Program-made: the position numbers and the translations under genes | Shown here: piece by piece, positions 1 through 64,000 of the stretch | Layout of the letters: each line of letters begins with the position of its first letter | Numbering within the stretch: position 1 is the first letter of the stretch | Assembly (NCBI GenBank): GCA_016934855.1 | Contig: JAFGSA010000052.1 | Coordinates: forward strand, 6,220-70,219 | DNA length: 64,000 nucleotides | Direction: 5' to 3' | Origin: Elusimicrobiota bacterium | GTDB taxonomy: Bacteria; CG03; SLGR01; JAFGSA01 | Notes under the pieces: model-generated | The model's input: only the letters and a program-made list of their open reading frames with translations | The model's database searches: none | Told to the model about the DNA's origin: nothing

Positions 1-1362
1 CGTAGCCCCGTCCGCTCCCACGGATATACCCCCGTGGGCATCGGCTATCTTGACATCGAGCTCGTTATAGCAGGCCGTGGTCCTTATCTGATCCCAGGCT
101 CTCCCCGTAGCGAACACCCCGTACGAACCCACGAATGATATCCGGCCTTCTTTTGCAAGGCCGGATGCGACTTCGAGCATGTTCGCCTCGGCTATCCCTA
201 CGCTGAAAAACCTCTTTTTCCTCTCGGGATGGTTCTTGAAGAACATATCCATCTTAATGGAGCTGGTTATATCCGCCCCGTGGGCGACTATCTTCTCGTC
301 AGCCCCTATCTCGTCAAGGGCGTCGCCGAAACCCATCCTCGTCGCCTTCATCTCGACCTTCATATCATCCTGTGAATTCCACCAGTAATCCCGGGAAAAC
401 TTCGGAAGCTTATCCTTTATCTTCCGGTCGACCTGCGCCTGGTAATCCGATGCCGTTTTCAGAAGAGCATCAACTTTCTCCTTCGTGAAGCCCTTGTCCG
501 CGATATCTTCAAGGGCTTTATCAAGCGATTCTTTTCCGCTGCGCCCGTCTTTCGGCGCAACCCCGTGATATCCCACCACGTTCTCGGCGTATGAAACGCC
601 CTTGCCTTTAACCGTGTTCGCGATTATGACAGTAGGCATTCCCTTCTTTCGGGAAGCGTCATCGAACGCTTTTAGAATCCCTTCCATATCATGCCCGTCT
701 ATCTCTATCACGTTCCAGCAGAAAGCCCTGTATTTATCCGCCAGCGGGCTGATGCACATGACCTCTTTAGTCGGACCGTCTATCTGAAGGTTGTTTTTAT
801 CCACTATGCCCACGATATTGTCCAGTTTGTAATGGCTGGCGCACATAACGGATTCCCATATCGAGCCCTCGTCCTGCTCCCCGTCACCCATTATGCAGAA
901 TACCCTGTAATCCCTGCCCTGCAGCCTGGCGTTGAGGGCTGATCCTATAGCCACACCCAGACCCTGGCCGAGAGACCCGCTCGAGAGCTCGACTCCCGGC
1001 AGCTTGAGCCTGTTCGGGTGCCCTTCGAAACCGGAACCGAGCTTCCTGAGTTTTACGACGTCTTCAACGGGAAAATAACCGGCTTCGGCAAGAGCGATGT
1101 AAAGAGCCGGGGCCTTATGCCCGGCGGACCAGAATATGCGGTCGCGGTCTTCCCAGCCGGGATTGCCGGGATCGTGCCTTGCCACTTTCAGGTATAAAGC
1201 GGCGGTGATATCCATTATGGAAAGCGTCCCCCCGGGATGACCCGACCCGGCAGCGTGGATCGAGATCATGTTGTAAGCTCTCATCTCCCTGGCTTTAGCC
1301 TTCAGTTCTTCTATAGAATAGTCCCTTATTACCTTGTTATTTTTAGAGTTTATTAAAGGCAT
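1..1362 (-). CDS. tkt: transketolase (N-terminal and middle domains; 3' end runs off the window start)
   Basis: Reverse-strand translation from ATG at 1360-1362 (SD AAGGAG upstream) gives MPLINSKNNK...SIHAAGSGHPGG...CIMGDGEQDEG...ANTVKGKGVSYAEN, the TPP-binding transketolase signature. It is open to position 1 and absent from the ORF track because it has no stop inside the window. Confidence 0.85.
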   Translation of the reverse strand, partial: MPLINSKNNKVIRDYSIEELKAKAREMRAYNMISIHAAGSGHPGGTLSIMDITAALYLKVARHDPGNPGWEDRDRIFWSAGHKAPALYIALAEAGYFPVEDVVKLRKLGSGFEGHPNRLKLPGVELSSGSLGQGLGVAIGSALNARLQGRDYRVFCIMGDGEQDEGSIWESVMCASHYKLDNIVGIVDKNNLQIDGPTKEVMCISPLADKYRAFCWNVIEIDGHDMEGILKAFDDASRKKGMPTVIIANTVKGKGVSYAENVVGYHGVAPKDGRSGKESLDKALEDIADKGFTKEKVDALLKTASDYQAQVDRKIKDKLPKFSRDYWWNSQDDMKVEMKATRMGFGDALDEIGADEKIVAHGADITSSIKMDMFFKNHPERKKRFFSVGIAEANMLEVASGLAKEGRISFVGSYGVFATGRAWDQIRTTACYNELDVKIADAHGGISVGADGAT

Positions 1363-1408
1363 ATTTAACTCCTTTCTCTTCCCCCCAGACCTTATATAAG
1401 GCTGTAAT

Positions 1409-2602
1409 CTAGCCTTCTATGAATTTTTTAAGTTTTCCAAGACCTTCTTCCATTTCCGGGATATCTATCCCGGAGTAGGCGAACCTTATATACCTGTTGG
1501 TCTCGCCGGGAAGCTCCTTGCCGAAATGAAGTCTTGTGCAGAACGAGACGCCGGTCTCCTGCAAGACTGTTTTACGGAACTCGTGGTATGTCTTGAAACC
1601 CATATTCTCCATGACCTCTGTTACGTTAGGAAACAGATAGAAAGTGCTCTCTGGCTGAAAACACCTGAACCCTTTTATGGAGTTCAGGAGTTTTATTCCC
1701 TTATCCCTTCTCTCCTTTAAAATACCCAGTATCTTTTTCGGGCCTGACTGGTCGCCCTTGAGGGCTTCTACTGCGCCGTACTGTATGAAATGGTTCGGGC
1801 AGGATTCGTCGTTAGTGTTCAGTTTGGCGTATATATCCGCGATCTGCCGGCAGGTGATGGCGGCTCCGAGCCGCCAGCCTGTCATAGCGAATTTTTTCGA
1901 GAAAGTATAAAGCAGCACGCAGCGCTTGCGCATTCCGGGAAGCGAGGCCAGGGACTTGGAACAGCCGCTGTAGCGTATATCGAAATACGCTTCGTCGCAC
2001 AGGACAAGGAGGTCGTTCCTGACGACTATTTCCGCTATCCTTTCCAGCTCCTCCATGCTGGCCTCCGCCGCCATCGGGTTCTGGAAATCATTGAATATCA
2101 ATAGTTTCGTCTTGTCGGTTATGGCCCTTTCCATGCTGTCCAGGTCCAGCAGGAACCCGTCCTTCCCTTCCTTGTATGTGTAGGGCACGGCAACGCCGCC
2201 GCTGAATTCTATCTGCGACTCATATATAGGGTACCCGGGGTTAGGATAAAGCACTTCGTCGCCCGGGTTCATCAGGCAATCGATGAACTTGCCTATGACA
2301 GGCTTGCCGCCCGGCTCTATAATAACGTTTTCCCAGGTAAAATCGGAATCGTGTGACCTGTTTATGTCCTGGGCAAGTGCTTCCCGGAGCTCCTTTATGC
2401 CCGCGTTGGGACAATAACCTGTCTTGCCGTCATAAATAGCCTTGATAGATGCCTGTATTATGTTCTCCGGTGTACGTATATTCAGGTCCCCGAGGTGAAA
2501 AGGATAGACTTTGTTTCCTTTTGAGGCGTGTTCGTTCGCTTCAGCCGATACCAGGAATGCGGTTTCGGTACCCAGCTTTTTAACCCTGTCTGCAATTCTC
2601 AT
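1409..2602 (-). CDS. class I pyridoxal-phosphate-dependent aminotransferase (aspartate aminotransferase family)
   Basis: 397 aa with the PLP-lysine motif FSKKFAMTGWRLG and a fold-type I aminotransferase layout. Confidence 0.8.
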   Translation of the reverse strand: MRIADRVKKLGTETAFLVSAEANEHASKGNKVYPFHLGDLNIRTPENIIQASIKAIYDGKTGYCPNAGIKELREALAQDINRSHDSDFTWENVIIEPGGKPVIGKFIDCLMNPGDEVLYPNPGYPIYESQIEFSGGVAVPYTYKEGKDGFLLDLDSMERAITDKTKLLIFNDFQNPMAAEASMEELERIAEIVVRNDLLVLCDEAYFDIRYSGCSKSLASLPGMRKRCVLLYTFSKKFAMTGWRLGAAITCRQIADIYAKLNTNDESCPNHFIQYGAVEALKGDQSGPKKILGILKERRDKGIKLLNSIKGFRCFQPESTFYLFPNVTEVMENMGFKTYHEFRKTVLQETGVSFCTRLHFGKELPGETNRYIRFAYSGIDIPEMEEGLGKLKKFIEG

Positions 2603-2681
2603 CTTCCGACTCCTTCATCTAAACCGTTTTTAGATTTTATTAAATACGCGATAAAAATTCAACCTCCGGAAAGCTCCGGAT

Positions 2682-3044
2682 TCACGCCAGCCGGTCATCT
2701 ATCTGCCTCAGTAAAGCCTGCGAATCGAACGGTTTGACGACATAACTCACAGCGCCGGCCTCCAGCCCTCTCATCACGTCCCCCTCCTGGCCCAGGGCAG
2801 AAAGTATTATTATCGGGATTTTCGAGGTCTTGGGATCACCTGATATGGTCTCCGTGGCCTCTATGCCGTTCATCTGGGGCATCATTATGTCCATGAGTAT
2901 CAGGTCGGGTTTTTCCTTGCCCACTGCCTCCACTGCCTCTTTACCGTTATAGCATACGACCACTTTATAATCCTTCTTCTCGAGCATGAACCTAAGCAGC
3001 CTTATAGTAACATCATCGTCTTCGACTATCATTATCTTTTTCAT
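2682..3044 (-). CDS. single-domain response regulator (CheY-like receiver)
   Basis: MKKIMIVEDD...DLILMDIMMP...KP receiver motifs. The ORF-track start at 3053 is TTG; the ATG at 3044 sits 9 nt after the SD GGAGAGG. Confidence 0.8.
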   Translation of the reverse strand: MKKIMIVEDDDVTIRLLRFMLEKKDYKVVVCYNGKEAVEAVGKEKPDLILMDIMMPQMNGIEATETISGDPKTSKIPIIILSALGQEGDVMRGLEAGAVSYVVKPFDSQALLRQIDDRLA

Positions 3045-3092
3045 GATGGACAACCTCTCCTTCCGGTACCTTTATTATTTCATTCATCGCTG

Positions 3093-5285
3093 TCATTTTC
3101 CTTTTTTCGCGCATATTGCTATATCGAGCATCAGGTTGAGCGCGTCGCTGTCTTTGATATCGCCCTGGGAAAGTATCTCGAAAGGCATCGAAGCCTTATC
3201 CATGGCCTTGCTGATATTATCCCGGAATTCCTTTATATCCACTTCAGAGTCTTTCCCGGGCTCCATGCACATGGCTATATCTATATTGTTGGTCGTGGAC
3301 ATGTGCGCGATCTTCTCGTAATTTATCATCTTGGGGGAATAATAATGAACAAACAGCGGCTTCACATAGAAATTAAAGCGTTTCTGCGTGGCCAGTTTCC
3401 CCAGCCTGTCGACTATTTTAGCCGTTATTGACTCCGAGCCCTCGGGCAGGAGGTATCCCGTTCTTATTTCCCTGAGCTCTTCTTTCTCCTCGCCTATGAC
3501 CTTCGTTTCGAAATTCTCGTCTACCGGTTTTGCTTTTTTATCCTCTTTTTTCTCAAGAGGCTTTATCTTGCCTATCGGTTTGACCGGAGCTTTTTTCGCC
3601 GCGGCAGCCTTTTTCTCATCAGGCGGCGGCGGCGGTTCATCGTCAAACTTGTTTATTTTTTCGACGGGGGCGTATTCAGCGCAGTTCCGGCAGTAATACC
3701 TGTTGTATTTCTGGATATATTCCAGGGGATTGCCGCATTTCATGCATCTTCTTATATCCTCTACCGGCGGATGCATCCCCGGCGGCTGGGGAGCGTACGG
3801 CCTCACGGGCGGATAGCCTGCGGGCATGAACGGCTGCATGGGATCCGTATACATCCCGCAGCCGGTGCAGAAATATTTCTGGTACTGGGGCAGGAAAGTC
3901 AGCTGTCCGCCGCATCTCGCGCAGATATTGCCCATCTGATGAGGGGCGGGATATGGCGGCATTACAGGAGGCGCGTACGGCTGCTGCATCCCGGGCTGCC
4001 GGACCGATGCGGGCGCCGGCGCCTCTTCCTCTTCTTCCGGTTCCTCTTTTCTGGCTTTCTTCTTTTTCTTCGGCTTCTCCTCCTCTGCTTCATCTTCATC
4101 CTGGTCTTTGGGGAGATTGTTGTCTATTATGTCCTTGACGAAATCCAGCTCTATCTGGTCGTTAGAGAGCTCCAGGTAAGCCGCTATGCGGTTTATTATA
4201 CCCTCGAGCTCCCTTATATTGTCGGTCAGGCGCTCCGAAATATAGCTCGTTATCTCTTCGGATATCTCTATGCCTGCCTGTTCGGCCTTCCTTTTTATTA
4301 TGGCGCGGCGCGTCTCTATGTTTGGAGATTTAATATCGGTAGTGAGCCCCCATTCGAACCTGGATTTAAGCCTGTCTTCAAGGGTCGAGAGCTGTTTAGG
4401 GGGTTTATCCGAAGTTATTACTATCTGTTTGCCCACGGCATGCATGGCGTTGAAGATATGGAAGAACTCCTCCTGCGTGGATTCCGACTGTTCGAGGAAC
4501 TGTATGTCGTCTATAAGCAGAAGGTCTATCTGCTTGTATTTCATCCTGAGGCTGTTCACTTTTCCCTTTTCTATCGCCTCCACGACTTCGTTTACGAAAT
4601 TATCCGTCGTGACATAAGCGATAGTAAACTCGGGATACTGCTCCTTGACGAACGTGCCTATGGCCTGCATGAGGTGCGTCTTGCCGAGCCCCACGCCGCC
4701 GTAGATGAACAGCGGGTTGTAGTTCTTGCCGGGTTTTTCTGCCACGGCCTTGCACGCGGCATAGGTGAACCTGGTATTGGCTCCGACGACGAAATTATCG
4801 AATGTATATTTTTCGTTAAGGTCCATGTATACGCCGTTCCCGGATTTCTTTTCTTCGGGTTTCCCGTCCGTCTTTGCTTCTTCTTTTTCAGCGGCAGGAG
4901 GTTCGGCCTCGTCCTCTTTTTCTTCTTCGGGTCTGTTTTCCTTCGACTCGGGCTTCTCCGGCTCTACCTTTTCTTCCTCGAGCACGGGCTTTTCCTCAGT
5001 TTTCTCTTCTTCCCCGGGTTTCTCGTCTTCCTTAGGCTGGTCCTTCCGGTTCAGTATCCTGTCCAGTTCGGATGTTATCCTGTCCCTTAACTTGTCATTC
5101 AGCTCATAAAGGTATAACGACCAGTCGAAATTCTCGTTAGGCGAAGGGAAGGGCTTACTGGCGATCTTGCCCAGTTTTTTAACCAGGACATTGATGTCCT
5201 TCTCATCGCCTACGATATTAAGCTTGTAGCGGTTATCGTCTTTTGCAGTAGGTACGTGTTCGAGCGTATAGTCTTTAAATACCAT
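3093..5285 (-). CDS. DnaA-like AAA+ ATPase lacking domain IV, with two C-terminal zinc ribbons and an unknown C-terminal domain
   Basis: DnaA domain-III motifs: Walker A FIYGGVGLGKTHLMQAIG, Walker B LLLIDDIQFL, box VII DRLKSRFEWGLTTDIKSPNIETRRAII, sensor II NIRELEGIINRIA. There is no domain-IV HTH. An acidic/lysine-rich and proline-rich low-complexity stretch follows, then two C-x2-C-x14-C-x2-C ribbons (nt 3858-3923 and 3681-3746), then a roughly 140 aa unknown domain. The most likely start is MVFKDY at 5285, 21 nt after the upstream stop, rather than the 5468 ORF-track start. Confidence 0.8.
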   Translation of the reverse strand: MVFKDYTLEHVPTAKDDNRYKLNIVGDEKDINVLVKKLGKIASKPFPSPNENFDWSLYLYELNDKLRDRITSELDRILNRKDQPKEDEKPGEEEKTEEKPVLEEEKVEPEKPESKENRPEEEKEDEAEPPAAEKEEAKTDGKPEEKKSGNGVYMDLNEKYTFDNFVVGANTRFTYAACKAVAEKPGKNYNPLFIYGGVGLGKTHLMQAIGTFVKEQYPEFTIAYVTTDNFVNEVVEAIEKGKVNSLRMKYKQIDLLLIDDIQFLEQSESTQEEFFHIFNAMHAVGKQIVITSDKPPKQLSTLEDRLKSRFEWGLTTDIKSPNIETRRAIIKRKAEQAGIEISEEITSYISERLTDNIRELEGIINRIAAYLELSNDQIELDFVKDIIDNNLPKDQDEDEAEEEKPKKKKKARKEEPEEEEEAPAPASVRQPGMQQPYAPPVMPPYPAPHQMGNICARCGGQLTFLPQYQKYFCTGCGMYTDPMQPFMPAGYPPVRPYAPQPPGMHPPVEDIRRCMKCGNPLEYIQKYNRYYCRNCAEYAPVEKINKFDDEPPPPPDEKKAAAAKKAPVKPIGKIKPLEKKEDKKAKPVDENFETKVIGEEKEELREIRTGYLLPEGSESITAKIVDRLGKLATQKRFNFYVKPLFVHYYSPKMINYEKIAHMSTTNNIDIAMCMEPGKDSEVDIKEFRDNISKAMDKASMPFEILSQGDIKDSDALNLMLDIAICAKKGK

Positions 5286-5305
5286 CAGCTGCCTTTTCCG
5301 GAAAC

Positions 5306-5905
5306 TCAGCCATTCATGACCGCCTTGATCTTTTCCGATACAATACCGTATTTCTCCGCGAAACCGGACTCCAGTCCCGCCTGCCTGCCGGCCATCTGAG
5401 CGCAGGACGACTTGTCCCCTATGCCTTTCGCGTTTATATGATAGTTCATCATGCCGCCCCTGAAACATGAACCCGCAAGTTCAGACGAAATACCCACATC
5501 GGTGATTATGTTAGCGAATTTCCCGAGATCGAGCGAGCCGGCTACATCCAGCAGTTCACAGCTCTTCTCGGCTATCTCCAGCGAGACAAGCGCTGATGCC
5601 TTAAGAGCGGCCTGGAGTTTTTCCCCTCCCTGCCTCCACGCGGCGAGCACCTCTTTGAACCTTGCGCTGTCTTCTTCCGCAAGAGAAAGCATCTTCTTCT
5701 GTATACCGAGGAGCCTGCTCTCCGCAGCGAGAGCCTCCCCGTTCTGCCGGTCTTTTTTCAGCACCGCTATCCTGAGCGACATGAGCAAGAGAGCGCATGC
5801 CATCGAACCGATGACTCCCAGCGCGTTTCCGCCGCCCGGAGTACCGCTGTCCGAAGACAGCTTCTCAATATATCCGCCCAGAGAACTTTCAGTTAAACTG
5901 TCCAT
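5306..5905 (-). CDS. formiminotransferase-cyclodeaminase (FTCD_C)-like domain protein
   Basis: GTPGGGNALGVIGSMACALLLMSL matches the cyclodeaminase / methenyl-THF cyclohydrolase glycine-rich motif. SD GGAAGG precedes the ATG. Confidence 0.6.
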   Translation of the reverse strand: MDSLTESSLGGYIEKLSSDSGTPGGGNALGVIGSMACALLLMSLRIAVLKKDRQNGEALAAESRLLGIQKKMLSLAEEDSARFKEVLAAWRQGGEKLQAALKASALVSLEIAEKSCELLDVAGSLDLGKFANIITDVGISSELAGSCFRGGMMNYHINAKGIGDKSSCAQMAGRQAGLESGFAEKYGIVSEKIKAVMNG

Positions 5906-6176
5906 TTATCCTGACCTTCCCTTCTTCTACAAGGATCCTGGCCAGGGGCGTTACCAGAGCCCCCGGCGGGATATTTACCGTCATCGAGCCTTTTCTCATC
6001 TCGTCCAGGAGATACTTCTCCGTTATGAGAGCGCGCGCGGAAGCCATTTTTCCGCCGGACAGCGTTCTGCCGGTGAAGAACCCCCGTTTAAAATCATCCT
6101 TCCCGCTCTTTCCTGTCTCCGCCGCCTGTGAAAAAGCGTCTACTATCATATCGGCGATGAGTTCATCTCTTACCAT
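5889..6176 (-). CDS. small hypothetical protein (95 aa) with an amphipathic N-terminus, BMC-locus associated
   Basis: SD AAAGGGG precedes the ATG. The N-terminal helix DELIADMIVDAFSQAA resembles encapsulation peptides. The C-terminus has a GALVTPLARILVEEG motif also found in the TIM N-extension. Confidence 0.55.
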   Translation of the reverse strand: MVRDELIADMIVDAFSQAAETGKSGKDDFKRGFFTGRTLSGGKMASARALITEKYLLDEMRKGSMTVNIPPGALVTPLARILVEEGKVRINGQFN

Positions 6177-6259
6177 TAAATACCCCTTTTCTCGATACTG
6201 ACGATCACGGAAGACCGGGAACAGGCCGCGGCTCCCTGATCATCAGAACCGGCCTTTTC

Positions 6260-6559
6260 TCAGCTTTTCTTTTTCAGATGCCCCTGGGGGAGTATCATCT
6301 CGAGATCCTCATGAGGCCTCGGTATAACGTGAACGCTCACCAGTTCTCCGACCTTCTGAGCGGCCGCCGCGCCGGCTTCCACAGCCGCCCGCACAGCTCC
6401 TACTTCTCCCCTGACCATAGTCGTCACGTAACCGTGCCCTATCTTCTCGTATCCCGCGAGATCGACCTTGGCAGCCTTCACCATCGCATCGGACGCCTCT
6501 ATCATCCCTATCAGCCCGATCGTCTCGATCATTCCCAACGCAAACTTAGATTCCGCCAT
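6260..6559 (-). CDS. BMC-H shell protein (PduA/EutM-like hexamer)
   Basis: [26 protein letters not shown]...[19 protein letters not shown] is the canonical BMC (PF00936) domain. A strong AGGAGG SD precedes the ATG. Confidence 0.93.
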
Positions 6560-6578
6560 TTTATACCTCCTGTTTTCA

Positions 6579-6716
6579 GTTTTAAGTTTTAAGCTTTAAG
6601 CTGTAAGCTCAATAATCCGCGAAAATATGAAAATCCATTCATAACATCATCAGTTAATTGATTTTCTTTTCCTGTCATTTCTTTGTCTTATAACTTACAG
6701 CTTACAACTTACAACT
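6579..6716. repeat. long imperfect inverted repeat (about 23 bp arms built from TTTAAG/CTTACA heptamer-like units) flanking an AT-rich roughly 80 nt spacer, between the aldolase and BMC-H genes
   Basis: Left arm tttaagttttaagctttaagctgtaagct and right arm ttataacttacagcttacaacttacaact are reverse complements with 3 mismatches. Confidence 0.6.
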
Positions 6717-8120
6717 CTAGTACTTGCTGTCGGATTTTCCTCCCGTCACTATGGCAACCGACGCCGACGCACCTATCCTGGTCGCTCCGGCTTTCACCAT
6801 CGTATCCGCATCTTCGCCCGTGCGTATTCCGCCTGATGCTTTGACTCCCATCGCAGGGCCGACGGTCTTTCTCATCAGGCTTATATCCTCGGCAGTAGCG
6901 CCTCCCGGGCCGAAACCGGTAGATGTCTTCACGAAGTCGGCGCCGGCATTCTTTGATATCTCGGACGCTTTTACTATCTGCTCCTTGCTGAGAAGCGCGG
7001 TCTCCAGGATTACCTTGAGAATTTTGCCCCGCGTCGCTTCCCTCACGGCTTTAATGTCATCCTCCACCAGCCGGTAGTTGCCTCCCTTCAGCGCTCCCAC
7101 GTTTAGGACCATGTCTATCTCGTCGGCACCGTTCGCTATCGCGTCGCGGGCTTCTATGGCCTTTACCGTAGGCGTGGTAGCTCCCAGGGGGAAACCTATC
7201 ACGGTAGTGACCCCTACGCCTGAGCCTTTCAGCAGTTCGCTGGCCATCTTCACGTGAGTCGGGTTCACGCAGACGGTGGCAAATTTATATTTTTTTGCTT
7301 CTTCACACAGTTTCCCTATCTGTTCCTGCGTCGCGTCCGCCTTGAGATTCGTATGGTCTATGAGCCTGGCAACATCAGCGGGCACTCCCGACGTGACCTG
7401 TTTCGAAGATATCCTTGATGCGCCGGCATCGATTATGGATTTAACCTCATCCTTGCGGTTTATCACGCAAAGCCCGCACTCCGCGCATGATTCGATACCC
7501 GGACAGGCTCCCGGCCTGGCCGTTTCTCCGCCGACCGGCACCACGTTCCTCAGGTTCATGATTTCAGCAGTCTTCTTCGCCAAATTCCTGCTGAGAGTTA
7601 TCTCGGCGCCCAGGTTTTTTATCGTGTTTATATACTCGTTTATCCTGCGCATGTAAAGTGACGTGACAGGAGGCTCGGGCGCATTACAGCACAATACCGA
7701 ATCCCTGGCCATTATTATCTTCTTTCCGTACCTCATCGCCATGAGGATGAGATTGCTGGCAGCGTTATCAGGCAGCATGTTTGCTATTTTGGATGCCCCG
7801 TTCAGCGTCAGGACAGGCACTATCACGGCATCCAGTTTCTCTACGAATCCCCTGTCCCACATCTCTTTCTCCGTAGCTATGTCGCAGCCGCCGGCTTCCT
7901 GTACTTTCTGCTTGCCGATGATACGTTCGGCGGCCGGAGTCAGAAAAGCGCGGAACTTCATGCCCATGTCCCTGAGACACCTCACCTGTTTAAGCGACGT
8001 TTCCACCTCCCTGTCCCCGCCCATGAATATGAGCAGGACGTTTTTTGCGGACGCATCTTCCCCCTTAAGCCTGTTTATCGTCTCCCTGGTCACTTTCTGT
8101 ATGAAATTCTCGTCTGCCAC
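6717..8120 (-). CDS. deoC: fusion of a flavoprotein-like (HFCD/SpoVFB-like) domain with deoxyribose-phosphate aldolase (DeoC/DERA)
   Basis: The C-terminal half ([12 protein letters not shown]...VKTSTGF...ASGGIRT) is a class I DERA. The N-terminal roughly 150 aa ([10 protein letters not shown]...[21 protein letters not shown]) resembles the PF02441 flavoprotein fold, and a Cys-rich linker ([13 protein letters not shown]) joins the halves. GTG start with SD AAGGAGGA. The N-terminal amphipathic helix [13 protein letters not shown] looks like an encapsulation peptide. Confidence 0.85.
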
Positions 8121-8129
8121 GGCTCCTCC

Positions 8130-8438
8130 TTAATGATATTTTTTCGTCTTATTCCCTGCCGAAACACTGTCTACTATGCCGGCTATTATCGTCCTGGTCG
8201 GCCCCTTACCGGCCCCCATCATCTGCCGGCAGGAAGATCCCTCGTCGATTATGAGCACCGTATCGCCGGGACCCGCATCCATGCTGTGGTCTATCGCAAG
8301 CTGTACCGGACCCGACCTGGTCCCTTTCATCCCGTCTACCGGACATATTAGCATCAGCTTTTTCCCTTCGAGCGAAGGATGTTTTCTCGTTGCCCAGACG
8401 TTCCCTACAACTTTTGCTATAAACATATAAATTCGCAT
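8130..8438 (-). CDS. BMC-P vertex protein (EutN/CcmL family pentamer)
   Basis: 102 aa with the EutN_CcmL pattern IAKVVGNVWATRK...GDTVLI...GAGKG. Confidence 0.88.
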   Translation of the reverse strand: MRIYMFIAKVVGNVWATRKHPSLEGKKLMLICPVDGMKGTRSGPVQLAIDHSMDAGPGDTVLIIDEGSSCRQMMGAGKGPTRTIIAGIVDSVSAGNKTKKYH

Positions 8439-8500
8439 CTCGTGAAGCGCATTTCGTGAAGCGTGCTATTCAGATGTATTTTTCCCGGACGATTCACTTT

Positions 8501-8815
8501 TTACGTTTCACCCTTCACTAAATTTACTCCGTCTATTATGCCTATCACCGCGTTATGGCATATAGGCTCTTCCTCGAAAGCCTGGCATGCTTCTTTAGAG
8601 GAAACATAAAAGACATATTCCGAATAGCCTGCACCGACCGCGTCGAGCGCCAGCACCGATTTACCGCTGTCTTTCGGACTTATATCCTTCCCGCCGTTCA
8701 CAGCTTCCGCCACCTCTTCCCAGGTCATCGGCTTCAGCATCAGTATCTTCTTCCCTCCGGTATTAGGGTACTTGCTGGTAGCTACGACCCTGCCTATGAC
8801 CCTGCCGGCTTTCAT
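8501..8815 (-). CDS. BMC-P vertex protein (EutN/CcmL family), second paralog with an insertion
   Basis: MKAGRVIGRVVATSKYP... is the EutN/CcmL N-terminal signature. An atypical roughly 25 aa insertion is present. The stop overlaps the downstream RpiB start. Confidence 0.82.
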   Translation of the reverse strand: MKAGRVIGRVVATSKYPNTGGKKILMLKPMTWEEVAEAVNGGKDISPKDSGKSVLALDAVGAGYSEYVFYVSSKEACQAFEEEPICHNAVIGIIDGVNLVKGET

Positions 8816-9252
8816 CTTTTCTCCATGTCCGCTATAAGGTTAATCCTGCGTTCGTGGCGGCCGCCCTCGAACCCGGTCCTGAGGAAAGCGTCTACTATCT
8901 TCTTCGCCTTTGCGAAAGAGGTAAAATCTGCTCCCAGGCAGAGGATATTCGCGTTATTATGCTTCGCGGCCATGACCGCGGCTTTCGCGGTCCTCACGGT
9001 GACTCCCCTTATGCCTTTCACCTTGTTGACGGCGATGCATACTCCGAGCCCGCTCCCGCATACCGCTATTCCCTTTTCCGCCCTTTTCCCCGAAACATCC
9101 ATGGCTACTTTTTCCGCGTATACGGGGTAATCAACGGAAGCCGGTCCGTCCGTACCGTTATCTATTACTTCGTGGCCGGACGCTACCAGGAACTTCCTTA
9201 TCCTGTCCTTGAGCGCATATCCCCTGTGGTCCGATCCGACGGATATCTTCAT
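8812..9252 (-). CDS. rpiB: ribose-5-phosphate isomerase B / LacB-like sugar-phosphate isomerase (catalytic Cys retained)
   Basis: MKISVGSDHRGYALK...IAVCGSGLGVCIAVNK...GGRHERRI is the RpiB/LacAB family, with the CGSG catalytic cysteine. Confidence 0.88.
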   Translation of the reverse strand: MKISVGSDHRGYALKDRIRKFLVASGHEVIDNGTDGPASVDYPVYAEKVAMDVSGKRAEKGIAVCGSGLGVCIAVNKVKGIRGVTVRTAKAAVMAAKHNNANILCLGADFTSFAKAKKIVDAFLRTGFEGGRHERRINLIADMEKR

Positions 9253-9256
9253 ATTT

Positions 9257-9706
9257 TCACCTGTAATACCTGTCTTCGACGGATTTCACCTTGTCCAGCC
9301 TTTTCCGGTGCCTTCCCTCGCCGAAGGGAGTCTCCAGCCATTGGGTCACTATGTCACGGGCGAGAAGCGTACCCAGCATCTTGCCCCCGAGACAGAGCAC
9401 GTTGCAGTCGTCGTGCTCGGAAGCGTACGCTCCCGTAAGATGGTTATACGCCGTGACAGCCCTTATGCCCCTGACCTTGTTTGCCGTCAGGCAGACCCCC
9501 CCTCCGGTTCCGTCTATCAGTATGCCCCTGCCGTAATCTCCCCGCGATACGGCTTCGGCCACAAGCAGCGCGTAGTCGGGGTAATCGCAGGATTCTTCCG
9601 AATACGTGCCGAAATCTATCACGTTATGCCCTTTTCCCTGCAGAAATTTTTTAATATCTTCTTTTAAGGCGAAACCGCCGTGGTCCGATCCTATTACTAT
9701 ATTCAT
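9257..9706 (-). CDS. RpiB/LacA-like sugar-phosphate isomerase paralog (catalytic Cys replaced by Asp)
   Basis: MNIVIGSDHGGFALK...ILIDGTGGGVCLTANK...GEGRHRKR is the same family, but with DGTG in place of CGTG. SD AGGAG precedes the ATG. Confidence 0.85.
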   Translation of the reverse strand: MNIVIGSDHGGFALKEDIKKFLQGKGHNVIDFGTYSEESCDYPDYALLVAEAVSRGDYGRGILIDGTGGGVCLTANKVRGIRAVTAYNHLTGAYASEHDDCNVLCLGGKMLGTLLARDIVTQWLETPFGEGRHRKRLDKVKSVEDRYYR

Positions 9707-9788
9707 TTTCTGGTAACTCCTGATCCGTGTAATATGTCATGTGAAATGTGTAACGTATAAATATCAAATTCAGATGAAACCGGATGGA

Positions 9789-9810
9789 AATCTACTGCCA
9801 ATCTATTGCC
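9789..9810. repeat. tandem direct 11-mer repeat (aatctactgcc / aatctattgcc) in the 184 nt intra-operon gap between BMC-T and the RpiB pair
   Basis: Two adjacent 11-mers differ by one base; read directly from the sequence. Confidence 0.5.
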
Positions 9811-9890
9811 AGAATAACAATCTTCTGCAAATTGAAAATAATTTCTAAGCATGAAATTTCCCTGCACTTCGCATATTACAACTTATACAA

Positions 9891-10439
9891 TCACAGCACG
9901 CTCTTCCGCAGGTCTTTATGCGGACTCGGGATTATGACCCTTCTTATGAGTATCCCTTCTTCTTTTATCGAACCGCACCCCGCGTTCACCGCCGACCGGA
10001 CGCTGGCGACATCCCCGGTCATCGTAACATACGCTTTTCCGCCGAGAGCGTTTGCCAGCCTCACGTCTATGAGCCTGATATCGGCTGCCTTCGCCGCGCT
10101 GTCAGCGGCTATTATGCACGACGCGACCGAAAACGTTTCTATGATGCCCAGCGCCCCGATCTCCGAGACGTCAGACGTGCCCCTGATAGCAGGAACAAGC
10201 TGGTCATGCACGTTCTTTATTATCAGTTTATCGACCAGCGCGTCTTCTGCCAGGTTCAGGCCGCTTTTCAGAGAACTCTCCACATCGGCCGTCGAACCGG
10301 TTATAAGGACTATGAACTTGCCCGGGCAGACGGAATGGGCTTCCACCAGTTCGCTGCCAGCAGTTTTCAAAAGGGCATCGGTGACCTCAAACCCTTTGGC
10401 CACACTGCATAATTCTATCAATCCTATCGCGTTGCGCAT
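9891..10439 (-). CDS. BMC-T shell protein (tandem BMC-domain, PduT-like pseudohexamer)
   Basis: Two BMC domains (IGLIELCSVAKG... and IGALGIIETFSVAS...). The likely start is MRNAIGLIEL at 10439, 10 nt after the PduS stop, with a GGAG SD. Confidence 0.85.
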   Translation of the reverse strand: MRNAIGLIELCSVAKGFEVTDALLKTAGSELVEAHSVCPGKFIVLITGSTADVESSLKSGLNLAEDALVDKLIIKNVHDQLVPAIRGTSDVSEIGALGIIETFSVASCIIAADSAAKAADIRLIDVRLANALGGKAYVTMTGDVASVRSAVNAGCGSIKEEGILIRRVIIPSPHKDLRKSVL

Positions 10440-10449
10440 ATTTTGCTCC

Positions 10450-11766
10450 TCAGCCGGATATCTCGATATACTCACTGCTAAAGCCCTTCACGGTGCCGCT
10501 TATGCTGGAGTGGACCGCCGCGCCGAGCTTATCTGCGGGTATCCCGGCCAGCAGGTCTCCCTTTTTCACCCTGTCGCCCTCACTTACTACGGGACTTGCC
10601 GGTGTCCCTATATGCTGGCTGAGAGGTATTCTGACTTTTCCGGTATCCACGGTCTTGACCCTGATATCGTGCATATCGTATGAATCTATATCAAGCCGGG
10701 CCATAAGCCTGTCCGTATTGACTCTTCTGAATTCCCTTTCCGGATGCGCCTTGAGATCCGAAAGCGAATGGGGATTCTTTATCCCTTTCTCCGCGAGTTC
10801 CTTCTTCGTCTTCCTGAGCATGTCCCGGGGGGACAGATCAAGGGGGCACGCGTACATATTGCATAACCCGCACTCGCTGCACAGGTACGCGTTCGTAAGA
10901 TGCACCTGATCGCCGCCGATAAAAAAGTTCCTCATGATCATGTGCGGCGAGAGGTTGTGTCCCAGCAGGTTCCTTGGGCATACTATAGTGCAGTCGAAAC
11001 ACTGATCACAGGTGGATTTGGCCCTTCTGGCCATGGCCTCGAAACCGGCACTGTGCTTCGCCACAAGAGGATGATCGGGCTTCAGCACTATCAGTCCTCC
11101 GCAGAGCTTCGTTATACTGAAGGATCTCTCCACCACCTTGCCCATCATGGGACCGCCGGCTATCACGGCATAATCTTTCAGCAGAGGTACGGCCCTGTCT
11201 ATAAGTTCTCCCGCGGATATGCCCACGGGCACCTCCGCGATATACGGTTCTTCGACCTCACCGGCGACTGTTACCCACCTGGTTACCACCGGGGTATCGC
11301 TTTCCACCGCAGCATTTATATTCACAAGAGTGTTTACATTTATCACGACCGCACCGACGCTAAGAGGTATGCCTCCTTCCGGGATGATCCTCCCGGTTAT
11401 GTTATATACCAGCTCGAACTCGTCTCCGGCGGGGTAATAGTTATCCAGGAGCGCTACCCTGACGGATTTATCGCGGGCGGCTGCCTTCCTGACAGATTCC
11501 GCAGCTTCCGGATACTTTTTTTTCAGCGCGATAAAGACGTTTTTCGCCCCCGTTGTTTTTTTCACGTGCCCCAGACCCTGCATTATCTCGGCGGCACGGT
11601 TTTCCATCAGATACCTGTCCGTACTCAGCAGAGGCTCGCACTCGGCTCCGTTGGCTATCACGGTATCGACGGAGGCCGCTATCTTGACATGCGCAGGGAA
11701 TCCGCCCCCGCCTGCGCCTACGACTCCCGCTCTTCTGACTCTTTCGATAATATCCTTTTTCTCCAT
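10450..11766 (-). CDS. pduS: PduS/RnfC-like NAD(P)H-binding Fe-S flavoprotein (BMC cofactor-recycling oxidoreductase)
   Basis: N-terminal GAGGGGFP (Complex1_51K/SLBB region), two 4Fe-4S motifs (CDQCFDCTIVCP and CSECGLCNMYACP), and a C-terminal RnfC_N-like barrel segment PLSQHIGTPASPVVSEGDRVKKGDLLAG. Confidence 0.85.
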   Translation of the reverse strand: MEKKDIIERVRRAGVVGAGGGGFPAHVKIAASVDTVIANGAECEPLLSTDRYLMENRAAEIMQGLGHVKKTTGAKNVFIALKKKYPEAAESVRKAAARDKSVRVALLDNYYPAGDEFELVYNITGRIIPEGGIPLSVGAVVINVNTLVNINAAVESDTPVVTRWVTVAGEVEEPYIAEVPVGISAGELIDRAVPLLKDYAVIAGGPMMGKVVERSFSITKLCGGLIVLKPDHPLVAKHSAGFEAMARRAKSTCDQCFDCTIVCPRNLLGHNLSPHMIMRNFFIGGDQVHLTNAYLCSECGLCNMYACPLDLSPRDMLRKTKKELAEKGIKNPHSLSDLKAHPEREFRRVNTDRLMARLDIDSYDMHDIRVKTVDTGKVRIPLSQHIGTPASPVVSEGDRVKKGDLLAGIPADKLGAAVHSSISGTVKGFSSEYIEISG

Positions 11767-11811
11767 CCTATGATATCAATGATCTGGGTCTCGCCGGCTG
11801 TCTGTCCCGCG

Positions 11812-13242
11812 TCATACTATCCTGAAATAGTCCACAAGGGTGCAGCGCAGCGGGCGGGTGAATGTCTTCGCGCTTACCAGCCCGTCACCCGTAGGCGTGG
11901 CTATGGAAAGCGATGCGAACCCTTCTCCCATTCCGAGCCCCATGTAAGACGGGCCGTTTTTTACGAATATGGAGCATGCCGCGGCATAGGCCATCTTCGT
12001 CAGCCTGTCCACGTTCAGTGAATGCATCACGGCAGTGTGCCCGTTGCCTCCCTCCATCTCCACGGCAAGCTGTATAGTCCTGTCGATGGAACCGGTCCTT
12101 GCAAACGGGAGTATCGGCATGAGCTGCTCGGTCCACATAAAATCGTGTTTTTCGTCGACGAGGCCCCACAGCAGCCTTACATCTTCCCGCAGATCGATAC
12201 CCAGCGCGTTCTTCGCAATAAAAGAAGCGTTCCTGCCTACATACTCGCGGTTCAGCACGGGTTCCCTGCAGCCGGCACCGCCTTTTACTATCGCGGCAGA
12301 CGCGAGCCTGTCCATCTGTTCCGGCGACAGTTCGTGAACCCTGGGATCTTTTCTCATTCTCTCCAGCACAGCCTCGGCCGCGCCGTCTGCCAGAAGGACT
12401 TCTTTTTCCGCCGTGCACAGTATGCCGTTATCGAAACTGGCCCCCCTTATTATCGAATCCACCGCTTTTTCGAAATCGGCGGTTTCGTCGACAACTACCG
12501 GAGGGTTCCCGGGCCCGGCGGCGATGACTCTCTTACTGCTTTTCATCGCTGCCGCGACTACCCCCGGGCCTCCGGTCACAAGAAGAATCCTTATATCAGG
12601 ATGAGTAAACAGGGTCTGTGCTCCCTCGATGCTGGGGGTTTTCATCGCGGTTATCAGCCCCCTAGGGCCGCCGCTCGCCGCTATGGCGTCTGAAAGGATC
12701 TGCATAGTATACTGGGAGACCTCCCTGGCAGCGGGATGCGGGGCGAATACCACGGAATTGCCCGCCGCTATTATGCTTATAGAATTATTTATTATCGTAG
12801 ACGGAGGATTGGTCGAGGGAGTAACGGCTCCTATGATCCCGTAAGGCGCCCTTTCCACGAGAGTCAGCCCGTTGTCCCCGGTGAAAGCTTCGGGACGCAG
12901 ATCTTCGACACCCGGCGTTTTTTCCGCGGCCAGGGTGTTCTTCAGCACTTTGTCTTCCCACCGGCCCATCCCGGTCTCCCTGCTTGCCATCTTCGCAAGC
13001 GTCTGAGCTTCTTTAAGGGAAACACGGCGCATCGCATCAATCAGTCTCTTCCTGGTCTCAAGATCCGTATCCCTGAGCTTTCTCTGCGCTTCCTTCGCGG
13101 CCAGGATCGCCTCTTCCATCGTCTGGAAAAGTACCCCGTCACCCGAGGAGGCGGCAGGGCCGTATGATACGCCCTTCTCCTTCTCCATCCTTGATATTAT
13201 CTCTCTTACCACGTCTGATATCTGCTTCTCGTCTACATTCAT
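11812..13242 (-). CDS. CoA-acylating aldehyde dehydrogenase (PduP/EutE-like) with an N-terminal encapsulation peptide
   Basis: Aldehyde dehydrogenase fold with the catalytic-Cys region ILCTAEKE. The N-terminal amphipathic helix ISDVVREIISRM is followed by a linker. The ORF-track start at 13257 is TTG; the ATG at 13242 follows the SD GAGAGG. Confidence 0.85.
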   Translation of the reverse strand: MNVDEKQISDVVREIISRMEKEKGVSYGPAASSGDGVLFQTMEEAILAAKEAQRKLRDTDLETRKRLIDAMRRVSLKEAQTLAKMASRETGMGRWEDKVLKNTLAAEKTPGVEDLRPEAFTGDNGLTLVERAPYGIIGAVTPSTNPPSTIINNSISIIAAGNSVVFAPHPAAREVSQYTMQILSDAIAASGGPRGLITAMKTPSIEGAQTLFTHPDIRILLVTGGPGVVAAAMKSSKRVIAAGPGNPPVVVDETADFEKAVDSIIRGASFDNGILCTAEKEVLLADGAAEAVLERMRKDPRVHELSPEQMDRLASAAIVKGGAGCREPVLNREYVGRNASFIAKNALGIDLREDVRLLWGLVDEKHDFMWTEQLMPILPFARTGSIDRTIQLAVEMEGGNGHTAVMHSLNVDRLTKMAYAAACSIFVKNGPSYMGLGMGEGFASLSIATPTGDGLVSAKTFTRPLRCTLVDYFRIV

Positions 13243-13301
13243 TCTCATACCTCTCAAAGCTTGATACGGGTCCGCTTCCGGTATTCGCCGTGGATCGGCG
13301 G

Positions 13302-13595
13302 CTACTTGGTTTTTCTGAAGATAACCTTCCCTTCTTTCTCTATGTAATCCACTATTCCCATTACCGTGCAGTCTACCGGCCTGTTCTCGGTGGCATCCGT
13401 CATCCTGGCGGATGACCCCTTGACGAACAGGACTACCTCCCCCTCTCCGGCTCCCACTGAATCGATCCCCACCTGCGGTGCCGAAGTAGGCTTGAGATTA
13501 TCGTCTACGGGCTGTACCAGGAGAAGTTTCCTCCCCTGGATTTTTTCATCCTTTACGGTGCAGACCACGTTTCCTGTTATTATTCCGAATTCCAT
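13302..13595 (-). CDS. BMC-P vertex protein (EutN/CcmL family), third paralog
   Basis: MEFGIITGNVVCTVK...GEVVLFVKGSSAR is the EutN_CcmL pattern. Confidence 0.88.
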   Translation of the reverse strand: MEFGIITGNVVCTVKDEKIQGRKLLLVQPVDDNLKPTSAPQVGIDSVGAGEGEVVLFVKGSSARMTDATENRPVDCTVMGIVDYIEKEGKVIFRKTK

Positions 13596-13620
13596 GCTTG
13601 TTCTCCTTTAAGACTGACGC

Positions 13621-13917
13621 TCATTTTACAGGTCTTATGGGAAGCAGTTCCTCCAGATCCCGGAAAGGATATGGGATGACATGGGCGCTCATCACTTTCC
13701 CCACCCGGTTAGCCGCGCTGCAGGCCGCATCTACGGCCGCCTGGCAGTCCGCCACGGAACCCCTGACCAGCACCGTCACTATCCCGTCTCCGGTTTTCCT
13801 GTAACCGGCTATCTGGACCTTCGCCGTTTTCAACATGACATCGGCCGCTTCCACCATGGCAGTCAGTCCCATGGTCTCGATCATGCCGAGGGCTGTCATG
13901 TCCCTGTCAATATCCAT
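13621..13917 (-). CDS. BMC-H shell protein (PduA/EutM-like hexamer)
   Basis: ALGMIETMGLTAMVEAADVMLKTAKV...VTVLVRGSVADCQAAVDAA is the BMC domain. An alternative start at 13899 (MTALGMIET) is plausible. Confidence 0.9.
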   Translation of the reverse strand: MDIDRDMTALGMIETMGLTAMVEAADVMLKTAKVQIAGYRKTGDGIVTVLVRGSVADCQAAVDAACSAANRVGKVMSAHVIPYPFRDLEELLPIRPVK

Positions 13918-13923
13918 AACGCT

Positions 13924-14541
13924 TTAACATATAAAAACCTTATCGCCGTTTTTCAGATCACACGAATTGGCCTCGTCCGTATCTATATGACACTCGAGCC
14001 TGTATTTATCGCTCACACGCACCAGCACGTTTTCGAATACGACCGACCTGGATCCGGCTGTCCGGATGCGGACCTCCTGCTTGTCTGCGAGATTGAATTC
14101 TTCGGCGTCCGCGGGGGTCATATGAATATGCCTTCTGGCTACGATCACTCCCTCTTTTATCTGCAGGGATCCCTTAGGCCCGATAAACCTGGCCCCGCCG
14201 GAGCTCTTTATATCCCCGGATTCCCTGACCGGGACTTCTATCCCGATCCTGTAGCTGTCGGTCCTGGATATCTCGGCCTGGGTTATCTTTCTCGCGGGGC
14301 CGAGTACCCTTACGTTCTTGAGCGTGCCCCTGGGTCCGAGTATATCTATCGTCTCCCGCGCAGCGTATTCGCCGGGCTGCACCAGGTCCCTCAGTTTGCG
14401 CAATTCGTATCCGCTCCCGAAAAGCGCCTCTATGGCTTCCCGGGTCAGATGCACGTGCCTGTTGGAGATATTGCAGATGACAGGTTTATCCATCCTCCCG
14501 AGTCTCTTAACAACTTCTCCTGCGATCTTAGATATGTCCAT
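13924..14541 (-). CDS. pduL: phosphate acyltransferase PduL (PTAC) with an N-terminal amphipathic helix
   Basis: Two PduL repeats, NISNRHVHLT...GPRG and ARRHIHMTPADAEEF...ECHIDTDEAN. The N-terminal helix is ISKIAGEVVKRLGRM. Confidence 0.9.
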   Translation of the reverse strand: MDISKIAGEVVKRLGRMDKPVICNISNRHVHLTREAIEALFGSGYELRKLRDLVQPGEYAARETIDILGPRGTLKNVRVLGPARKITQAEISRTDSYRIGIEVPVRESGDIKSSGGARFIGPKGSLQIKEGVIVARRHIHMTPADAEEFNLADKQEVRIRTAGSRSVVFENVLVRVSDKYRLECHIDTDEANSCDLKNGDKVFIC

Positions 14542-14623
14542 ATCAGCCGCTTAATACGTAACGCGTTATATGTAAAGGGAGAAATAATCTATAAGCCGCC
14601 TGCTGCCTCATTATTCTCCCCGG

Positions 14624-15520
14624 TCAACCCCTGAATTTTACTATGCTTGCAAATGAACCGGCCTCAAGACTGGCCCCGCCGACCAGACCTCCGTCTACGT
14701 TCTCCTGCTTCATTATGTCCGAGATGTTATCCGGTTTTATGCTCCCTCCGTATAGGATCCTGATATTCTGGGCGAGTTCTTCCGTGAACATCTCCGAGAG
14801 GGTATTCCTTATAAACTTGTGCGCTTCTTCGGCCTGTGCGGGAGTCGCCGTCTTTCCGGTACCTATCGCCCAAACGGGTTCATATGCTATGGTCAGCGCT
14901 TCCTTTTCATCTTCACTTAGGTCGGCCAGCCCGCCGGAGAGCTGTTTCTTAAGAACTTCGAACGTCTTTCCCTTCTCCCTTTCCTGGAGCGACTCGCCTA
15001 TGCATACTATGGGCTTCAATCCTTCTTTCACGGCGAACTTCAGCTTTTTATTGACTGTCCCGTCCGTGCACCCGAAATACTGCCTTCTCTCGGAATGCCC
15101 TATTATGACCCACTCGCATCCGCATTCCCTGAGCATCGGCGGAGATATCTCCCCCGTGTAAGCGCCGTTCTTTTCCGGATACATGTTCTGCGCGCCCAGG
15201 GCGATGTTGGTCCCCTTCAGAAGTTCGCCTGCCAGGTTCAGCGCGGTATAGGGAGGCGCAACCATTATATCTACGTCGGTTACACCGGCGACCTTGTCTT
15301 TAAATGCCTTTATGAATGCAACGGTCTCGCTGCCGGTCTTATTCATCTTCCAGTTTCCAGCCATCAATGGTCTTCTCATCAGTTCCTCCGTTATCTCGAT
15401 ACCATGGGTATCCGCCGCTTCCCTGGCCATAGGAGTGACAAGCGTCCCCTTCGTCAGGGATACCCTCCTTTTTCCGCTCCTTATTGCTGACATTATGTCA
15501 ACATATTTGTAAATTCCCAT
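14624..15520 (-). CDS. tpiA: triosephosphate isomerase with a roughly 48 aa N-terminal extension
   Basis: The core MAGNWKMN...IAYEPVWAIGTGKTATPAQAEE...GGSIKPDN is TIM. The extension MGIYKYVDIMSAIRSGKRRVSLTKGTLVTPMAREAADTHGIEITEEL precedes it. The start codon abuts a predicted promoter. Confidence 0.88.
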   Translation of the reverse strand: MGIYKYVDIMSAIRSGKRRVSLTKGTLVTPMAREAADTHGIEITEELMRRPLMAGNWKMNKTGSETVAFIKAFKDKVAGVTDVDIMVAPPYTALNLAGELLKGTNIALGAQNMYPEKNGAYTGEISPPMLRECGCEWVIIGHSERRQYFGCTDGTVNKKLKFAVKEGLKPIVCIGESLQEREKGKTFEVLKKQLSGGLADLSEDEKEALTIAYEPVWAIGTGKTATPAQAEEAHKFIRNTLSEMFTEELAQNIRILYGGSIKPDNISDIMKQENVDGGLVGGASLEAGSFASIVKFRG

Positions 15521-15526
15521 TTAGAA

Positions 15527-15555
15527 AATATACTATTATTTTATTATACAGTCAA
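15527..15555 (-). promoter_or_regulatory. predicted sigma70-type promoter of the BMC operon (TTGACT-17 nt-TATATT, overlapping a TGTATAAT element), 6-7 nt upstream of the tpiA ATG
   Basis: Reverse-strand sequence TTGACTgtataataaaataatagTATATTttctaaATG sits in an AT-rich 72 nt intergenic gap. Confidence 0.5.
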
Positions 15556-15592
15556 GCAAAAATATTAAATATTTTATAATTTATAAGATATG

Positions 15593-16693
15593 TCAGTTGA
15601 AACCCATGACCCTGTTGCGCCCCTGTTCTTTGGCCATATACAGCCGGCTGTCTGCCATATTGATCAGATCATCGAAAGTTTCCATATTATCGGAATATTC
15701 GGCGACTCCTATTGTGACCGTCATGCCGTAATCGCACCGGTTATGCGTAAAAACCGTTTCTTCGATGTTCTTCCTGAGCCTTTCCGCCAGTACGGACGCT
15801 TTCCTGCCGGCCGTCTCCGGCATCATGACCACGAATTCGTCGCCGCCGTACCTGGCGCACAGGTCGGCCGCCCTGGTGCTCTGGAGTATCAGCTTAGATA
15901 TGTGTATGAGCGCCTGGTCGCCTACCTGGTGCCTGTTGGTATCGTTGAAATCCTTAAAATTGTCTATGTCGATAAAAACAAGCGACAGAGCACGCCCGTA
16001 CCTTTTTGCCTTCTCGAATTCCTTGTGCATGTGCCGGAGGAAATATCTCTTTATGTACAAACCTGTCAGGCCGTCTGTAATAGCCAGTTCGTACATCCTT
16101 GCATTGTTTATGGAGACAGCTGCATGGGACGCTATTATGGACATAAGCCGCTCATCGTTCCTTATAAACTGTTCCCCGGTGATCTTGGAATCCAGGTTGA
16201 CGACTCCCAGGAGCTCACCCTTGAATATCAGGGGAAGAGAAAGAATGGTCTCCTTCGGCAAGGCATCATCCGGGAATATCTCCTTGTAGAACCTGTTTTC
16301 CGTCGTGTCGTTTACCAGAACTGGTTTTCTGGTATACGCCACTCTGCCCGCGATACCTTCTCCTATCTTCAACTTCACATTCTCTACGGCCCTCGGGCTT
16401 AGCCCCAGGGATTCCCTTATCCGCAGGATGCCTTCCTTCCTGTCATAAAGCATTATAGAACCTTTTTTTACTTTGCCAGCTTTCACGAACGCTCCCATGA
16501 TTGCGGGAAGCAGCTCGTTCATCTCGAGATGCGAGGACATGTCGCTAGAGAGCTTCTGCAGCAGTTTCAGGTCATGGACAGCCTGACGGAGAAATCCGGT
16601 CCTGTTCCTCAGCCTGAAATAATTCTTCAGCAGGAATAATATTCCTGAAACAATTGCCAGTATTAATACGGAACAGAAGATCCGGCCGGTCAC
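15593..16693 (-). CDS. membrane-anchored GAF-GGDEF diguanylate cyclase
   Basis: N-terminal TM segment, a GAF-like region, and a GGDEF domain with an intact RYGGDEF active site. The start overlaps the upstream permease stop by 4 nt. Confidence 0.85.
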   Translation of the reverse strand: MTGRIFCSVLILAIVSGILFLLKNYFRLRNRTGFLRQAVHDLKLLQKLSSDMSSHLEMNELLPAIMGAFVKAGKVKKGSIMLYDRKEGILRIRESLGLSPRAVENVKLKIGEGIAGRVAYTRKPVLVNDTTENRFYKEIFPDDALPKETILSLPLIFKGELLGVVNLDSKITGEQFIRNDERLMSIIASHAAVSINNARMYELAITDGLTGLYIKRYFLRHMHKEFEKAKRYGRALSLVFIDIDNFKDFNDTNRHQVGDQALIHISKLILQSTRAADLCARYGGDEFVVMMPETAGRKASVLAERLRKNIEETVFTHNRCDYGMTVTIGVAEYSDNMETFDDLINMADSRLYMAKEQGRNRVMGFN

Positions 16694-17586
16694 AGGCTGA
16701 GCTCCTCCGGGTAGGGCTTACCCACGGCTGCCGGCGGTTCGGATCTCCCTATAAGCCCGGAAAGCACTATTATAGTCAGCAGGTATGGTATGGACTGGAT
16801 GAACTGGCTGGGTATGTTTACTCCCATAGTCTGGACATGTATCTGTATGCTCTCCGCAAGGCCGAATATCAGCGCCGCCCCGGTCGCTCCCAGAGGTGTC
16901 CACTTGCCGAATATCATGGCTGCCAGCGCGATAAAACCCCTGCCGCTGGACATATTGGATGTGAACTGCGACTGCTGCATTGCGAGCCATGCGCCTGCCA
17001 GGCCCGCCAATGCTCCGCTTATCGCGACCCCGGAGTATCTCATCAGCCATACGTTTATTCCGAGACTGTCCGCCGCCGCCGGATTTTCCCCGCACGCCCT
17101 GAGACGCAGTCCGAAAGGAGTCTTGAAGAGGATTACATGCGCCAGGACCACGATGAAAACAGTTATGACTATCACCGGGCTTATGCCGCCGATCACAGGA
17201 AAAGTAATAAGCTTCAACGGTATTATCCTCGCGGAATTCGATGAACTTCCGAAAACAAGAATAAGGAAGAATTTTGTTATGCCTACAGCGAAGATATTGA
17301 TCGCTACTCCGCTTACTATATGATTCACCTTGTACCTTATGCAGCTTACGGCGTGGATGACGGAAGTGATTATCCCGCCGGTCACTCCCGCGATAAGACC
17401 GAGCCACGGATTCCCCAGGTAATATGTTCCCACTACCGAACAGAAAGCGCCGTTCAGCATTATCCCTTCCAGCCCTATATTTATAACCCCCGAACTCTCC
17501 GAAAAGACGCCGCCCACGGCCGCCAGTATGTAAGGGACGGATATCCTGACAGTCTGCAGTAAAATATTCAGGACGAAATCCGTCAC
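16690..17586 (-). CDS. ABC transporter permease (nucleoside/simple-sugar type, BMP-system)
   Basis: 298 aa polytopic permease; its start is coupled to the upstream permease stop. Confidence 0.8.
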   Translation of the reverse strand: MTDFVLNILLQTVRISVPYILAAVGGVFSESSGVINIGLEGIMLNGAFCSVVGTYYLGNPWLGLIAGVTGGIITSVIHAVSCIRYKVNHIVSGVAINIFAVGITKFFLILVFGSSSNSARIIPLKLITFPVIGGISPVIVITVFIVVLAHVILFKTPFGLRLRACGENPAAADSLGINVWLMRYSGVAISGALAGLAGAWLAMQQSQFTSNMSSGRGFIALAAMIFGKWTPLGATGAALIFGLAESIQIHVQTMGVNIPSQFIQSIPYLLTIIVLSGLIGRSEPPAAVGKPYPEELSL

Positions 17587-18710
17587 TATTTCCTCCTGAG
17601 CCCTTCCCGGGAAACCTGTTCCCCTATTATGGCGTCGGCTCTCTGCGTATCCGGCTTATCGTCTCCGGTCGCTGAATTCCTCAGGAGTATCCTGGAAAAG
17701 ACGGTGTTTCCCACGACCACGCTCAGTATGACAACAGCCTGGAGTATATCAAGGATCTCCTTGGGCACCACAGAGTTAACAAGAAGGCTTCCGAAAGAAA
17801 GCCCTCCGAACAGAAGGCTTGCGGCTATGATGCCGAACGGATGGTTTTTCCCGAGCAGAGCTACTGCTATCCCCATGAATCCCACGCCTCCCGAAAAGCC
17901 CTGTTCGAAATAATACTTGTAACCCATGACATAATTGGAACCGACCAGCCCCGATATGCCGCCCGAGACGGCCAGCGTCACGATCATCATCTTCGAACTG
18001 TCAACCCCCGCGTACTCTCCCGCAGCAGGGTTGTAACCCATTGCTCTCAACTCGTAACCAAACCTGCTTAAATACAATATATACCATACAGCCAGCGCCG
18101 CTGCTAACGCTATAAAAAAACTGAAATTGAGCGAAGAACCCTTAAAACCCGGAAGTATGCCGGCGATGGCCGGGAGCCGCGCCGCAGCTGCTATCTGCGG
18201 CGTCCTCACTGTTCCGGGAACGAAGAAATGGCTCGTGACTATATAGTTAGTGAAAGCGAGAGCAATGAAATTCAGCATGATGGTGGTTATAACTTCGTGG
18301 GCTCCGGTCTTTGCTTTCAGCATACCAGGGATGAATCCCCAGGCCGCACCGCCGGCCGCGGCGGCGGCAAGGCACACGGGAATCAACAGCAGCCCGGGCA
18401 GCCCTGAAAAAACACAGCCTGTCCAGGCGCACAGGAGCGATCCCATGTAAAGCTGTCCTTCGCACCCGATATTGAACAGACCCGCCTTGAAGGCGAATGC
18501 GACCGCAAGTCCCGTAAATATCAGGGGGGTCGCATAAAAAAACAGCTGTCCTATGCCGTAAAGATTCCCGAAAATGCCGGAGAATAGAATGGAATATACG
18601 AAGAAAGGATTCTTCCCTGTGATGAGGATGAATAGCGCTCCCACCGCCAGAGAGAATAAAACAGCCATGAGCGGCACCGCCAGGTTGATCATCAGGGTCT
18701 TTCTTTTCAC
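17586..18710 (-). CDS. ABC transporter permease (nucleoside/simple-sugar type)
   Basis: 374 aa polytopic permease overlapping the ATPase stop. Confidence 0.8.
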   Translation of the reverse strand: MKRKTLMINLAVPLMAVLFSLAVGALFILITGKNPFFVYSILFSGIFGNLYGIGQLFFYATPLIFTGLAVAFAFKAGLFNIGCEGQLYMGSLLCAWTGCVFSGLPGLLLIPVCLAAAAAGGAAWGFIPGMLKAKTGAHEVITTIMLNFIALAFTNYIVTSHFFVPGTVRTPQIAAAARLPAIAGILPGFKGSSLNFSFFIALAAALAVWYILYLSRFGYELRAMGYNPAAGEYAGVDSSKMMIVTLAVSGGISGLVGSNYVMGYKYYFEQGFSGGVGFMGIAVALLGKNHPFGIIAASLLFGGLSFGSLLVNSVVPKEILDILQAVVILSVVVGNTVFSRILLRNSATGDDKPDTQRADAIIGEQVSREGLRRK

Positions 18711-20236
18711 TGCCTCTCCTGCATGCTAATGCTGCCGGTCATCATCATGCCCAGTTCCTCTTCACAGGTCTTATCTGGAGAGGTCTCTCCCGTTATCCTC
18801 CCGGAAAACATGACAAGGATCCTGTCCGAAAGAGCCAGTATCTCGCTCAGCTCGGAAGATACCAGGATGATCCCTTTGCCTTTGGCTCTCTCTTCGAGAA
18901 GTTTTTTATATATTATCTCCACCACTCCTATGTCGACTCCCCTGGTCGGATGCGCGGCGAGGAGCACCGACGGGTTACGGTCTATCTCCCTGGCTACGAC
19001 TATCTTCTGCTGGTTCCCCCCGGAAAGACTGTAGGCCGGCGCGCCCGGGTTGCCCGGGACGATATTATACTCGCTTATCATCTGCCGGCTTTTTTCGCGC
19101 ATCCCGGTAAAATTCATCTTCCAGATACCGTGCGAAAAACTCCTGTCAGCCTGCCGGCCCAGCGCCATATTGAACGCCACGGAATATTCCAGAACAAGAC
19201 CGTGCCTTTGCCTGTCAGCCGGGATATATGACATCCCTTCCCTCCGTGCCCGGGCGGGCTCCAACCGCGTGATATCCCTGCCCATGAGATATATCTTCCC
19301 CGAACTGGTTTTCTTAAGCCCCCATACGGCTTCCAGCAGGTCGTTCTGCCCGTTGCCTTCCACCCCTGCGATGCCGAGGATCTCCCCGGAACTGAGTTCG
19401 AGAGATACGTTATCCAGCGCCTTCACCCCTTTTTCATCTTCCAGGCTGACGCCCCTGAGTTCGAGAAGGGTCTCCTTCTTCTCGGCCTTTTTCCTGCCTG
19501 TTTCAAGATAAACGGTACGCCCTATCATCATGCGCGACAGCTCCGACTCGTCGGTCTCGCCTGTCTGCCTGACACCTGCCACCGCACCCTTGCGCATCAC
19601 GGTCACCCTGTCCGCTATCTCCATCACCTCTTTCAGTTTATGAGTTATGAATATGACCGTATGGCCCTGTTCCTTCAGGTTCCTGAGAATAAGGAAAAGC
19701 TCTTTTACTTCCTGGGGAGTCAGCACCGCTGTGGGTTCGTCCAGGATGAGGATTTTCGCGCCCCGGTAAAGGACTTTCACTATTTCAGCCCTCTGCAGCA
19801 TCCCCACAGGGAGGTTTCCTGTTATTTCGCCAGCCGGGATACCGAAACCGTACCTGTCCGAGATCTCTCTGATTTTTTCCAGGCCTTTCCGGATATCCGT
19901 GAAAGGCCCGCGGCGGGGCTCCCTGCCGAGCACTATATTCTCGGCAACGGTGAAACGGCGCACCAGCATGAAATGCTGGTGGACCATGCCTATCCCGTGA
20001 GAAATGGCTACGTGGGGATTTTCCATCCTGACCTTCTTTCCCCGTATGACTATATTCCCCTTGTCCTGGTGCTCGAGACCGTAGAGGATGTTCATGAGGG
20101 TGCTCTTGCCGGCTCCGTTTTCGCCGACTATGGCATGTATCTCGCCGTCCTTTACACCCAGATTTATATTGTTATTTGCGATTACCCCCGGAAATGTTTT
20201 TGTGATATTGCGAAGTTCTACCGCGAGGAAAGCCAT
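18707..20236 (-). CDS. ABC transporter ATP-binding protein with duplicated NBDs
   Basis: Two Walker A sites (GENGAGKST and a second NBD) with LSGG signatures; 509 aa. Confidence 0.85.
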   Translation of the reverse strand: MAFLAVELRNITKTFPGVIANNNINLGVKDGEIHAIVGENGAGKSTLMNILYGLEHQDKGNIVIRGKKVRMENPHVAISHGIGMVHQHFMLVRRFTVAENIVLGREPRRGPFTDIRKGLEKIREISDRYGFGIPAGEITGNLPVGMLQRAEIVKVLYRGAKILILDEPTAVLTPQEVKELFLILRNLKEQGHTVIFITHKLKEVMEIADRVTVMRKGAVAGVRQTGETDESELSRMMIGRTVYLETGRKKAEKKETLLELRGVSLEDEKGVKALDNVSLELSSGEILGIAGVEGNGQNDLLEAVWGLKKTSSGKIYLMGRDITRLEPARARREGMSYIPADRQRHGLVLEYSVAFNMALGRQADRSFSHGIWKMNFTGMREKSRQMISEYNIVPGNPGAPAYSLSGGNQQKIVVAREIDRNPSVLLAAHPTRGVDIGVVEIIYKKLLEERAKGKGIILVSSELSEILALSDRILVMFSGRITGETSPDKTCEEELGMMMTGSISMQERQ

Positions 20237-20246
20237 CTTTTAAATT

Positions 20247-21290
20247 CTATTTTTCTTCCAGCTGGATCTCTATTTCTCCGTCAATTATTTTCCGTTTCAG
20301 TTCTTCGACCCTCGATATGATATCCGGCGATATCAGGAACCTGTTGTTTTCGTCGTATATGTATCCGACCCCGTTATCCTTCAGACCCAGCTGTTTTATC
20401 CCTCCCTCGAACTGCCCCGTCATCTTATTCCTTATTATATGGTAGACGGAGACATCCACTCTCTTTATCATCGATGTCAGGATATTGCCGGGAGCCTCAT
20501 GATACTGGTCCGAATCCACTCCTATGGCGAGCATATCCTTTTCCCGGGCCGCCTCGAATACACCCAGCCCCGTAGATCCCGAAGCATGGTATATTATATC
20601 GGCGCCGCTATGGTACTGAGACAGGGCCAGTTCTTTTCCCTTAGCCGGGTTTTTGAACGCCTCGCCCGTCACGCCGGCATAGGCCACGAGCACCCTGCAG
20701 CCGGGATTTACTTCTTTCACTCCCTGCACGAAACCCGTTTCGAACTTGTGTATTAACGGTATATCCATCCCTCCGATGAACCCTACCGTGCCGGTTTTTG
20801 TCATCAGACCCGCTATAGAGCCCACGAGGAAAGAGCCTTCCTGTTCACTGTAATTTATAGCGGCGAGATTATCCGGGACGTTCAAGCCTTCGGATATATT
20901 ATAGTCGATACACACGAAATCGACATCGGGAAAATCATTGGCTATCCTGGTTATATCGTCCGTGAAAAGTATTCCTATGCCGAACACGAGGTCGAATCCC
21001 CTGGATGCGAACATCCTCAACGCCGATTCCCTGTCCGCGCCGGATCCGGGCTCCACATATTCCGTGTATATATCGAAGTCCGCCTTGGCCTTTTCGAGCC
21101 CCCTGTACGCGGAATCATTAAAGGATTTATCTCCGCGGCCGCCTATATCGAAGACCAGCCCTACCTTCAGCTTCCCGGCGGATCCGTCGTTTTTACCGGC
21201 AGTGCATCCCCCAAGGAGAAAAACGGATATGAACAAGAATTTTACAGTCGAACTCATTTTAAACCTCTGTTTTTTACCAGTCTTCATCAA
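20247..21290 (-). CDS. BMP-family (PnrA/Med-like) nucleoside-binding lipoprotein, the substrate-binding protein of the ABC importer
   Basis: Lipobox LLGGC, then KVGLVFDIGGRGDKSFND typical of basic membrane protein/purine-nucleoside receptors. An alternative start MSSTVKF at 21257 avoids overlap with the 5'-nucleotidase. Confidence 0.8.
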   Translation of the reverse strand: MMKTGKKQRFKMSSTVKFLFISVFLLGGCTAGKNDGSAGKLKVGLVFDIGGRGDKSFNDSAYRGLEKAKADFDIYTEYVEPGSGADRESALRMFASRGFDLVFGIGILFTDDITRIANDFPDVDFVCIDYNISEGLNVPDNLAAINYSEQEGSFLVGSIAGLMTKTGTVGFIGGMDIPLIHKFETGFVQGVKEVNPGCRVLVAYAGVTGEAFKNPAKGKELALSQYHSGADIIYHASGSTGLGVFEAAREKDMLAIGVDSDQYHEAPGNILTSMIKRVDVSVYHIIRNKMTGQFEGGIKQLGLKDNGVGYIYDENNRFLISPDIISRVEELKRKIIDGEIEIQLEEK

Positions 21291-22827
21291 GACTCACGTT
21301 TATCATTCTTCCCTCGATCCTGGCGTGTATCGGGGAATTGCCCTTAATATATTTTATTTCCTCGTCCCTGAGTATCAGCCCTGTATCCTCGATCTCCGTG
21401 CCTTCCGAGAAAACGCTGTAGCCGTCTCCCCCTTCCGCCAGGAAGGAGTTTGTCACGACCGTGTATTCCTTCTCGTCCTCTATCTCCGAAAGGCCCGCTT
21501 CTTCGTCTTTTATTATGATGTTCAGGACTCTTCTGCCTTCAGGGAGAGAGCTGTTGTATATCATCTTCAGACCGGAGACCTGCAGCCTGGATTGTTTTGC
21601 AGATGCGCTCTGCTCCAGAAGACGGCGGACCTGGGAACCCTTGAGCACCATCTTCACAAGCGTATTCCCGAAAGGAGACAGCTCCCAGACATCCCTTACC
21701 CTAATATCGCCGTCCGGTATCGCCGCCCTTATGCCCCCGGAATTCTGAAAAGCAAAATCGCAACCGGTCAGCTCCCTCATCATATCAGTCTGCCAGTTAC
21801 CCAGGGCAAGTTCGCCGTTCTTGGAATCTTCGCCGTAGGTCCTGTGAAGCATAAGCACATCTGATGCGCCTATCACCTCGTTCATCCTTGCGGTAAGCTC
21901 GCCGAACGACTCGCTTATGAATTCGTCTATTTCTTTTTTACCGGGATACCTGGAAGCCAGGAGCGGGACGACCCTGTTCGAATACGACATTATTTTCCTT
22001 TCGATAATGCTGTAGTATATCTTCAGGTGACCTGCATACTGGAAATGACACCCCGGTTCGCAGATGAGCACTCTTCTTACTTTCTTCGGTTCGTCGAACT
22101 TCAGATGCGTATGTCCGCCGAGTACTATATCGACTCCCTCAAGGCCTTCTGCCAGCTGCATGTCTTTCTCGGCTCCCTGATGCGATAACAGGATGATTAT
22201 TTCCGCCCCTTTCTTCCTGAGCCTCGCGGCACTCTCGTTTGCGGTCTCAAGCGGGTCGGCGAACTCAAGGCCCTCGATATTTTCCCCCATGGTGATGAAT
22301 TTCATATCCTGCGTGAGTATACCGGTAAAACCCACCTTTACACCGTTGAGTTCGGTGATAAAGGCATCCTTTATATACCCGGGGTTAAGCCCCGTGCCGG
22401 CATCGATGATATTCGCCCCGAGCATGGGAAAGCCGGCAAGACCGGACAGTTCTTCCAGAGTCTCCCTGCCCATATCGAAATCATGATTGCCGACAGCCAT
22501 CACATCATAACCCAGCAGGTCCATCAGTTCTACCACTATCCTGCCCTCTGTCAGGATGCCTTCGGGCGTGCCCTGGAATATGTCTCCGGAATCCGCCAGC
22601 AGGTAATCGCGCTTCAGCCTGCCCAGGAAATTCCCCAGGGCCGACATGCCGCCTATCGCGGTCTTCTTCCCGTCCTTATACATCATGGAAGGAAAGACAT
22701 GCCCGTGACCGTCGGAAGTGTAGACCACGTCCAGCTCCACGACGTACCTGTTCCAGTAATATCCGTAGGCGGCAAGGAATAATCCGGCCGCGAACACCGG
22801 GACCGCTATTCGGCGCAGGTATTTCAT
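21274..22827 (-). CDS. secreted bifunctional 5'-nucleotidase / metallophosphoesterase (UshA family)
   Basis: Signal peptide, a calcineurin-like domain ([13 protein letters not shown]) and a C-terminal 5'-nucleotidase domain ([12 protein letters not shown]). Confidence 0.85.
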
Positions 22828-22842
22828 CTATAGTCTATCCTG

Positions 22843-24120
22843 TCACTTAGGTATATCCAGACTCTCCACTTCCATCAGCTTGAGGAATTCCTCGTTGGAT
22901 TCCGTGGACCTCATCTTCTGTACGACGAGTTCCATGGCTTCCACGACTCCGAGAGGATTCAGTACCTTCCTCAGTATCCAGACTTTATTGATCTCTTCTT
23001 CGGGAGCTAGGAGTTCTTCCTTCCTGGTCCCCGACCTGAATATGTCTATCGCGGGGAAGACTCTCTTGTTAACGAGCCTCCTGTCGAGGTTTACTTCCAT
23101 GTTGCCCGTTCCCTTGAACTCTTCGAAGATAACATCGTCCATCTTACTGCCTGTCTCGATCAGCGCTGTCGCGAGTATCGTGAGGCTCCCGCCTTCTTCT
23201 ATGTTCCTGGCGGCCCCGAAGAACCTTTTGGGGCGCTGAAGGGCCTGCGAATCCACTCCGCCTGTAAGCACGCGCCCGGATGACGGCGCTATGGTATTAT
23301 ACGCGCGCGCAAGCCGGGTGATGGAATCCAGCAGTATCACCACGTCCTGCTTATGTTCGACCATCCTTTTGGCTTTTTCTATCACCATCTCGCTGACTTT
23401 GATATGCCGGTTGGCGGATTCGTCGAACGTTGAGCTTATGACCTCGCCGTGAACGGACCTTTCCATATCGGTCACTTCCTCGGGCCTTTCGCCCACGAGG
23501 AGCACTATCAGCTTCACCTCGGGATGATTGTTTGTTATGGCATTTGCTATCTTCTGTAGGATTATAGTCTTCCCGGCCCTCGGCGGAGACACGATAAGTC
23601 CTCTCTGTCCCTTTCCTATAGGCGTCAGAAGGTTCATTATCCTCGTTTCTATCACATCCCTTGTGGTTTCCAGGTTTATCCTTTCCATGGGATACAGGGG
23701 AGTGAGTTCGTCGAACTTCGTCCGCTCCCTTATCGTAGCCGGATCGTCGCCGTTCACCGCTTCGACCTTCAGAAGCGCGTGATAACTCTCGCCGTCTTTC
23801 GGAGGGCGGACCTCGCCGTATACCGTATCGCCTTTTCTCAGAAGGAACTTCTTTATCTGCGACGGCGATATATAAATATCATCGGGGCCGCTCACATAGT
23901 TGTTCTTATTGCAGCGCAGGAAACCGAATCCGTCAGGAAGTATTTCCAGCACCCCCTCTTTATATATCTTTCCGTCGTTGTTGTTCTTCTGCCTTCCCTT
24001 CATTATCTCCATTACCAGTTCCTTTTTCTTCATGTTATTGGTATTGGGGATATCGAATCTTTTCGCTTCCTCCTTAAGTTCCTTTACAGTCTTCGTCTCG
24101 AGTTCGTTAATATCTACCAT
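22843..24120 (-). CDS. rho: transcription termination factor Rho
   Basis: N-terminal Rho_N plus a cold-shock-like RNA-binding domain, an ATPase with GKT, and the Q/R loops; 425 aa. Confidence 0.92.
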
Positions 24121-24123
24121 ATA

Positions 24124-24723
24124 CTATTTCCTCCTTTTGAATTCCTTTATGGTATTTTTAATATTCTTTTCTATCTCTTTCTCTTCTTCTTGTGTTTCTA
24201 TTACTGCATCTGCCTCCTTTATTTTATCTTCCTGCGGGCTCTGTATCGAGAGCCACTTTTTTGCTTCCTCTTCCGTTATACCTCTTTTTTCCGTTATCCT
24301 GCGCACCAGAACGTCTTCAGGCGCATGAGTGACTATTATCCTGTCAAATATATCTTTCCATCCGGCTTCGAATAAAAGAGGCACGTCCGCCGCGCCTACC
24401 TTTACCCCTTCCCCGGCCCATATATTGAAAATCTTCAATACCTCCTGTCTCGCCAGAGGATGAATGATGCCTTCGAGCTCAGCCCTCAGATTCCGGTCAG
24501 CCAGCATGTCGGCTGCCAGTTTCCTCCTGTCCAGTTCGCCCGAATCGGCCATATACTTATCGCCCCATCTTCCCCTTATCTGCGCCCAGGCGATATTGCC
24601 GGGCGACTGGTAACTTCTTACCAGTTCGTCTACGAGTATCACCGGTATCCCCTGCTTCATCAGCAGACCCGCCACGGTAGACTTGCCCGACCCCATGCTC
24701 CCCGTTATTCCTATTTTCAGCAT
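24124..24723 (-). CDS. coaE: dephospho-CoA kinase
   Basis: MLKIGITGSMGSGKSTVAGLL P-loop with the CoaE fold. Confidence 0.88.
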   Translation of the reverse strand: MLKIGITGSMGSGKSTVAGLLMKQGIPVILVDELVRSYQSPGNIAWAQIRGRWGDKYMADSGELDRRKLAADMLADRNLRAELEGIIHPLARQEVLKIFNIWAGEGVKVGAADVPLLFEAGWKDIFDRIIVTHAPEDVLVRRITEKRGITEEEAKKWLSIQSPQEDKIKEADAVIETQEEEKEIEKNIKNTIKEFKRRK

Positions 24724-27371
24724 GCCCCGAGATCCATCCAGTTCCGCCCCGTCTTTATATCTACCGTGAGCGGAACAGAAAGGCCGTATGCTCCTTCCAT
24801 TGTCTTTTTTATGACGCTTTTCGCGGTTTCAGCACTGTCTTCGCCGATCTCGAAAAGCAGTTCATCGTGTATCTGCAGCAGCAGTTGCACGTCATTATCG
24901 TTGAAACAGAACTCTTCGTTCAGATCCACCATGGCGAGCTTTATTATATCGGCGGAGCTGCCCTGAACCGGAGTATTCACTGCGATCCTCTCGAACAGCT
25001 TGCGCCGCATAAAATTCGAGGAGTTTATCTCGGGAAGATATCTCCTCCTGTTCAATATGGTAGTGACATACAGGTCTTTTCTCGCTTTTTCGACCGTCTC
25101 GTTCATATATTTTTCTATCCCGGGATACTGTTCGAAATACCTCCGTATGAAATCCTTCGATTCCGCCTCGTCCATATCGGCCCTTTTCGAAAGCCCCCAG
25201 GATGACATCCCGTATACTATTCCGAAATTTATCGCCTTGGCTTTCTTTCTCAGCTCCTCGCTGACCTCGGCTTCAGGCACTTCGAATATCCTTGAAGCTG
25301 TCTGTGCGTGGATGTCTTCTCCCTTACGGAAACTGTCTATGAGGTTTTCGTCACCGGATATGTGAGCGAGTACGCGAAGGTCTATCTGAGAATAATCCGC
25401 GCTCAGGAATACCTTTCCGGCTCCCGCGATGAATGCCTTCCTTATCCTGCAGCCCTGCGAAGTCCTGACGGGGATGTTCTGCAGGTTGGGCTCGCTGGAC
25501 GAAAGTCTCCCTGTGGCCGTACCGAAGATATTAAAAGTAGTATGCACCCTGTCTGTCCTTGCATCTGCCATGGACGGCAGTGGCTCGACATATGTAGATA
25601 ACAGCTTCTGAAGTTTCCTGTATTCTATTATCTTCGCTGGAAGCGGATGCTCATCCGAGAGTATCTCCAGCACTTCCTCTGCGGTAGAGTAGCCTGTTTT
25701 AGTCTTCTTCACCGGTTTGAGTCCGATCTTCTCGAAGAGTATCACCGAGAGCTCCCTGGGAGAATTTATATTGAATTCCTGTCCGGCCGTGTCTTTTATT
25801 TCTTTTTCAAGCAGCGCCAGCTCTTCTTTAAATTCCGCCTCCGTATTCTTCATGAACTCCCTGTCTATTTTTATCCCAGCAAGCTCCATCTCCGAGAGTA
25901 TGCGGACTGTCTTGAGCTCGACGTCATGATACAGCTTTTCCATCGACTGCCTTTTAAGCTCGCCTGAAAGGATCTCTTTCAGCTCGAATAAGGCGGCTAC
26001 CCGGCCGGAGACAATCCCGGCCATATCCTCTATACTTGCGTCCCGGGGATTCTCCGGTATTTCCCCGGGCACCCAGCTCAGGTAGGCGGACGCTATCTTA
26101 TCCAGGCTTTTATGGCCTCCCGACGGGTCCAGCAGGTAGCTTGCCGTGATTATGTCAAATGCTTTTTCACCCCGGGGCATATCATTAGCTTTAAGAAACT
26201 TGAGCGTATTCTTAAGATCGTAACTGACGAGCTGTACCCGGCTGTCCGCCAGCAGTCCTGCCAGGACTTCTTTTATGCCGTCCCATGCCGGCTGCCTGGG
26301 CACTCCCAGGTAACTGTGTCCCAGAGGTGCGTATGCCGTGTCCGAACCGTTATAACTAAGGCAGATACCCACCAGATCGCCCGGTAGCAAAGACGGGGAC
26401 GGCGCATCCGAGACCAGGCCCAGGACTATCTGTGTTTTCCCGGCGCAGTTTTTCACGAATCCCGCCATATCGTCCGGGGAAAATATTATGACACTTTTGA
26501 CTTTCCCCCTCAGCTTGTCGGCCTCGATCCAGTCCGACATGAGGTTCTTCGCATTGAGCGATTCGAATTCCTTCCGCAGCCTGTCAGGGTCCGGGCCCTT
26601 CCACGAACCCTCTTCGATGGATATGGGCAGGTCGATGTTCTCCACCAGTCTTACGAGCCTCCTGGTCATATATGCTTCTTTTTCATGTTCCACGAGCTTA
26701 TTCCTGATACTTTCCTTGATCTGCCCTATGTTGTTATATATACCTTCAAGATTACCGTATTTTCCCAGGAGTTCCCTGGCTGTCACAGGGCCGATCCCCC
26801 TTACACCGGGAAGGTTGTCGACCTTGTCGCCTATAAGGGCAAGATACTCCACCACCTGTGACGGGTCGACCCCCAGCTTCTCCCGGACCTTGCCCGGGTC
26901 AAGAACCAGGCCTTTCATCCCGTCAGACACGCTTACTCCGTCCCCGACAAGCTGAAGCGCATCCTTGTCTGCCGTGACTATCGTTACCTGCATGTTCCTG
27001 TCCCTGGCCAGCTTTGTCAGTGTCGCGATGATATCGTCGGCCTCGAAACCCTCGTAATCCATATATTTGACATTCAGGGCATCCAGAACCCGGAAGAGCC
27101 TCGGTATCTGCTGGATCAGCTCCGTATCCGTCTTCTTCCTGTTAGCCTTGTATTCGCAGTAATCCTTATGCCTGAAAGTCGGCTTCTTGTTGTCAAAAGC
27201 CACAAAAATATGCGAAGGCGCCTCCCTGTCTATGACTTTTTTCAGCATCTTCGTAAAACCGTATACCGCATTTATCATATTGCCTTCGGCATCGGTCAGC
27301 TCGGGCAGTGCATGATACGCACGATGCAGGTATGAATTACCGTCTATTAGAATAATCTTCTCATTTTCCAT
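24717..27371 (-). CDS. polA: DNA polymerase I
   Basis: 884 aa with 5'-3' exonuclease, 3'-5' exonuclease-like and polymerase A motifs (RRxxKxxNFGxxYG, QIHDELLFE). Confidence 0.95.
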   Translation of the reverse strand: MENEKIILIDGNSYLHRAYHALPELTDAEGNMINAVYGFTKMLKKVIDREAPSHIFVAFDNKKPTFRHKDYCEYKANRKKTDTELIQQIPRLFRVLDALNVKYMDYEGFEADDIIATLTKLARDRNMQVTIVTADKDALQLVGDGVSVSDGMKGLVLDPGKVREKLGVDPSQVVEYLALIGDKVDNLPGVRGIGPVTARELLGKYGNLEGIYNNIGQIKESIRNKLVEHEKEAYMTRRLVRLVENIDLPISIEEGSWKGPDPDRLRKEFESLNAKNLMSDWIEADKLRGKVKSVIIFSPDDMAGFVKNCAGKTQIVLGLVSDAPSPSLLPGDLVGICLSYNGSDTAYAPLGHSYLGVPRQPAWDGIKEVLAGLLADSRVQLVSYDLKNTLKFLKANDMPRGEKAFDIITASYLLDPSGGHKSLDKIASAYLSWVPGEIPENPRDASIEDMAGIVSGRVAALFELKEILSGELKRQSMEKLYHDVELKTVRILSEMELAGIKIDREFMKNTEAEFKEELALLEKEIKDTAGQEFNINSPRELSVILFEKIGLKPVKKTKTGYSTAEEVLEILSDEHPLPAKIIEYRKLQKLLSTYVEPLPSMADARTDRVHTTFNIFGTATGRLSSSEPNLQNIPVRTSQGCRIRKAFIAGAGKVFLSADYSQIDLRVLAHISGDENLIDSFRKGEDIHAQTASRIFEVPEAEVSEELRKKAKAINFGIVYGMSSWGLSKRADMDEAESKDFIRRYFEQYPGIEKYMNETVEKARKDLYVTTILNRRRYLPEINSSNFMRRKLFERIAVNTPVQGSSADIIKLAMVDLNEEFCFNDNDVQLLLQIHDELLFEIGEDSAETAKSVIKKTMEGAYGLSVPLTVDIKTGRNWMDLGAC

Positions 27372-27620
27372 TGATGTAAAATCGCCAGTTTGTCTATTTT
27401 GGAATGCCGGGAAAACCCGAGAGAACTGAAGTATACAGTAAAACTAAAATCTCCTTTTCAATAATTATAAGAAACCCCTGAAAATATGATAAAGCTGTTT
27501 TTTATCAAAAACCAAAATATTTTAAATTATTTCCTGCGGTGGATTTCCGTACTTTTCGGCAGGCTTAGTATTATTATAAGATTATACAGGAGTTTGTCAA
27601 CTGTGTTTGTCTCCGCACGG

Positions 27621-28067
27621 TCACCTGGCGTGTTTCTTCAGTTCCCTGCTTATCTCCCTGGCCGCGTCCTTTTTTCTTATCGCCTCCCTTTTATCCTGCC
27701 TGGATTTACCCCTGGCTACGGCGAGGGACACCTTGGCCCAGCCGTTCTTGAAATATATCTTCAGCGGCACAAGGGTGACACCTTTTACCTCGATTTCCTT
27801 CTGTATGCTCCTTATCTCTTTCCGGCTGAGCAGCAGTTTCCTGACGCGCTTGGGATCGTATTCGACGTTCGAGCTCTTTTCGTACAGAGCTATATGCGCG
27901 TTGATCAGAAACACCTCGCCGTTTTCTATCTTTGCGTAGCTGTGCTTGATATCGGCTCCGTGGCTCCTCAGGGACTTCACTTCCACTCCTGTAAGGCTCA
28001 TTCCCGCTTCGATTTCCCTAAGGATAATATACTGATAGCCTGCCCTGGGATTGCGAGCCACTGTCAT
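27621..28067 (-). CDS. smpB: SsrA-binding protein SmpB
   Basis: 148 aa with the characteristic SmpB core. Confidence 0.92.
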   Translation of the reverse strand: MTVARNPRAGYQYIILREIEAGMSLTGVEVKSLRSHGADIKHSYAKIENGEVFLINAHIALYEKSSNVEYDPKRVRKLLLSRKEIRSIQKEIEVKGVTLVPLKIYFKNGWAKVSLAVARGKSRQDKREAIRKKDAAREISRELKKHAR

Positions 28068-28927
28068 CGGTAAAACCCGTTTTCCCTGGCCTGCAGGTAT
28101 TCCCTGATGTCTTTGAGTAAGGACGGATTAACCCCGTATAAAGCCGGGGTCCCCTCTTTTTTCACGTAAGGTTTTCCTTCCTTCTCTATCACTTTAAAGC
28201 TATCTTTGGCGCCTTCCTTGCGGGTTATTTCGATATCCATCAGCTCAGCCGGCTGCCCGCCGGTCCCGGACGGCTCCTGGGAAAACCCTGTTGCTTTCAG
28301 CCTGCCGAGTTTTTCCAGCAGAACGGATGCCGGGCCCGTCGACATATCTACTATATCGAAGGCGTCCTCTCCGCTTTTTATGACAATAGATTCTACCGAA
28401 CCGAGGGCGGCGCCGAAAATATCCTTATCTTTCCAGTAAGATTCATCCCTGTCAAAAAGCCCGCTGTATACCCCCTGCGCCAGGTACACCCTGGGATCGC
28501 TGCCGATGCGCACATAGCTCTTTACGTAATCGGGACTCCTCTTTCCTATATATATGGTCCCCGTCTCCTTTTTGCCCGGATTGATACGGACTATCACAGC
28601 TGTCGCCGATGAGACCCGGAGATTATCGTATGTTTCCTGCCTCGAGGATATAACGCCTTCCAGTATGAGCCCTTTAACGGCTCCGACGGCTTTTTCAATG
28701 GTATCTTTTTCTCCCGGCCATATATCGCTCGACACATACCATTTCCCGTCTTTACTGAATAAATCTGTGATTGTCCTGCCTTCTTTTGCTACAGTGACGG
28801 CCGATATGTCGAATCCTGAAAAAGGTTTCCCCGCGCCTGACAGGCGGCCGAAGTTATTCTTCAGGAAGAGTACAGCCGCCAGGATGATAAAAACAGCAAA
28901 AAGAATCGCCGTGGTTTTCTTATTCAA
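28064..28927 (-). CDS. DUF4340-like membrane-anchored protein (accessory to the GldG-type ABC system)
   Basis: N-terminal TM anchor, and position immediately downstream of a GldG-like gene as is usual for DUF4340. Confidence 0.55.
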   Translation of the reverse strand: MNKKTTAILFAVFIILAAVLFLKNNFGRLSGAGKPFSGFDISAVTVAKEGRTITDLFSKDGKWYVSSDIWPGEKDTIEKAVGAVKGLILEGVISSRQETYDNLRVSSATAVIVRINPGKKETGTIYIGKRSPDYVKSYVRIGSDPRVYLAQGVYSGLFDRDESYWKDKDIFGAALGSVESIVIKSGEDAFDIVDMSTGPASVLLEKLGRLKATGFSQEPSGTGGQPAELMDIEITRKEGAKDSFKVIEKEGKPYVKKEGTPALYGVNPSLLKDIREYLQARENGFYR

Positions 28928-28941
28928 GCCGCCCTCCGCGA

Positions 28942-31128
28942 TCAGCCCAGGATCCTGTTCTTCTTATCCCTGTTCCTGAGGTCCGCAGTCCTCCACCTGT
29001 ATATGCCGGCTCCCAATACGGCCAGAGGAAGGAAAAATATGTCAGAATACCTTATGAGGTTTTTCCTGGCTGGACTTATCTCCTTCATAGGTCTTTGCCC
29101 GACGCCTTTGGACCTTATGCTTATCAGGTCGGAATCCTGGGTGAGCCAGTCAATAATATTCAGGAAAAGGCTCTGGCTCACGCCGGGCCCCGAAGAGAAC
29201 CCCTTCTCCGAAAACCTCGAATTTGATACTACTATGGCCCTCCAGTCGGAATCCGCGTCCTCTATGCTGCAGATGACAGTGAACGGGCCTTTCTCTGAAT
29301 CCGGCGACGGCCGGTATTCCTTAAGAGGCGTCATAAAACCCGCAGAGGTATCCAGCCATGACCCTTCGGACGTGCGGGCCAGCACTTTCACCTTGTATTT
29401 CGAATCTTCTTTTTCTTCTATCCTGATCGGCGACGCGTACGGAAGGGAGAAGGCGTTTATATCCTTTACGATAGGATTATCCTTATCCACATCGCTGATG
29501 ACAGGGAAATAAGGGTAATCGATGATATTCTGGACCATGAAATATCCGCTCCTCGTAGTGACAGCTATCCTCTGGCAGTACGTGTCAAGGATAAGCCCTT
29601 TGCCGACCTCCACGCCGTATTCCTTCAGAAAACCGTTTACGGGATTATCTGTCTCTTTCGCCGAGAAATTCTCCATGTCTATACTGTACATATCGGCGAA
29701 GATACCTATGGGTATCCCTTTTTCTGCGGCTTTTCTGACCGTCTTCAGGGCGTCCGGAGTGAACCTGCTGTCCGCTTTCACGATGACGGAGTAGATGTTT
29801 TCCCGGTCGATCTTCTCCTCGCTGTCTACCTCTATGTACCTGTATATGGAATTTATATCCGCTTCCAATTCTTCCGGGTTGTCGAATTCCCCTATATACC
29901 CGACCGTCCTGGTTTGTGCAGACGTTACTTTTTTAATCATGGAAGTCAGGTCATACTCCAGCCCGTCTATATTTTCGATAACCGGTATCACTTCTTTCCT
30001 GTCTGCGTACATTATTATCAGCCCCATGTATCCCTGTTTCACTTCCAGTTTCTCCTTCGCAGCTTCCGTGAATTTGAGAGGGGGTATGCCGTTCACCATG
30101 GCCTCACGGCCCAGGTCTTCGTTTCCGGAAGGATCAAGGAAGGTGAACTGGACCTTGGAGCCCGAATAGGCCCGGTATTCATATAAAAGATCGCGCAGGT
30201 ATCTCCTGGCGTCCTGATAGCGCTGCGGCAGGTCCCTGGAGAAATAGACTTTTATTATCACCGGATCCTTAAGCGATCTTGTTATCTTTTTTGATGCCCT
30301 GGAGATGGAATATATGTTTCCCTCGGTGAGGTCCGCCCTGTAAACGAGCCCCGAAACCAGTATATTGACCAGCACGAGGATACCCGCGAGAAGACCTGCA
30401 GAGGAAAGATTGTAGAACTCCATCCTTACCCTCCTGGAAAAAGCCATATAGGATACGTAGAGGAAAAAGAAACCGAGGCTTAAGAAATACAGTATATCCC
30501 TCATATCGATTACGCCCCGGGACATGTTCTCCCAGTGAGAATCTATACCCAGGAATTCGATTACGGGCCTCATATAAGCCGGGACGACCTGTATGACCTT
30601 CCCCATTATGAAAAGAGCGAACGAGACGGCGAACCCGATTATAAATGCCACGACCTGGTTGGACGAGAGCGACGACCCGAGCATACCCGTTGTCAAGAAC
30701 ATGCCTCCTATGAGTATCATTCCCAGGTAGGCACCCGTTACCTGTCCCCAGTCGACGTTTCCGAGGCCTGATATGCTTAAGGGGTACAAGAGAGTCAGTA
30801 TCACTGCGCTGGACAGCAGGGTGAATACGGCCAGGAACTTGCCGGCGATTATCTCCGTGTCTTTTACCGGCAGGCTCCCGAGTATCTCCATAGTGCCCGA
30901 GCTGAATTCTCCGGACAAAAGCTGCATCGCTACCGCTGGCGCGAAGAACATCATCAGAAGCGGCACATTCATTATAAAATTATCTATTGTAATCTGGTTT
31001 ATCAGGAATATTGTCGAAGCGAACATCCAGCCGCATATTATCAGGAATACGATTATTATTATATAGGCAAGCGGGGATGCGAAATATCTTTTTATCTCCT
31101 TGCCGAAGATCAGGAGCGTCCTTTTCAT
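28942..31128 (-). CDS. ABC-2 type permease fused to a GldG-like auxiliary domain
   Basis: N-terminal 6-TM ABC-2 permease region followed by a large GldG-type periplasmic domain and a C-terminal TM segment; 728 aa. Confidence 0.75.
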   Translation of the reverse strand: MKRTLLIFGKEIKRYFASPLAYIIIIVFLIICGWMFASTIFLINQITIDNFIMNVPLLMMFFAPAVAMQLLSGEFSSGTMEILGSLPVKDTEIIAGKFLAVFTLLSSAVILTLLYPLSISGLGNVDWGQVTGAYLGMILIGGMFLTTGMLGSSLSSNQVVAFIIGFAVSFALFIMGKVIQVVPAYMRPVIEFLGIDSHWENMSRGVIDMRDILYFLSLGFFFLYVSYMAFSRRVRMEFYNLSSAGLLAGILVLVNILVSGLVYRADLTEGNIYSISRASKKITRSLKDPVIIKVYFSRDLPQRYQDARRYLRDLLYEYRAYSGSKVQFTFLDPSGNEDLGREAMVNGIPPLKFTEAAKEKLEVKQGYMGLIIMYADRKEVIPVIENIDGLEYDLTSMIKKVTSAQTRTVGYIGEFDNPEELEADINSIYRYIEVDSEEKIDRENIYSVIVKADSRFTPDALKTVRKAAEKGIPIGIFADMYSIDMENFSAKETDNPVNGFLKEYGVEVGKGLILDTYCQRIAVTTRSGYFMVQNIIDYPYFPVISDVDKDNPIVKDINAFSLPYASPIRIEEKEDSKYKVKVLARTSEGSWLDTSAGFMTPLKEYRPSPDSEKGPFTVICSIEDADSDWRAIVVSNSRFSEKGFSSGPGVSQSLFLNIIDWLTQDSDLISIRSKGVGQRPMKEISPARKNLIRYSDIFFLPLAVLGAGIYRWRTADLRNRDKKNRILG

Positions 31129-32054
31129 TTTCCGGCATCCTCCCCCTGTTCCGTAAGTTTTCTGAATATATCTTCGAGGCTTTCCTTTGTTCTGGACATC
31201 TCCAGCACTGCCCAGTTATTCCTTACAGCTACGGAAAAGATATCCTTTCTCGGATCCAGTCCCGACGTGTTCTCTACGATAATCGTGTCTGCTTCTCTCC
31301 TGACGTAATCCGCCGTATCCAGCTTTTCTATTTCGTTCTTCACTTCATCGGCAGGGCCGTCAAGCTGAACGCTGTACACGGTCTTGCCCGAACCGCCCGC
31401 AAGCTCCTGGTGCGTACCGTCTGCGGCTATCTCACCCCTGTTGATTATGATGACTCTTTCGCATACCGCCTGGACTTCCTGCATGATATGCGTGGATAAT
31501 ACAATCGTTTTCTCTTTTTTCAGTTCGCCTATAAGAGTCCTTATCTCGCGTATCTGGTTCGGGTCCAGACCGCTTGTGGGCTCATCCAGGATAAGTATCG
31601 GCGGATCATGAAGAATTGCCTGGGCCAGCCCCACCCTCTGCCGGTAGCCCTTCGAGAGAGCCCCTATGGGTTTTATTATAACATCTTCGAGAGAACATAT
31701 ATCCACGACTTCTCTGATCCGCTTTCTGATATCCGTGTAAGACATCTCTCTCATGCGGGCGCAGAACTCCAGGTAATCGAGACCGGTCATATCGTGATAT
31801 AGGGGGTTATCCTCGGGCATGTATCCCACCACCTTCTTGACCCCAAACGGGTCTTTTACTACGTCGAGACCGTCTATGCTCACCCGCCCGGCATCGGGCG
31901 GCATGTACCCGCTTATTATCCTCATCGTAGTTGTCTTGCCGGCCCCGTTAGGTCCCAGGAAACCGACTACGCTGCCGCTGCCCACCTTGAACGAGATTGA
32001 ATTGAGCGCCGTGAAATTATCGTATTTTTTTACTAAATTATTTACTTCGATCAT
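31125..32054 (-). CDS. ABC transporter ATP-binding protein (GldA-like)
   Basis: GPNGAGKTT Walker A, LSKGYRQR signature and LILDEPTSGLD Walker B. Confidence 0.88.
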   Translation of the reverse strand: MIEVNNLVKKYDNFTALNSISFKVGSGSVVGFLGPNGAGKTTTMRIISGYMPPDAGRVSIDGLDVVKDPFGVKKVVGYMPEDNPLYHDMTGLDYLEFCARMREMSYTDIRKRIREVVDICSLEDVIIKPIGALSKGYRQRVGLAQAILHDPPILILDEPTSGLDPNQIREIRTLIGELKKEKTIVLSTHIMQEVQAVCERVIIINRGEIAADGTHQELAGGSGKTVYSVQLDGPADEVKNEIEKLDTADYVRREADTIIVENTSGLDPRKDIFSVAVRNNWAVLEMSRTKESLEDIFRKLTEQGEDAGK

Positions 32055-32125
32055 GATATCCCGGGAAAACCTCAGTGAATGGTTATTTATTTATTAAAAA
32101 TCGCGTTATTTTGTCAAGAACAGCA

Positions 32126-32761
32126 TCAGCACAGTCCCAGGAGCGTATCTATTCTTTCGGCGGGATCATCCGCCCTGGTTATATACGATCCGACAACTAT
32201 TTCGTCAACGCCGGCTTTCAGGCATCTGGACGCGCTCTCGGCATTGATTCCGCCGTCTACGGATATCTCGAAGTCAAGACCTTTACTCTTCCTTATCTCT
32301 TTCAGTGCCGCTATCTTCTGCAGCGATTCTTCGATGAAATCCTGGCCGCCGAAACCCGCGTAGACGCTCATGACAAGTACCCTGTTGACCTTATCCAGAT
32401 ACGGGGCGACATCTTCCAGCGGTACGTCGGGATTGAAGGATATGCCCATATTGTCCATCTCCAGTATACTCCGGTTAGCGTCATTGAGCGTTTCCACGTG
32501 TACGAGCACCGCCTGCGAGCCCGCTTCGAAAAACCTGCCGACAAATTTCTCGGGGTTCTCTATCATAAGATGCGTTATCAGCGGGATTCCCGTAATCCTT
32601 CTTACTGTTTTCACCATCTCAGGGCCGTAAGAAATATTGTCCACAAAGTGCCCGTCCATTATATCCATGTGAAAATCGTCTATACGGGTTTTTTCTATTT
32701 TTTTTATGGAAGCCTCCAGATTACCGAAGTCCATGTTGAGTATCGAAACTCCGAGCTTCAT
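32126..32761 (-). CDS. rpe: ribulose-phosphate 3-epimerase
   Basis: MKLGVSILNMDFGNLE...HLMIENPEKF...HVE...VDGGIN motifs. Confidence 0.9.
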   Translation of the reverse strand: MKLGVSILNMDFGNLEASIKKIEKTRIDDFHMDIMDGHFVDNISYGPEMVKTVRRITGIPLITHLMIENPEKFVGRFFEAGSQAVLVHVETLNDANRSILEMDNMGISFNPDVPLEDVAPYLDKVNRVLVMSVYAGFGGQDFIEESLQKIAALKEIRKSKGLDFEISVDGGINAESASRCLKAGVDEIVVGSYITRADDPAERIDTLLGLC

Positions 32762-33798
32762 TTTCCTTCCTCGGGTGCGCTTTCCCCGGCTTCATCGAGG
32801 TTGAATTCGAGTTCTTTTTCCTTGATAAGCACGTCATCGACATATATTTTTGCTTTAGCCGCGCCAAGGACCTTTACCGGAACCTCTATCTTTGCCCCCC
32901 CCTCGACCTTGGCTTCGTATATGATCCGTTCCCCTATATCGTCTTCCAGGATTATCCTGATATCTTTCTCCCGCCCGCTCTGAGAGACTTCGTAGTATAC
33001 CGTCTCGTCCCTGACTTCCTTTATGCTCCTTGTCATCACCGATATAGACACGTTTACCCTGGTATTCTTGTCTATTATAGCCCCTTCCTTCGGGTCCTGT
33101 TCTACGACAGTGCCCTCGTTCAGCTCGTCCATTATCGCCGTCTTGACATCGTTTATGTCCAGCCCGAACTCTTTCATTATTACCTCTACGTCCTGTATAT
33201 TCTTGCCGAGCAGGTTGGGCATCTTCTTTATCTTCTCGTCTTCGGCCGGGCCGCGGCTCACGACTATGTTAACATACGTGTTTTTCTCGACGACCTCGCC
33301 GGCCGGCGGTTCCTGCGAGACGATATAATCCCTTTTAACCGAGCTGGAGTACGTCCTTGTCTGTTCGCCTATCGCAAGGCCGGCCTGCCTTAAGAGCAGC
33401 TCCGCCTGGCGCAGGGATTTCTGCTCTATCTCGGGCACGAATACGACTTTTCCCCCGGATGATATGACGGACTCTATAGCTTTTCCCTCGCGGATCGTAA
33501 GACCGGGAGGCGGGGACTGGGATATAATGCTGCCTGCCGGTATGTCTACATCGTACTTTTCCGCTACTTTTTCAAGGGAAAGGCCTTTTTCGCTAAGCAG
33601 AGTCAATGCGTCATTTATAGTCATTCCTACTATGTCCGGGACGACGACTTCTTTCCTGTTGTGCAGGACCTCGTTCATAAGTATATTAACGATCCAGATG
33701 CCTGCCAGAGAAACTATCAGCAGGATTATGATCGCGGAAACCGTGATCTTAACCGCTAATTCTATCTTTTTGGGGTCTTTCAGTATATCGAGCTTCAT
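32758..33798 (-). CDS. membrane-anchored PASTA-domain protein (three PASTA repeats, no kinase domain)
   Basis: TM anchor, then repeated PASTA-like units (VVPDIVGMTINDALTLL..., VPEIEQKSLRQAELLL..., MPNLLGKNIQDVEVIM...). Confidence 0.7.
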   Translation of the reverse strand: MKLDILKDPKKIELAVKITVSAIIILLIVSLAGIWIVNILMNEVLHNRKEVVVPDIVGMTINDALTLLSEKGLSLEKVAEKYDVDIPAGSIISQSPPPGLTIREGKAIESVISSGGKVVFVPEIEQKSLRQAELLLRQAGLAIGEQTRTYSSSVKRDYIVSQEPPAGEVVEKNTYVNIVVSRGPAEDEKIKKMPNLLGKNIQDVEVIMKEFGLDINDVKTAIMDELNEGTVVEQDPKEGAIIDKNTRVNVSISVMTRSIKEVRDETVYYEVSQSGREKDIRIILEDDIGERIIYEAKVEGGAKIEVPVKVLGAAKAKIYVDDVLIKEKELEFNLDEAGESAPEEGK

Positions 33799-33801
33799 GG
33801 C

Positions 33802-34707
33802 TTATTTGATTACTAGAAAATAATACAAAACTACCATGACAAATGCAATAATAATATACCACCATCTGAACGGGCTGGCCATGGGAGTCTTGATAATGCC
33901 TATCTTCTTCTTCGGGTTCTCTACGGCTCTGCCTATTATCCCGGGCCCGTATCTTACTATTATCTCTACCCCGTCCTCCGTATCCTTAACGTCTTCGACG
34001 GTTGCCGGCAGGGATATCAGTTCGTCTTCTTTCCTCCCTCCCAGAAGATGCGCAAGATAGACGCCGATATCTCTGTCATCAATAATCCTGGTCACGACCA
34101 TATCCCCCGCTTCCACTTTCTCGACTCTTATTGAAGGGTTCGCATCCTTGTTCTTTACCAGATCGATATCGAGGTCTATCAGGAAATTCTCCGTGTCTTC
34201 TTTTCCCAGGTGCAGCATGAACTCATCGTTAATTTTTTCCGCATCCGTCAGGTACTTGAACTGCCTTAAATTGATCTTCTGGCCTTTCATTTCTATAAAG
34301 ATATCGTATTCCCTGCCCGTGTCGTATCTTATCACCTCGATTATGCAGCCGGAGAATATATCCTTTATGCCGTCGATGTTCAATACTTCCCAAAGGCTAT
34401 AGAAATCATCCGCCGCTTCCTCCTGTATCCTCAGGACTATTGCTTCCTCTATCTTCTGCGTTATTTCCCTGAGACTGCCGTCTTTAAGCCTCCTGGAATA
34501 CAGGTCTTTTTCGAAAGCAAACCATTGTTTATCGACGTCGGATTCATATATTTCCGGGTTACAGCCGGTAACGGCCGCGTATCGTATTATCCTCTTGTTC
34601 CTGCTGTTAAAAATAAAAAGGAGGAGACCGTAAATGCTTACTTCGTCGGCCTTGAACTTGCATTTAATGACACCCAGCGGCTTGATATCCCTCGATATGT
34701 TTCTCAA
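33802..34707 (-). CDS. hypothetical tail-anchored membrane protein
   Basis: 301 aa with a C-terminal TM helix (WWYIIIAFVMVVLYYFLVI) and no recognisable domain. Confidence 0.5.
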   Translation of the reverse strand: MRNISRDIKPLGVIKCKFKADEVSIYGLLLFIFNSRNKRIIRYAAVTGCNPEIYESDVDKQWFAFEKDLYSRRLKDGSLREITQKIEEAIVLRIQEEAADDFYSLWEVLNIDGIKDIFSGCIIEVIRYDTGREYDIFIEMKGQKINLRQFKYLTDAEKINDEFMLHLGKEDTENFLIDLDIDLVKNKDANPSIRVEKVEAGDMVVTRIIDDRDIGVYLAHLLGGRKEDELISLPATVEDVKDTEDGVEIIVRYGPGIIGRAVENPKKKIGIIKTPMASPFRWWYIIIAFVMVVLYYFLVIK

Positions 34708-34805
34708 CGCAAGGGTTATATTGCCCGCCGCCCTTTCAAGGTACTCCCTGGCTTCCTCTTTGTCACAGCCGGTTTCTTCTATAAGGACATCTATATCGGT
34801 GCTGG

Positions 34806-35702
34806 TTATCTGCTTCTTGGGTGGAATTTTAAGTATACCTCCCTGAGTTTATTCCTGGACAAATGAGTGTATATCTGCGTAGTCTGGAGCCTTTTGTGCC
34901 CGAGAAGTTCCTGTACAGTACGCAGGTTGCAGCCGGCTTCCAGCATATGGGTGGCAAAACTGTGCCGGAGAGTATGTGGCCCTATATCCTTGTTAATCCC
35001 TGCCATGAGACTGCATTTTTTCACTATCCTTCTTATGCTCCTGGACGATAGCCGTCTTCCTGCAGCGTTCACGAAGACTGCGGCGGCGGCGGACGCCCAT
35101 CCGCAATCATCCCTGAATTTGAAATAGTCGTGGACTCTGCCCACGGCGGTGTCACCCAGAGGAAGCATTCTTTCTCTTCCTCCTTTCCCGAAAACGACGG
35201 CAGTACCTCCCAGAAGATCTATATCTTTCCTGTTAAGAGACGAAGCTTCCTCCACCCTGCATCCCGTAGAATACATAAACTCGAGCAGAGCGCGGTTGCG
35301 CAGCTGCAGCCGGCCTTCGCCGTAATTAAAATCGAGCAGTCTTTCGACCTCTTTCATACTCAGTACCGTCGGGTACTTGGCCGCGCTTTTACCGAGAGAT
35401 ACCTTTGCCGAGGGGTCTGTCCCGACCATCTTTCTGTTTTTCAGGAACGAGAAAAAGCTTTTTACGGCCGAGAGTTTCCTGTTCATACTGGTCCTGGAGA
35501 GTCTCTTCTCCAGCGCTTTCAGATAATTCCTGATATCGAAATGGTCTATTTCCGCCAGGCTCTTGCCTGTCCCGTCCCCTATGAACTCCGAGAAATCCTT
35601 AAGATCCCGCCGGTATGCTCTTACGGTATTTGATGAACCTATTCTTTCCTTTTCAATGTAATTAATAAATGTTTCTATATCGCTGTCGATGCCCTTAACC
35701 AT
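34806..35702 (-). CDS. xerC: tyrosine recombinase XerC/XerD
   Basis: R...HTLRHSFATHMLEAGCNLRTVQELLGH...Y catalytic motifs. Confidence 0.9.
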   Translation of the reverse strand: MVKGIDSDIETFINYIEKERIGSSNTVRAYRRDLKDFSEFIGDGTGKSLAEIDHFDIRNYLKALEKRLSRTSMNRKLSAVKSFFSFLKNRKMVGTDPSAKVSLGKSAAKYPTVLSMKEVERLLDFNYGEGRLQLRNRALLEFMYSTGCRVEEASSLNRKDIDLLGGTAVVFGKGGRERMLPLGDTAVGRVHDYFKFRDDCGWASAAAAVFVNAAGRRLSSRSIRRIVKKCSLMAGINKDIGPHTLRHSFATHMLEAGCNLRTVQELLGHKRLQTTQIYTHLSRNKLREVYLKFHPRSR

Positions 35703-37833
35703 TTTTGGCTTCCAGCTCTTTCAGACCTTTTGAAAACCTGCATTTAGGGAAACCCGTGCAGGCCAGAAAGCGGCCCCTCGGGCCCATTCTGATTACCGTG
35801 TCCTTGCCGCATTCAGGGCACTTCTCATATCCCAGGGGGATATTAATTATATAGCCGTCCTGGTCTATCGCGAAAGTCGTTTTACAGGCCGGGTACGCCG
35901 AACAGGCCATGAAGTTCCCGTATCTTCCCTTTTTAATTATGAGCTTTGCGCCGCATTTAGGGCATTTCAAATCGGATTCCCTGTTGGCAACCACGTCGTC
36001 GTTTTTATCAAGAGTATACGTCTGCTTGCATTTAGGATACCCCGAACACGCCATGAATTTCCCGTTCCTGCCCCACCTGATAACCAGCGGGGAGCCGCAT
36101 TTAGGACATTTCTTGCCGGTCGCTTCATCCTTAATTTTCTTCATGTTCTTCATCGCGCTCTGATATTGTATCTTGAACTTTTCGTAGAAATCCTCGAGCA
36201 TTGTCTTCCAGTTTATCCTTCCCTGCGCTATCTCATCGAGATGATTCTCCATTTTGGCCGTGAATTCCCTGTCTATCACTCCTGAAAAATGTTTCTCCAG
36301 GGCTTCCACTACGATAATCCCTATTTCCTGGGGCACCAGTGACCCGCTCTCCCTCGTGATATATTTCCTCCCTACGAGGGTTTTAAGTATGGTGGCGTAT
36401 GTGGACGGGCGGCCGATGCCGTTTTTTTCCAGCTCGCTGATCAGCGTGGCCGAGGTAAACCTTGCAGGCGGCTTTGTCTCGTGCTCTTTATGTTCGAGTT
36501 TTTTCCAGCTGAATGCCGTTCCTTTTGCCAGCATGGGAATGTCGTTTTCGCTGACGCTTGTCTGCCAGACTTTCATATATCCGTCAAATATGATTTTCTG
36601 ACCGTTAGCCCTGAAATTATATTCCCCGCACACGAGATCCAGCTGAACATGATCTATCGAGGCAGGCTTCATCTGCGATGCGATGAAACGCTCCCATATG
36701 AGGCGGTAAAGCCTGTACTGACTGGGAGTCAGGGTGTTTTTCACGTCTTCGGGCAGCCTGAAGGAACTCGTGGGCCGTATACATTCATGAGCTTCCTGGG
36801 CACTTTTTCCGGAACGGTACGTGTTCGGTTTTTCCGGAACATATCTATCCCCTAACTTTAGTCCTATGTACTTTCTGGCACTTTCGACCGCGGATTTTGC
36901 TATAGTAACGGAATCCGTCCTCATATATGTAATCAGTCCGGTGGAAGATCCGTCCGCGAGCTCCACTCCTTCGTATAACTGCTGGGCTATTCTCATGGTC
37001 TTCTCGGGAATGAAGCCGAGCCTGTTAAAAGCATCCTGCTGAAGAGTCGAAGTGATGAACGGCGGCAGCGGCGAGTTTTTCTTTTCTTTCCTGTTTATAT
37101 CGGCAACGGATATCGGTTCGCCGACGCAGGTTCTTATTATTTCTTCGACATGCTGAAGGTTATCCAGCTGGAATTTCTTGAACTTTACGCCGTCTTTTCC
37201 CCATAGCACAACGCCTATATCCTTACCTTCGTGCTCTATCTGTCCCTCTACACTGTAGTACTTCTTAGGCTTGAACTTTTTCCGCTCTTTTTCCCTGTTG
37301 ACTATCATCTCAAGTCCCACGGACTGAACCCTTCCCGCAGAGAGGCCCTTCCTTATCTTCTTCGAGAGCAGCGGAGAGATCTTATACCCGACAATCCTGT
37401 CCAGCAGACGACGGGCCTGCTGCGCATCTACCAGGCTCAGGTCTATCTTCCTGGGTGTTTTGAGAGATTCCAGGATGGCTTCCTCGGTTATTTCGTGGAA
37501 CACTATCCGGTCCACGGCCTCTGACCTGAAATCCATTTCGACAGCCTGCATCAGGTGCCATCCTATGGCCTCGCCCTCGCGGTCTTCGTCCATCGCAAGA
37601 TATATCTTGGGGGACTCCTTTATAAGCTGCTTTATTTCCCTTATTATTTTTTCCTTGCCTTTTATGACTATGTATTCCGGCTTGAAGCCGTTCTCGATAT
37701 CCACACCGAGCCTGTACACAGGAAGATCCATCACATGCCCCATGCTGGAGACGACACGGTAATCGTCACCGAGAAACCTGCTTATTATCTTCGCCTTTGT
37801 AGGAGATTCCACGACTATAAGATTACTACTCAT
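35695..37833 (-). CDS. topA: DNA topoisomerase I with C-terminal zinc ribbons
   Basis: TOPRIM N-terminus, the catalytic Tyr region (TYMRTDS), and three C4 zinc-ribbon repeats at the C-terminus. Confidence 0.95.
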   Translation of the reverse strand: MSSNLIVVESPTKAKIISRFLGDDYRVVSSMGHVMDLPVYRLGVDIENGFKPEYIVIKGKEKIIREIKQLIKESPKIYLAMDEDREGEAIGWHLMQAVEMDFRSEAVDRIVFHEITEEAILESLKTPRKIDLSLVDAQQARRLLDRIVGYKISPLLSKKIRKGLSAGRVQSVGLEMIVNREKERKKFKPKKYYSVEGQIEHEGKDIGVVLWGKDGVKFKKFQLDNLQHVEEIIRTCVGEPISVADINRKEKKNSPLPPFITSTLQQDAFNRLGFIPEKTMRIAQQLYEGVELADGSSTGLITYMRTDSVTIAKSAVESARKYIGLKLGDRYVPEKPNTYRSGKSAQEAHECIRPTSSFRLPEDVKNTLTPSQYRLYRLIWERFIASQMKPASIDHVQLDLVCGEYNFRANGQKIIFDGYMKVWQTSVSENDIPMLAKGTAFSWKKLEHKEHETKPPARFTSATLISELEKNGIGRPSTYATILKTLVGRKYITRESGSLVPQEIGIIVVEALEKHFSGVIDREFTAKMENHLDEIAQGRINWKTMLEDFYEKFKIQYQSAMKNMKKIKDEATGKKCPKCGSPLVIRWGRNGKFMACSGYPKCKQTYTLDKNDDVVANRESDLKCPKCGAKLIIKKGRYGNFMACSAYPACKTTFAIDQDGYIINIPLGYEKCPECGKDTVIRMGPRGRFLACTGFPKCRFSKGLKELEAKNG

Positions 37834-38936
37834 GATTGATTCTTTATATACCTCTTTCCACCTACCTGGGTGACCCTGCCGATCATCTCGAGATAAGTTA
37901 GTTCGCGCATTACTGCGTTTATATCAGTTTTGGTTTCCTGGACTATCCTGTCTATGTGGACAGGCTCTGTTTCCAGGAACCGCAGGATATCCCTTCCTAT
38001 ACGGGACACTTTTTCATTCTCAAAAACCGTTTCTCTCTCTTTTAACAGATCCGTATTAAAAAGATGCATGAGATCTTCCATAACCTCTTCCGGGTCGCTA
38101 AGCGCCATGGCACCCTTTTTTATGAGTTCGATACAGCCGCCGCTGTTTTGAGAAAACACATTTCCGGGAACTGCATATACCGACCTGTTCTGTTCCGCCG
38201 CGTGATAAGCAGTTATCATCGCGCCGCTTTTTACCGGCGCTTCCACTATCACGGTACCGAGAGATATACCGCTGATAACACGGTTTCTCAGCGGGAAATT
38301 ATGCCTGTACGGTTCCGTATCCGGATGGAACTCGCTCACCACAGCGCCGCTTTCAGATATTCTTTCCATCAGCAACCTGTTCTCCGCAGGGTATCTATGG
38401 TCCAATCCGCTGCCCAGAACCGCGATCGTCCTCCCGCCTGTATCAAGCGCCCCGCTGTGTGCGGTCGCATCTATCCCCAATGCGCATCCCGAAACGACGG
38501 TTATATTGTTAGCCGCCAGTTTCCTGGCTATCATCGCGGCGACTTTCCTGCCGTAATCGCTCTGTTTTCTTGTCCCTACTACTGCTACCGAATTATAATC
38601 TGAAGCCAGGATCTCGCCGTCGCAATAAAGCATCATGGGCGGATCGTGTATTTCCGAAAGGAGCGCGGGATAATCCTCGTCTCCGTAAAGGTACAGTCTG
38701 TATCCGCTTTTTTCTATTCTCTTTAACCAGTCATCCACGCCTTGGGCGGGACTGTTCTTTATCCCGGCCAGTCTGGAAGCCGTGTCCCTGTCAATACCGG
38801 CAATACCTGCTATCTCGTCGCCGGAAGCTCTCATCACCCCGTTAACATCGCCTAAATGATCCAGCAGCTTCTTGACTGCAGAATTACCGACGCCATCTAA
38901 TGCCAGCATACTGAAAAGAACCGACCTTTTATCCAT
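37830..38936 (-). CDS. dprA: DNA-processing protein DprA (Smf)
   Basis: Rossmann-like DprA core (VVSGCALGIDATAHSGAL...IAVLGSGLD) and a C-terminal winged-helix. Confidence 0.9.
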   Translation of the reverse strand: MDKRSVLFSMLALDGVGNSAVKKLLDHLGDVNGVMRASGDEIAGIAGIDRDTASRLAGIKNSPAQGVDDWLKRIEKSGYRLYLYGDEDYPALLSEIHDPPMMLYCDGEILASDYNSVAVVGTRKQSDYGRKVAAMIARKLAANNITVVSGCALGIDATAHSGALDTGGRTIAVLGSGLDHRYPAENRLLMERISESGAVVSEFHPDTEPYRHNFPLRNRVISGISLGTVIVEAPVKSGAMITAYHAAEQNRSVYAVPGNVFSQNSGGCIELIKKGAMALSDPEEVMEDLMHLFNTDLLKERETVFENEKVSRIGRDILRFLETEPVHIDRIVQETKTDINAVMRELTYLEMIGRVTQVGGKRYIKNQS

Positions 38937-39094
38937 ATTTCATTAATAGATAGTTTTTTAGGAGCGTTTTGTCAAGGACTGGTTTTCCAGGCAAAAGCCT
39001 GTATACCCGGCATGAATCGCCTGGCAGGCAGGGCCGTACCGGGCCGCGGGACGCCCCGAAATACCTGCGTCTATGAGGCGGCGCGCCTCATGTA

Positions 39095-39481
39095 CTAGAG
39101 AAGTTCATCCTCTATTTCAGGGGGCCGGTTTATGACCGAGGGACTCTTTTTGGCACTTTTCTTCGGAATGTCTTTTCTCTCTTCTCCCGCGAAAAGGCTT
39201 TTTCTCCCGGCAATCAATTTCTGTATGACCTTTTCGTCATTGAGTAATTCTTCGAGGCTCGCCGGCACTCTGCCCGAGGCGAGCATGAGCCTTTCGGGAG
39301 TTATATCCAGAGCGCGGGCTATCCTGGCCAGTTCTTTTTCCCCGCCCGGCGGGTTTCTCTTTCCGCTGAGTATCTTGGAAAGGAACGAGACATCGAATTT
39401 GCTCTTTCTTGCCAGTTCCCGCAGGCTTATATCCTTATATTCCAGTGCTTCCCTGATCAGCTGGTTGAATCTCTTTTTCAT
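39095..39481 (-). CDS. XRE-family helix-turn-helix DNA-binding protein
   Basis: ISLRELARKSKFDVSFLSKILSGKRNP is an HTH_XRE pattern. Confidence 0.7.
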   Translation of the reverse strand: MKKRFNQLIREALEYKDISLRELARKSKFDVSFLSKILSGKRNPPGGEKELARIARALDITPERLMLASGRVPASLEELLNDEKVIQKLIAGRKSLFAGEERKDIPKKSAKKSPSVINRPPEIEDELL

Positions 39482-39496
39482 TCCCTTTTCATATCC

Positions 39497-39883
39497 TCAG
39501 TTATATTTCTTCAGGAGATATATCTTCTTATCTATCTCCTTGTTTGCGCCGGAATCGGGAAATTCCCCCATATATGCATTCCCCCTTTCTATAACATACT
39601 CGCTGCCGTAGAACTGGACAGCGACCTTGTAGTAACTGTAATAAGCAGGCTCGAAATATTCTGAATCATAATAGTCCTTTATTATTTTTTCGAATGCTTC
39701 GTCGGCCTTTTCCGGGCTCTGGAAAAAAAAGAACAGACTGCCCAGATAATAAAAGGCCTTGGGTGCCCAGGAGGCTTCCTGGTGAGCATTTATGAATTCG
39801 TAACATTTGCCGCTCCTGATGAAATCAACGGAAAAAAACAGCAGCAGGCCTGTTACTACGATGATTATTATGATCTTATTCAT
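39497..39883 (-). CDS. hypothetical small membrane/secreted protein
   Basis: 128 aa with an N-terminal TM/signal segment. Confidence 0.45.
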   Translation of the reverse strand: MNKIIIIIVVTGLLLFFSVDFIRSGKCYEFINAHQEASWAPKAFYYLGSLFFFFQSPEKADEAFEKIIKDYYDSEYFEPAYYSYYKVAVQFYGSEYVIERGNAYMGEFPDSGANKEIDKKIYLLKKYN

Positions 39884-39908
39884 GAAGCATGGTATATATG
39901 GATATATA

Positions 39909-40640
39909 CTATTCTTCCTTGAATAACAGCAGGTCTCCTTTTACTACGGGGCGGTCGCAGTAGATTATCTTCGCAGTCGCGGAATAGTCTTCGATATCCG
40001 AGGTTACTATTATCTCCCCGATTTTTTCCGTGATATTGCCCATCATCTCTCCGCTGTAAGGATGGACAACAGGCTGGGACCTGTGATATATGTTCATCCT
40101 CATGTCTTTCTCCAGCCCGTCCTCAAGCCCTATGTCTATGAACACATAGTCACCCTGGCTGTAAAGCGCCCGATTTACCTTAAAACCGGATATCGCCGCC
40201 GAAAACTCGAAATCCGGAGGCGCTAGGAAGTCCCCGTATTTCCGGGTCTCCTCGACGGTCTCTTCTTCGGGTTCCGGCTTTACCTCTTCGGGAAGCCTGT
40301 CTACTACTCTGGGCAGTATTATCTTGTCTCCGGGAAATATCCAGTGAGGATCCTTTACATATTTATTGTATCTATATATTACCTTCCACAGATCCTTATC
40401 CCCGTATTCTCTTGACGCTATTTTAACGAAATAATCCCCGGGCTTAACCGTATAGACATCCAGCACAACCTCTTTACCCTCTGGTACGGACAGTTCCTTT
40501 TCCTGGACCGTAACGACGGGGATACTGGGTTCGGGCGGCAGCTTGTCCATGTCATCCTGTGCTACGGCGATACTCAGTGACACAAACACCGGGACGACGC
40601 CTAAAAATAAAAATTTTCTCAGCATATCTTCTCCTTGCAT
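39909..40640 (-). CDS. secreted LysM-domain protein
   Basis: Signal peptide plus a LysM motif (YTVKPGDYFVKIASREYGDKDLWKVIYRYN...GDKIILP). Confidence 0.75.
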   Translation of the reverse strand: MQGEDMLRKFLFLGVVPVFVSLSIAVAQDDMDKLPPEPSIPVVTVQEKELSVPEGKEVVLDVYTVKPGDYFVKIASREYGDKDLWKVIYRYNKYVKDPHWIFPGDKIILPRVVDRLPEEVKPEPEEETVEETRKYGDFLAPPDFEFSAAISGFKVNRALYSQGDYVFIDIGLEDGLEKDMRMNIYHRSQPVVHPYSGEMMGNITEKIGEIIVTSDIEDYSATAKIIYCDRPVVKGDLLLFKEE

Positions 40641-40655
40641 GTTCTTACGCGGTTA

Positions 40656-41291
40656 TTAAACAGTATAATCTTTACTAATTATAATATCTGCTTCGTTTTT
40701 TTGCAATGAAATAACCTCATGCTCTATTTTAAGTATCCTTTCTGTATACTCGTCCAGCCTGTCCCTCGCCCTTTCCTTCCTGTGCTCAAGCGTATCCATG
40801 AACGTGCGGTCGATAAATACTTTTATGTCGGCATTCTTCAGTGCCGTCGTATATGTACCCTCAGCCAGTATTATGCTTATCCCTGCGAGGTCCAGTTCCT
40901 CCTCGAGGACGGCATTGTTATCATAATCGATAAGAGGCTTCTTCAGGGTGACCGAGTCTTTTTTCTTTGCCTCTTTTATATGCTCGTCCAGGAGTCCGAG
41001 CCTTACTTCGTGCATGCCTACGTTGCCGATATCCTGCCTTCGCGCTTCATCATTGCTGCGCGGCGGCCTTATAAAATAATCATCCTGGTGCAGGGTGACC
41101 GATCTAAATCCGTTTTTTTCGTAGAATATCCTGCCGATTTCATGCGCGATCTCGGATTTGCCGCTTCCCGACTCGCCCGCGACCGTTATCGCGGTGCGGC
41201 TGCCGCCTGTGACTTTCTGCTTTATCTTTTCATATACTCCGGCCGCTGCGTCCGTGTGGTGTTTTTTTACGACTATCTTGTCTCCCAGCAT
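40656..41291 (-). CDS. P-loop nucleoside/nucleotide kinase (uridine kinase / phosphoribulokinase family)
   Basis: Walker A GESGSGKSEIAH, PRK/URK-like length, and DEY-type motifs. Confidence 0.55.
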   Translation of the reverse strand: MLGDKIVVKKHHTDAAAGVYEKIKQKVTGGSRTAITVAGESGSGKSEIAHEIGRIFYEKNGFRSVTLHQDDYFIRPPRSNDEARRQDIGNVGMHEVRLGLLDEHIKEAKKKDSVTLKKPLIDYDNNAVLEEELDLAGISIILAEGTYTTALKNADIKVFIDRTFMDTLEHRKERARDRLDEYTERILKIEHEVISLQKNEADIIISKDYTV

Positions 41292-41292
41292 A

Positions 41293-42819
41293 TCATTCCT
41301 CCATCAGGTAATATCTTCTTCTCAGTTCCTTTAGAATTTCCCTGTCGTCAGAACCGGCGGGATCCATAAAATATCCGGGGATAGGATAATCTTTCTTGTC
41401 GGAGAATCCTTTTCTGACGACCTTGCTGAGCAGCTTTCCGTATCCTTGCGCCGCCGCGGCCCATGTATACTGTTCTTTCACCCTCTCCATGCCCTTGAGC
41501 GAATATCTGTCCCAGTTCTTGTCGCGGAGCATCTTCTTTATACCGCCGCTGATCGAATAATGATCCGTCGGCTCTATGAGAACCCCGTACTCGTCATCCT
41601 GTATTATCTCCAGGGGGCCCCCGTGCTTGGTTCCGATTACAGGCAGGCCTGATGCCATAGCCTCGACTATTGTGAGGCCGAAGGGTTCATGGAGCGCCGG
41701 ATTTATGAAAACCCATCTGCTTCTCGCCGCGTACCTGTATATAAAGGGCAGTTCCGAAATGTGATCGAACCCGGGGAGAAAACAGACCTTGCCTTCCAGC
41801 TTATATGCCGCGATCGCGGATTTTATCTCGTCTATTATGTGTTTCTTTGAATCATCGAACCTGTGACGGTTATTATCATTGAGCGGATCATCCACGTTAC
41901 CCGCGACTATCAGGAGGTTCATCCTGCTCCTCAGGGTCTCGCTCTTGGCATATGCCTTGAGCAGGCCGTTCGGATTTTTTTTCGCAGCAAACCTTGCCGC
42001 GGAAAAGATAAAAGGCATATGCATCCTCTTCCTGGATATGCTGTTCGACAATCCGGCCATGAGTTTCGCCACCGCATTTTCGTATGCCGCGGCATCTCTT
42101 TCAGGCAGTGTATACGGGAAAAAATTCTTCGGGTCTATACCCGGCGGGATTATATTGAATTTTTTCTTACTGCCCGCCGCCCTTATATATACCCTGTGCC
42201 CATACTGCTTCTTTACCTCCTGCGCTGTAGAAGTTACGACAGCGCTGGCATTCCTCAATGCCAGCCGCTCGGCTATTACCCTGAGATGAAAATTATACCT
42301 GCTGTTTACATGGGCGAAATTCGCTCTTGATAGATTTAGATTATCCATTTTTTTCCCGCCCAGCGAATGCCCGGTGAATGTAAAAGGTATCCCCATCTTC
42401 TTCTTGAGTATCACCGCGGCAAGACCTCCGTCGGCATAATGGCCGGTAAAGACATCGGGCTTGGATCCCTGTTCTTCATAGAACTTTTCTATACCTGCCG
42501 CGAATTCATGTATTATCGGCCAAAGTTCCTCTTTTTTCACGAACTTTTCCACGGGTCCGCATTTTATCCTCACGATCCTGAGATTGGGAGAATACTCCTC
42601 TATCTCCCTGTCGTACCCGGGCCAGTCGGGATCGCTGAAATACCTGGTGAAGAGATCGATCCTGAACCCTAATTTCTCAAGTGCTTTGCTGAGTTCTATT
42701 ATATATACTATTTGTCCGCCGGTATCGGGATGCGCTGCTATTTGTAGGTTTTTCCATCTGACGTGCCCCTGGGGGTTCAATAAACCTATAACTAGTTTTT
42801 TGTCTATATCTGGAGTCAT
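41293..42819 (-). CDS. GT-B glycosyltransferase, sucrose-phosphate synthase-like (family GT4)
   Basis: The PDTGGQIVYI motif typical of SPS/sucrose-synthase glycosyltransferases, and a C-terminal EPFGLTIVEAMASGLPV GT4 motif. Confidence 0.7.
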   Translation of the reverse strand: MTPDIDKKLVIGLLNPQGHVRWKNLQIAAHPDTGGQIVYIIELSKALEKLGFRIDLFTRYFSDPDWPGYDREIEEYSPNLRIVRIKCGPVEKFVKKEELWPIIHEFAAGIEKFYEEQGSKPDVFTGHYADGGLAAVILKKKMGIPFTFTGHSLGGKKMDNLNLSRANFAHVNSRYNFHLRVIAERLALRNASAVVTSTAQEVKKQYGHRVYIRAAGSKKKFNIIPPGIDPKNFFPYTLPERDAAAYENAVAKLMAGLSNSISRKRMHMPFIFSAARFAAKKNPNGLLKAYAKSETLRSRMNLLIVAGNVDDPLNDNNRHRFDDSKKHIIDEIKSAIAAYKLEGKVCFLPGFDHISELPFIYRYAARSRWVFINPALHEPFGLTIVEAMASGLPVIGTKHGGPLEIIQDDEYGVLIEPTDHYSISGGIKKMLRDKNWDRYSLKGMERVKEQYTWAAAAQGYGKLLSKVVRKGFSDKKDYPIPGYFMDPAGSDDREILKELRRRYYLMEE

Positions 42820-42912
42820 TATACTGGAACAAGAAAATTATAGCTTATATGGAATATAATTTCAAACAGAACGCGGAAGGGATAATGCGCGGTTCTTTAG
42901 AATAGAAGACCT

Positions 42913-43692
42913 TTAATATGTATCGCCGGCTATGTCATCCGGGTTTACCCAGCCCGTCGGCGGTTTTCCGCACATCTGCGTAATCTGGTCGAGCGTCATA
43001 ACCTGGAACCCGGATTCGCCGTTCCAGCCTGTCGTAGTCATGAAAAGCGGATTGCCCTGGTCATCCAGCCCGTAGAATATCGCTACATGGCCGTATGCAT
43101 CGTTTCCCGTCCTGCCAGCGTTATCGTCCATAGAGGTAGTATCCCAGAAAACGACCGCGCCCGGAGGCACCTGGGACCAGTCGATCCCTCCGGGAGGTAT
43201 CTCGTTTATAACACCCTCTTTCAGAAGGAACTGATACGCGGCGTGCGCGGAATGGTATTTATTAAGCCTTTCCCCGAAATCCAGTATACCGCCGTCCCTC
43301 AAAACCTGCTTTACCCAACCCCAGCAGAGATTATCATATTCGGAACCGCTGCTTTTGTCCATCCACGCCTCTGCGGCGGCGACTACGGCAGGCCCGGTTT
43401 CAGACGTTGACGAACCAGGCTGCGGCTGCGGCGGTCCGGATGGGACGGTCGGTTCAGCGGGAGCTTCCGGCTGCGGAAGCGGTGATTGAGGCGGGGCCGG
43501 CTGCACTCCCCCATTCTTAGTGCCCGCTAATCCTGAGGTGTCAATGCCGAAGGAGGCCGGAGAGCCGAACGCTGCGCCCTGATAACCGGTAGGCATACCG
43601 GTTTGTGTCCTTATCCTCTCCTCCCCCACGAGAGGAAATCCCGCGGAATTCAAAAACAATATGATACTGACTGACAGTAACAGCGTTTTCAT
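42913..43692 (-). CDS. secreted CHAP-domain (Cys/His amidase-peptidase) protein with a Pro-rich linker
   Basis: Signal peptide, a PQP-rich linker, and the CWGWVKQ...GHVAIF CHAP signature. Confidence 0.65.
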   Translation of the reverse strand: MKTLLLSVSIILFLNSAGFPLVGEERIRTQTGMPTGYQGAAFGSPASFGIDTSGLAGTKNGGVQPAPPQSPLPQPEAPAEPTVPSGPPQPQPGSSTSETGPAVVAAAEAWMDKSSGSEYDNLCWGWVKQVLRDGGILDFGERLNKYHSAHAAYQFLLKEGVINEIPPGGIDWSQVPPGAVVFWDTTSMDDNAGRTGNDAYGHVAIFYGLDDQGNPLFMTTTGWNGESGFQVMTLDQITQMCGKPPTGWVNPDDIAGDTY

Positions 43693-43807
43693 ATTATCAT
43701 ACCCGTATAATTTATCTCTTCAATATAATTATACCGGGGTCATGTGACCTATATATGAAAATACTGTGAAATTTCGGTAAAATCTCGTTTAGATCCGGGA
43801 AAACCAG

Positions 43808-44176
43808 CTACGCTTTTTCCAGGTTTATCCTATCGCCGTTCTTCAGTTTCTTCAATCCGGCGAAGCTTCCCTTCACCCGCCCTATGGGAGTCACTGCCGA
43901 AACGGGCCTTATCTCTTCGTCTGTAGATACCGGTGTCCTGCCGAAAAAGATGCAGAAGGCGTTTCCGTCAGGCCAGTACGCCATGTCGCCTTCAGAGACG
44001 GTCTCTGCGCCGTTTTCCAGGCCCTCGTATACCGGTACAGGGAAATACACCTCCTCTCCCCAGATATCGGCGACCGCCGATAAGGGCAGGATCTTATAAA
44101 TCTTGTCCGCGGTCTTTGATCCGTTCAGCTCCGCTTCCAGCTCGAATAAGCCGGTTATTATCTTTATCCTTTTCAT
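43808..44176 (-). CDS. cyclophilin-like fold protein (PF04126-like)
   Basis: 122 aa resembling small cyclophilin-like proteins (ADIWGEEVYF...GDMAYWPDGNAFCIFFG). Confidence 0.55.
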   Translation of the reverse strand: MKRIKIITGLFELEAELNGSKTADKIYKILPLSAVADIWGEEVYFPVPVYEGLENGAETVSEGDMAYWPDGNAFCIFFGRTPVSTDEEIRPVSAVTPIGRVKGSFAGLKKLKNGDRINLEKA

Positions 44177-44327
44177 CCCGCATCCTTTCTTTAAATGTTC
44201 TTTGCTTCGCGCCCTTCATCGTAATTCATAACGCTGAAAAACGATTGACATGTAATTGTAAATTTGATAGCATTGCCTAATTTGTATTTTAATCATCCGG
44301 TTAACTTTACTTATTCTTCAAAAAAGT

Positions 44328-45044
44328 ATGTTTACATTTACTGTAACAAAATTTGATTCTAAATTAAACCTTAAGAATTCCTGCAGGCTGGAGCTGATCG
44401 AGACCTTCGATACCGCATGTCTTCTGAATAACAGCGGTAACTTCCTGACCCTTCTTGCGGACAACCGTTCCGGCGTACCGGAATCCATAAATATAAAATG
44501 CGACTGTTTTAGAAAAGGATTCAAACTTCCCGAGAAATACAGGTTCGATTTTTCCGACTCGAAGGCCTGGAGTTCGGATATAAAATGCAAGATATTCAAA
44601 CCCAGGAAAAAAGTCATCAACCTTATAGAAAAACATGTAAAAAAGAAGAAAAATAAGATCCGCTCGCTGAAAAAGCTGGAAGACCTGATAACCAAAGCCA
44701 GTCTGCGCGACATCATAGGAATGGGACGCGGGCTGACGCCCTCGGGTGATGATTTTCTTGTAGGCTCTCTTAATACTACTGCCGCTTTTTCCAAAAAGCT
44801 ATTCAAAAAACTCAGTTCGGAAATATCTCCGGGGATAGAGAAAACCACATCGCTCAGCAGGCATTTTCTTGAACTGGCGCTGAAAAAGCGCGCGGGAGAA
44901 GATATAATAAGCCTGCTGAAGGCAATAGCCGCCGGCAACGAAAAGAACATAGACAAATACTCCGAAAACATATTGAACATCGGCGCCACCAGCGGCTACT
45001 ACACGTTAAGAGGCATAGCTTGGGCTTTAAAAAAAATATTATAA
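44328..45044 (+). CDS. DUF2877/YlbF-like protein (partner of FdrA and DUF1116)
   Basis: Plus-strand ORF directly upstream of and overlapping fdrA. Gly-rich GMGRGLTPSGDDFLVG. It was preferred over the antisense 44318-44989 ORF. Confidence 0.55.
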   Translation: MFTFTVTKFDSKLNLKNSCRLELIETFDTACLLNNSGNFLTLLADNRSGVPESINIKCDCFRKGFKLPEKYRFDFSDSKAWSSDIKCKIFKPRKKVINLIEKHVKKKKNKIRSLKKLEDLITKASLRDIIGMGRGLTPSGDDFLVGSLNTTAAFSKKLFKKLSSEISPGIEKTTSLSRHFLELALKKRAGEDIISLLKAIAAGNEKNIDKYSENILNIGATSGYYTLRGIAWALKKIL

Positions 45045-46537
45045 GAAAAAACGAATACAGGGATTCTGTTTTTCTCATGCAGATATCCGCGGACCTGGAA
45101 AAAGCCGAGGGCATGCTGTCAGCCTCCCTCATGATGGGGACTCCGGCCAATAAAGACATCCTGAGGCATAGCGGCCTTCTCACCGAAAAAGGAGAAACTG
45201 CGGCGGAAAACGATCTTATAATAGCCCTGGAGGCGGATTCGGAGAAAGCACTGGACGGGGTTTTGAATACCATAGATTCAAGGTTCGAACCTTCCCTGCG
45301 AGACGAAGGAAATGCCGGCTTTTACCCTGCCAGCATAGATTCCGCACTGGGAGCGCTGGACGCTAATTTCGCTCTTATATCCGTACCGGGTGAATATGCC
45401 GCCAGGGAAACCGCGATCGCCCTGGACAGGGGCCTGAATGTCATGATATTCTCGGACAACGTGAGTATTGATGACGAGGTGAACTTGAAAAACAGGGCCC
45501 GTCTTAAAGATCTTCTTCTTATGGGTCCCGACTGCGGGACGGCGATAATAAACGGCGTGCCACTGGGATTTGCCAACCGGGTGCAGCGGGGAGATATCGG
45601 TCTTGTAGCCGCTTCCGGATCGGGACTCCAGGAAGTTACCGTTAATATATGCAAACAGGGATGCGGCATAACCCACGCAATAGGCACCGGCGGCAGGGAT
45701 ATCTCAAAACAGGTCGGCGCGGCGACGCTTATGAAAGGCATAGATATTCTTGATGAAGACGGGAATACTAAAGTGATGGTCATCTTATCCAAACCGCCCC
45801 ATCCGGAAGTCCTTAAAAAAATACTAAAACGCCTGGAGAACGTATCTAAACCCGTAGTAGCGTGTTTCCTCGGGTCCAGGGAGAAGAAAAAAATGAAGGG
45901 AGTCGTATTCACGGACACGCTGGAAGAAGCCGCCGTTGCGGCCTCGTGCCTGTCCAGGGGAGAGAAGATTGTCCTTCCCGAGTTCACGGTCAACGGCATC
46001 GAAGACCTCATCCTCAGGACGAAGGAAAAGACGGAAAAATCCGGGAAATACATCAGGGGGCTTTATGCGGGCGGCACGCTCTGCGACGAGGCTATAGATA
46101 TACTGAGAAAATACGGAATCATGGCTTATTCCAACGCGGGATCGGAGGAAAAATACAAACTTAGCGATCCTGATAAAAGCAGGGAGCATTCGCTGATAGA
46201 TATGGGAGACGATACGTACACGAGGGGAAAACCGCATCCCATGATAGACCTCACCGCGAGGAATAAAAGGATCGCCCTGGAAGCGAAACAGGATCAGGTC
46301 GGCGCGATCCTTTTCGATATTGTCCTGGGTTACGGGGCAAATGCAGATCCAGCGCAGGCCATGAGGGGTACGCTCGAATCAATAAAAGGTGAGAAGATAA
46401 TGATAGCAAGCGTATGCGGCACGAACCGCGACATCCAGGATTATTCAAAACAGGTAAAAACACTCGAAGACTGCGGCGTCATCGTTCTGCCAACGAATGC
46501 GCAGGCCGCCAGGTTCGCCGCCAGGATAATAAAGTGA
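45020..46537 (+). CDS. fdrA: FdrA-family protein (succinyl-CoA-synthetase-alpha-like CoA-binding/ligase fold)
   Basis: Close collinear similarity to E. coli FdrA: DSVFLMQIS...MMGTPANKDIL...LISVPGEYAA...MIFSDNVSIDDE...GPDCGTAIINGVPLGFAN...HPMID. Confidence 0.85.
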   Translation: MGFKKNIIRKNEYRDSVFLMQISADLEKAEGMLSASLMMGTPANKDILRHSGLLTEKGETAAENDLIIALEADSEKALDGVLNTIDSRFEPSLRDEGNAGFYPASIDSALGALDANFALISVPGEYAARETAIALDRGLNVMIFSDNVSIDDEVNLKNRARLKDLLLMGPDCGTAIINGVPLGFANRVQRGDIGLVAASGSGLQEVTVNICKQGCGITHAIGTGGRDISKQVGAATLMKGIDILDEDGNTKVMVILSKPPHPEVLKKILKRLENVSKPVVACFLGSREKKKMKGVVFTDTLEEAAVAASCLSRGEKIVLPEFTVNGIEDLILRTKEKTEKSGKYIRGLYAGGTLCDEAIDILRKYGIMAYSNAGSEEKYKLSDPDKSREHSLIDMGDDTYTRGKPHPMIDLTARNKRIALEAKQDQVGAILFDIVLGYGANADPAQAMRGTLESIKGEKIMIASVCGTNRDIQDYSKQVKTLEDCGVIVLPTNAQAARFAARIIK

Positions 46538-46538
46538 C

Positions 46539-47927
46539 ATGGATTTAAACAAGCGCCTTAAAGTGATAAATATCGGGCTTGAAGGCTTTATTGGAGCTTT
46601 CAGGGACACGGGGACCGAGTATCTCAACCTGAACTGGCGTCCTCCCCTGGTATCCCCTGACCTTCTGAAGAAGATCGATTTGCTCAGGGCGTCCGAAAAA
46701 GTCGCAAAGGCAAACAACGAGGCTTTCAAGAGGCTTAATGATTCCGAACCCGTTCTGATAGATGTCGTGCAGGCAAAAGAAGCGGTCGAAGGAATGAAGG
46801 ATAAAACCATATTCCACGCCGGACCGCCGGTAAGGTGGGAAGACATGTGCGGGCCCGTAAAGGGCGCGGTCATGGGCGCATGCATATACGAGGGCTGGGC
46901 CCGCGACCTCGGCGAGGCCGAAAGCCTCTGCTCTTCCGGCAAGATAAGCTTCTCGCCCTGTCACCATCACCGCGCCGTAGGCCCCATGGCCGGGATACTC
47001 AGCCCTTCCATGTACGTATGGGCCGTAGAAAACCGCACGTACGGGAACAGGGCTTACTGCTCCCTGAACGAGGGGCTGGGAAAGGTCCTTCGGTTCGGGG
47101 CAAACGGCGCAGATGTCATATCGAGGCTGAAATGGATGGAAAATGTGCTGGGGCCCAGCCTGAAGAAAGCGGTTGCGGCCTCCGAAAACGGGATAAATAT
47201 TTCAAGCATAACCGCGCAGGCCCTCCAGATGGGTGACGAATGCCATAACCGCAATGTCGCCGCCACCGGTCTTCTGCTGAAAACCCTGACACAGCTTCTG
47301 CTGAAAGTCATCGACGATACGGAACTGATACTTGAACTTGTACGGTTCATAGATTCAAACCCCCATTTTTACCTTAATCTTTCTATGGCCGCATGCAAAT
47401 CAGTGACCGATGCCGTTTTCGGACTCAAGCATTCGACAATCGTCTCCGCGATGGCCCGCAACGGTACCGAGATAGGCATCCGTGTCGCAGGCTGCATGGA
47501 TAAATGGTTCACTTCTCCGGCCGGCATACCCGAAGGTCTTTTTTTCCCCGGGTTTTCGCAGGAAGATGCGAACCCTGACCTGGGAGATTCCACCGTAAGC
47601 GAGGTGGCAGGCATAGGAGGTTTCGCCATGGCTTCGGCGCCGGCTATAGTCAAGTTCGTGGGCGGTTCTCCCCGGGACGCGGTAGAGTGCACCCTGCAGA
47701 TGGGACAGATATGTCACGGGAAAAACACGAGATATCAGATACCTCAGCTGAATTTCGCCGGCACTCCGACCGGGATAGACATAACGAAGGTAATAGAAAC
47801 CGGAATAACCCCTTTTATCAATACGGGTATAGCCCACAGGAAACCCGGGATAGGCCAGGTCGGCGCCGGTATCCTCAGGGCGCCTATGGATTGCTTTATC
47901 GAAGCGCTGAAATATATTAAAATATAG
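46539..47927 (+). CDS. DUF1116/YlbE-like protein
   Basis: 462 aa, translationally coupled to fdrA, with layout and motifs of the YlbE family. Confidence 0.65.
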   Translation: MDLNKRLKVINIGLEGFIGAFRDTGTEYLNLNWRPPLVSPDLLKKIDLLRASEKVAKANNEAFKRLNDSEPVLIDVVQAKEAVEGMKDKTIFHAGPPVRWEDMCGPVKGAVMGACIYEGWARDLGEAESLCSSGKISFSPCHHHRAVGPMAGILSPSMYVWAVENRTYGNRAYCSLNEGLGKVLRFGANGADVISRLKWMENVLGPSLKKAVAASENGINISSITAQALQMGDECHNRNVAATGLLLKTLTQLLLKVIDDTELILELVRFIDSNPHFYLNLSMAACKSVTDAVFGLKHSTIVSAMARNGTEIGIRVAGCMDKWFTSPAGIPEGLFFPGFSQEDANPDLGDSTVSEVAGIGGFAMASAPAIVKFVGGSPRDAVECTLQMGQICHGKNTRYQIPQLNFAGTPTGIDITKVIETGITPFINTGIAHRKPGIGQVGAGILRAPMDCFIEALKYIKI

Positions 47928-47943
47928 ATTGAAAGGAGAAAAA

Positions 47944-48708
47944 ATGAAAATCTACGATCTTACACAGAGACTCAGTATCCACACTCCGCCGTGGCCGAGC
48001 TATATGCCCCTGGGAATACAGTATTTCAAGAGGATAGCCGGGGCTCACATGGGGCAGGGCGCGAGCGGGCAGATAATCAAGACATCCAACCACGTCGGGA
48101 CCCATATCGACGGAGAGATCCATTTCCACGCCTCGGGAAGAGCTATAGGAGAAATGACGCTGGAAGAACTCTGCGGCGAAGGCGTCGTGGTAGACATATC
48201 CGGCGAGGTCGGGGACTACGACCTGTACTCTCCGGAGCTCCTGGAAAGCAGGGCCGAAATAAAGAAAGGCGATATACTCATTATCAACACCGGTTATCAC
48301 AGGTACGCCTGGGACCAGAAGGATTCGGACGAACTCCGCTATTTCGTAAAACATCCTGGACCCGGCCCGGGTTTCCACGAATGGGCGCTCAAGATGAAAT
48401 TCAAATGGATAGGCGTCGACTGCGGAAGCGCTGATCACCCGATGAACACCATATTAAAGGACTGGCATCCCCGGCTATTCAGGGAAGCGGAGAAGAAACT
48501 CGGGAAGCCATGGGAAGAAGTCTTTCCGCCTCAGGAGTATTACCAGGTCATGCATCTAAAGCTGTTCCCCAAAGGGCTGATACACGCGGAAAATCTCGGA
48601 GGAGATATTGATAAACTCTCCAATAAAAGGACCTGGATAGGGTGTTTCCCGTGGAGGGCCATAGAACTGGAATCCAGTATCTGCAGGATAGTGTCGTTTG
48701 AATTCTAG
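47944..48708 (+). CDS. cyclase-family protein (kynurenine formamidase / arylformamidase-like, PF04199)
   Basis: The HxGTHxD metal motif (NHVGTHIDGEIHF) and cyclase fold. The ATG at 47944 lies 5 nt after the SD AAAGGAG. Confidence 0.75.
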   Translation: MKIYDLTQRLSIHTPPWPSYMPLGIQYFKRIAGAHMGQGASGQIIKTSNHVGTHIDGEIHFHASGRAIGEMTLEELCGEGVVVDISGEVGDYDLYSPELLESRAEIKKGDILIINTGYHRYAWDQKDSDELRYFVKHPGPGPGFHEWALKMKFKWIGVDCGSADHPMNTILKDWHPRLFREAEKKLGKPWEEVFPPQEYYQVMHLKLFPKGLIHAENLGGDIDKLSNKRTWIGCFPWRAIELESSICRIVSFEF

Positions 48709-48721
48709 AAAGGAAGGAATC

Positions 48722-49477
48722 ATGGAAATAGACAAAAGCGTAGAATATCACATTGCGATGAAAAAAGGCGATATAGGGAAATATGTGCTTCTTCCGGGAG
48801 ACCCCGGGAGGGTGGAAAAGATAGCCTCCTATTTCGACGAAGCGAAAGAAGTGGCTTTCAACAGGGAATACCGGACGTTTACAGGAACAGTAAACGGCAT
48901 AAGGATATCGGCTACATCGACGGGCATAGGATGCCCTTCCACCGCGATATGCGTCGAAGAGCTCGCCAAGATAGGCGGCGAAGTCTTCATAAGGATAGGA
49001 ACGGCGGGTTCCCTGCAGAAAGAAGTGGACCTGGGCGATGTGGTGATATCTACCGCGGCTGTCCGTGAAGAAGGAACCACGCGCCAGTACGTTCCCCTTT
49101 CGTTCCCGGCCGTTGCAGATATAAACGTGACCAATGCGCTCATAGAAGCCGCCTCCAATCTGGGGGTCACAGCGCATCCCGGCATAACTCACTGCAAGGA
49201 TGCTTTCTACACGGAAGGCAATTCCGAACTGCCTCTCGCGAAAGAAAACGCAGAGAAATGGGAAGCCTGGTACAAGTCCCGTGTTCTCGCGACATCAATG
49301 GAAAGTGCCGCACTGTTCATAGTGTCTCACCTCAAAAGAAAGCTGGCCGGAGAGGTCCTCGCCATAATAGGTAAAACTTACGAGGACAAGCCGATAGAGA
49401 AAAAAGTCGGGGTGGATGAGGCTATAAAGGTAGCTATCGAGGCGGTAAAGATACTTGACAAAAAGCTAAAAATTTAG
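48722..49477 (+). CDS. nucleoside phosphorylase (PNP/UDP family I; DeoD/Udp-like)
   Basis: GDPGRVEKIA...TSTGIGCPSTAI...RIGTAGSL...ESAALF motifs. SD GGAAGGAA precedes the ATG. Confidence 0.85.
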   Translation: MEIDKSVEYHIAMKKGDIGKYVLLPGDPGRVEKIASYFDEAKEVAFNREYRTFTGTVNGIRISATSTGIGCPSTAICVEELAKIGGEVFIRIGTAGSLQKEVDLGDVVISTAAVREEGTTRQYVPLSFPAVADINVTNALIEAASNLGVTAHPGITHCKDAFYTEGNSELPLAKENAEKWEAWYKSRVLATSMESAALFIVSHLKRKLAGEVLAIIGKTYEDKPIEKKVGVDEAIKVAIEAVKILDKKLKI

Positions 49478-49491
49478 TAAATTAAAGTGAT

Positions 49492-49526
49492 GCGTCGGTG
49501 TTTCCCCCCAATACCGACGCTCTTTT
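49492..49526 (+). terminator. rho-independent terminator after the nucleoside phosphorylase gene
   Basis: GCGTCGGTgtttccccccaatACCGACGC 8-bp stem followed by TCTTTT. Confidence 0.6.
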
Positions 49527-49559
49527 ACCCCCCCTTACAAACTGTTAGAGCCGGTACTG

Positions 49560-49979
49560 TCAAAACGCTCTATTTTCAAGAAAATCGAGAATTATGTCCT
49601 TATGGTCGAACGCCATATCATCGGGAATACTGTCTTTATCGAACAACCCTATTCTTTCCGCATCCGAAGCGGCGGCCGGGCTGCCTTTGCCGGCGGCTGA
49701 AAAGACCACGGAAATGCTGTGAAACCTGCTGTCCCTGGACGGATCGGAATATGCATGGAACTGTGACAGTCCTTCGAGCTCCATCCCCGTCTCTTCCCTG
49801 GCTTCTCTCCTTGCAGCATCCTCGAGCGTCTCTCCTTTTTCGACGAATCCGCCGGGCAGAGCCCATCCCATGGGAGGGTACTTCCTGCGCACGAGCAGTA
49901 TTTTATCTCCTACACGTATTATTACATCAATCGTGCAGAGCGGGAAAGGAGAATTCCTTAGGTCCTTGAAATCAGGCAT
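49560..49979 (-). CDS. NUDIX hydrolase
   Basis: Nudix box GGFVEKGETLEDAARREAREETG. Confidence 0.85.
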   Translation of the reverse strand: MPDFKDLRNSPFPLCTIDVIIRVGDKILLVRRKYPPMGWALPGGFVEKGETLEDAARREAREETGMELEGLSQFHAYSDPSRDSRFHSISVVFSAAGKGSPAAASDAERIGLFDKDSIPDDMAFDHKDIILDFLENRAF

Positions 49980-49984
49980 CCGCG

Positions 49985-51940
49985 TCAGAGCTCATACAGG
50001 GAATACCTGCCGTCGGAATATATCTTCTTCCCGGCGGCCGAGGTTAGTCTCCCGAGCATCTCCCTTACATACTCGTTATAATAGTCGTCATGATACTTCC
50101 CGAGCCTCTCAATATTGTCATCGTTCACGAGCATGTGAGTTATACCCAGCCTGCCTGCTTCCTTTAAAAAAGAATCCATGCCGCCGGCCTTATCGGCAAT
50201 TTCGACGAACGGCTCCCTCGAGAATTCCCCCGGGTATATCGCTTCCCTGTCGATATAAAATGACCTTTTTTCCGCCACCAGGAGTATCTTCGAGCTGCCG
50301 GGCGTATTTTTATTTATAAATTCGGCGGCGTGGTACTGGGGTGTTCTTGATTCAAGGAAGGTCCCGGCGTCCTCATATCCCATTACGAAATCCACGCTGC
50401 CCGAGACATCAAGCCAGGGCCAGATCGTATGAAAATTAGCGCATATAGACAGCAGAAATACGATCATTACGAACTGGTAGAAATATTTCATCTGCCCGTA
50501 GAGATTGACTATTACATAAGCTGTAATTATGCTTAAAATCGGTATGAGCGGATATATAAAGACCATATTTCTGCCCGCAACCGTGTAAATTATCAGATAA
50601 ACAGCCAGGCAGGCAAGAAATACCCTTATGGTGCTCCCTATCTCCCTTACAAGTATTATGGCGGGCAGGAAGAGAATATATACCAGCCCCATGTAATACA
50701 GATTCGACCCTGCCGCTTTATCCAGATATATGTACCACAGAGGGTACAGGTATCCCCATAGACTTTTTATCCCTTCCATATAAAGCGCGCTGTTCTTTCC
50801 GATCCTGTCGGCAAAAAAAGGAAAGACCGGGTTCGAAGCCAATACCAGGTTCTTTATAAAAACAGGCACGAGCATGACGAAAAACGGGATGACAAAATAG
50901 AGCATCTTTCTTGCCGACTGCTGGTAGTTTCTCTGCTTATCGCGGGTATAGAGCCTGTACAGCACCATTATCATGATCACAAGCGGTATAAAAAGGGAAT
51001 AGAACCCCCAGGACAGCGATAAAGCGGCAAATATACCCGAAAGGACCAGCCATTCGCTCCTCGGTCCCGAGTCATACTCCGCGTTCCCCATCCAGCAGAC
51101 ATAGGAATAAAAAGCCATGAAGGAGAAAAACATGTTCCCTATGGCAGCATGGTCATCAAGGAAAAGCCTGTACGTCAGCGGCGTGAAGATAGCTATGGTC
51201 GTAGCAAAAAGCGCTATCTTGCGGTGAAAGAATTTCCTGGTCATGGAATACACGGATACGGCGATAAGCAGGATAAAAAGAAATGTGACGAGTCTAGCCG
51301 TGTAAGGACCGTATAGCATGAGCCCCAATACATACAGCATTGTCATACCGCACGGGAGATCCGCCATGTAGTTATACGGGATACCGTAAATGCCTCCGTG
51401 TATCACATATCTTCTTGCTATGTCAAGCGATACCGAAAACTCTCCGTCGCCCGCGGGAAGCGTTATCGAGCCGATAAACGAGACTGCCAGGCCCACGACG
51501 ATGATTATCAGGAACAATGCCCCGATGAAGGAAAACCTGTTCTGGGAATACGTGCGCCATTTATCCGACAGGGACTTTCCCCAGGAATGAAGGTCTTTTG
51601 CGGTCAGGAAGATCATCAGTAAAAGCGCGGAATACAGGGCTATCCGGTTATACATGTGTAAAGCGCCAAGAACAAGCATAACCAGGTATAGCGCCCCCAG
51701 GCCCAGACCCATGCTGACGCTAACATCTTCAATAAATGTCACCGGTTTTACATCGAGCAGTCTTCTCATCCTGCTTCCGAGGCCCAAGGCTGCAGCTATA
51801 ATCGCGGCCCAGCCCAGCAGGCTCCCGCCCAGGTGAAGAATCGCCCATAAAGTCCCGGACACGAAGCCGTAAAACACCGCTACTGCCCATAATACGAACC
51901 CGTACAGGAGCACATTCCTGAGCTTATTGATATTTATCAC
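49985..51940 (-). CDS. large polytopic membrane protein, putative GT-C-type glycosyltransferase (ArnT/PMT-like)
   Basis: 651 aa with more than 12 predicted TM helices and a C-terminal soluble domain. The family assignment is tentative. Confidence 0.45.
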   Translation of the reverse strand: MININKLRNVLLYGFVLWAVAVFYGFVSGTLWAILHLGGSLLGWAAIIAAALGLGSRMRRLLDVKPVTFIEDVSVSMGLGLGALYLVMLVLGALHMYNRIALYSALLLMIFLTAKDLHSWGKSLSDKWRTYSQNRFSFIGALFLIIIVVGLAVSFIGSITLPAGDGEFSVSLDIARRYVIHGGIYGIPYNYMADLPCGMTMLYVLGLMLYGPYTARLVTFLFILLIAVSVYSMTRKFFHRKIALFATTIAIFTPLTYRLFLDDHAAIGNMFFSFMAFYSYVCWMGNAEYDSGPRSEWLVLSGIFAALSLSWGFYSLFIPLVIMIMVLYRLYTRDKQRNYQQSARKMLYFVIPFFVMLVPVFIKNLVLASNPVFPFFADRIGKNSALYMEGIKSLWGYLYPLWYIYLDKAAGSNLYYMGLVYILFLPAIILVREIGSTIRVFLACLAVYLIIYTVAGRNMVFIYPLIPILSIITAYVIVNLYGQMKYFYQFVMIVFLLSICANFHTIWPWLDVSGSVDFVMGYEDAGTFLESRTPQYHAAEFINKNTPGSSKILLVAEKRSFYIDREAIYPGEFSREPFVEIADKAGGMDSFLKEAGRLGITHMLVNDDNIERLGKYHDDYYNEYVREMLGRLTSAAGKKIYSDGRYSLYEL

Positions 51941-52266
51941 TATCTTATTATGCTTCCGGGAGACACGGCCTTATCCGTATGAAGCAGGACAGGCACGCCG
52001 TTTTCGTCGGCAGCGAGTATCATCCCCCGGCTCTCTATACCCCTTATCTTCCTGGGCTCGAGGTTAAGCAGCACGGGGATATACTTTCCCTGAACATCTT
52101 CGCATCTGTATACATCCGCTATTCCAGCCACCAGGACTCTTTTTTCATCCCCCAGCTCCAGCTCGAGTTTCATGAGCTTATCCGTGCCCTCTACTCTTTC
52201 GGCGGACGACACCCGGCCTATTCTTATGTCAAGTCTTTTGAACTCATCGTAATTTATCGTATCCAC
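51940..52266 (-). CDS. csaA: tRNA-binding protein (CsaA / MetRS C-terminal EMAP-like domain)
   Basis: RLDIRIGRV...GIESRGMILAA matches the tRNA_bind (PF01588) pattern. Confidence 0.8.
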   Translation of the reverse strand: MDTINYDEFKRLDIRIGRVSSAERVEGTDKLMKLELELGDEKRVLVAGIADVYRCEDVQGKYIPVLLNLEPRKIRGIESRGMILAADENGVPVLLHTDKAVSPGSIIR

Positions 52267-52283
52267 GTCATACCTTCCTTCTG

Positions 52284-52964
52284 CTATTCGGGAATCCCGT
52301 GTCTTTTCAGCATAAGCGTTATTTCTATGTGCCCCATCGATTTTGCGATATCGGCCGCGGTCATACCGTCCTTGCTCTTTCTGTCAATATCGGCTCCGCT
52401 TGCAAGCAGCAGTTCGGCGACTTTATAAGCATCATGTTTCGCTGCCTCCATGAGCGCCGTCTTCCCGTATTCGTCCTCAGCGTTTACATCCGCCTTGTTC
52501 TTAATCAGGAGCCTGGCAACCTCAAGGGAATTATAGCCTGCCGCCACCATCAGCGCCGTACCCCCGTGGTTGGCCCTCGAATTGACGTCTGCGCCGTTTT
52601 TTATAAGGAGTTCAGCCGTTTCATACGAATTCTTCAATGCGGTCTTCATAAGAAGAGATCTACCCTCCTCGTCTTTGATATTGGTATCGGCTCCTTTGAG
52701 TATGAGGAGCTCGGCCACTTTCACCGAGTTGTTCACGGCAGCTTTGGACAGGGCGGTCTCATTGTTTCCGTATGCAGCGTTTACGTCCGCACCGTTATCT
52801 ATCAACAGCTGCGCTATTTCAGCGTGATTCAGAATGGCGGATATCATGAGCGCAGTCCGTCCTTCCTCGTCAGCCGCGTCTATATCGGCGCCTTCTTTTA
52901 TCATACGCGCCGCGTTCTCGATGTCATTCGTTATTATATATTCGTCTTTTATCCTCTGGGACAT
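52284..52964 (-). CDS. ankyrin-repeat protein
   Basis: Six ANK repeats (GRTALMISAILNHAEIAQLLIDNGADVNA...). The ATG at 52964 follows the yifB stop by 2 nt. The 5' extension in the ORF track is an artefact that overlaps yifB out of frame. Confidence 0.75.
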   Translation of the reverse strand: MSQRIKDEYIITNDIENAARMIKEGADIDAADEEGRTALMISAILNHAEIAQLLIDNGADVNAAYGNNETALSKAAVNNSVKVAELLILKGADTNIKDEEGRSLLMKTALKNSYETAELLIKNGADVNSRANHGGTALMVAAGYNSLEVARLLIKNKADVNAEDEYGKTALMEAAKHDAYKVAELLLASGADIDRKSKDGMTAADIAKSMGHIEITLMLKRHGIPE

Positions 52965-52966
52965 CG

Positions 52967-54502
52967 TCAGAATGCAGTCCCTTCGCTCAACCTGTATTGC
53001 AGCGCTTCTTCCAGGTGACCGGAAGAAACATCTTCTTTGCCTTCTATATCCGCTATGGTTCTGGCAACCTTGAGCACCTTGTTGTATCCTCTCGCGGAAA
53101 GGCCGTACGTATCTACGGCGCCGGCGAGCAGTTTTCTCGCCTGCGCGGAGATACCGCAGTATTTTTCGATCATCTTTGTGCTCATGCGGGCATTGCAGAA
53201 CACTTTTCTGTCCCTTATGAACCTTTCCGTCTGGATGTTCCTTGCGCTTACAACCCTTTCTCTTATGACGGATGAGCTTTCTCCTTTGCTGAACTGGTCT
53301 ATCTCCCTTCTTTTGAGCTGAGGGACTTCTATATGTATGTCTATCCTGTCGAGCATGGGGCCGGAAATCCTGCTTCTGTATTTCCTTATCTGCCCGGAAG
53401 AACAGCTGCAGCTCTTGCCGTCCACTCCGCTGAAACCGCAAGGACACGGATTCATGGCGGCGACAAGCATGAACCGGGCGGGATACGTAACCGTCTCCAC
53501 CGCCCTGGACACAGTGACTTCACCGTCTTCCATTGGCTGCCTCATGACCTCTATGACCCTTCTTTTGAATTCGGGAAACTCGTCCAGGAAAAGCACCCCC
53601 CTGTGCGCCAGCGATATCTCGCCTGGCCTGGGGGTTGTTCCCCCGCCTACCAGCGCAACGTCAGAAATGGTATGATGGGGCGACCTGAAAGGCCTGACCG
53701 GGAAAATAACCTGCCGCGAATCCAGCCGCCCCGTAACCGACTGTATCATCGTTACTTCGATTGCTTCCTGTATTGTGAGAGGCGGAAGTATCGTGACAAG
53801 CCTCTTGGCCAGCATCGTCTTGCCTGCGCCGGGAGGCCCGATCATAAGAACATTGTGCCCGCCGGCAGCGGCTATCTCGAAGGCTCTTTTTGCGAAATAC
53901 TGACCCTTTATATCGCTGAAATCCGCGTCATACTCGCTGTGTTTGTCGAACTCTTCTTTCTTATCGACTTTAACGGGGCTTATTTTCACGTCGCCGTTTA
54001 TATACTGTACGGCCTGTTTGAGGTCTTTTATAGGTATAACCTCTATACCGTCAACTACCGCGGCTTCCCTGGCATTGGCGCTGGGGACCAGTATCCTCCT
54101 GAACCCGTACTTTTTCAATTTCAAAGCGACGGGAAGCACCCCGAATATCTTCCTCAGGTTTCCATCGAGGGAAAGCTCTCCGGCGCAGACGATACTGTCC
54201 AGACCGTCTTTTCTTACTGCGCCCGTTGATGCAAGTATGCCGAGGGCTATCGGGAAATCAAAGGCAGAGCCTTCTTTTTTCATATCGGCAGGCGCCAGAT
54301 TTACAGTTATTTTTTTTACGGGGAACTCGTAACCGGAGTTTTTTATCGCGGCATTGACCCTGTTCTGGCTTTCAGTAACAGCTTTGTCAGGCAGGCCTAC
54401 CGTAGAATGGGAAGGAAGCCCCCTTCTTACATCGACTTCGACCGTCACGGGGAAAGCGTCGATTCCGGCTACAGCAAAACTTTTTCCTATACTTACTGTC
54501 AT
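52967..54502 (-). CDS. yifB: YifB/ComM family Mg-chelatase-like AAA+ ATPase
   Basis: N-terminal ChlI/Lon-like domain, AAA+ core (GPPGAGKT) and a C-terminal Mg_chelatase_C region. Confidence 0.9.
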   Translation of the reverse strand: MTVSIGKSFAVAGIDAFPVTVEVDVRRGLPSHSTVGLPDKAVTESQNRVNAAIKNSGYEFPVKKITVNLAPADMKKEGSAFDFPIALGILASTGAVRKDGLDSIVCAGELSLDGNLRKIFGVLPVALKLKKYGFRRILVPSANAREAAVVDGIEVIPIKDLKQAVQYINGDVKISPVKVDKKEEFDKHSEYDADFSDIKGQYFAKRAFEIAAAGGHNVLMIGPPGAGKTMLAKRLVTILPPLTIQEAIEVTMIQSVTGRLDSRQVIFPVRPFRSPHHTISDVALVGGGTTPRPGEISLAHRGVLFLDEFPEFKRRVIEVMRQPMEDGEVTVSRAVETVTYPARFMLVAAMNPCPCGFSGVDGKSCSCSSGQIRKYRSRISGPMLDRIDIHIEVPQLKRREIDQFSKGESSSVIRERVVSARNIQTERFIRDRKVFCNARMSTKMIEKYCGISAQARKLLAGAVDTYGLSARGYNKVLKVARTIADIEGKEDVSSGHLEEALQYRLSEGTAF

Positions 54503-54568
54503 TTACGGATATTTTTACTAAATATTTTTGAGTTGTGTCAATAACAGTAATTTCCGGCGTTGATCATA

Positions 54569-55930
54569 CTACCTGGCGCCGGAGTTAATGTATTTCAAGC
54601 GGCCCTTACCCGCGAATTCCCCGCTGATAATGGTATCGGCGATATTCTCCGCCAGCATCCTGTTACCTTCCTGCGTGCAATGTCCGAAAAATCCCATAAA
54701 CCTGTCCCTGAAATATCTGTCGTATCCCGAATCCCGAACCGCATCCTTAAATATCGATTCGTTGTCCACAAAAATGACATCTTCGCTGTTATTCAGCAGT
54801 TTTTTTAGAGCATCTACGCTCATCATGGGATACTGGGCACAAACCAGCCTGATTCCTCTTTCCATTGTGATATTCCTTATTTTATTATAGGCGTCCCGGG
54901 TCTCAGGGTTATAATATGTGTTACTCAGGCTGCTGCATATAGAATAAAACTTCTCGGCTTCCGGTTTATTGCCGGTCTTCCGGTATAACCTGGATAAACT
55001 GCCTGAGACATACATGTTTTTCGGATTTATCGCGAACGCTTTTTTGAACATGCCGGCTGCTTTATCAGGCATACCGTTCCATTCATAGCATCGTCCCGCC
55101 TCAATTATCAGGTCTATATTATCAGGATCGACGAGCATGCCCCGCTTCAATATCTCTTCTGCCTTATCATATCTGTTCCGGCCGTAATAACACCAGGCTA
55201 GCTCGATATACGGCCAGGCATCTTCGGGGTCCGCAGAGAGGGCCTTCATTGTTATTTCCTCAGCTTTAGCGTATTCATTTCTCGCCCGGTAGTACTCGCT
55301 TAATATTATGTATGACCGGATTACACCGGGGTCTTTCTGAATAGCCTCTTTATACGCAGCTTCTGCTTTGTCGTAATCCTGCTGGTCTTCATACCAGCGC
55401 CCGGACCTGATGTCTTCCGTATAAGGCTCCGGTTGCCCCATACCGGGAAATATACTGAGTTTAATCAGCCGTAACAGCTTGAGGATCCGAAGAGAATTAA
55501 GAAAATACGCAGTGTTTTTATCCCTGACGAGCCGGACCAGAGGCAGTATTGTATTTGAAGGATCGTTGTTTATCCCTATCATGGCTATAATCATATTAGG
55601 CTTGTATTTTTCGATGTTCTTTTCAAGACATTCAATTATAATATCTGTCGTGGCGCCTGCCATGCCTTCATCTATGACGCTGAATTTAATACCTGCGCCT
55701 CTCTGGTTGAGTATTTTCTCGAGCGGTCCAGGCCACTGTCCGTCAGTCATGGATTCTCCGAGGCACAGTATCCTGTATTCGCCCGTTTTTCTGACAGACA
55801 GCCTGTTTCTGTATTCTTTGACGGACAGGTACGCGGATCCTGCTATACGCAGTGACGCCTCCAGCAGCACCAGCGCGAGAAGAAATCCCGCGATTATCAA
55901 TGGCAGCCTTTTTAAAAGTATCTTGATCAT
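54569..55930 (-). CDS. TPR-repeat protein inserted within an SGNH/GDSL-hydrolase-like fold
   Basis: An N-terminal TM segment and LCLGESMTDG (GDS-like block I), central TPR repeats, and C-terminal SGNH-like blocks. Confidence 0.55.
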   Translation of the reverse strand: MIKILLKRLPLIIAGFLLALVLLEASLRIAGSAYLSVKEYRNRLSVRKTGEYRILCLGESMTDGQWPGPLEKILNQRGAGIKFSVIDEGMAGATTDIIIECLEKNIEKYKPNMIIAMIGINNDPSNTILPLVRLVRDKNTAYFLNSLRILKLLRLIKLSIFPGMGQPEPYTEDIRSGRWYEDQQDYDKAEAAYKEAIQKDPGVIRSYIILSEYYRARNEYAKAEEITMKALSADPEDAWPYIELAWCYYGRNRYDKAEEILKRGMLVDPDNIDLIIEAGRCYEWNGMPDKAAGMFKKAFAINPKNMYVSGSLSRLYRKTGNKPEAEKFYSICSSLSNTYYNPETRDAYNKIRNITMERGIRLVCAQYPMMSVDALKKLLNNSEDVIFVDNESIFKDAVRDSGYDRYFRDRFMGFFGHCTQEGNRMLAENIADTIISGEFAGKGRLKYINSGAR

Positions 55931-55971
55931 TTCTTACAGTCCGGGCAAAACCTCAGTGACCGTAAAATTTC

Positions 55972-56880
55972 TTACTCCGAAACCGGATCGTTCGGATTTA
56001 TATAAAGAAGATGCCCTCCGGTCGTAAGGGTTATGCGGCATTGCTTAGTGACAGCCACTCCGGGATCGATCGCCGACAATACGGCGGTATCCATAGTGCC
56101 GGACTGTTCCGTTATAAGTACCGTGGCCCTCAGTCTCCCGGAATATTTTTCAATAACGGCGCTGACTTCTTCCTTGGGCATATCAGGAAGGATTATAAAC
56201 CCGAAATCCAGGTACTGCAGCCTGAGGATGACGTATTTTCTGCTCACGGCCTCTGTACCTACCGACGTCATTTTTACGGCCGAAACCGTCTGAAGAAGGT
56301 CTATCTCTTTATCGGGCCCGAGCTTCAGATGCCTTACGCCTTCCGGCACCCGGTATTCCGGGTTTACAGGCGTTATAATCTCCCTTACATTGAACTGCCC
56401 GGCAACTGAGCCTAACGCTTCGGCATCCGAAACCGAAGCCCGGCACACCACGAGCCAGTCGATCCTGGGCTTCCACCCCATCATCTTCATCAGGTAGGCC
56501 TCTTTCTTTTTCTTAATCATCATACTTTCCAGGACTTCCGCCAGTTTTCCGCCGTCGATATGCTCTGCGAGTATTATAAGCATCTTGCCTCCGTCCGGGA
56601 AATCAAGATACAGCGTAACGTCATCAACCGGAAGCACCTTTATCCTGAGCAGTGCGATGTCCATCTCAAAAAGGTCTTCGTAGTTTCCGGCCGGAACATC
56701 CCTGTCCAGATCCACATAGATCATGCTGTCCGGGATGTTCTCGTTCTCAAGCCGGAATACCCTGTCCGTGTTCACATAGAACGTCCCGTCCCTGATGCTG
56801 ACCTTTTCCAGTCCGCCGGCACGGGAAATACCGGCCGGAAGGGATAAAAGAAGAACCGGTAGGATTAGCCGCCTGATCAT
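55972..56880 (-). CDS. secreted hypothetical protein
   Basis: Signal peptide; no recognisable domain. Confidence 0.45.
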   Translation of the reverse strand: MIRRLILPVLLLSLPAGISRAGGLEKVSIRDGTFYVNTDRVFRLENENIPDSMIYVDLDRDVPAGNYEDLFEMDIALLRIKVLPVDDVTLYLDFPDGGKMLIILAEHIDGGKLAEVLESMMIKKKKEAYLMKMMGWKPRIDWLVVCRASVSDAEALGSVAGQFNVREIITPVNPEYRVPEGVRHLKLGPDKEIDLLQTVSAVKMTSVGTEAVSRKYVILRLQYLDFGFIILPDMPKEEVSAVIEKYSGRLRATVLITEQSGTMDTAVLSAIDPGVAVTKQCRITLTTGGHLLYINPNDPVSE

Positions 56881-57371
56881 TTCTGGGTAGTCTTCTGTAT
56901 GAATTTATTGAGTATTTCTATAAGGCTCTTCAGCTCGTCACGGGAACGTGTCTTTATCGGCGTATATGCGTTGGTCTCAAGCATCTCATTCAAAAGAGTC
57001 TCTATTCTGTATATGGGGCCCGCGATACGGTGGGAAAGATGAAAACTGAGTATGCCGCCGATTACGACCGAGACCAGAGTAACCCCCATAAACAGAAAAC
57101 CTATCCAGTAATTCACTTCCGCCAGCTGTCTCTCGGCAAACCGACCGAGGTCTACAGCGTTTAAAACGATATGCATGGCGCTGTAGTAGCCGATTATCGA
57201 GAAGAATATCGTTATAACGACAGTCACTATCGTCAGTCTGAATATCTTGAACTGCAGGGCTCTCATCTTGCCCGGCACTATCTTTATGTGTTTTTCCCGC
57301 CTGTCTTTATCTGCGCTGAATTCATTGTTCATTACGTTTACCTCCGGTTTTTCCGTAAACTGCCGCTTCAT
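56877..57371 (-). CDS. hypothetical membrane protein (two TM segments with a HAMP-like segment)
   Basis: Two TM helices flanking a short loop, then an amphipathic HAMP-like helix. Confidence 0.45.
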   Translation of the reverse strand: MKRQFTEKPEVNVMNNEFSADKDRREKHIKIVPGKMRALQFKIFRLTIVTVVITIFFSIIGYYSAMHIVLNAVDLGRFAERQLAEVNYWIGFLFMGVTLVSVVIGGILSFHLSHRIAGPIYRIETLLNEMLETNAYTPIKTRSRDELKSLIEILNKFIQKTTQK

Positions 57372-57882
57372 GCAGTTTTCTTATCTTTTCGATGACTTTT
57401 GTTTCAAGGCCGTCCCTGTTGGCCGGCAGAACCTCTATAATCTCCATATCATCCCTCTTTTTTATATTTTCTATGAACCCTCCTCCGCCCAGGGTTATCG
57501 TGCCGATTACGATATTGGGCGAATCAAGGGCGTCGACCGCGGCCTTTCTGAATCTTTCCGAAAAACATTCCATTTTGCCTATCTCGTCAAGCACTATGAT
57601 CTTATTGCCGGAAGGGGAAATGGAATCTACGGCTATGTTTTCTATGTTTTCGATGCTGACGCCGTATCTTCTTATGCGGCAGCCAGATACAATATCCCGG
57701 TGAGCGAGATAGGCAGTCCTGCCGTCGATGGTCTTCATCATAAATCCTGCCCTCCTGTCTCCGATTCTCTCTTCCTCGGTATAAAACCCGCCGCACGGCA
57801 GTCCCAGCCCGTTTATTATCTTTTTTATGAGAGTGGTCTTGCCCGAAGACGGTGCGCCGGTCAGAAAGATATTTTTCTTCAT
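57322..57882 (-). CDS. THEP1-type nucleoside-triphosphatase (NTPase, PF03266)
   Basis: MKKNIFLTGAPSSGKTT Walker A plus VLDEIGKME Walker B, the small NTPase_1 architecture. The likely start is 57882 rather than 57918. Confidence 0.7.
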   Translation of the reverse strand: MKKNIFLTGAPSSGKTTLIKKIINGLGLPCGGFYTEEERIGDRRAGFMMKTIDGRTAYLAHRDIVSGCRIRRYGVSIENIENIAVDSISPSGNKIIVLDEIGKMECFSERFRKAAVDALDSPNIVIGTITLGGGGFIENIKKRDDMEIIEVLPANRDGLETKVIEKIRKLHEAAVYGKTGGKRNEQ

Positions 57883-57889
57883 GCCGCCG

Positions 57890-58798
57890 TCAGTCCTCTT
57901 CGGGATACTCCCAGTCAAATTCGCATGTCAGTGATCCGTAAACAACATATATCTTTATCTCGCCAGCATCGTCCGAGAGGCTCCTGAACTGCAGGCTCAT
58001 ATGATCCATTATGGGCTTGGGAATCATGCTCTGGTATGCCTCGTACAGCTCATCGCCGGTCGCTGCCTCGACAAACTCTCCTCCCGTATTATAGGCTATA
58101 TGATCCAGGCCGTATGATCCGCCGTAAGATATGGTATTTACCGGCTGGTCGTTATCGTTAGCATATTCGATGACTTCCAGTATGTCATAATCCTCGCTGG
58201 CGCAATCGTAGCCGTCTGACATGGCTATTATTATCCTGTTCCCTCCTATCTTCTGTATGTCATCTATGCCTTTTGCCACAGCGTCATAAAAAGCCGTCGA
58301 CCCCATGTTCGCGGTCCCGCTCTCAATCACTTTTGTCAGCTTATCCGTGTCGTTGGTAAAACTCTGCGAAACTTCTATCTCGTCCCCGAACTCTATGATC
58401 TCGACGAAATCCTTTTCCGTGAGCGAATCCACGAAAGCGGAAGCAGCTTCGTTGAGGTCATCCGTAGGGCCGCCGCTCATGCTGCCGCTCCTGTCCAGTA
58501 TCAGTACAATAGCCAGCGGAGCATAGGCCTTTTCTATGTCCAGCGGCACAACCGGCTTGGAATCTTCTGTTACATTGACATTCCCCAGCTTGAGGTCGGT
58601 AATCGCGTTTTCATTGTTATCAATCAGTTTGAAATAGGCAAAAGAATAAGGGAATTCGCCTTTGTCTACTATCGCTATAACCCCGTCTATCGAAGTTATT
58701 CCGCCGTCCGGCTCCGATGCCGGCCCTCTCCTGCTCCTGTCACAAGCCGCGGAGAACATTACCACAATAAGAAGGATAAATACGTTATTCCTTCTCAT
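57890..58798 (-). CDS. von Willebrand factor A (vWA) domain lipoprotein
   Basis: Lipobox (FSAAC) and a vWA MIDAS motif (DRSGSMSG). Confidence 0.75.
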   Translation of the reverse strand: MRRNNVFILLIVVMFSAACDRSRRGPASEPDGGITSIDGVIAIVDKGEFPYSFAYFKLIDNNENAITDLKLGNVNVTEDSKPVVPLDIEKAYAPLAIVLILDRSGSMSGGPTDDLNEAASAFVDSLTEKDFVEIIEFGDEIEVSQSFTNDTDKLTKVIESGTANMGSTAFYDAVAKGIDDIQKIGGNRIIIAMSDGYDCASEDYDILEVIEYANDNDQPVNTISYGGSYGLDHIAYNTGGEFVEAATGDELYEAYQSMIPKPIMDHMSLQFRSLSDDAGEIKIYVVYGSLTCEFDWEYPEED

Positions 58799-59474
58799 CG
58801 GTTTTTTCGCTCCTGCGGCGCCGGGAAGGCCTGTAAGAATATCCCCCCTTCTGCTTCATCAGAGCCAGGTTCAGATAATAGCCCAGATTAGTGGACAGGT
58901 TGAATCCTGAGACAAACATCCCGTGGCCTTTTATCTCGGGTATCAGGACAACGCTTCTAAGCAGGTTTATTTCCAGCCCGAGGCTCAGGTTGCCTCCGAA
59001 GTAAGTATTGAACCTGGAGCTTTCCACCAGCTCGGTATCGAGCCTTACAGAATTGAAGTATAATCCGAGCCCTACACCGGCAAAGGGATAAAAAGTCCTG
59101 CTCTTTATGCTGACAATATATAAGAATGCCCCAGTCAGTCCAAACAGGTCCTCAGTAACGCCGTACGTGTCCTCTGGAACATTGAGCATAAGATAATCGA
59201 ATGCAACGCGGTAATTGATTCTTTCCCGCTCGAAGTTAAGTTCCCTGACGATATCAAGGTTTATAGAGAAGTTAGCGTTATCTACGTATCCTCTATATCC
59301 TCTTTTGGGGGTGTTGTATGCGGCTCCCATACTGAACCTGTACCTGTTTTTCATATCCCCTCCGCCTAAAGACAGTTTCGGCAGATCTCCCACCCCGGCC
59401 GCGGAATTCGAATATAGTACAGAGATGATAACAAGAAGTGCGTATGCTTTTCTCATTTGAAGATTTTTTACCAT
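58785..59474 (-). CDS. outer-membrane beta-barrel protein (OmpW/OmpA-like small porin family)
   Basis: Signal peptide, alternating-hydrophobic beta strands, and an aromatic C-terminal barrel signature before a basic tail. Confidence 0.55.
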   Translation of the reverse strand: MVKNLQMRKAYALLVIISVLYSNSAAGVGDLPKLSLGGGDMKNRYRFSMGAAYNTPKRGYRGYVDNANFSINLDIVRELNFERERINYRVAFDYLMLNVPEDTYGVTEDLFGLTGAFLYIVSIKSRTFYPFAGVGLGLYFNSVRLDTELVESSRFNTYFGGNLSLGLEINLLRSVVLIPEIKGHGMFVSGFNLSTNLGYYLNLALMKQKGGYSYRPSRRRRSEKTDEKE

Positions 59475-59485
59475 AAAAGGAAAAA

Positions 59486-59858
59486 GACTGTCAAGTTACG
59501 CGGTATTTTCATCCGGGAAAGCGTTTTTTATAAGGTTAATACCCTCTCTCGATACTTCGACAACGTCGAACCTGACGTCTTTGTCAGTTATCCCGTTCTC
59601 CAGCATATAAAACCGCGCCAGCTTCGAGAGCTTCCGCCTTTTCCTGCTGTCCACTGACTGCGAGGGATATCCGAATGAATTGTCTTTCCTGTATTTGACC
59701 TCTATGAAACAGAGATACCCCCCGTTGTCCGCGATTATGTCTATCTCTCCTATTTTTGAACGCCAGTTCCTGGCCTTTATAGAGTAGTTGTTTCTCCGCA
59801 GCAGCTGTTCCGCGCTGTTCTCGGCTGCCGCCCCCTTTTTCAGATTGTCTTTTTTAAT
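59486..59858 (-). CDS. yraN: YraN/UPF0102-family predicted endonuclease (start codon uncertain)
   Basis: [51 protein letters not shown]...DVRFDVVEV matches YraN. There is no in-frame ATG/GTG/TTG upstream of the conserved core, so I used the ATT at 59856-59858 overlapping the rplS stop. Confidence 0.55.
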
Positions 59859-60189
59859 ATTCTCTTTTTTCCTTGATTCTGGCGGCTTTACCGTAACGTT
59901 TGCGCATGTAATAGAGCTTGGCCCTTCTCACTTTGCCTCTTTTCAATATCTCTACCGAATCTATCAGCGGGGAATGGAGCGAAAAAACCTTCTCCACCCC
60001 TACTCCGAAAGAATATTTTCTTACGGTAAAAGTCTTGTTCAGCCCTTCTCCCTTAATACCTATCACCAGCCCTTCGAAGCTCTGAATCCGCTTTTTATCT
60101 TCGCCGGACCTCATATTCACCCTTACATCGTCGCCCGGCTTGAAATCCTGCATATCTTTTCTCAACTGCTTATCTATCATCTCTATCAT
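59854..60189 (-). CDS. rplS: 50S ribosomal protein L19
   Basis: 111 aa with the conserved L19 core. Confidence 0.93.
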
Positions 60190-60805
60190 TTTTTGCCTCC
60201 TGATCCCTGAATTCTTCTATTTTTTTATGGTCTCCGGATAAAAGCACCCGGGGTACCTCGAGATTTCTGAACTGCCTGGGCCTGGTATAGACAGGATATC
60301 CCCTGTCTTCGCCCAGAGAACCCTCATCGCCCAATACCCCCGGGATGAGCCTGACAACGGCTTCCGCGAGCATAAGCGAGGGGAGTTCCCCTCCGGATAC
60401 TATAAAATCACCTACCGACATCACCCTGTCCACAAAATTCGTTACCCGGTGATCTATTCCAGTATACCTTCCGCTTATCAGAGTGATATCATTTCCCGAG
60501 AGTTCTTCAGCCACTGACTGGTCGAACTTCTCACCGGAAGGTGACATCAGTATCCTTATACCCGGCTCTTTCACGCTCTCGAGCGCCTTCACGACCACCG
60601 GCGCCATCATTACCATACCCGGCCCCCCGCCGTAGGGTATATCATCGACTTTTCTGTGCTTGTCTTCAGAAAAATCCCTTATATCTACGACATTATATTT
60701 AACTATTTCCTTCTTTTCCGCCCGGTTCAGTATTCCTACATCCAGGTAGGATCTTATCTGTGCGGGAAATATAGTCAAAAAATTAATACCGATAGCCCTT
60801 TTCAT
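60170..60805 (-). CDS. trmD: tRNA (guanine37-N1)-methyltransferase
   Basis: SPOUT knot motifs ([12 protein letters not shown]... and [12 protein letters not shown]). Confidence 0.92.
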
Positions 60806-60911
60806 AAAAAAACCCCTTTCTCTGACAGATTCCCGGTTTATCCTGAACTGGCTTTTGCTGCCAGGGGAATCAGAGGAAGGGGCAAATATTATATATGAAT
60901 CCCGCCGAGAA

Positions 60912-61148
60912 TTAAGGCTCTACTATCTCAACGGAAACTCTTTTTCCTTTTCTCACCGCTGCTGCGTTTACCAAAGTCCTGACAGCTTTTATAGTTCTGC
61001 CTTTCTTTCCTATGACCTTTCCGATATCTTCCGCATTAGTGCTGATCTCGATGATAGTTGTCTGCTCACCTTCGACCTCTCTGGCATTTACTTCATCTGG
61101 ATGATCGACTATATTCTTCACTATCTCAATAACCAGGTCTTTCATCAT
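60912..61148 (-). CDS. KH-domain RNA-binding protein (YlqC/UPF0109 family)
   Basis: 78 aa with a GKVIGKKGRTIKAVR KH GXXG loop, in its usual position after rpsP. Confidence 0.85.
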   Translation of the reverse strand: MMKDLVIEIVKNIVDHPDEVNAREVEGEQTTIIEISTNAEDIGKVIGKKGRTIKAVRTLVNAAAVRKGKRVSVEIVEP

Positions 61149-61642
61149 TCCTCCTTATCCAGCATGTTGTCCGGTTCAGATCCTTTGTCTTTTCCGAGCC
61201 CGTTACCATCATTATCTGGATTTTCCTGAGTATTGTTTTCCGGTTTCCCTTCGGATTGAGGTTTTTCAGCGTTTTCCTTTATCTGTTGAGTCTCTGCAGA
61301 CCCCTTATCCGGTTCTGCAGCATTATCTTCCTTTTCGCTTTTCTTTTCTTCCGCTTTTGCGGAAAGCCTGGCCAGTTTTTTTACCCTGCTGTCCCTTTTT
61401 GCCGGATTTTTAAGATTATCCACAAGGGACTTCACGGTCCCAGAGAGCTGTGCTCCTTTTCCGAGCCAGTATTCAACCTTTTCCATATTCAGCGAAGCGT
61501 TGGGAAACTCGTCCTGGGGGTGATAGTGCCCTATATTATCCAGGAACTTGCCGTCCCTTTTGTCTCTCGAGTCTACGGCAACCACCCTGTAGTGAGGATC
61601 CTTGTGTCTTCCAGTTCTTTTTAATCTTATTTTTACAACCAT
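61145..61642 (-). CDS. rpsP: 30S ribosomal protein S16 with a roughly 80 aa low-complexity C-terminal tail
   Basis: MVVKIRLKRTGRHKDPHYRVVAVDSR core, then a K/E/N/D-rich extension. Confidence 0.9.
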   Translation of the reverse strand: MVVKIRLKRTGRHKDPHYRVVAVDSRDKRDGKFLDNIGHYHPQDEFPNASLNMEKVEYWLGKGAQLSGTVKSLVDNLKNPAKRDSRVKKLARLSAKAEEKKSEKEDNAAEPDKGSAETQQIKENAEKPQSEGKPENNTQENPDNDGNGLGKDKGSEPDNMLDKEE

Positions 61643-61674
61643 ATTGGGCTATTTTAATTATTATATATTAATTG

Positions 61675-62385
61675 TCAAGCTTTTCCCGGCGGGGCCTTTT
61701 TTACCCTGCGGGAAACCATTATCCCTATCTCATATAACAGCAGTATCGGCAATGCCAGCGCTATCTGGGTAAACACGTCAGGCGGGGTAAGCAGCGCCGC
61801 CAGTATGAAGACCGCTACTATGGCGTACCTTCTTTTGGCCGCAAACTCTTCCCTGCTTATTATGCCGGCCGCGCTGATAAACCTCATTATGACAGGTATC
61901 TGGAACGCGGCTCCGAACACGACCGTGAGCAGGATAAAGAAATTCACGTATTTCTCAACGGATATCATGGGGATGAGATAACCCCCGCCTATGCCCGTGA
62001 GGAACCTCAGGCCGTAGGGGAGCACCAGCATGTAAGCGAATATAACACCGCAGGCGAATAATAGAAGTGTCGCGGGAAGATATGTCAATACGAGCTTTTT
62101 CTCGCTCTTTTTCAGTGCCTGCCCTACGAATTTCCAGAAATTAAACAGTATGACGGGGGCGGAAAAAAGAACGCCCGAAAGGAAAGAGACTTTAAGAGAT
62201 ACTATAAATGCTTCCTGCGGAGCTATGAAGACCAGGGGTTTACCCAGCGGCCCGCATATGAGTTTAAGTATCTTTTCGTTGAAAACGTAAGAGACCGCCG
62301 CTAATATAAACACGCTCAGCAGGGAATACAGTATCCTGAGGCGCAGTTCTTCCAGGTGAGAAATAAAAGACCGGTTTCCGCTCAA
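61675..62385 (-). CDS. tatC: twin-arginine translocase subunit TatC
   Basis: 6-TM TatC topology with the conserved N-terminal LRxRL region. Confidence 0.9.
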   Translation of the reverse strand: MSGNRSFISHLEELRLRILYSLLSVFILAAVSYVFNEKILKLICGPLGKPLVFIAPQEAFIVSLKVSFLSGVLFSAPVILFNFWKFVGQALKKSEKKLVLTYLPATLLLFACGVIFAYMLVLPYGLRFLTGIGGGYLIPMISVEKYVNFFILLTVVFGAAFQIPVIMRFISAAGIISREEFAAKRRYAIVAVFILAALLTPPDVFTQIALALPILLLYEIGIMVSRRVKKAPPGKA

Positions 62386-62398
62386 TTATTATTCTTCT

Positions 62399-62578
62399 CT
62401 ACTTGTGCTCCTCTTCTTCGCGGCTGTCATGCGTATTTTCCTCATCCGGAGAAGGGTTTCTAAACTCCCTTATTGCTCTTCCGAGAGCCCTGGCTATTCC
62501 CGGAAGCCTTTTTGCGCCGAAGAGCAGAAAGATTATTACCAGTATTACCAGGAGCTCCGGCATGCCGAGGCCGAACAT
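62399..62578 (-). CDS. tatA: twin-arginine translocase subunit TatA/E (59 aa, below the ORF-track cutoff)
   Basis: The reverse strand gives MFGLGMPELLVILVIIFLLFGAKRLPGIARALGRAIREFRNPSPDEENTHDSREEEEHK, with the TatA TM helix, FG hinge and amphipathic helix. Its ATG overlaps the upstream TAA by 1 nt (TAATG). Confidence 0.8.
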   Translation of the reverse strand: MFGLGMPELLVILVIIFLLFGAKRLPGIARALGRAIREFRNPSPDEENTHDSREEEEHK

Positions 62579-62802
62579 TACACGGCCTCTACTGCTTTTA
62601 CTTCCGGCAGTTCGCTTTTAAGCATCCTCTCCACCCCTTCTTTAAGGGTCATCTGCGACATGGGGCAGCCCGAGCAGGCGCCCGTAAGGCTGACCTTGAC
62701 TATGCCGTCGTCCGTCACTTCTCTAAGTTCGATGTCTCCGCCGTCCGCCTGCAAAGCAGGCCTTATTTTCTCGAGCGCTTTCCTTACTTTTTCCTTATCC
62801 AT
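62578..62802 (-). CDS. NifU-like (Nfu C-terminal) Fe-S cluster domain protein
   Basis: 74 aa with GGDIEL...GACSGCPMS, the Nfu CxxC motif. Confidence 0.8.
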   Translation of the reverse strand: MDKEKVRKALEKIRPALQADGGDIELREVTDDGIVKVSLTGACSGCPMSQMTLKEGVERMLKSELPEVKAVEAV

Positions 62803-62831
62803 TTTATTTCTCCTTTATACCGGTACTTATA

Positions 62832-63737
62832 TCAACGCCTCCGGGACAGGTACTCTATCGCGTTCAGCACGGCCTTCGCTCCCTCACCGGCCGCTATTAT
62901 CACCTGTTTTCTCGTAATATCGGTGACGTCTCCTGCCGCGAAAATACCCTCCCTGCTGGTACGGTTGTCTTTATCTATTTTTATCTCGCCTTTCCCGTTC
63001 TTGTCTACGAAACCTATGAAATCCGAAGACGGAACACGTCCTATCTCTATGAATATCCCCTGAACGGCTATATCCCTGGCTGCACTGCCCTCTTTTAACT
63101 TCACCGAGCGGACCATACTATCCCCGGCTATCTCGGTCACATCTGTGTTTTTTATCCATTCAAGCCTGTCGGAAGCCAGGACGCTTCTCTTGAGCATCTC
63201 GTCACCCTTTATTGAATCCCCGTCGGTCAGAAGATAGACCTTGGAGGCTATATTAACAAGCTGCCTTGCCGTGTCCATGGCGGAACTGCCGCTGCCTACT
63301 ACGGCCACATCCTTCCCCGCAAAAACCGGGGCGTCGCATACGGCGCAGTAAGCCACCCCCCTGTTCAAAAATTCCTTTTCTCCCCGCACCCCCAGTCTCC
63401 TGGGTACGGCTCCGGTAGCGACCAGAACGGTTTTTGCGCTGCAGCACTCGCCGTCCGAAGAACGTATTCTGAACCCTTCCTTTTCTTCCCTTATCTCTTC
63501 AACTCTTATACTCTCCTTGAGATCGACGCCGTATTCGCTTACGTGTTTTTCGAATTTACCCACGAGTTCCTCTCCGGTCGTCATCTGAAAACCCGTATAA
63601 TTCTCTATAAGGGAGGACAGCACAGCCTGCCCTCCTACGCTTTCAGTTATTATCCTGAAATCTATCTTCTGCCTGCAGGCGTATACGGCAGCGGTAAGCC
63701 CGGCAGGCCCTCCTCCTACTATGATAAGGTCTTTCAC
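62832..63737 (-). CDS. trxB: thioredoxin-disulfide reductase
   Basis: FAD GGGPAG motif, the redox CAVC motif, and the NADPH GSGSSAMD motif. Confidence 0.92.
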   Translation of the reverse strand: MKDLIIVGGGPAGLTAAVYACRQKIDFRIITESVGGQAVLSSLIENYTGFQMTTGEELVGKFEKHVSEYGVDLKESIRVEEIREEKEGFRIRSSDGECCSAKTVLVATGAVPRRLGVRGEKEFLNRGVAYCAVCDAPVFAGKDVAVVGSGSSAMDTARQLVNIASKVYLLTDGDSIKGDEMLKRSVLASDRLEWIKNTDVTEIAGDSMVRSVKLKEGSAARDIAVQGIFIEIGRVPSSDFIGFVDKNGKGEIKIDKDNRTSREGIFAAGDVTDITRKQVIIAAGEGAKAVLNAIEYLSRRR

Positions 63738-63967
63738 CGGATATTTAGCAGCTCCTCAAGCCTTTTCCTGTTGAAACCCACTATAACTTCTCCGTCGATT
63801 ATTATTACCGGCACCCCCATCTGACCGCTTTTATCTATCATCTCCTGTGCAGCCTCCCGGCTGGAGGATACATCGATATTTTTATAGCTTACATTATTCT
63901 CGTCCAGAAAAGCCTTTGCTTTGCGGCAGTACGGGCATGTAGGCGTAGTATAAACGTGTATATCCAT
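63734..63967 (-). CDS. glutaredoxin/NrdH-like small redoxin
   Basis: 77 aa with a TPTCPYCRKAK CPYC active site. Confidence 0.85.
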   Translation of the reverse strand: MDIHVYTTPTCPYCRKAKAFLDENNVSYKNIDVSSSREAAQEMIDKSGQMGVPVIIIDGEVIVGFNRKRLEELLNIR

Positions 63968-64000
63968 ATTTTGAATCTCCTTTTTCAGATTATGTTATCA

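What the first reader, a model, noticed from the sequence alone, without database searches (positions are those of the whole stretch)
3093..5285. DnaA paralog with domain IV replaced by two zinc ribbons and an unknown domain, directly downstream of the BMC locus
The ATPase core is unmistakably DnaA-type (GGVGLGKTHL, box VII RFEWGL, sensor II NIRELEG). The conserved DNA-binding domain IV is absent. The C-terminus instead has a highly charged low-complexity linker (E/K-rich, then P/Q/Y-rich), two C-x2-C-x14-C-x2-C ribbons and a roughly 140 aa domain without recognisable motifs. The N-terminus is also unlike DnaA domain I. It is co-oriented, 21 nt from the preceding gene, and followed by a response regulator. 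I do not recognise this architecture as a described family. It may be a nucleotide-dependent regulator or scaffold linked to the microcompartment or to nucleoside metabolism rather than a replication initiator.
Basis: partly seen in the sequence, partly recalled or inferred. Interest (0 to 1): 0.8.

Follow-up and report, generated by a model that had tools for sequence, protein, structure and literature searches.

The report
DnaA-derived ATPase in nucleoside-catabolism operon
A gene that databases call the chromosome replication starter DnaA belongs instead to an undescribed, Elusimicrobia-only protein family that keeps DnaA's ATP motor, replaces both of its ends with new domains (one shaped like the Argonaute MID domain), and always sits in the operon for breaking down nucleosides and deoxyribose, here at the end of a protein-shelled microcompartment locus.

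Summary
Window 5285..3093 (minus strand) encodes a 730-aa protein with a canonical DnaA AAA+ domain III, no domain I, no domain IV, two C-x2-C-x14-C-x2-C ribbons and long charged or proline-rich linkers.

New findings:
- The N-terminal (about 80 aa) and C-terminal (about 135 aa) domains are conserved. They define a small family (111 representatives among 1.84 billion proteins), essentially confined to Elusimicrobiota.
- The zinc ribbons are an accessory of one or two clades.
- Both end domains recur without the ATPase in small proteins encoded just upstream in related genomes. The N-domain also heads GGDEF cyclases.
- In 42 of 45 loci the gene is co-oriented with pentose or nucleoside catabolic genes. 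Typical neighbours are a PilT-family ATPase upstream and a histidine kinase, sometimes with a response regulator, downstream. All 6 members of the two-ribbon clade sit at the 3' end of an SPU1 microcompartment locus.
- The essential ssDNA-contact lysine of DnaA is Ser or Ala in 90 of 90 members.

The protein is most likely a DnaA-derived ATP switch or scaffold of this catabolic module, not the initiator. A canonical dnaA in the same genome was not shown directly.

The parts
3093..5285 (-). Whole gene: 730-aa DnaA-derived protein (N-domain, linker, DnaA AAA+ domain III, linker with two zinc ribbons, C-domain); stop codon 3093-3095
   Evidence: ORF and translation. Identical NCBI protein is named 'MAG: chromosomal replication initiator protein DnaA [Elusimicrobia bacterium]'.
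5040..5285 (-). N-domain (aa 1-82), family-specific alpha/beta domain (beta-beta-alpha-beta-alpha); not DnaA domain I
4836..5039 (-). Linker 1 (aa 83-150), E/K/P-rich low-complexity segment
   Evidence: Composition E 25, K 13, P 9 of 68 residues. Length and sequence vary among homologues.
4110..4835 (-). DnaA AAA+ domain IIIa/IIIb (aa 151-392): Walker A 4677-4700, Walker B D259/D260, box VII R305/R309, sensor II R358; Ser267 (4485-4487) replaces the essential ssDNA-contact lysine
   Evidence: Pfam Bac_DnaA E 9.5e-69. TIGR00362 356.8 bits. Near-identity to the canonical consensus. Residue census.
3924..4109 (-). Linker 2 (aa 393-454), acidic/basic run followed by a P/Q/Y-rich segment
   Evidence: Composition.
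3858..3923 (-). Zinc ribbon 1 (aa 455-476, CARC-x14-CTGC)
   Evidence: Sequence. Weak Pfam DZR_2 hit. Present only in the closest clade and, as a single copy, in one further clade.
3681..3746 (-). Zinc ribbon 2 (aa 514-535, CMKC-x14-CRNC)
   Evidence: Sequence. Weak Pfam FYVE and DUF7564 hits.
3513..3680 (-). Linker 3 (aa 536-591), K/P/A-rich
   Evidence: Composition.
3102..3512 (-). C-domain (aa 592-728), family-defining Rossmann-like beta-alpha x4 domain with an Argonaute-MID-like fold; C-terminal helix motif ALNLMLDIAICAKK
2682..3044 (-). Co-transcribed single-domain CheY-like response regulator, last gene before the terminator-like hairpin at 2665-2680
   Evidence: Pfam Response_reg E 7.6e-32. 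Terminator scan. A response regulator follows the family gene in 11 of 44 loci and a histidine kinase in 29 of 44.
5306..6176 (-). Upstream pair conserved at the 3' end of SPU1 loci: 95-aa unknown protein (5889-6176) and FTCD_C-like protein (5306-5905)
   Evidence: Pfam FTCD_C E 2.2e-28. The same pair precedes the family gene in L001, L002, L055, L056 and L057.
6260..15520 (-). SPU1-type microcompartment locus: BMC-H, flavoprotein-DeoC, 2 BMC-P, 2 RpiB, BMC-T, PduS/RnfC-like, aldehyde dehydrogenase, BMC-P, BMC-H, PTAC, TIM
   Evidence: ORFs. Homology labels. Pfam via orthologous locus L001 and PTAC. SPU1 definition from the Sutter 2021 supplement.

Best explanation
**What it is**
The gene encodes a member of an undescribed family restricted to Elusimicrobiota. 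A fully intact DnaA-type AAA+ module (domain III) has lost DnaA domains I and IV. It is flanked instead, through long disordered tethers, by an alpha/beta N-domain of about 80 aa and a Rossmann-like C-domain of about 135 aa with an Argonaute-MID-like fold.

**What it most likely does**
It is most likely not the chromosomal initiator. I propose it is an ATP-gated oligomerising switch or scaffold within the signalling and organising module of the nucleoside, pentose-phosphate and deoxyribose-phosphate catabolic operon. In this genome that operon is the SPU1 microcompartment operon.

**Proposed mechanism**
- ATP binding drives DnaA-style head-to-tail assembly through the conserved arginine finger and sensor II. 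The residues are shown; the activity is inferred.
- The MID-like C-domain binds a 5'-phosphorylated nucleotide or a nucleic-acid 5' end derived from DNA or RNA breakdown. This is inferred from fold only.
- The N-domain is a docking module. It is shared with the ATPase-less N-C proteins encoded just upstream and with GGDEF cyclases. The sharing is shown; docking is inferred.
- Through these contacts, and together with the adjacent GAF histidine kinase, CheY-like regulator and PilT-type ATPase where present, the protein couples availability of nucleic-acid breakdown products to expression, activity or spatial organisation of the pathway. This step is inferred.
- In the clade of this window the two zinc ribbons may stand in for the missing PilT and N-C partners. 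This is speculative.
For: **Architecture**
- Domain III only, with no domain I or IV.
- The C-domain is MID-like, not an HTH.

**Divergence from initiators**
- The lysine equivalent to B. subtilis DnaA Lys222 is Ser or Ala in 90 of 90 family members and Lys in 22 of 22 canonical DnaAs.
- That lysine is essential and hydrogen-bonds the phosphate of the DnaA-trio strand (PMC10721633).

**Context**
- No dnaN gene lies among the Pfam-annotated neighbours of 9 family members, and no ORF in any of the ~50 loci matched a DnaA domain IV probe (dnaN, recF and gyrB were not among the probes there).
- In 42 of 45 loci of at least 8 kb the gene lies with pentose or nucleoside genes. All 134 such ORFs are on the same strand.
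- Upstream: PilT in 26 of 33 loci, RpiB in 25 and DeoC in 24.
- Downstream: histidine kinase in 29 of 44, transketolase in 19 and nucleoside phosphorylase in 18.
- Gene overlaps and the lack of an internal terminator indicate co-transcription.
- All 6 members of the two-ribbon clade sit directly after the SPU1 BMC genes.
- In the window the operon is preceded by a 5'-nucleotidase and a nucleoside ABC transporter.

**Modularity**
- The N- and C-domains recur without the ATPase in one or two ORFs just upstream. The N-domain also heads GGDEF proteins. This is typical of signalling or adaptor modules.

**A separate initiator probably exists in the phylum**
- Elusimicrobia are listed among phyla with dciA inside the dnaA-dnaN-recF-gyrB operon, and E. 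minutum DciA is Emin_0004.
Against: - Domain III is conserved at the level of orthologues. It is 49-57% identical to Firmicute DnaAs, with an almost identical consensus that includes the initiator-specific motif and most DnaA-trio pocket residues. This argues that a DnaA-like nucleic-acid or DnaA-DnaA activity is retained, which a pure signalling scaffold would not need.
- No canonical dnaA was shown in this genome or in any genome carrying the family.
- No DNA-binding output domain is evident, so a route to transcriptional control is not defined.
- The MID resemblance is at fold level only. Foldseek E-values are 1e-4 to 1e-2, there is no sequence-level Argonaute hit, and ligand-binding residues were not compared.
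- The window itself lacks the PilT, histidine-kinase and N-C partner genes next to the gene.
Confidence: 0.5

Rival explanations
1. It is the true chromosomal replication initiator of Elusimicrobiota. On this view it is an orthologue of DnaA in which origin recognition (domain IV) and helicase recruitment (domain I) were taken over by the MID-like C-domain and the new N-domain.
For: - Domain III is as similar to canonical DnaAs of other phyla as true orthologues are: 49-57% identity with a near-identical consensus.
- Nine of 10 members tested pass the NCBI DnaA equivalog cut-off.
- The family is spread across the phylum and appears single-copy per genome in the scan.
- No Elusimicrobial canonical DnaA appeared among the best 120 hits.
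- Endomicrobium trichonymphae is reported to have only a DnaA pseudogene (PMC5174739).
Against: - It lacks all three things an initiator needs: the DnaA-box HTH, domain I, and the essential phosphate-contact lysine, which is absent in 90 of 90 members.
- It is embedded in and co-transcribed with a catabolic operon, with no dnaN among the Pfam-annotated neighbours of 9 members and no domain IV ORF in ~50 loci.
- E. minutum appears to have a separate dnaA-dnaN-recF-dciA operon at locus tags 0001-0004. This is inferred from PMC5109545.
- The window shows no GC-skew inflection near the gene.
Confidence: 0.08
2. It is a DNA-handling factor for using DNA as food. The DnaA-type module polymerises on single-stranded DNA. 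The MID-like domain caps or recognises the 5'-phosphate end. The protein receives DNA brought in by PilT-powered type IV pili and hands it to nucleases. The resulting nucleotides then feed the nucleoside phosphorylase, DeoC and BMC pathway.
For: - A bona fide PilT/PilU ATPase (TIGR01420, 456 bits against a cut-off of 319) lies directly upstream in 26 of 33 loci.
- Most ssDNA-pocket residues of DnaA are retained.
- MID domains bind 5'-phosphorylated guide ends (established knowledge), and MID is the best fold match.
- SPU microcompartments are proposed to process DNA-degradation products (PMC8217296).
- The window carries a 5'-nucleotidase and a nucleoside transporter.
Against: - The essential phosphate-contact lysine is lost in every member.
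- No nuclease, ComEC-like channel or pilin genes are conserved in the loci.
- PilT is absent from the window's clade.
- The 5'-phosphate-binding residues of MID were not shown to be conserved.
Confidence: 0.15
3. It regulates the canonical DnaA, acting like Hda or as a poisoning subunit. Because its oligomerisation surfaces are DnaA-like, it would co-assemble with DnaA-ATP and tune initiation according to nucleoside or nucleotide supply sensed by the C-domain.
For: - The arginine finger, sensor II and interface residues are invariant, and domain III stays unusually close to canonical DnaA. This is expected if the protein must keep fitting DnaA.
- The lack of domain IV and of the ssDNA-contact lysine would make it a non-productive subunit.
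- Hda provides a precedent for a domain-III-only regulator (established knowledge; partial match).
Against: - There is no Hda-type clamp-binding motif in 0 of 95 members.
- The Hda model score is below its cut-off, 120 against 194.8.
- The genomic context is catabolic and signalling, not replication.
- Coexistence with a canonical DnaA was not demonstrated.
Confidence: 0.12
4. It is a microcompartment assembly or positioning system analogous to McdA/McdB. The ATPase would work with a disordered adaptor (the N-C protein) to organise or space SPU1 compartments or their cargo.
For: - All 6 members of the closest clade are the gene immediately after the SPU1 shell and cargo genes.
- The protein and its N-C relatives have long charged disordered regions like McdB-type adaptors (background in PMC13052382).
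Against: - Shell genes are nearby in only 12 of 33 loci.
- The ATPase is AAA+, not ParA-type, and it lacks a double-stranded-DNA-binding domain for a nucleoid track.
- No encapsulation-peptide-like terminus is evident, and the C-terminal helix is part of the folded C-domain.
Confidence: 0.1

Closest known systems
DnaA, bacterial chromosomal replication initiator (TIGR00362; Pfam DnaA_N + Bac_DnaA + Bac_DnaA_C)
   Same: - AAA+ domain IIIa/IIIb is almost indistinguishable. Walker A/B, sensor I/II, the box VII arginine finger, the initiator-specific motif and most DnaA-trio pocket residues are kept.
- Identity to canonical DnaAs is 49-57%.
   Different: - No domain I and no domain IV or DnaA signature.
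- The essential phosphate-contact lysine is Ser or Ala.
- New N- and C-domains, long disordered linkers and, in this clade, zinc ribbons.
- It lies in a catabolic operon, never beside dnaN.
Hda / HdaA, the DnaA-related regulatory inactivator (TIGR03420)
   Same: It is a DnaA-derived protein that retains the AAA+ module but lacks the DNA-binding domain IV, so it is a precedent for a non-initiator DnaA relative. There is a partial model match and a weak Hda_lid hit.
   Different: - Hda is about 230 aa, has an N-terminal clamp-binding motif and is much more diverged from DnaA.
- This protein scores below the Hda cut-off (120 against 194.8), has no clamp motif and carries two extra globular domains.
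MID domain of Argonaute/PIWI proteins
   Different: - No PIWI, PAZ or N domain is present.
- There is no detectable sequence similarity.
- Conservation of the 5'-phosphate-binding residues was not established.
- The domain is fused to an AAA+ ATPase instead.
McdA/McdB carboxysome positioning system
   Same: It pairs an ATPase with a partner protein rich in disordered regions, encoded next to microcompartment genes.
   Different: [quoted passage not shown] Here the ATPase is a DnaA-type AAA+ without a dsDNA-binding domain, and the genes persist where no shell genes are nearby.
SPU1 sugar-phosphate-utilising microcompartment locus (Sutter et al. 2021)
   Same: The window's locus has the SPU1 hallmarks: DeoC and RpiB next to two BMC-P, plus aldehyde dehydrogenase, PTAC and TIM, in Elusimicrobia only.
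   Different: The published description of SPU1 does not mention the DnaA-like gene, the histidine kinase or response regulator, or PilT as locus components.

Membership tests
DnaA (chromosomal replication initiator) | AAA+ domain III with Walker A/B, sensor I/II and box VII arginine finger | tested here: met
   Pfam Bac_DnaA E 9.5e-69. Motifs are invariant in 90 of 90 family members.
DnaA (chromosomal replication initiator) | C-terminal domain IV (HTH, Bac_DnaA_C PF08299, DnaA signature) that reads DnaA boxes | tested here: not met
   No PF08299 hit. The TIGR00362 match stops at model position 345 of 437. The signature is present in 0 of 95 members. The C-domain fold is Rossmann-like and MID-like.
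DnaA (chromosomal replication initiator) | N-terminal domain I (DnaA_N PF11638) for helicase loading and self-interaction | tested here: not met
   [not shown]
DnaA (chromosomal replication initiator) | Essential lysine contacting the ssDNA phosphate (B. subtilis Lys222, E. coli Lys243) | tested here: not met
   Ser (59) or Ala (31) in 90 of 90 family members, Lys in 22 of 22 canonical DnaAs. It is Ser267 in this protein. The residue's role is taken from PMC10721633.
DnaA (chromosomal replication initiator) | Score above the curated equivalog cut-off of TIGR00362 | tested here: met
   356.8 bits against 343.9 for this protein. Other members score 339.5-387.2, and a canonical DnaA scores 590. 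The score is met by domain III alone, which explains the database name.
DnaA (chromosomal replication initiator) | Typical context (rpmH / dnaA-dnaN-recF-gyrB) or proximity to oriC | tested here: not met
   No dnaN among the Pfam-annotated neighbours of 9 members and no domain IV ORF in ~50 loci (recF and gyrB not probed). No GC-skew inflection in the window. For contrast, a canonical DnaA sits in the rpmH / dnaA-dnaN context.
DnaA (chromosomal replication initiator) | Origin binding, unwinding and essentiality for initiation | not testable with these tools
   Requires biochemistry or genetics.
Hda (DnaA regulatory inactivator) | Score above the TIGR03420 cut-off; protein of about 230 aa consisting of domain III only | tested here: not met
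   120.2 bits against a cut-off of 194.8. The protein is 730 aa with two extra domains.
Hda (DnaA regulatory inactivator) | N-terminal beta-clamp-binding motif (QL[SP]L[PF]-like) | tested here: not met
   Present in 0 of 95 family members within the first 30 residues.
Argonaute/PIWI MID domain | Rossmann-like four-strand, four-helix fold | tested here: met
   [not shown]
Argonaute/PIWI MID domain | Conserved 5'-phosphate-binding residues (Y-K-Q-K type pocket) | not tested
   Model coordinates could not be superposed residue by residue. Conserved Tyr and Lys residues exist in the C-domain (Y60, Y67, K122 of alignment A1), but their equivalence to the MID pocket is unknown.
Argonaute/PIWI MID domain | Detectable sequence homology and association with a PIWI domain | tested here: not met
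   The profile search of PDB sequences finds no Argonaute. The only hit is a weak TLR2 TIR match at E 0.0075. No PIWI or PAZ domain appears in Pfam.
SPU1 bacterial microcompartment locus (context, not the protein) | DeoC (PF01791) and RpiB (PF02502) adjacent to two BMC-P, with AldDh, PTAC and TIM; Elusimicrobia only | tested here: met
   Window ORFs 6260-15520 and orthologous loci. Definition from the Sutter 2021 supplement.
McdA/McdB-type BMC positioning | ParA-type (deviant Walker A) ATPase that binds nucleoid DNA | tested here: not met
   The ATPase is a DnaA-type AAA+, and no ParA-like gene is called in the loci.

The most novel reading that the evidence does not exclude
A DnaA-type filament former has been re-tooled into a nucleic-acid-end sensor or handler for feeding on DNA. 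The MID-like C-domain would grip the 5'-phosphate end of incoming or degraded single-stranded nucleic acid. The DnaA AAA+ module would polymerise along it in an ATP-dependent way. The complex, working with PilT-driven uptake and the N-C adaptor proteins, would deliver or signal this substrate to the nucleoside and deoxyribose pathway and its microcompartment. This would be the first MID-like domain acting outside Argonaute proteins, and the first DnaA derivative with a metabolic role.
Probability: 0.13. Interest if true: 0.85.

Novelty: new variant of a known kind. Interest (0 to 1): 0.68.

Why it matters
- **Annotation.** Members of this family are named 'chromosomal replication initiator protein DnaA' because domain III alone clears the TIGR00362 cut-off. 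To my knowledge TIGR00362 is also used as a bacterial marker gene. Replication-origin prediction, marker-gene counting and statements about DnaA in Elusimicrobiota may therefore rest on the wrong gene.
- **Evolution of DnaA.** The family shows that the DnaA motor can be kept almost unchanged while both of its functional ends are exchanged. The new C-terminal end is a domain whose nearest structural relatives are Argonaute MID domains. This architecture raises testable questions about what the DnaA AAA+ module can do away from an origin.
- **SPU1 microcompartments.** The family gives these widespread but barely studied compartments their first candidate regulatory or organising components: the DnaA-like protein, the N-C proteins, PilT, the GAF kinase and the response regulator.
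- **Replication, if a rival is right.** If the low-probability initiator reading were right instead, a whole phylum would start replication without a DnaA-box reader.

Tried and rejected
- **N-domain as domain I: rejected**.
- **Zinc ribbons as the defining feature: rejected.** They are absent from most members.
- **Known anti-phage defence system: rejected.** PADLOC gives only weak generic ATPase matches.
- **My early guess that the 186-aa ORF in Endomicrobiia loci equals the FTCD_C protein was wrong.** That ORF is a lipoprotein-like protein with a signal peptide.
- **Attempts to settle whether a canonical dnaA coexists all failed.**
  - The best canonical hit, P0095, proved to be a Clostridia DnaA in an rpmH / dnaA-dnaN locus.
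  - The E. minutum and Rs-D17 genome papers are not held.
  - No supplement is held for PMC5174739.
  - Locus-tag searches found nothing.
- **Tool problems.**
  - The afdb50 fold library was unavailable.
  - The first related-loci run, with the broad alignment A1, failed for lack of a conserved stretch.
  - The look-up of encoding contigs had no record for the window protein itself.


Full report
**1. Checking the observation**

The feature is a gene on the minus strand, from the ATG at 5285 to the stop at 3095-3093, encoding 730 aa. The open frame continues upstream to an ATG at 5468. That start would overlap the preceding FTCD_C-like gene (5306-5905). All homologues begin with the same N-terminal domain at residues 1-3, so 5285 is the start.

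- Walker A GGVGLGKT (aa 196-203)
- box VII RLKSRFEWGL (R305, R309)
- sensor II NIRELEG (R358)

Pfam Bac_DnaA matches aa 156-317 at E 9.5e-69. There is no hit to Bac_DnaA_C or DnaA_N. The two ribbons are exactly C-x2-C-x14-C-x2-C, at aa 455-476 and 514-535. The linkers are E/K/P-rich, then charged plus P/Q/Y-rich, then K/P/A-rich.

A CheY-like response regulator follows after about 48 nt. The only terminator-like hairpin on this strand comes after that gene.

**2. Organism and database name**

An identical protein exists in NCBI as 'MAG: chromosomal replication initiator protein DnaA [Elusimicrobia bacterium]' on a 72.6-kb contig. The name arises because domain III alone scores 356.8 bits on the NCBI equivalog model TIGR00362, whose cut-off is 343.9. 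The match covers only model positions 99-345 of 437.

Nine other family members score 339.5-387.2 bits in the same truncated way. A canonical DnaA scores 590 bits over the whole model.

**3. The family**

The first homology search returned about 95 proteins of 550-750 aa. Those that carry an organism name are labelled Elusimicrobiota, Endomicrobiia or unclassified 'bacterium'. All have Bac_DnaA and none has Bac_DnaA_C. Canonical DnaAs appear only below them.

Alignments show three conserved globular parts:
- an N-domain of about 80 aa
- domain III
- a C-domain of about 135 aa, ending in K-x-Y-R-Y-L-N-L-x-L-D-I (ALNLMLDIAICAKK in this clade)

These parts are separated by linkers that vary from tens to hundreds of residues.

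The zinc ribbons are not general. There are two in the closest clade (46-55% identical), one in a second clade and none in the rest.

An exhaustive HMMER scan with the C-domain profile over 1.84 billion representative proteins found only 111 proteins. The domain is always at the C-terminus, in four arrangements:

| Arrangement | Representatives | Comment |
|---|---|---|
| N-AAA-C | 28 | full architecture |
| AAA-C | 20 | many truncated |
| N-C | 12 | no ATPase |
| C alone | 51 | many fragments |

A scan of one genome per species found 47 loci. Forty-four are in MAGs labelled Elusimicrobia, Endomicrobia or Elusimicrobiota; two are labelled simply 'bacterium' and one Ignavibacteria.

**4. Structures of the new domains**

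The C-domain model is confident (pLDDT 92.5) and has four beta-alpha units.

- sixteen of the 17 best hits (all those above lumazine synthase) are Argonaute, PIWI or PIWI-domain (short pAgo) proteins

Foldseek agrees. Its highest TM-scores (0.68-0.80) are to MIWI MID and its best E-value (9e-5) is to a Clostridium Argonaute. The lumazine synthase hits have TM of about 0.4.

The resemblance is at fold level only. A profile search of PDB sequences finds no Argonaute, just a weak TLR2 TIR match at E 0.0075. I could not compare ligand-binding residues. No DnaA domain IV structure appears among the hits, so the refuting condition 'C-terminal domain is a divergent domain IV' is not met.

**5. How DnaA-like is the motor?**

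Very. The family consensus over domain III is almost the same as the consensus of 22 canonical DnaAs. Identity to individual Firmicute DnaAs is 49-57%.

Walker A/B, both box VII arginines and sensor II are invariant in 90 of 90 members. Of the residues that hold the DnaA-trio strand in the B. subtilis cryo-EM structure, Ile190, Ile193, Arg202, Glu223 and Glu228 are kept.

There is one systematic exception, Lys222:
- The paper describes it as essential and as hydrogen-bonding the backbone phosphate (PMC10721633).
- It is Ser (59) or Ala (31) in all 90 family members.
- It is Lys in all 22 canonical proteins.
- It is Ser267 in this protein.

So the ATP-dependent oligomerisation machinery is intact, but a contact needed for origin opening has been given up by the whole family.

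**6. Genomic context**

I labelled ORFs in 53 loci by BLASTP with proteins of the window and of related loci. The order is strongly conserved and co-oriented:

TIM - RpiB - (two secreted or lipoprotein-like ORFs) - DeoC - [BMC shell genes in some] - PilT-family ATPase - (small unknown ORFs) - DnaA-like - multi-GAF histidine kinase - (response regulator) - (aminotransferase) - transketolase - nucleoside phosphorylases

| Neighbour | Side | Loci with it |
|---|---|---|
| PilT | upstream | 26 of 33 |
| RpiB | upstream | 25 of 33 |
| DeoC | upstream | 24 of 33 |
| BMC shell genes | upstream | 12 of 33 |
| Histidine kinase | downstream | 29 of 44 |
| Transketolase | downstream | 19 of 44 |
| Nucleoside phosphorylase | downstream | 18 of 44 |
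| Response regulator | downstream | 11 of 44 |

In 42 of 45 loci of at least 8 kb there is at least one pentose or nucleoside gene, and all 134 such ORFs are on the same strand as the family gene.

The upstream ATPase is a genuine PilT/PilU (TIGR01420, 456 bits against 319). The kinase has three GAF domains. No ORF in any locus matched a DnaA domain IV probe, and no dnaN gene is among the Pfam-annotated neighbours of the 9 members looked up.

In the two-ribbon clade all six loci examined (window, L001, L002, L055, L056, L057) have the same arrangement:

BMC-H - 95-aa unknown - FTCD_C-like - DnaA-like - (kinase) - response regulator - (aminotransferase) - transketolase - adenine deaminase - phosphopentomutase - nucleoside phosphorylase

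The BMC locus fits the SPU1 subtype, which Sutter et al. describe as exclusive to Elusimicrobia. Their description and supplements do not mention the DnaA-like gene. The 2024 SPU characterisation does not mention it either.

In the window the operon is preceded by a 5'-nucleotidase, a Bmp/PnrA-type nucleoside ABC transporter and a GAF-GGDEF protein. So the refuting condition 'homologs never co-occur with BMC genes' is not met. However, the deeper conserved link is to the pentose and nucleoside operon rather than to the shell.

**7. An unexpected clue: the end domains are a module of their own**

The 'unknown' ORFs just upstream of the family gene carry the same N-domain and C-domain joined by a disordered stretch, without any ATPase. 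Examples are:
- L002 8944-9999
- L010 6244-8112
- L027 6626-8170
- L040 4533-5462
- two in tandem in each of L041, L046 and L047

The N-domain also forms the N-terminus of GGDEF diguanylate cyclases between deoC and pilT in Endomicrobiia loci (L006, L020, L023, L028).

The window has only the DnaA-like copy. Members with zinc ribbons lack the upstream PilT, but the sample is small, 3 loci against 28. Shared, shuffled end domains fused to an ATPase, to a cyclase or to each other, next to a kinase and a receiver, are what one expects of a signalling or adaptor network.

**8. Is there another dnaA?**

I could not test this directly:
- The window has none.
- The best canonical hit turned out to be clostridial.
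- The relevant genome papers are not held.

Indirect evidence favours a separate initiator. Brézellec et al. list Elusimicrobia among phyla where dciA lies in the dnaA-dnaN-recF-gyrB operon, and they give E. minutum DciA as Emin_0004. This implies a replication operon at locus tags 0001-0005. The family is never found in such a context.

The report that Endomicrobium trichonymphae has only a DnaA pseudogene cannot be assigned to either gene type. I estimate about 85% that canonical DnaA coexists with the family in the phylum.

**9. Interpretation**

Shown:
- the architecture
- the folds
- the phylum restriction
- the operon context
- the domain sharing
- the intact ATPase and oligomerisation motifs
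- the loss of domain I, domain IV and Lys222

Inferred:
- The protein assembles in an ATP-dependent, DnaA-like manner.
- Its MID-like domain binds a 5'-phosphorylated nucleotide or nucleic-acid end.
- Its N-domain docks to partners.
- Together these couple nucleic-acid breakdown products to control or organisation of the SPU1 and nucleoside pathway.

I give this 0.5. The main internal tension is the orthologue-level conservation of domain III. This keeps alive three rivals in which a DnaA-like nucleic-acid or DnaA-DnaA activity matters:

| Rival | Confidence |
|---|---|
| ssDNA-handling factor for DNA as food, with PilT | 0.15 |
| Hda-like modulator of canonical DnaA | 0.12 |
| The phylum's own initiator | 0.08 |
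| McdAB-like BMC positioning role | 0.10 |

**10. Novelty and verdict**

My literature searches found no description of a DnaA-MID fusion, of DnaA paralogues in Elusimicrobia, or of this gene in SPU loci.

It is a new variant of a known kind: a DnaA/Hda-type AAA+ derivative with a new architecture and context. It is of real interest to people working on replication initiation, on Argonaute-domain evolution and on microcompartments. It also has a practical annotation consequence. Interest 0.68.

Noticed in passing
L002:8944-9999; L010:6244-8112; L027:6626-8170; L040:4533-5462; L041:6306-7418 and 7514-8587; L046 and L047 likewise: One or two ORFs directly upstream of the DnaA-like gene carry the same N-domain and C-domain joined by a disordered stretch, with no ATPase ('N-C proteins'). 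The window has no such ORF.
   Followed up: partly
L006:4635-6059; L020:4214-5665; L023:5165-6589; L028:5368-6810: The family's N-domain also forms the N-terminus of GGDEF diguanylate cyclases (HMM E 1e-8 to 6e-12), located between deoC and pilT in Endomicrobiia loci.
   Followed up: partly
L004:6228-7313 and equivalents in 26 of 33 loci; absent from the window: A bona fide PilT/PilU-family ATPase (TIGR01420, 456 bits) is conserved just upstream of the family gene. No pilin or platform genes were noticed beside it. Loci whose DnaA-like protein has zinc ribbons lack it (3 against 28 loci).
   Followed up: partly
window 3093-5285 and family members P0002-P0096: Domain III alone clears the TIGR00362 DnaA equivalog cut-off in 9 of 10 members tested, so the family is systematically named DnaA. 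From memory, TIGR00362 is also a bac120 marker, which could confuse marker-gene counts in this phylum.
   Followed up: partly
window 15593-22827 (minus strand): Upstream of the BMC locus lie a GAF-GGDEF protein, a nucleoside-type ABC transporter (two permeases, ATPase, Bmp/PnrA binding protein) and a 5'-nucleotidase. This is consistent with scavenging extracellular nucleotides.
   Followed up: partly
window 44328-49477 (plus strand): A plus-strand cluster encodes AllH, an FdrA-like CoA-ligase protein, AllG (oxamate carbamoyltransferase subunits), a cyclase and a PNP/UDP phosphorylase. This looks like purine or allantoin catabolism. The local sign change of GC and AT skew at 44-50 kb coincides with this strand switch rather than with an origin.
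   Followed up: no
window 5306-6176 and 6717-8120: Three conserved SPU1 accessories have unclear roles: a 95-aa protein with no family, an FTCD_C / methenyl-THF-cyclohydrolase-like all-helical protein, and DeoC fused to an N-terminal flavoprotein-like domain.
   Followed up: no
[not shown]
   Followed up: partly
L011:7640-10405; P0305, P0378, P0379, P0387: Variant architectures exist. Some members have two tandem N-domains (922 and 836 aa). Others reach about 1000-1190 aa, with very long regions lacking any family-domain match before the ATPase.
   Followed up: no
L004:4433-5391 and equivalents: In loci without shell genes, RpiB and DeoC are separated by two apparently secreted proteins: a TPR protein with a signal peptide and a lipoprotein-like protein with a lipobox and weak GNA1162/DUF4136 hits. 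This is odd company for cytoplasmic sugar-phosphate enzymes.
   Followed up: no
window 52284-54502 (minus strand): An ankyrin-repeat protein ORF (52284-53447) overlaps by about 480 nt the ORF of a ComM/Mg-chelatase-like ATPase (52967-54502), so one start codon is probably mis-set. Ankyrin repeats are uncommon in free-living bacteria.
   Followed up: no
window 34806-38936 (minus strand): Housekeeping DNA-metabolism genes dprA, topA and a xerC/D-type recombinase lie together, with polA, coaE and rho at 22843-27371. No dnaA, dnaN, recF or gyrB occurs anywhere in the window.
   Followed up: yes

Follow-up and report, generated by a model that had tools for sequence, protein, structure and literature searches.

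The closest described relatives of the locus presented here are the sugar-phosphate-utilising (SPU) bacterial microcompartments (BMCs). Their SPU1 subtype has been catalogued with 62 loci, which occur in Elusimicrobia only (Sutter et al. 2021, Supplementary Data 2; PMC8217296). For the SPU6 subtype, the deoxyribose-phosphate aldolase (DERA) was purified and is active on deoxyribose-5-phosphate, and a DERA–RPI complex was shown (Dwyer, Sutter and Kerfeld 2024; PMC11585597); the role of RpiB in the deoxyribose-5-phosphate pathway is described there as lacking chemical logic. In a 2025 preprint (Du et al.; PMC12747264), SPU-type shells were assembled, and enzymes, including a fusion of a flavoprotein domain with DERA (Flav+DERA), were recruited in a manner dependent on encapsulation helices (EPs). 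The function of the PduS family, the metabolosome NADH dehydrogenases (MNdh), as an electron-export module with a tandem-domain shell protein (BMC-T^SE) has been described as well (Sutter et al. 2024, PMC11626177). Hence, the statement of the sequence-only reading that the SPU class is known by comparative genomics alone and its chemistry unshown is out of date.

The window, a stretch of 64,000 nucleotides from an Elusimicrobiota bacterium, contains one SPU-type gene cluster of 15 co-oriented ORFs, which runs on the minus strand from position 15520 to 5306. Its features, going from the first gene to the last, are the following.

15527-15555, minus strand: promoter-like site TTGACT, 17 nt, TATATT; a pattern match only (consensus scan, 10/12 matches)
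14624-15520, minus strand: triosephosphate isomerase (TIM); PF00121 E 1.6e-99, residues 51-296
13924-14541, minus strand: PduL-type phosphotransacylase; PF06130 E 1.1e-75; NCBIfam PRK15070, 263 bits
13621-13917, minus strand: BMC-H paralog 1; PF00936 E 1.8e-25; interface motifs KTAK / PYPF
13302-13595, minus strand: BMC-P 1, a pentameric vertex protein; PF03319 E 8.7e-29
11812-13257, minus strand: CoA-acylating aldehyde dehydrogenase (AldDH); PF00171 E 1.1e-33; NCBIfam PRK15398, 597 bits, and EutE-type matches
10450-11766, minus strand: PduS-like Fe-S flavoenzyme (MNdh); Complex1_51K E 1.1e-43, RnfC_N, Fer4_17
9891-10475, minus strand: tandem-domain BMC-T of the PduT type (BMC-T^SE); two PF00936 stretches, E 1.2e-40; TIGR02526 eut_PduT E 9.1e-41
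9257-9706, minus strand: RpiB paralog 1, SPU type, with Asp instead of the catalytic Cys66; PF02502 E 8.5e-52
8812-9252, minus strand: RpiB paralog 2, Cys type; PF02502 E 8.7e-50
8501-8815, minus strand: BMC-P 2; PF03319 E 6.9e-17
8130-8438, minus strand: BMC-P 3; PF03319 E 3.7e-23
6717-8120, minus strand: multidomain DERA; TIGR00126, 293 bits against a cut-off of 117; PF02441 E 5e-7
6568-6717, minus strand: long intercistronic hairpin upstream of BMC-H 2; inverted repeat with 23-nt arms, 87% complementary
6260-6559, minus strand: BMC-H paralog 2; PF00936 E 1.2e-28; EutM E 6.8e-38; interface motifs KAAK / PRPH
5889-6176, minus strand: 95-aa protein (orf95); N-terminal amphipathic segment, linker and C-terminal PduM-C-like module
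5306-5905, minus strand: FTCD_C-like protein (cyclodeaminase / methenyl-THF cyclohydrolase fold); PF04961 E 2.2e-28

All family assignments in the locus exceed the curated cut-offs of the Pfam and NCBIfam profile searches. The sequence-only reading had described fifteen tightly spaced or overlapping genes with a full shell set (two BMC-H, one tandem BMC-T, three BMC-P), an AldDH/PduL/PduS core, DERA as the signature enzyme, an RpiB pair and a TIM, and this content stands, joined by orf95 and the FTCD_C-like protein; neighbouring genes overlap by up to 17 nt or lie up to 184 nt apart. The promoter-like site lies in an AT-rich gap of 72 nt directly upstream of TIM. Two independent metagenome contigs (L083 and L084) contain the identical 15 genes in the identical order, so the arrangement is not a product of chance.

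The assignment to the SPU class was likewise correct, and by comparison with the published catalogue (PMC8217296) the locus can be placed in the SPU1 subtype, meaning an already catalogued type. As in SPU1, the host belongs to the Elusimicrobia, DERA and RpiB adjoin two BMC-P genes, AldDH, phosphotransacylase (PTAC) and TIM are present, AldDH carries an N-terminal EP, and both BMC-T^dp and alcohol dehydrogenase are missing. In typical SPU1 loci (L004, L005, L009, L011, L013), PduS is absent and the BMC-T is free of cysteine; here, by contrast, PduS and a cysteine-pore BMC-T lie within the main locus, and a second, cysteine-free BMC-T is absent. Furthermore, DERA occurs in a long form that includes an EP and a flavoprotein-fold domain, an additional Cys-type RpiB is present, and BMC-H 1 shows KTAK/PYPF instead of the catalogued KAA(N/D)/PQPH.

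The SPU6 locus of Chloroflexi bacterium GWB2_54_36 shares the DERA catalytic triad, the Asp-for-Cys66 RpiB beside DERA, AldDH and three BMC-P. However, it lacks PduS, PTAC and TIM, has a BMC-T^dp, and its DERA extension comprises only roughly 70 aa, in contrast to the multidomain DERA found here. Its RPI is extended by an EP plus a long linker; the two RpiBs of the present locus (146 and 149 aa) are bare of any encapsulation-type extension. The Hodarchaeales "archaeal microcompartments" (PMC12747264; L087) have a Flav+DERA fusion that is 44% identical over the full length, together with AldDH, MNdh beside a CPGK BMC-T, PTAC, RpiB and three BMC-P. Unlike the present locus, they contain a fusion of citrate synthase with PTAC, an acetate kinase, a separate "DUF" (PvmL-like) gene and, on one of the pentamers, a tail rich in Lys/Arg. 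With the EUT and PDU metabolosomes, the locus has in common the aldehyde-centred core (AldDH with EP, PduL, PduS/PduT) and the BMC-H/T/P shell, but its signature enzyme, a class I aldolase acting on a sugar phosphate, needs no cofactor, and B12 enzyme, reactivase and alcohol dehydrogenase are absent.

The signature enzyme is composed of four parts, all on the minus strand.

8052-8114, minus strand: EP-like helix, residues 3-23, forming the amphipathic N terminus
7560-8042, minus strand: PvmL-like flavoprotein-fold domain, residues 27-187; UbiX/HFCD fold, PF02441 cut-off passed
7467-7505, minus strand: motif CP-x5-C-x2-C-x2-C with C206, C212, C215 and C218
6720-7376, minus strand: DERA barrel, residues 249-467

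The barrel shows about 65% identity to DERAs of solved structure (e.g. 5dbu, E 2.8e-80), and D336, K398 and K427 align with D102, K167 and K201 of the E. coli enzyme; the catalytic lysines, a check set beforehand, are thus in place. The flavoprotein-fold domain is predicted by AlphaFold2 with a pLDDT above 90 over residues 27-187, and Foldseek relates it to UbiX, TvaF and CoaC (E about 1e-8). It resembles PvmL-type BMC flavoproteins (PF02441) and aligns to stand-alone SPU proteins consisting of EP, Flav and module (hhalign probability 95% and 91%). Conservation was examined over 38 homologs; in the present protein, GGDR replaces the FMN phosphate loop (GS/TGS). The four-cysteine motif is lacking in the archaeal Flav+DERA proteins. 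An NCBI entry from an Elusimicrobia MAG matches the whole protein with 100% identity.

The core enzymes retain their characteristic motifs: CTAEK at residue 281 in AldDH; RHVH, RHIH and HIDTDEAN in PduL; GAGGGGFP, CDQCFDCTIVCP and CSECGLCNMYACP in PduS; and NWK, GHSERR and YEPVWAIGTG in TIM. AldDH and PduL both begin with an amphipathic helix (hydrophobic moment 0.70 for residues 11-24 and 0.77 for residues 3-16, respectively). BMC-T, whose true start is probably the ATG at 10439, shows the pore motif CPGK at residue 50. As in the described MNdh / BMC-T^SE module, the PduS and BMC-T genes are adjacent, PduS has an FMN/NADH site and two 4Fe-4S motifs, and the pore motif is of the CP(G/S)K type; no difference from that module was found at the sequence level. 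With no alcohol dehydrogenase gene in the locus and PduS adjoining the CPGK BMC-T, the layout is the one for which electron export has been demonstrated (PMC11626177). The two BMC-H paralogs are 52% identical to each other, and the EutM-like paralog 2, with 86-92% identity to its counterparts in related Elusimicrobia loci, is probably the main facet protein. The three BMC-P are divergent (BMC-P 1 is 36-37% identical to BMC-P 2 and 3), and two of them neighbour each other between RpiB and DERA.

Orf95 has no family match in the Pfam and NCBIfam profile searches, and orthologs exist in L083 (41% identity), L081 and L002. A second copy of its C-terminal module is borne by the N-terminal extension of TIM (about 50 aa, approximately 15380-15499), with an alignment score of 55 compared with 23 ± 4 for shuffles, and the C termini of SPU "DUF" proteins match both. 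The module aligns to the last ~40 residues of PduM (hhalign E 5e-5); PF15953 (PduM) gives sub-threshold matches in 3 of 10 stand-alone relatives and no match among the proteins of the window. Orf95 resembles a PvmL-type accessory protein minus the flavoprotein domain. In contrast to PvmL and PduM, the parts are herein spread over three genes: EP and Flav on DERA, EP and module as orf95, and the module on TIM.

Two further regions of the window may bear on substrate supply.

15593-22827, minus strand: GAF-GGDEF protein, two ABC permeases, double ABC ATPase, Bmp/PnrA-family binding lipoprotein and 5'-nucleotidase; Pfam and NCBIfam matches
48698-49477, plus strand: uridine phosphorylase, candidate supplier of (deoxy)ribose-1-phosphate; TIGR01718, 285 bits against a cut-off of 280.3; PNP_UDP_1 E 2.7e-38

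In L084, 5'-nucleotidase and GGDEF genes also lie directly upstream of the locus. Nucleosides are the putative substrate of the ABC transporter judging from family membership alone, the best NCBIfam models scoring far below their cut-offs. No gene for phosphopentomutase or acetate kinase turned up within the 64-kb window.

The locus probably encodes a catabolic SPU1-type metabolosome of an Elusimicrobia bacterium, the most likely substrate of which is deoxyribose-5-phosphate derived from salvaged (deoxy)nucleosides. An exposed 5'-nucleotidase and the Bmp/PnrA-type transporter encoded just upstream would provide nucleosides, which a nucleoside phosphorylase and the additionally needed phosphopentomutase would convert to deoxyribose-5-phosphate. 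Cleavage by DERA into acetaldehyde and glyceraldehyde-3-phosphate, as proposed from the sequence at the outset, agrees with the literature (PMC8217296, PMC11585597). [quoted passage not shown] NAD+ would be regenerated by the PduS-type NADH dehydrogenase instead of an alcohol dehydrogenase, with electrons passing to a [4Fe-4S] cluster in the pore of the neighbouring BMC-T. Cargo may be recruited by two routes, namely the N-terminal amphipathic helices of DERA, AldDH and PduL and the PduM-C-like module of TIM and orf95. DERA activity, the DERA–RPI complex, electron transfer between MNdh and BMC-T, shell assembly and EP-dependent recruitment are known from homologs and are expected here by analogy. 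The locus itself demonstrates gene content, catalytic and cofactor motifs, folds and synteny; from these we infer the in vivo substrate, the direction of flux and the encapsulation of each enzyme, as well as what the two RpiBs, the flavoprotein-like domain, orf95 and the FTCD_C-like protein may do. Against the scheme stand the lack of phosphopentomutase and acetate kinase in the 64 kb, the family-based substrate of the transporter, and the presence of RpiB, for which the SPU literature itself sees no chemical reason in such a pathway. Nor does the scheme have a place for four conserved elements, namely the flavoprotein-like domain, the Cys4 motif, orf95 and the FTCD_C-like protein.

The RpiB pair raises the question of a different or broader substrate for the same organelle. 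In an alignment to E. coli RpiB and 19 SPU homologs, paralog 2 keeps all canonical residues (D9, H10, C66, H99, N100, R133, R137), and paralog 1 has a LacA-like Asp. Like LacA/LacB, the two could form a heteromeric isomerase that readies another phosphorylated sugar, e.g. ribonucleoside-derived ribose-5-phosphate, with deoxyribose-5-phosphate being one input among several. The spacing of only 4 nt between both genes, the retention of RpiB genes beside DERA across SPU loci, a ribulose-phosphate 3-epimerase in the window and a transketolase downstream in syntenic loci are consistent with this, as is the SPU6 Asp-type RPI, which alone is inactive on ribose-5-phosphate and whose role was termed enigmatic (PMC11585597). 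We nevertheless regard it as unlikely: the aldolase is a near-canonical DERA by its equivalog score and barrel identity, the locus has neither a transketolase nor another enzyme that would lead from pentose phosphates to an aldehyde, in most SPU loci the Asp-type RpiB is the sole RpiB, and neither RpiB has an extension usable for encapsulation. In the favoured reading, the Asp-type RpiB is probably a DERA-binding partner, by analogy with SPU6. The Cys-type RpiB, with orthologs in L083/L084, L004 and L001, may provide real pentose-phosphate isomerase activity, alone or as a LacAB-like heteromer.

Less likely still is an organelle that mainly disposes of or recycles fermentation aldehydes, turning external acetaldehyde into acetyl-CoA or condensing it with glyceraldehyde-3-phosphate through DERA, with no degradation of deoxyribose. 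In favour of this, the DERA reaction is reversible. "Recycling aldehydes" in secondary fermentation was, moreover, proposed for homologous Atribacteria clusters (PMC7542362). However, the nearby 5'-nucleotidase, nucleoside-type transporter and uridine phosphorylase indicate nucleoside catabolism; the oxidative, ATP-yielding branch formed by AldDH, PduL and the electron exporter that oxidises NADH requires an internal aldehyde source, and a signature enzyme inside the shell that uses up aldehyde against AldDH would be redundant. A relic cluster without function, or an artefact from the assembly of a metagenome bin, is highly improbable. The source is indeed a MAG, but all 15 reading frames are intact, catalytic motifs included, the base composition is even across locus and flanks, and the same gene order in independent samples at 41-92% protein identity indicates purifying selection.

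The FTCD_C-like gene, with PDB matches to 1o5h and 7vg4 (E about 1e-11), closes the conserved block, and its position is kept in L002, L083 and L084. The hairpin upstream of BMC-H 2 is missing from the syntenic L083 and L084, where the corresponding gap measures 19 nt; it folds with a z-score of -4.8, and 0 of 200 shuffles fold equally well.

The microcompartment locus comprises fifteen open reading frames, all on the minus strand, that run from 15520 to 5306 (region 5306-15560) and are spaced between a 17-nt overlap and a 184-nt gap. According to profile searches, the genes encode, in their sequential order, triosephosphate isomerase (TIM), PduL, BMC-H, BMC-P, a CoA-acylating aldehyde dehydrogenase (AldDH), a PduS-like Fe-S flavoenzyme, and a tandem BMC-T. 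These are followed by RpiB, RpiB, BMC-P, BMC-P, deoxyribose-phosphate aldolase (DERA), BMC-H, a 95-aa protein without a family (orf95), and an FTCD_C-like protein. The sequence-only reading had claimed a shell set of two BMC-H, one BMC-T, and three BMC-P; this count is exact in the profile searches, where the shell gene assignments hold. The DERA residues D336, K398, and K427 are present and align with D102, K167, and K201 of Escherichia coli. No extra shell, DERA, AldDH, PduL, or PduS genes were found elsewhere in the 64-kb window. Gene content, motifs, and the match to a described subtype thus bear out a real metabolosome locus, correctly interpreted as one of the sugar-phosphate-utilising (SPU) class.

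AldDH matches PRK15398 with 597 bits and carries a CTAEK motif with its Cys at residue 281. PduL contains the motifs RHVH, RHIH, and HIDTDEAN, and TIM contains NWK, GHSERR, and YEPVWAIGTG. DERA is a 467-aa multidomain protein that reaches 293 bits against TIGR00126 (cut-off 117), with D336, K398, and K427 being invariant in 38 homologs; its gene is flanked by BMC-P and BMC-H genes. The three BMC-P proteins have a mutual identity of 33-37%, and two of their genes adjoin each other at 8130-8815. The interface motifs are KAAK/PRPH in BMC-H2 and KTAK/PYPF in BMC-H1. The FTCD_C-like gene is also kept as the last of the block in three comparison loci (L002, L083, and L084) and shows no evident tie to the proposed pathway.

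Last gene of the locus
5306-5905, minus strand: FTCD_C-like protein whose fold is that of formimino-THF cyclodeaminase / methenyl-THF cyclohydrolase (E ~1e-11 to PDB 1o5h and 7vg4)

The SPU class dates from 2014, when eight loci served to define it (PMC4207490), and by 2021 it contained >280 loci from 26 phyla in seven subtypes (PMC8217296). Subtype SPU1 comprises 62 loci, exclusively from Elusimicrobia (Sutter et al. 2021, Supplementary Data 2; PMC8217296). [quoted passage not shown] 2021, PMC8217296). Of the SPU features, a pfam01791 aldolase with shell genes (PF01791, E 2.5e-18), a pfam02502 RpiB-type isomerase (two copies, E ~1e-50 each), and the acylating AldDH are present, as is the SPU1 core arrangement RpiB-RpiB-BMC-P-BMC-P-DERA with AldDH, PduL, and TIM upstream. 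An NCBI protein of an Elusimicrobia MAG is 100% identical to the window DERA, and the closest genomic loci are Elusimicrobia MAGs. Judged by its sequence, the locus fits the SPU1 description and belongs to a known, already catalogued kind, not to a new type of system. It is one more intact case of a metabolosome type that ranks among the most widespread and the least studied.

All 15 genes occur in the same order in two independent JGI metagenome contigs (L083 and L084), with 41-92% protein identity. The flanks are common to all three as well, namely a GAF-GGDEF gene upstream and, on the downstream side, genes for a DnaA-like ATPase, a response regulator, and an aminotransferase. The cluster is thus conserved as a unit and under selection.

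Genes directly flanking the locus
3093-5285, minus strand: DnaA-like AAA+ protein, reaching the TIGR00362 cut-off over model positions 99-345 of 437
15593-16693, minus strand: GAF-GGDEF diguanylate cyclase, the immediate upstream neighbour here and in L083 and L084

In SPU1, the main locus contains a structural BMC-T without a pore cysteine, and PduS/PduT, where present, are often in a satellite (PMC8217296). The typical SPU1 loci L004, L005, L009, L011, and L013 have a BMC-T without a pore cysteine and lack PduS. In contrast, the window and its relatives L083-L085 carry PduS and a cysteine-pore BMC-T inside the main locus, the window BMC-T being a single one. This placement is a deviation within the subtype. 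PduS contains a GAGGGGFP motif and two CxxCxxCx3-4CP motifs (CDQCFDCTIVCP and CSECGLCNMYACP). CPGK is found at residue 50 of the BMC-T, whose gene abuts that of PduS. Hence, every sequence feature by which an MNdh/BMC-T^SE pair (a PduS-like NADH dehydrogenase and a PduT-type BMC-T) is recognised was found: the FMN/NADH site, two 4Fe-4S motifs, and an adjacent PduT-type CP(G/S)K BMC-T. The pore of PduT-type proteins contains a [4Fe-4S] cluster held by CP(G/S)K (PMC11626177). An alcohol dehydrogenase is absent from the locus. For a PduS abutting such a BMC-T with no alcohol dehydrogenase, NADH-driven electron export through the shell was shown with homologous proteins (PMC11626177).

The best-supported reading is the published SPU scheme, the cofactor logic of which is completed by this locus. 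[quoted passage not shown] AldDH would convert the latter to acetyl-CoA and NADH, and PduL would recycle CoA, yielding acetyl-phosphate. PduS and the BMC-T cluster would regenerate NAD+ via electron export, and TIM would equilibrate the triose phosphates. Gene content, motifs, and folds are the basis for this in the window; the enzyme activities, complex formation, and electron transfer are those shown for homologs elsewhere. The in vivo substrate, the flux direction, and the shell contents are inferred. A locus this compact and complete that includes the electron-export pair is also of practical value.

An SPU6 DERA, the only homolog with measured activity, was purified in 2024 and cleaves deoxyribose-5-phosphate (PMC11585597). 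The SPU6 RPI has Asp for the catalytic Cys66, is inactive on ribose-5-phosphate, and forms a stable complex with DERA (PMC11585597). In addition, a 2025 preprint on homologous Hodarchaeales clusters reports that SPU-type shells were assembled and imaged (PMC12747264) and that enzymes bearing an encapsulation peptide (EP) were recruited, including a "Flav+DERA" fusion (PMC12747264). The earlier statement that SPU chemistry had never been tested is thus out of date (PMC11585597, PMC12747264).

The two RpiB proteins differ at this Cys66 position. RpiB1 (9257-9706) has Asp, as do other SPU RpiBs (17 of the 21 aligned SPU homologs, agreeing with the literature). RpiB2 (8812-9252) has the canonical Cys66, His99 (E. 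coli numbering), and all other catalytic residues, and canonical-Cys counterparts exist in L083, L004, and L001. A LacAB-like heteromer of the two might give the organelle a broader sugar-phosphate input, which we regard as unlikely. The pairing of an Asp-type and a Cys-type RpiB offers a direct handle on SPU RPIs as catalytic partners versus packaging factors. An organelle that recycles aldehydes, as proposed for Atribacteria (PMC7542362), is a very unlikely description of the window locus. It is scarcely credible that a locus this intact is a relic or an artefact.

The aldolase of the window carries an additional N-terminal part. AlphaFold2 (36-38 homologs) predicts an N-terminal helix at residues 3-23 and a Rossmann-like domain at 27-187 with pLDDT >90, followed by a poorly ordered stretch and the aldolase barrel. 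The N-domain matches PF02441 with 31.4 bits (cut-off 22.7), and its Foldseek matches in the PDB are UbiX, TvaF, and CoaC (E ~1e-8, TM 0.6-0.7). Searching the PDB with the N-domain sequence returned no significant match, 6jls ranking first with E 0.62. The TPxA and (P)xTxN..K.A...DN motifs of the PF02441 family are retained; the FMN-phosphate loop has the sequence GGDR, with ARDS at the PAMN position. Between N-domain and barrel lies a CP-x5-C-x2-C-x2-C motif (C206, C212, C215, and C218), which is kept in most homologs and missing from a clade with archaeal sequences. Homology of the N-domain to PduM was considered and rejected, as hhalign aligned only the first 23 residues, that is, the EP helix, with a probability of 34%. 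The PduM query for this comparison matches PF15953 with E 2.9e-55; no protein of the locus matches the PF15953 profile. Likeness to PduM is limited to the EP helix and a C-terminal module of ~40 aa.

A search with DERA residues 1-250 against 1.84 billion representatives gave 295 clusters at E <=1e-3 and 48 at E <=1e-10. Among the 150 matches listed, 146 were inspected, and 136 of these fall below 340 aa, most of them at 240-290 aa. These short relatives have an EP-like N terminus, a PF02441 domain (10 of 10 scanned), and, by a strict pattern and among the matches listed, a C-terminal ..TPLAR...GIEI module in 60 of the 136. PF02441 proteins are already in the BMC catalogue as BMC accessory proteins, PvmL (Sutter et al. 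2021). Among the short PF02441 relatives are the SPU "DUF" genes of L086-L088, with hhalign probabilities to the DERA N-domain of 95% and 91%.

Members of a large family of ~260-aa proteins (P0127-P0269) combining an EP-like helix, a PF02441 fold, and the C-terminal ..TPLAR...GIEI module
L086, 2604-3212
L087, 3888-4607
L088, 2639-3403

The C-terminal module of this family weakly resembles the E3-binding domain of 2-oxoacid dehydrogenases; the E3_binding match at the C terminus of the SPU "DUF" is weak (E 0.0055), lies under the cut-off, and is a hint only.

Where the context suffices, long-form DERA occurs together with PduS and a CPGK BMC-T in seven of seven loci (the window and L083-L088), compared with one of 11 short-DERA loci (Fisher's exact p = 2.5e-4, uncorrected for shared ancestry and with L083 and L084 being near-duplicates). 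One SPU lineage may explain all of these, and the association is a lead, not a result. Such co-occurrence gives a lead to the function of the flavoprotein-fold domain.

The same C-terminal module recurs in the N-terminal extension of TIM and the C terminus of orf95. Their local alignment scores 55 versus 23+-4 for shuffled sequences, and 0 of 1000 shuffles reach 55. In hhalign, the module matches the final 42 residues of PduM with E 5e-5, and three of 10 stand-alone relatives show sub-threshold PF15953 matches. Neither orf95 nor the TIM extension matches a Pfam or NCBIfam family, even at E <=10. Because TIM of L086 and L088 has a classical amphipathic peptide where the window lineage carries the module, the latter may be an alternative targeting or docking tag. 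Such a PduM-C-like tag on TIM offers a candidate, testable answer to the question of cargo that lacks a classical EP. More broadly, the accessory parts might constitute a second modular system of targeting and assembly beside classical EPs that wires DERA to PduS/BMC-T export, a reading we consider doubtful. Its elements would be the PduM-C-like ~40-aa module of TIM and orf95 and the PvmL-like domain of DERA, with the CP...CxxCGxC motif after that domain binding an iron-sulfur cluster. If true, DERA would be more than a passive oligomerisation scaffold and might, for example, serve as a redox relay or sensor. These local variations (the integrated PduS/BMC-T, the DERA additions of a PvmL-like domain and a cysteine motif, the canonical RpiB2, and the PduM-C-like tag) leave the picture of SPU organelles unchanged.

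Beyond the GAF-GGDEF gene, which by adjoining the locus suggests a possible link of c-di-GMP signalling to the organelle, a transport unit follows. A second gene group lies at a distance.

Transport unit and distant plus-strand block
16690-22827, minus strand: Bmp/PnrA-family ABC transporter (binding lipoprotein, double ATPase, two permeases) and 5'-nucleotidase
44328-49477, plus strand: AllH, FdrA, AllG (oxamate carbamoyltransferase type), putative cyclase, and uridine phosphorylase

The 5'-nucleotidase has an N-terminal hydrophobic segment, and 16690-22827 is likely a nucleotide/nucleoside scavenging unit. In L084, the 5'-nucleotidase and GGDEF genes directly precede the locus; the ABC transporter is missing, and the contig is otherwise syntenic. 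The uridine phosphorylase reaches 285 bits against TIGR01718 (cut-off 280.3), and a ribulose-phosphate 3-epimerase is also encoded in the window. No gene for phosphopentomutase or acetate kinase was found in the 64-kb window. The neighbourhood fits nucleotide/nucleoside scavenging, which has been proposed as the SPU organelle pathway, and the position of the locus directly beside such genes is consistent with the recycling of environmental DNA as its proposed role. The stretch 44328-49477 coincides with the sole part of the window with positive GC and AT skew. A 651-aa protein at 49985-51940 (minus strand) has many hydrophobic segments and no Pfam match at E <=1e-4.

On the other side, the DnaA-like gene is the immediate downstream neighbour of the locus, both in the window and in L002, L083, L084, and L081/L082. 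As its match covers only positions 99-345 of 437, the protein is without the DNA-binding domain IV. Long acidic and lysine-rich linkers are a further feature, and the C-terminal half contains paired CxxC zinc-ribbon motifs.

A promoter-like site is located in the AT-rich gap ahead of TIM. An Rfam scan of the whole window returned no riboswitch or other RNA family, and terminator-like sites are not enriched over shuffles. Shuffled sequences fold at least as well as the 184-nt gap separating BMC-T from RpiB1 and those around TIM and PduL. Two stable hairpins bracket BMC-H2:

6177-6259, minus strand: hairpin, z -3.1 versus shuffles
6568-6717, minus strand: hairpin, z -4.8 versus shuffles, with 23-nt arms of GTAAG-like repeats

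The syntenic L083 and L084 lack both. The predicted structures may set the relative level of that shell protein.

Two further arrangements were found among related loci. In L081/L082 (HGW-Elusimicrobia-1 type), positions 10001-12235 bring together only Flav-DERA, one BMC-H, and a small orf95-like gene; a T2SSE ATPase and the DnaA-like gene come next. The remaining shell and core genes must lie elsewhere in the genome, making this a split locus. The Hodarchaeales contig L087 (GCA_016840035.1, 142 kb) contains an SPU-type locus at 1699-12638 with citrate synthase-PTAC and Flav+DERA fusions. It corresponds to the reported Hodarchaeales "archaeal microcompartments" (PMC12747264), and its designation as the first archaeal BMC was rejected for that reason. 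The contig also encodes eS30, a ubiquitin-conjugating enzyme, and Arf/Ras-type GTPases.

Follow-up and report, generated by a model that had tools for sequence, protein, structure and literature searches.

Sugar-phosphate-utilising (SPU) bacterial microcompartments (BMCs; PMC8217296, PMC11585597) belong to the most widely distributed organelles of bacteria and are now found in Asgard archaea too, and a single one of their deoxyribose-phosphate aldolases (DERAs), the SPU6 enzyme of Chloroflexi bacterium GWB2_54_36, which lacks a flavoprotein module, has been studied biochemically. This SPU6 DERA is enzymatically active, is a dimer, and begins with a helix that Dwyer et al. assign as the encapsulation peptide (EP) of SPU6-type DERAs (PMC11585597). 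Like the protein studied here (the query), it is the signature DERA of a BMC, has an N-terminal extension in which a short hairpin accompanies an amphipathic helix, retains its catalytic residues and has an RPI encoded next to it; its 'LVEIITREVL' helix and 'AGASRL' element have homologous counterparts in the query. Unlike the query, it has no flavoprotein domain (its extension spans ~70 aa), no MNdh and a Cx3Cx4Cx3C spacing of its cysteines; neither these cysteines nor a flavoprotein domain are mentioned for it by Dwyer, Sutter and Kerfeld in 2024 (PMC11585597).

A DERA with a flavoprotein domain has been noted in Hodarchaeales as 'Flav+DERA' in a 2025 preprint, which calls the fusion 'uncommon in BMC' and reports its EP-dependent recruitment to shells (PMC12747264), so the Flav-DERA architecture is not unique to our locus. 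The Hodarchaeales proteins belong to the same family as the query and share its architecture (EP, PF02441-like domain, DERA) at 44-48% identity (the L001 DERA being 44% identical to the query), and their locus has the same RpiB - P - P - DERA order together with MNdh, BMC-T(SE), AldDH and PTAC. The query differs in that the Hodarchaeales proteins have no Cys motif and a longer EP linker, and a fusion of citrate synthase with PTAC is encoded in their loci.

Other relatives resemble the N-terminal part only. First, stand-alone BMC proteins annotated as PF02441 or TIGR02536 ('eut_hyp'), or found at the PduM position, have the same EP plus HFCD-like module inside BMC operons; they end in a C-terminal motif (C-motif) where the query continues with a Cys motif and the DERA, and enterobacterial PduM resembles them through the C-motif only. 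Second, CoaBC (Dfp; PDB 6TGV, PMC7794376), the bifunctional phosphopantothenoylcysteine (PPC) decarboxylase and synthetase, matches the query in fold and sequence and likewise joins an N-terminal HFCD fold to a C-terminal dimerising enzyme, but its CoaC part has a catalytic His and a substrate clamp that the query lacks, its two activities are consecutive pathway steps whereas DERA has no known flavin step, and the long, disordered connector of the query is unlike that of CoaBC. Third, in the archaeoflavoprotein AfpA and the dihydromethanopterin reductase DmrB the same fold transfers electrons or hydride and does not decarboxylate; DmrB (4mwg) appeared in our fold search and both families show sub-threshold similarity to the stand-alone relatives, yet they are not BMC-associated and carry no EP.

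In the 64,000-nt stretch of DNA that we analysed (the window), which comes from an Elusimicrobia metagenome-assembled genome (MAG), the Flav-DERA is the signature enzyme of a microcompartment, as the original prediction had proposed, and the locus is of the SPU type: Pfam identifies two BMC-H, three BMC-P, one BMC-T, AldDH, two RpiB, PduL, TIM and MNdh genes within 6260-15520 (Table 1). The co-encoded AldDH, PduL, TIM and MNdh/BMC-T(SE) would process the products of the DERA and recycle cofactors. The order RpiB - P - P - DERA is kept in two related loci (L001, L086), and in two others (L002, L085) the P genes are separated by a BMC-H gene. The same architecture was found in more than 100 full-length homologues (44-70% identity, 463-522 aa) from NCBI, JGI, ENA and Logan assemblies, which cover several phyla and Asgard archaea and include bacterial ones with the labels Elusimicrobia, Polyangia, Riflebacteria and Bacteroidales; Pfam annotations already show the fusion. 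New here are three points: by profile alignment, the helix-plus-flavoprotein unit is the same module as the stand-alone microcompartment flavoproteins; judged from the homologues, the Cys motif is part of an SPU-DERA extension and is present in DERAs lacking the flavoprotein domain (flav-less DERAs) too; and the flavoprotein domain co-occurs with MNdh in the loci sampled.

Table 1. Features of the Flav-DERA gene and of the surrounding SPU locus (positions in the window).
Feature	Position	Strand	Basis or remark
Whole ORF: EP - flavoprotein-like domain - Cys motif - DERA	6717..8120	-	ORF list of the window; stop codon 6717-6719
Shine-Dalgarno AGGAGG	8125..8130	-	4 nt before GTG at 8118-8120
Residues 2-21, amphipathic helix, putative encapsulation peptide	8058..8117	-	AF2 helix, homologues
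Residues 27-187, HFCD/UbiX-fold flavoprotein-like domain (PF02441)	7560..8042	-	Pfam, AF2, Foldseek, profile, hhalign
Residues 99-119, PASANT-like block (T105, N107, K111, D118)	7764..7826	-	Conservation; TvaF/DpaB/CoaC alignment
Residues 188-205, connector, disordered, poorly conserved	7506..7559	-	pLDDT; variable in homologues
Residues 206-218, C206-x5-C212-x2-C215-G-x-C218, putative metal/Fe-S site	7467..7505	-	Recurrence in homologues
Residues 219-249, SPU-DERA-specific helix and 'AGASRI' element before the barrel	7374..7466	-	Invariant columns
Residues 250-467, class I DERA TIM barrel (D336, Schiff-base K398, K427, Y467)	6720..7373	-	TIGR00126
Two BMC-P (EutN/CcmL) genes directly upstream	8130-8438, 8501-8815	-	Pfam
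Two RpiB paralogues: Cys type 8812-9252, Asp type 9257-9706	8812..9706	-	Pfam; VCGSG / IDGTG
BMC-T(SE) with CPGK motif 9891-10475; MNdh/PduS homologue 10450-11766	9891..11766	-	Pfam, translations
AldDH, BMC-P, BMC-H, PduL, TIM (rest of the SPU operon)	11812..15520	-	Pfam; N-terminal extensions
BMC-H	6260-6559	-	Pfam
95-aa ORF, EP-like helix and PduM-C/EutQ-N-type motif	5889-6176	-	C-terminal motif alignment

The 467-aa ORF begins with a GTG behind a strong Shine-Dalgarno sequence, as had been read from the letters at the outset: the AGGAGG upstream of the GTG shares letters with the TAA that ends the preceding BMC-P gene, and the start is supported by homologues that share an M-D-E-x-L-I-x-K-I-T N-terminus. 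P0001, a deposited protein of identical sequence, bears the name 'MAG: deoxyribose-phosphate aldolase [Elusimicrobia bacterium]'. That the deposited name mentions the DERA only and that the source is a MAG could hint at an artefact of assembly or annotation, i.e. frameshift-merged genes or a chimeric contig, but neither a stop codon nor a change of frame interrupts the 1404 nt and the homologues with the same architecture are independent of one another, so that we give this explanation practically no weight. The full-length AlphaFold2 (AF2) model of the protein has a pTM of 0.51, too low for the relative arrangement of its domains to be read from it.

Profiles and motifs identify residues 250-467 as a canonical class I DERA, in agreement with the original prediction. 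NCBIfam TIGR00126 (deoC) matches residues 250-458 with 293.4 bits versus a cut-off of 117.3, Pfam PF01791 (DeoC) covers residues 253-451, and comparison of the domain with solved DERAs gives an E of 2e-81, GVKASGG being among the shared motifs. All of 110 homologues keep D336 (ADEIDMV), K398 (FVKTSTGF) and K427 (GVKASGG), whose motifs recur in solved DERAs; Y467, the terminal residue, is invariant in the family as well, and we take the first three motifs to be the equivalents of D102, K167 and K201 of the E. coli enzyme. The numbering of the E. coli DERA is that used previously (PMC11585597).

At the other end of the protein, the predicted amphipathic helix of encapsulation type is recovered by the AF2 model at residues 2-21. 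The hydrophobic moment of residues 5-19 is 0.56, in the range of known encapsulation peptides (0.47 for PduP, 0.55 for EutC and 0.76 for PduD), and shuffling the residues of this short segment gave a p of about 0.09; since the moment is weak evidence when taken alone, the case for an encapsulation peptide rests on homology and context. The pattern of the helix resembles the N-termini of PduL and AldDH from the same locus and matches the helix 'L(V/I)ExITREVLxxL' of flav-less SPU DERAs. The linker behind the helix varies in length (0-60 aa) and sequence among homologues and is only about 5 residues long (22-26) in the query. From this homology and from the experiments on the Hodarchaeales homologues, residues 2-21 are expected to act as the encapsulation peptide that takes the aldolase into the cargo core.

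The segment behind the helix had been likened to HFCD/SpoVFB flavoproteins, and Pfam, Foldseek (E about 1e-8) and profile searches all place it in the HFCD/UbiX fold. Pfam PF02441 (Flavoprotein) matches residues 27-138 with an E of 5e-7 and 29.9 bits versus a cut-off of 22.7, and in the AF2 model of residues 1-250 (mean pLDDT 87.6) a Rossmann-like domain at residues 27-187 is modelled with a pLDDT above 90. Foldseek returned 75 PDB matches with E <= 1e-3, and 50/50 of those listed have the HFCD/UbiX fold; the top matches are solely flavoproteins of this fold (AtHal3, UbiX, TvaF, CoaBC, DmrB) with E values from 2e-8 to 1e-6. A profile of the N-domain matched TvaF, SpoVFB/DpaB, CoaBC, EpiD and UbiX among the PDB sequences, and a single-sequence phmmer search of residues 1-250 against the same sequences gave nothing meaningful (AP-2 beta, E 0.25). 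The HFCD relationship is thus visible only by family profile and fold search, and sequence identity to any solved member is 12-18%. With flavoprotein-fold matches and an amphipathic helix both present, the structural statements of the original prediction are borne out, and neither of its two refuting outcomes arose.

The most conserved stretch of the family is the PASANT-like block that the original prediction had singled out: T105, L106, N107 and K111 stand out in it, D118 is invariant, and it aligns with the motif of TvaF, DpaB and CoaC in the PASANT-helix region. Further positions of the HFCD cofactor signature are retained, so that the list comprises the GG34-35 loop, S/T61-x-x-A64, T105-x-N107, K111 and D118, presumably the residues that contact FMN in this fold. 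The beta1-loop reads GGDRE versus small residues in HFCD enzymes, and D36/R37 are not conserved, which makes the geometry of phosphate binding uncertain.

An active HFCD enzyme, be it a PPC or peptidyl-cysteine decarboxylase, a UbiX-type prenyltransferase or a DpaB-like subunit, could be suspected on the basis that PF02441 scores above threshold, that the best fold matches are PPC decarboxylases and UbiX, and that TIGR00521 and TIGR02852 match weakly. However, TIGR00521 reaches 26.6 bits versus a cut-off of 219.7, identity to solved members is at the low level given above, and the family occurs solely in microcompartment loci among the samples examined. Moreover, the column of the catalytic His ('APHVRI' in TvaF, 'QHVRI' in CoaC) holds W, D or R in the query and is variable in the family, and the PXMNXXMW clamp, which we take to be the substrate-binding motif of HFCD decarboxylases, is missing from the query and replaced by A-R-D-S-x-x-C-C (family consensus ARDSIxCC). 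Lacking both the His and the clamp, the N-domain is not a cysteine or PPC decarboxylase, and we regard any of these activities as highly improbable.

We conclude from profile alignment that helix and flavoprotein domain are a single, pre-existing module of microcompartments that stands alone elsewhere. An hhalign comparison of this unit with stand-alone BMC flavoproteins gave an E of 1e-50 over 195 columns, helix included, and a phmmer search over 1.84 G representatives recovered 259 relatives, mostly 250-290 aa long and built of EP, domain and C-motif. One stand-alone copy lies between PduL and PduN, i.e. in the PduM position, of a PDU locus, and another before BMC-P in a GRM locus. The stand-alone relatives match TIGR02536 weakly (E 0.003) and show weak matches to TIGR02699 and TIGR02700 (AfpA- and DmrB-type families), and the module family is confined to microcompartment loci in the samples examined.

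Whether such a module still handles a cofactor is best judged by comparison with its degenerate paralogues. The PduM-position proteins of sister SPU loci (L001, L002, L085, L086) align with the Flav-DERA module (hhalign 98.8%, E 7.5e-17) and have lost GG, T61/A64 and N107; these same-fold paralogues indicate that the HFCD-like fold can serve purely structurally in microcompartments. The N-domain could accordingly be a cofactor-free structural adaptor that, much like PduM and the TIGR02536-type proteins, links cargo to the core or shell, and that multimerises the DERA, with no redox role. In keeping with this idea, which we consider possible though not probable, in a PDU locus the stand-alone family is found in the slot of PduM, whose C-terminal motif it shares, PduM is an EP-tagged, low-abundance structural protein required for core-shell coupling (PMC12108088), and the chemistry of DERA needs no redox cofactor. 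On the other hand, the DERA fusion is without a C-motif of PduM type, the match to PduM itself is limited to the last 52 columns, and the Flav-DERA and stand-alone families have kept (T/S)GG, S/T61, A64, P-V-L-T-x-N-T-A-A-K and D118 over 25-50% identity, a near-canonical HFCD signature that, unlike that of the degenerate paralogues, argues for selection on a ligand site. Because these signature positions are kept here and lost in the sister paralogues, we favor, with moderate confidence, an N-domain that still binds FMN. The original prediction had offered binding of a flavin or nucleotide, or a role solely in encapsulation and assembly, and the comparison narrows this choice.

The N-domain may also oligomerise. 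Every HFCD protein solved so far is a trimer or dodecamer. CoaBC, with its N-terminal HFCD domain and dimeric C-terminal enzyme, assembles as a tetrahedral dodecamer (PMC7794376) and is a precedent for a fusion of trimer and dimer. By analogy, the N-domain is somewhat likely to form trimers or dodecamers as well. Fusion of such an oligomeric domain to a dimeric DERA would yield a multivalent enzyme and could help to build the cargo core.

The segment between the flavoprotein domain and the barrel had originally been described as a Cys-rich linker joining the two. A Cys-rich segment is indeed present at residues 206-218, where four cysteines stand in CxxCxxC spacing (C206-x5-C212-x2-C215-x2-C218), but it is more than a linker made by the fusion, as it also occurs, with different spacing, in SPU DERAs that have no flavoprotein domain. 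By this distribution, the Cys motif is a part of the extension that SPU DERAs carry at their N-terminus, not of the flavoprotein module, and it recurs in most homologues, with G216 nearly invariant, and residues 193-205 of the connector before it are modelled with a pLDDT below 50 and vary among homologues. The element at residues 219-249, in which G233 and R236 of 'AGASRI' are invariant among homologues, is present in all BMC-associated DERAs and missing from those of Bacillus, Paenibacillus and Streptococcus; the latter begin at the barrel, whereas the helix, Cys hairpin and 'AGASRI' are common to SPU DERAs of many phyla. The comparison of N-terminal extensions drew on a search for loci by full-length alignment that was dominated by ordinary DERAs.

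The Cys motif probably binds a metal, either a [4Fe-4S] cluster or Zn, as judged from its four cysteines. Its spacing varies among relatives (Cx5Cx2Cx2C, Cx3Cx4Cx3C, CPxxC), it does not follow the canonical CxxCxxCxxxCP pattern, and it is missing from the Hodarchaeales and Acidimicrobiia variants, the former having 'YTIGTAGK..HGKSQ' where it would stand. A Pfam scan of five variants of the Cys segment at E <= 10 gave no Fer4 and no zinc-ribbon family, and AF2 models the motif with a pLDDT of 50-70. Given these clade losses, the variable spacing, the lack of Fer4 and the low pLDDT, a dispensable structural metal site fits better than an obligatory redox centre.

MNdh is encoded in 5/5 related loci with a Flav-DERA and the main operon visible (L001, L002, L005, L085, L086), plus the window, versus 0/10 flav-less SPU loci with AldDH in range. 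On the basis of this co-occurrence, the N-domain might be a luminal redox partner of MNdh/BMC-T(SE), an idea that we put forward only tentatively. In a more elaborate form, which we think unlikely, the flavin and a [4Fe-4S] cluster on the Cys motif would make up a luminal electron relay with MNdh and BMC-T(SE) that disposes of NADH electrons or reduces a luminal client. Such a relay is consistent with the CPGK Fe-S motif of the window BMC-T, with the resemblance of CAECGLC in the DERA to CSECGLC in the MNdh of the same locus, and with the existence of HFCD-fold electron carriers of AfpA and DmrB type, which match weakly and of which DmrB was found by fold search; for MNdh loci, earlier work had already proposed that PF02441 proteins may accept electrons (PMC11275729). 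However, domain and Cys motif are independent of each other, the Hodarchaeales having the domain without the cysteines and SPU6 the cysteines without domain or MNdh. Furthermore, an EP-tagged protein is luminal, whereas one would look for the missing acceptor of the MNdh/T(SE) chain outside the shell, and the Cys segment has no Fer4 signature. Finally, the co-occurrence with MNdh rests on few loci of one conserved gene order and may reflect shared ancestry, the correlation thus possibly being phylogenetic. Stand-alone PF02441 proteins also occur in loci that have no MNdh, both in L088 and in previous work (PMC11275729).

Taken together, the explanation that we find the most convincing, and hold to be rather likely, is an EP-tagged SPU DERA equipped with an FMN-binding, oligomerising HFCD-like module and a metal-binding Cys motif, as far as sequence comparison can tell. 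More speculatively, the EP plus HFCD-like unit might be a general metabolosome component: a luminal FMN protein derived from a CoaC/DpaB-like flavoenzyme that organises the cargo core through trimer-based multivalency and has a part in internal redox or cofactor handling, that was repeatedly fused to cargo (to DERA, and to PduL in P0196), that decayed to structural TIGR02536/PduM-position proteins in some lineages, and that in the SPU aldolase stands beside a previously unremarked metal (Fe-S) site conserved across SPU DERAs. Knowing the role of the module and of the Cys motif would show how cargo cores are constructed and how redox cofactors are managed in shells, and would explain the many 'PF02441 flavoproteins' that since 2014 have figured in lists of BMC loci as accessories of unexplained role. 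A trimerising, EP-tagged scaffold domain, if true, would also be a useful part for engineering.

In the course of these comparisons, we considered enterobacterial PduM as a truncated flavoprotein-like protein and found homology of its body unsupported, as its last 52 columns only match (93.8%) and the N-terminal match is weak (46%); a candidate E. coli pdu locus was likewise discarded, being a dha glycerol-dehydratase plasmid. The C-motif that ends the stand-alone relatives, 'IITPLARDxAxExGIEI', is about 40 aa long, is common to the C-terminus of PduM and weakly matches the N-terminus of EutQ. It is missing from the DERA fusion, and in the window it occurs on the separate 95-aa ORF and on the N-terminus of TIM. 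A nucleoside ABC transporter and a 5'-nucleotidase adjoin the SPU locus.

The aldolase gene of the locus begins with GTG after a strong Shine-Dalgarno sequence, as the original prediction held, and this start is fixed by the N-terminus M-D-E-x-L-I-x-K-I-T that its homologues share. The product, Flav-DERA, is already on record: the identical NCBI entry reads 'MAG: deoxyribose-phosphate aldolase [Elusimicrobia bacterium]', and the pre-computed annotation holds both Pfam domains, PF02441 'Flavoprotein' (residues 27-138, E 5e-7, 29.9 bits for a gathering score of 22.7) and PF01791 DeoC (residues 253-451). That the C-terminal part is a class I DERA was borne out by the NCBIfam equivalog TIGR00126 (293 bits versus a cut-off of 117), by end-to-end alignment with solved DERAs (E 2e-81) and by conservation of the catalytic motifs ADEIDMV (D336), FVKTSTGF (K398) and GVKASGG (K427) and of the terminal Tyr, so that aldolase function is well supported by sequence. 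The other structural points of the prediction on this protein were likewise correct, and its open-ended functional suggestion is a reasonable one.

We modelled Flav-DERA with AlphaFold2 on a 110-sequence family alignment; the pTM of the full-length model was 0.51, and the mutual positions of the domains are therefore undefined. When the N-terminal model was searched with Foldseek in the PDB, 75 matches were obtained at E <= 1e-3, and all 50 of the matches listed were HFCD/UbiX-fold flavoproteins (12-18% identity), including AtHal3 PPC decarboxylase, UbiX, TvaF, CoaBC, EpiD-like LanD enzymes and DmrB. The sequence profile of this domain also matched TvaF, SpoVFB/DpaB, CoaBC, EpiD and UbiX, which together with the PF02441 score above threshold upholds the proposed HFCD/SpoVFB-type fold.

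Features of Flav-DERA and of neighbouring genes (nucleotide positions in the window; residues of Flav-DERA)
Feature	Position	Strand	Details
Flav-DERA ORF	6717..8120	(-)	467 codons, uninterrupted, GTG start
AGGAGG upstream of Flav-DERA	8125-8130	(-)	4 bases before GTG; overlaps stop of preceding BMC-P gene
Helix	residues 2-21		AlphaFold2
Rossmann-like alpha/beta domain	residues 27-187		pLDDT >90 (AlphaFold2); strands 27-32, 55-60, 98-103, 134-138, 173-175
Vicinal C144-C145	7686-7691	(-)
Disordered stretch	residues 193-205		AlphaFold2
Cys motif C206-x5-C212-x2-C215-G-x-C218	residues 206-218		pLDDT 50-70 (AlphaFold2)
Helix, then invariant G233/R236 ('AGASRI')	helix residues 218-231		AlphaFold2
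TIM barrel	from residue 250		AlphaFold2
791-aa protein gene	3093-5468	(-)	after BMC genes
FTCD_C-like gene	5306-5905	(-)	overlaps 95-aa ORF end
95-aa ORF	5889-6176	(-)	no Pfam family
RpiB paralogues	8812-9252 and 9257-9706	(-)
TIM gene	14624-15520	(-)
GGDEF/GAF, nucleoside transporter and 5'-nucleotidase genes	15593-22827	(-)	adjoin operon

The predicted helix at the N-terminus had been read as an amphipathic encapsulation peptide, and we concur. Its hydrophobic moment (0.56 for residues 5-19) lies within the range of proven encapsulation peptides, and a shuffle test of amphipathicity, weak on so short a segment, gave p about 0.09. Better evidence comes from sequence comparison with the cargo of the locus and with DERAs of other sugar-phosphate-utilising (SPU) loci: one N-terminal pattern is common to the window's PduL (ISKIAGEVVKRLGR), AldDH (ISDVVREIISRMEK) and DERA, and a helix 'L(V/I)ExITREVLxxL' also stands at the front of SPU-locus DERAs of Chloroflexota, Acidimicrobiia, Gemmatimonadota and others. 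In homologues, the helix is followed by a linker of 0-60 residues that varies in length and sequence. DERAs of Bacillus, Paenibacillus and Streptococcus have no N-terminal extension. As Dwyer et al. assigned the SPU DERA helix as an encapsulation peptide (PMC11585597), and a preprint reports peptide-dependent recruitment of 'Flav+DERA' to shells for Hodarchaeales (PMC12747264), a targeting function of the Flav-DERA helix is well supported.

The gene lies inside an SPU microcompartment operon of the order TIM, PduL, BMC-H, BMC-P, AldDH, MNdh/PduS, BMC-T, RpiB, RpiB, BMC-P, BMC-P, DERA, BMC-H, 95-aa ORF and FTCD_C-like gene, in keeping with the signature-enzyme role claimed for Flav-DERA. The BMC-T carries a CPGK Fe-S motif of the electron-transfer type, and of the two ferredoxin motifs in the PduS homologue MNdh, one is CSECGLC. 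The operon is adjoined by a GGDEF/GAF gene, followed by genes for a nucleoside ABC transporter of the PnrA/Bmp type (binding protein, ATPase and two permeases) and for a 5'-nucleotidase. This arrangement is consistent with nucleoside uptake that feeds deoxyribose-5-phosphate to the compartment, and fits the role in deoxyribose-5-phosphate catabolism proposed for SPU compartments (PMC4207490, PMC8217296, PMC11585597). One RpiB paralogue has a catalytic Cys (VCGSG) and the other an Asp (IDGTG), and both lack an N-terminal extension; according to Dwyer et al., all SPU RPIs have the Asp and an encapsulation peptide with a long linker (PMC11585597). The FTCD_C/methenyl-THF cyclohydrolase-like gene apparently shares a transcript with the BMC genes, and locus L004 of Elusimicrobia also has such a gene (171 bits) beside DERA and BMC-H. 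The 791-aa protein has an AAA+ domain of the DnaA/Hda type and gave weak zinc-ribbon/FYVE-like matches; at the same relative position, a second Elusimicrobia locus, L084, has a 621-aa DnaA-like gene (13359-15224), and farther along, both loci have a class I/II aminotransferase gene.

Flav-DERA is no isolated case and belongs to a family of such fusions: searches gave over 100 homologues of full length (463-522 aa, 44-70% identity). Bacterial members include assemblies labelled Polyangia and Riflebacteria; another member, P0076, lies in an archaeal genome near a citrate synthase-PTAC fusion and eukaryote-like genes, and its locus (L001) is a Hodarchaeales microcompartment. A phmmer search with residues 23-190 against the full library gave 259 relatives, the majority of them not DERAs at all but proteins of 250-290 aa with an encapsulation-peptide-like helix, a linker, the flavoprotein-like domain and, at the C-terminus, the motif 'IITPLARDxAxExGIEI' (about 40 aa). 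Profile-profile comparison aligned these stand-alone proteins with the N-terminal part of Flav-DERA over 195 columns including the helix (probability 100%, E 1e-50). One is encoded between PduL and PduN of a PDU operon, the PduM position, and a second precedes BMC-P in a locus of the glycyl-radical-enzyme type. In four sister SPU loci (L001, L002, L085, L086), the PduM position holds unannotated 202-254-aa proteins that are homologous to the module of helix and flavoprotein-like domain (98.8%, E 7.5e-17) but degenerate, without the GG loop, T61/A64 and N107; these paralogues and the stand-alones match NCBIfam TIGR02536 'ethanolamine utilization protein'. Enterobacterial PduM has only the C-terminal motif in common with the stand-alones (93.8%, 52 columns), and for its body we found no support for homology with the module. 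A further phmmer relative, P0196 (477 aa), joins an encapsulation peptide, PduL phosphotransacylase, flavoprotein-like domain and C-terminal motif, and DERA is thus not the only metabolosome core enzyme to which the module has been joined.

A cysteine or PPC decarboxylase activity of the flavoprotein-like domain was ruled out, as the column of the TvaF/CoaC catalytic His is not conserved, A-R-D-S-x-x-C-C stands in place of the PXMNXXMW clamp, and TIGR00521 scores 27 bits versus a cut-off of 220. At the clamp position ('ARDSIxCC'), the vicinal C144 and C145 are kept in about 70% and 50% of Flav-DERAs, including Hodarchaeales proteins without the Cys motif, and are P-D in the stand-alone family. 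The HFCD cofactor-site positions G34-G35, S/T61, A64, T105-x-N107, K111 and D118 are kept in 110 Flav-DERAs, and 134 stand-alone representatives have a near-canonical 'P-V-L-T-x-N-T-A-A-K-I-A', whereas the degenerate paralogues keep K111 and D118 only. This pattern of retention and loss suggests selection on a ligand site, the ligand most simply being FMN. Solved HFCD proteins are all trimers or dodecamers, and CoaBC, whose N-terminal HFCD domain is followed by a dimeric enzyme at the C-terminus, assembles as a tetrahedral dodecamer (PMC7794376); the SPU6 DERA of Chloroflexi bacterium GWB2_54_36, which has no flavoprotein domain, is a dimer (PMC11585597). Fusion of trimer and dimer through a long flexible connector would make Flav-DERA multivalent, a property to be expected of a core-organising cargo protein. 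Our best guess is that the module binds FMN and oligomerises, and is possibly redox-linked.

Consistent with such a link, MNdh was present in the window and in all five fetched related loci with Flav-DERA and the main operon (L001, L002, L005, L085, L086; the split locus L084 is outside this count), and within +-8 kb in none of 10 SPU loci whose DERA is flav-less and that have AldDH in range. The pattern fits a redox partnership, an idea already raised for PF02441 proteins (PMC11275729). On the other hand, common descent may explain it, because the Flav-DERA loci share one gene order; moreover, we found a stand-alone PF02441 protein in a locus without MNdh, and others are on record (PMC11275729).

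The segment before the aldolase is Cys-rich, as predicted, but is no mere fusion linker: flav-less SPU DERAs carry a Cys motif between the helix and the 'AGAxRI' element, and the motif is thus not a by-product of fusion. Its spacing is Cx3Cx4Cx3C in Anaerolineae, Cx7Cx2Cx2C in Sumerlaeota and CPTFC in Pyrinomonadaceae, and it is absent from the compared DERAs of Acidimicrobiia and Hodarchaeales. In the window's clade, CxxCGxC with an upstream Cys (often 'CP') resembles a ferredoxin half-site and the CSECGLC of MNdh; Pfam gave no Fer4 match. The motif is likely a metal site, Fe-S or Zn. For the SPU6 extension region, Dwyer et al. describe only two beta-strands of low confidence, with no mention of cysteines (PMC11585597). 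Flav-DERAs of Riflebacteria/Ca. Ozemobacter (L007, L010) have two Cys clusters, 'CTTCIGAGGCTSC' and 'CLQDQCSRSYGSCAASC', between flavoprotein-like domain and aldolase, and BMC-P genes are the sole BMC genes detected within +-8 kb. A third pre-DERA segment with a Cys/His pattern, 'EHTGG(A)(N/D)CP(S/H)C ... VCHP', occurs on flav-less Elusimicrobia DERAs (L006, L011) whose loci have BMC-T and AldDH (L006 also PduL and TIM) and no MNdh in range, and on full-length Flav-DERA homologues such as P0073, P0089 and P0094.

The Flav+DERA fusion is known in Hodarchaeales, where a preprint calls it 'uncommon in BMC' (PMC12747264), and PF02441 proteins are unexplained accessories of microcompartment loci (PMC4207490, PMC11275729). 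In the literature searched, we found no equation of the fused unit with the stand-alone, encapsulation-peptide-tagged flavoproteins at the PduM position of a PDU locus or with the degenerate TIGR02536-like paralogues, no description of the Cys motif as a widespread trait of SPU DERA extensions, and no report of the Flav-DERA/MNdh co-occurrence. These three points are new, as leads and not as demonstrations; the significance of the finding as a whole would rise if the module were a general luminal flavoprotein scaffold of metabolosomes.

The 95-aa ORF encodes an encapsulation-peptide-like helix (RDELIADMIVDAFSQA), a linker and a motif 'LITEKYLLDEMRKGSMTVNIPPGALVTPLARILVEEGKVRI', for which alignment gave matches at the C-terminal ends of PduM, of TIGR02536-like proteins and of stand-alone BMC flavoproteins. 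The product resembles a PduM-type adaptor minus the middle domain; in L084, its counterpart in the same place is 104 aa long. Residues 1-45 of the TIM gene product are not an amphipathic encapsulation peptide but this same motif, here 'TLVTPMAREAADTHGIEI' (PduM-C/EutQ-N type), suggesting that the locus has a second kind of targeting or adaptor element.
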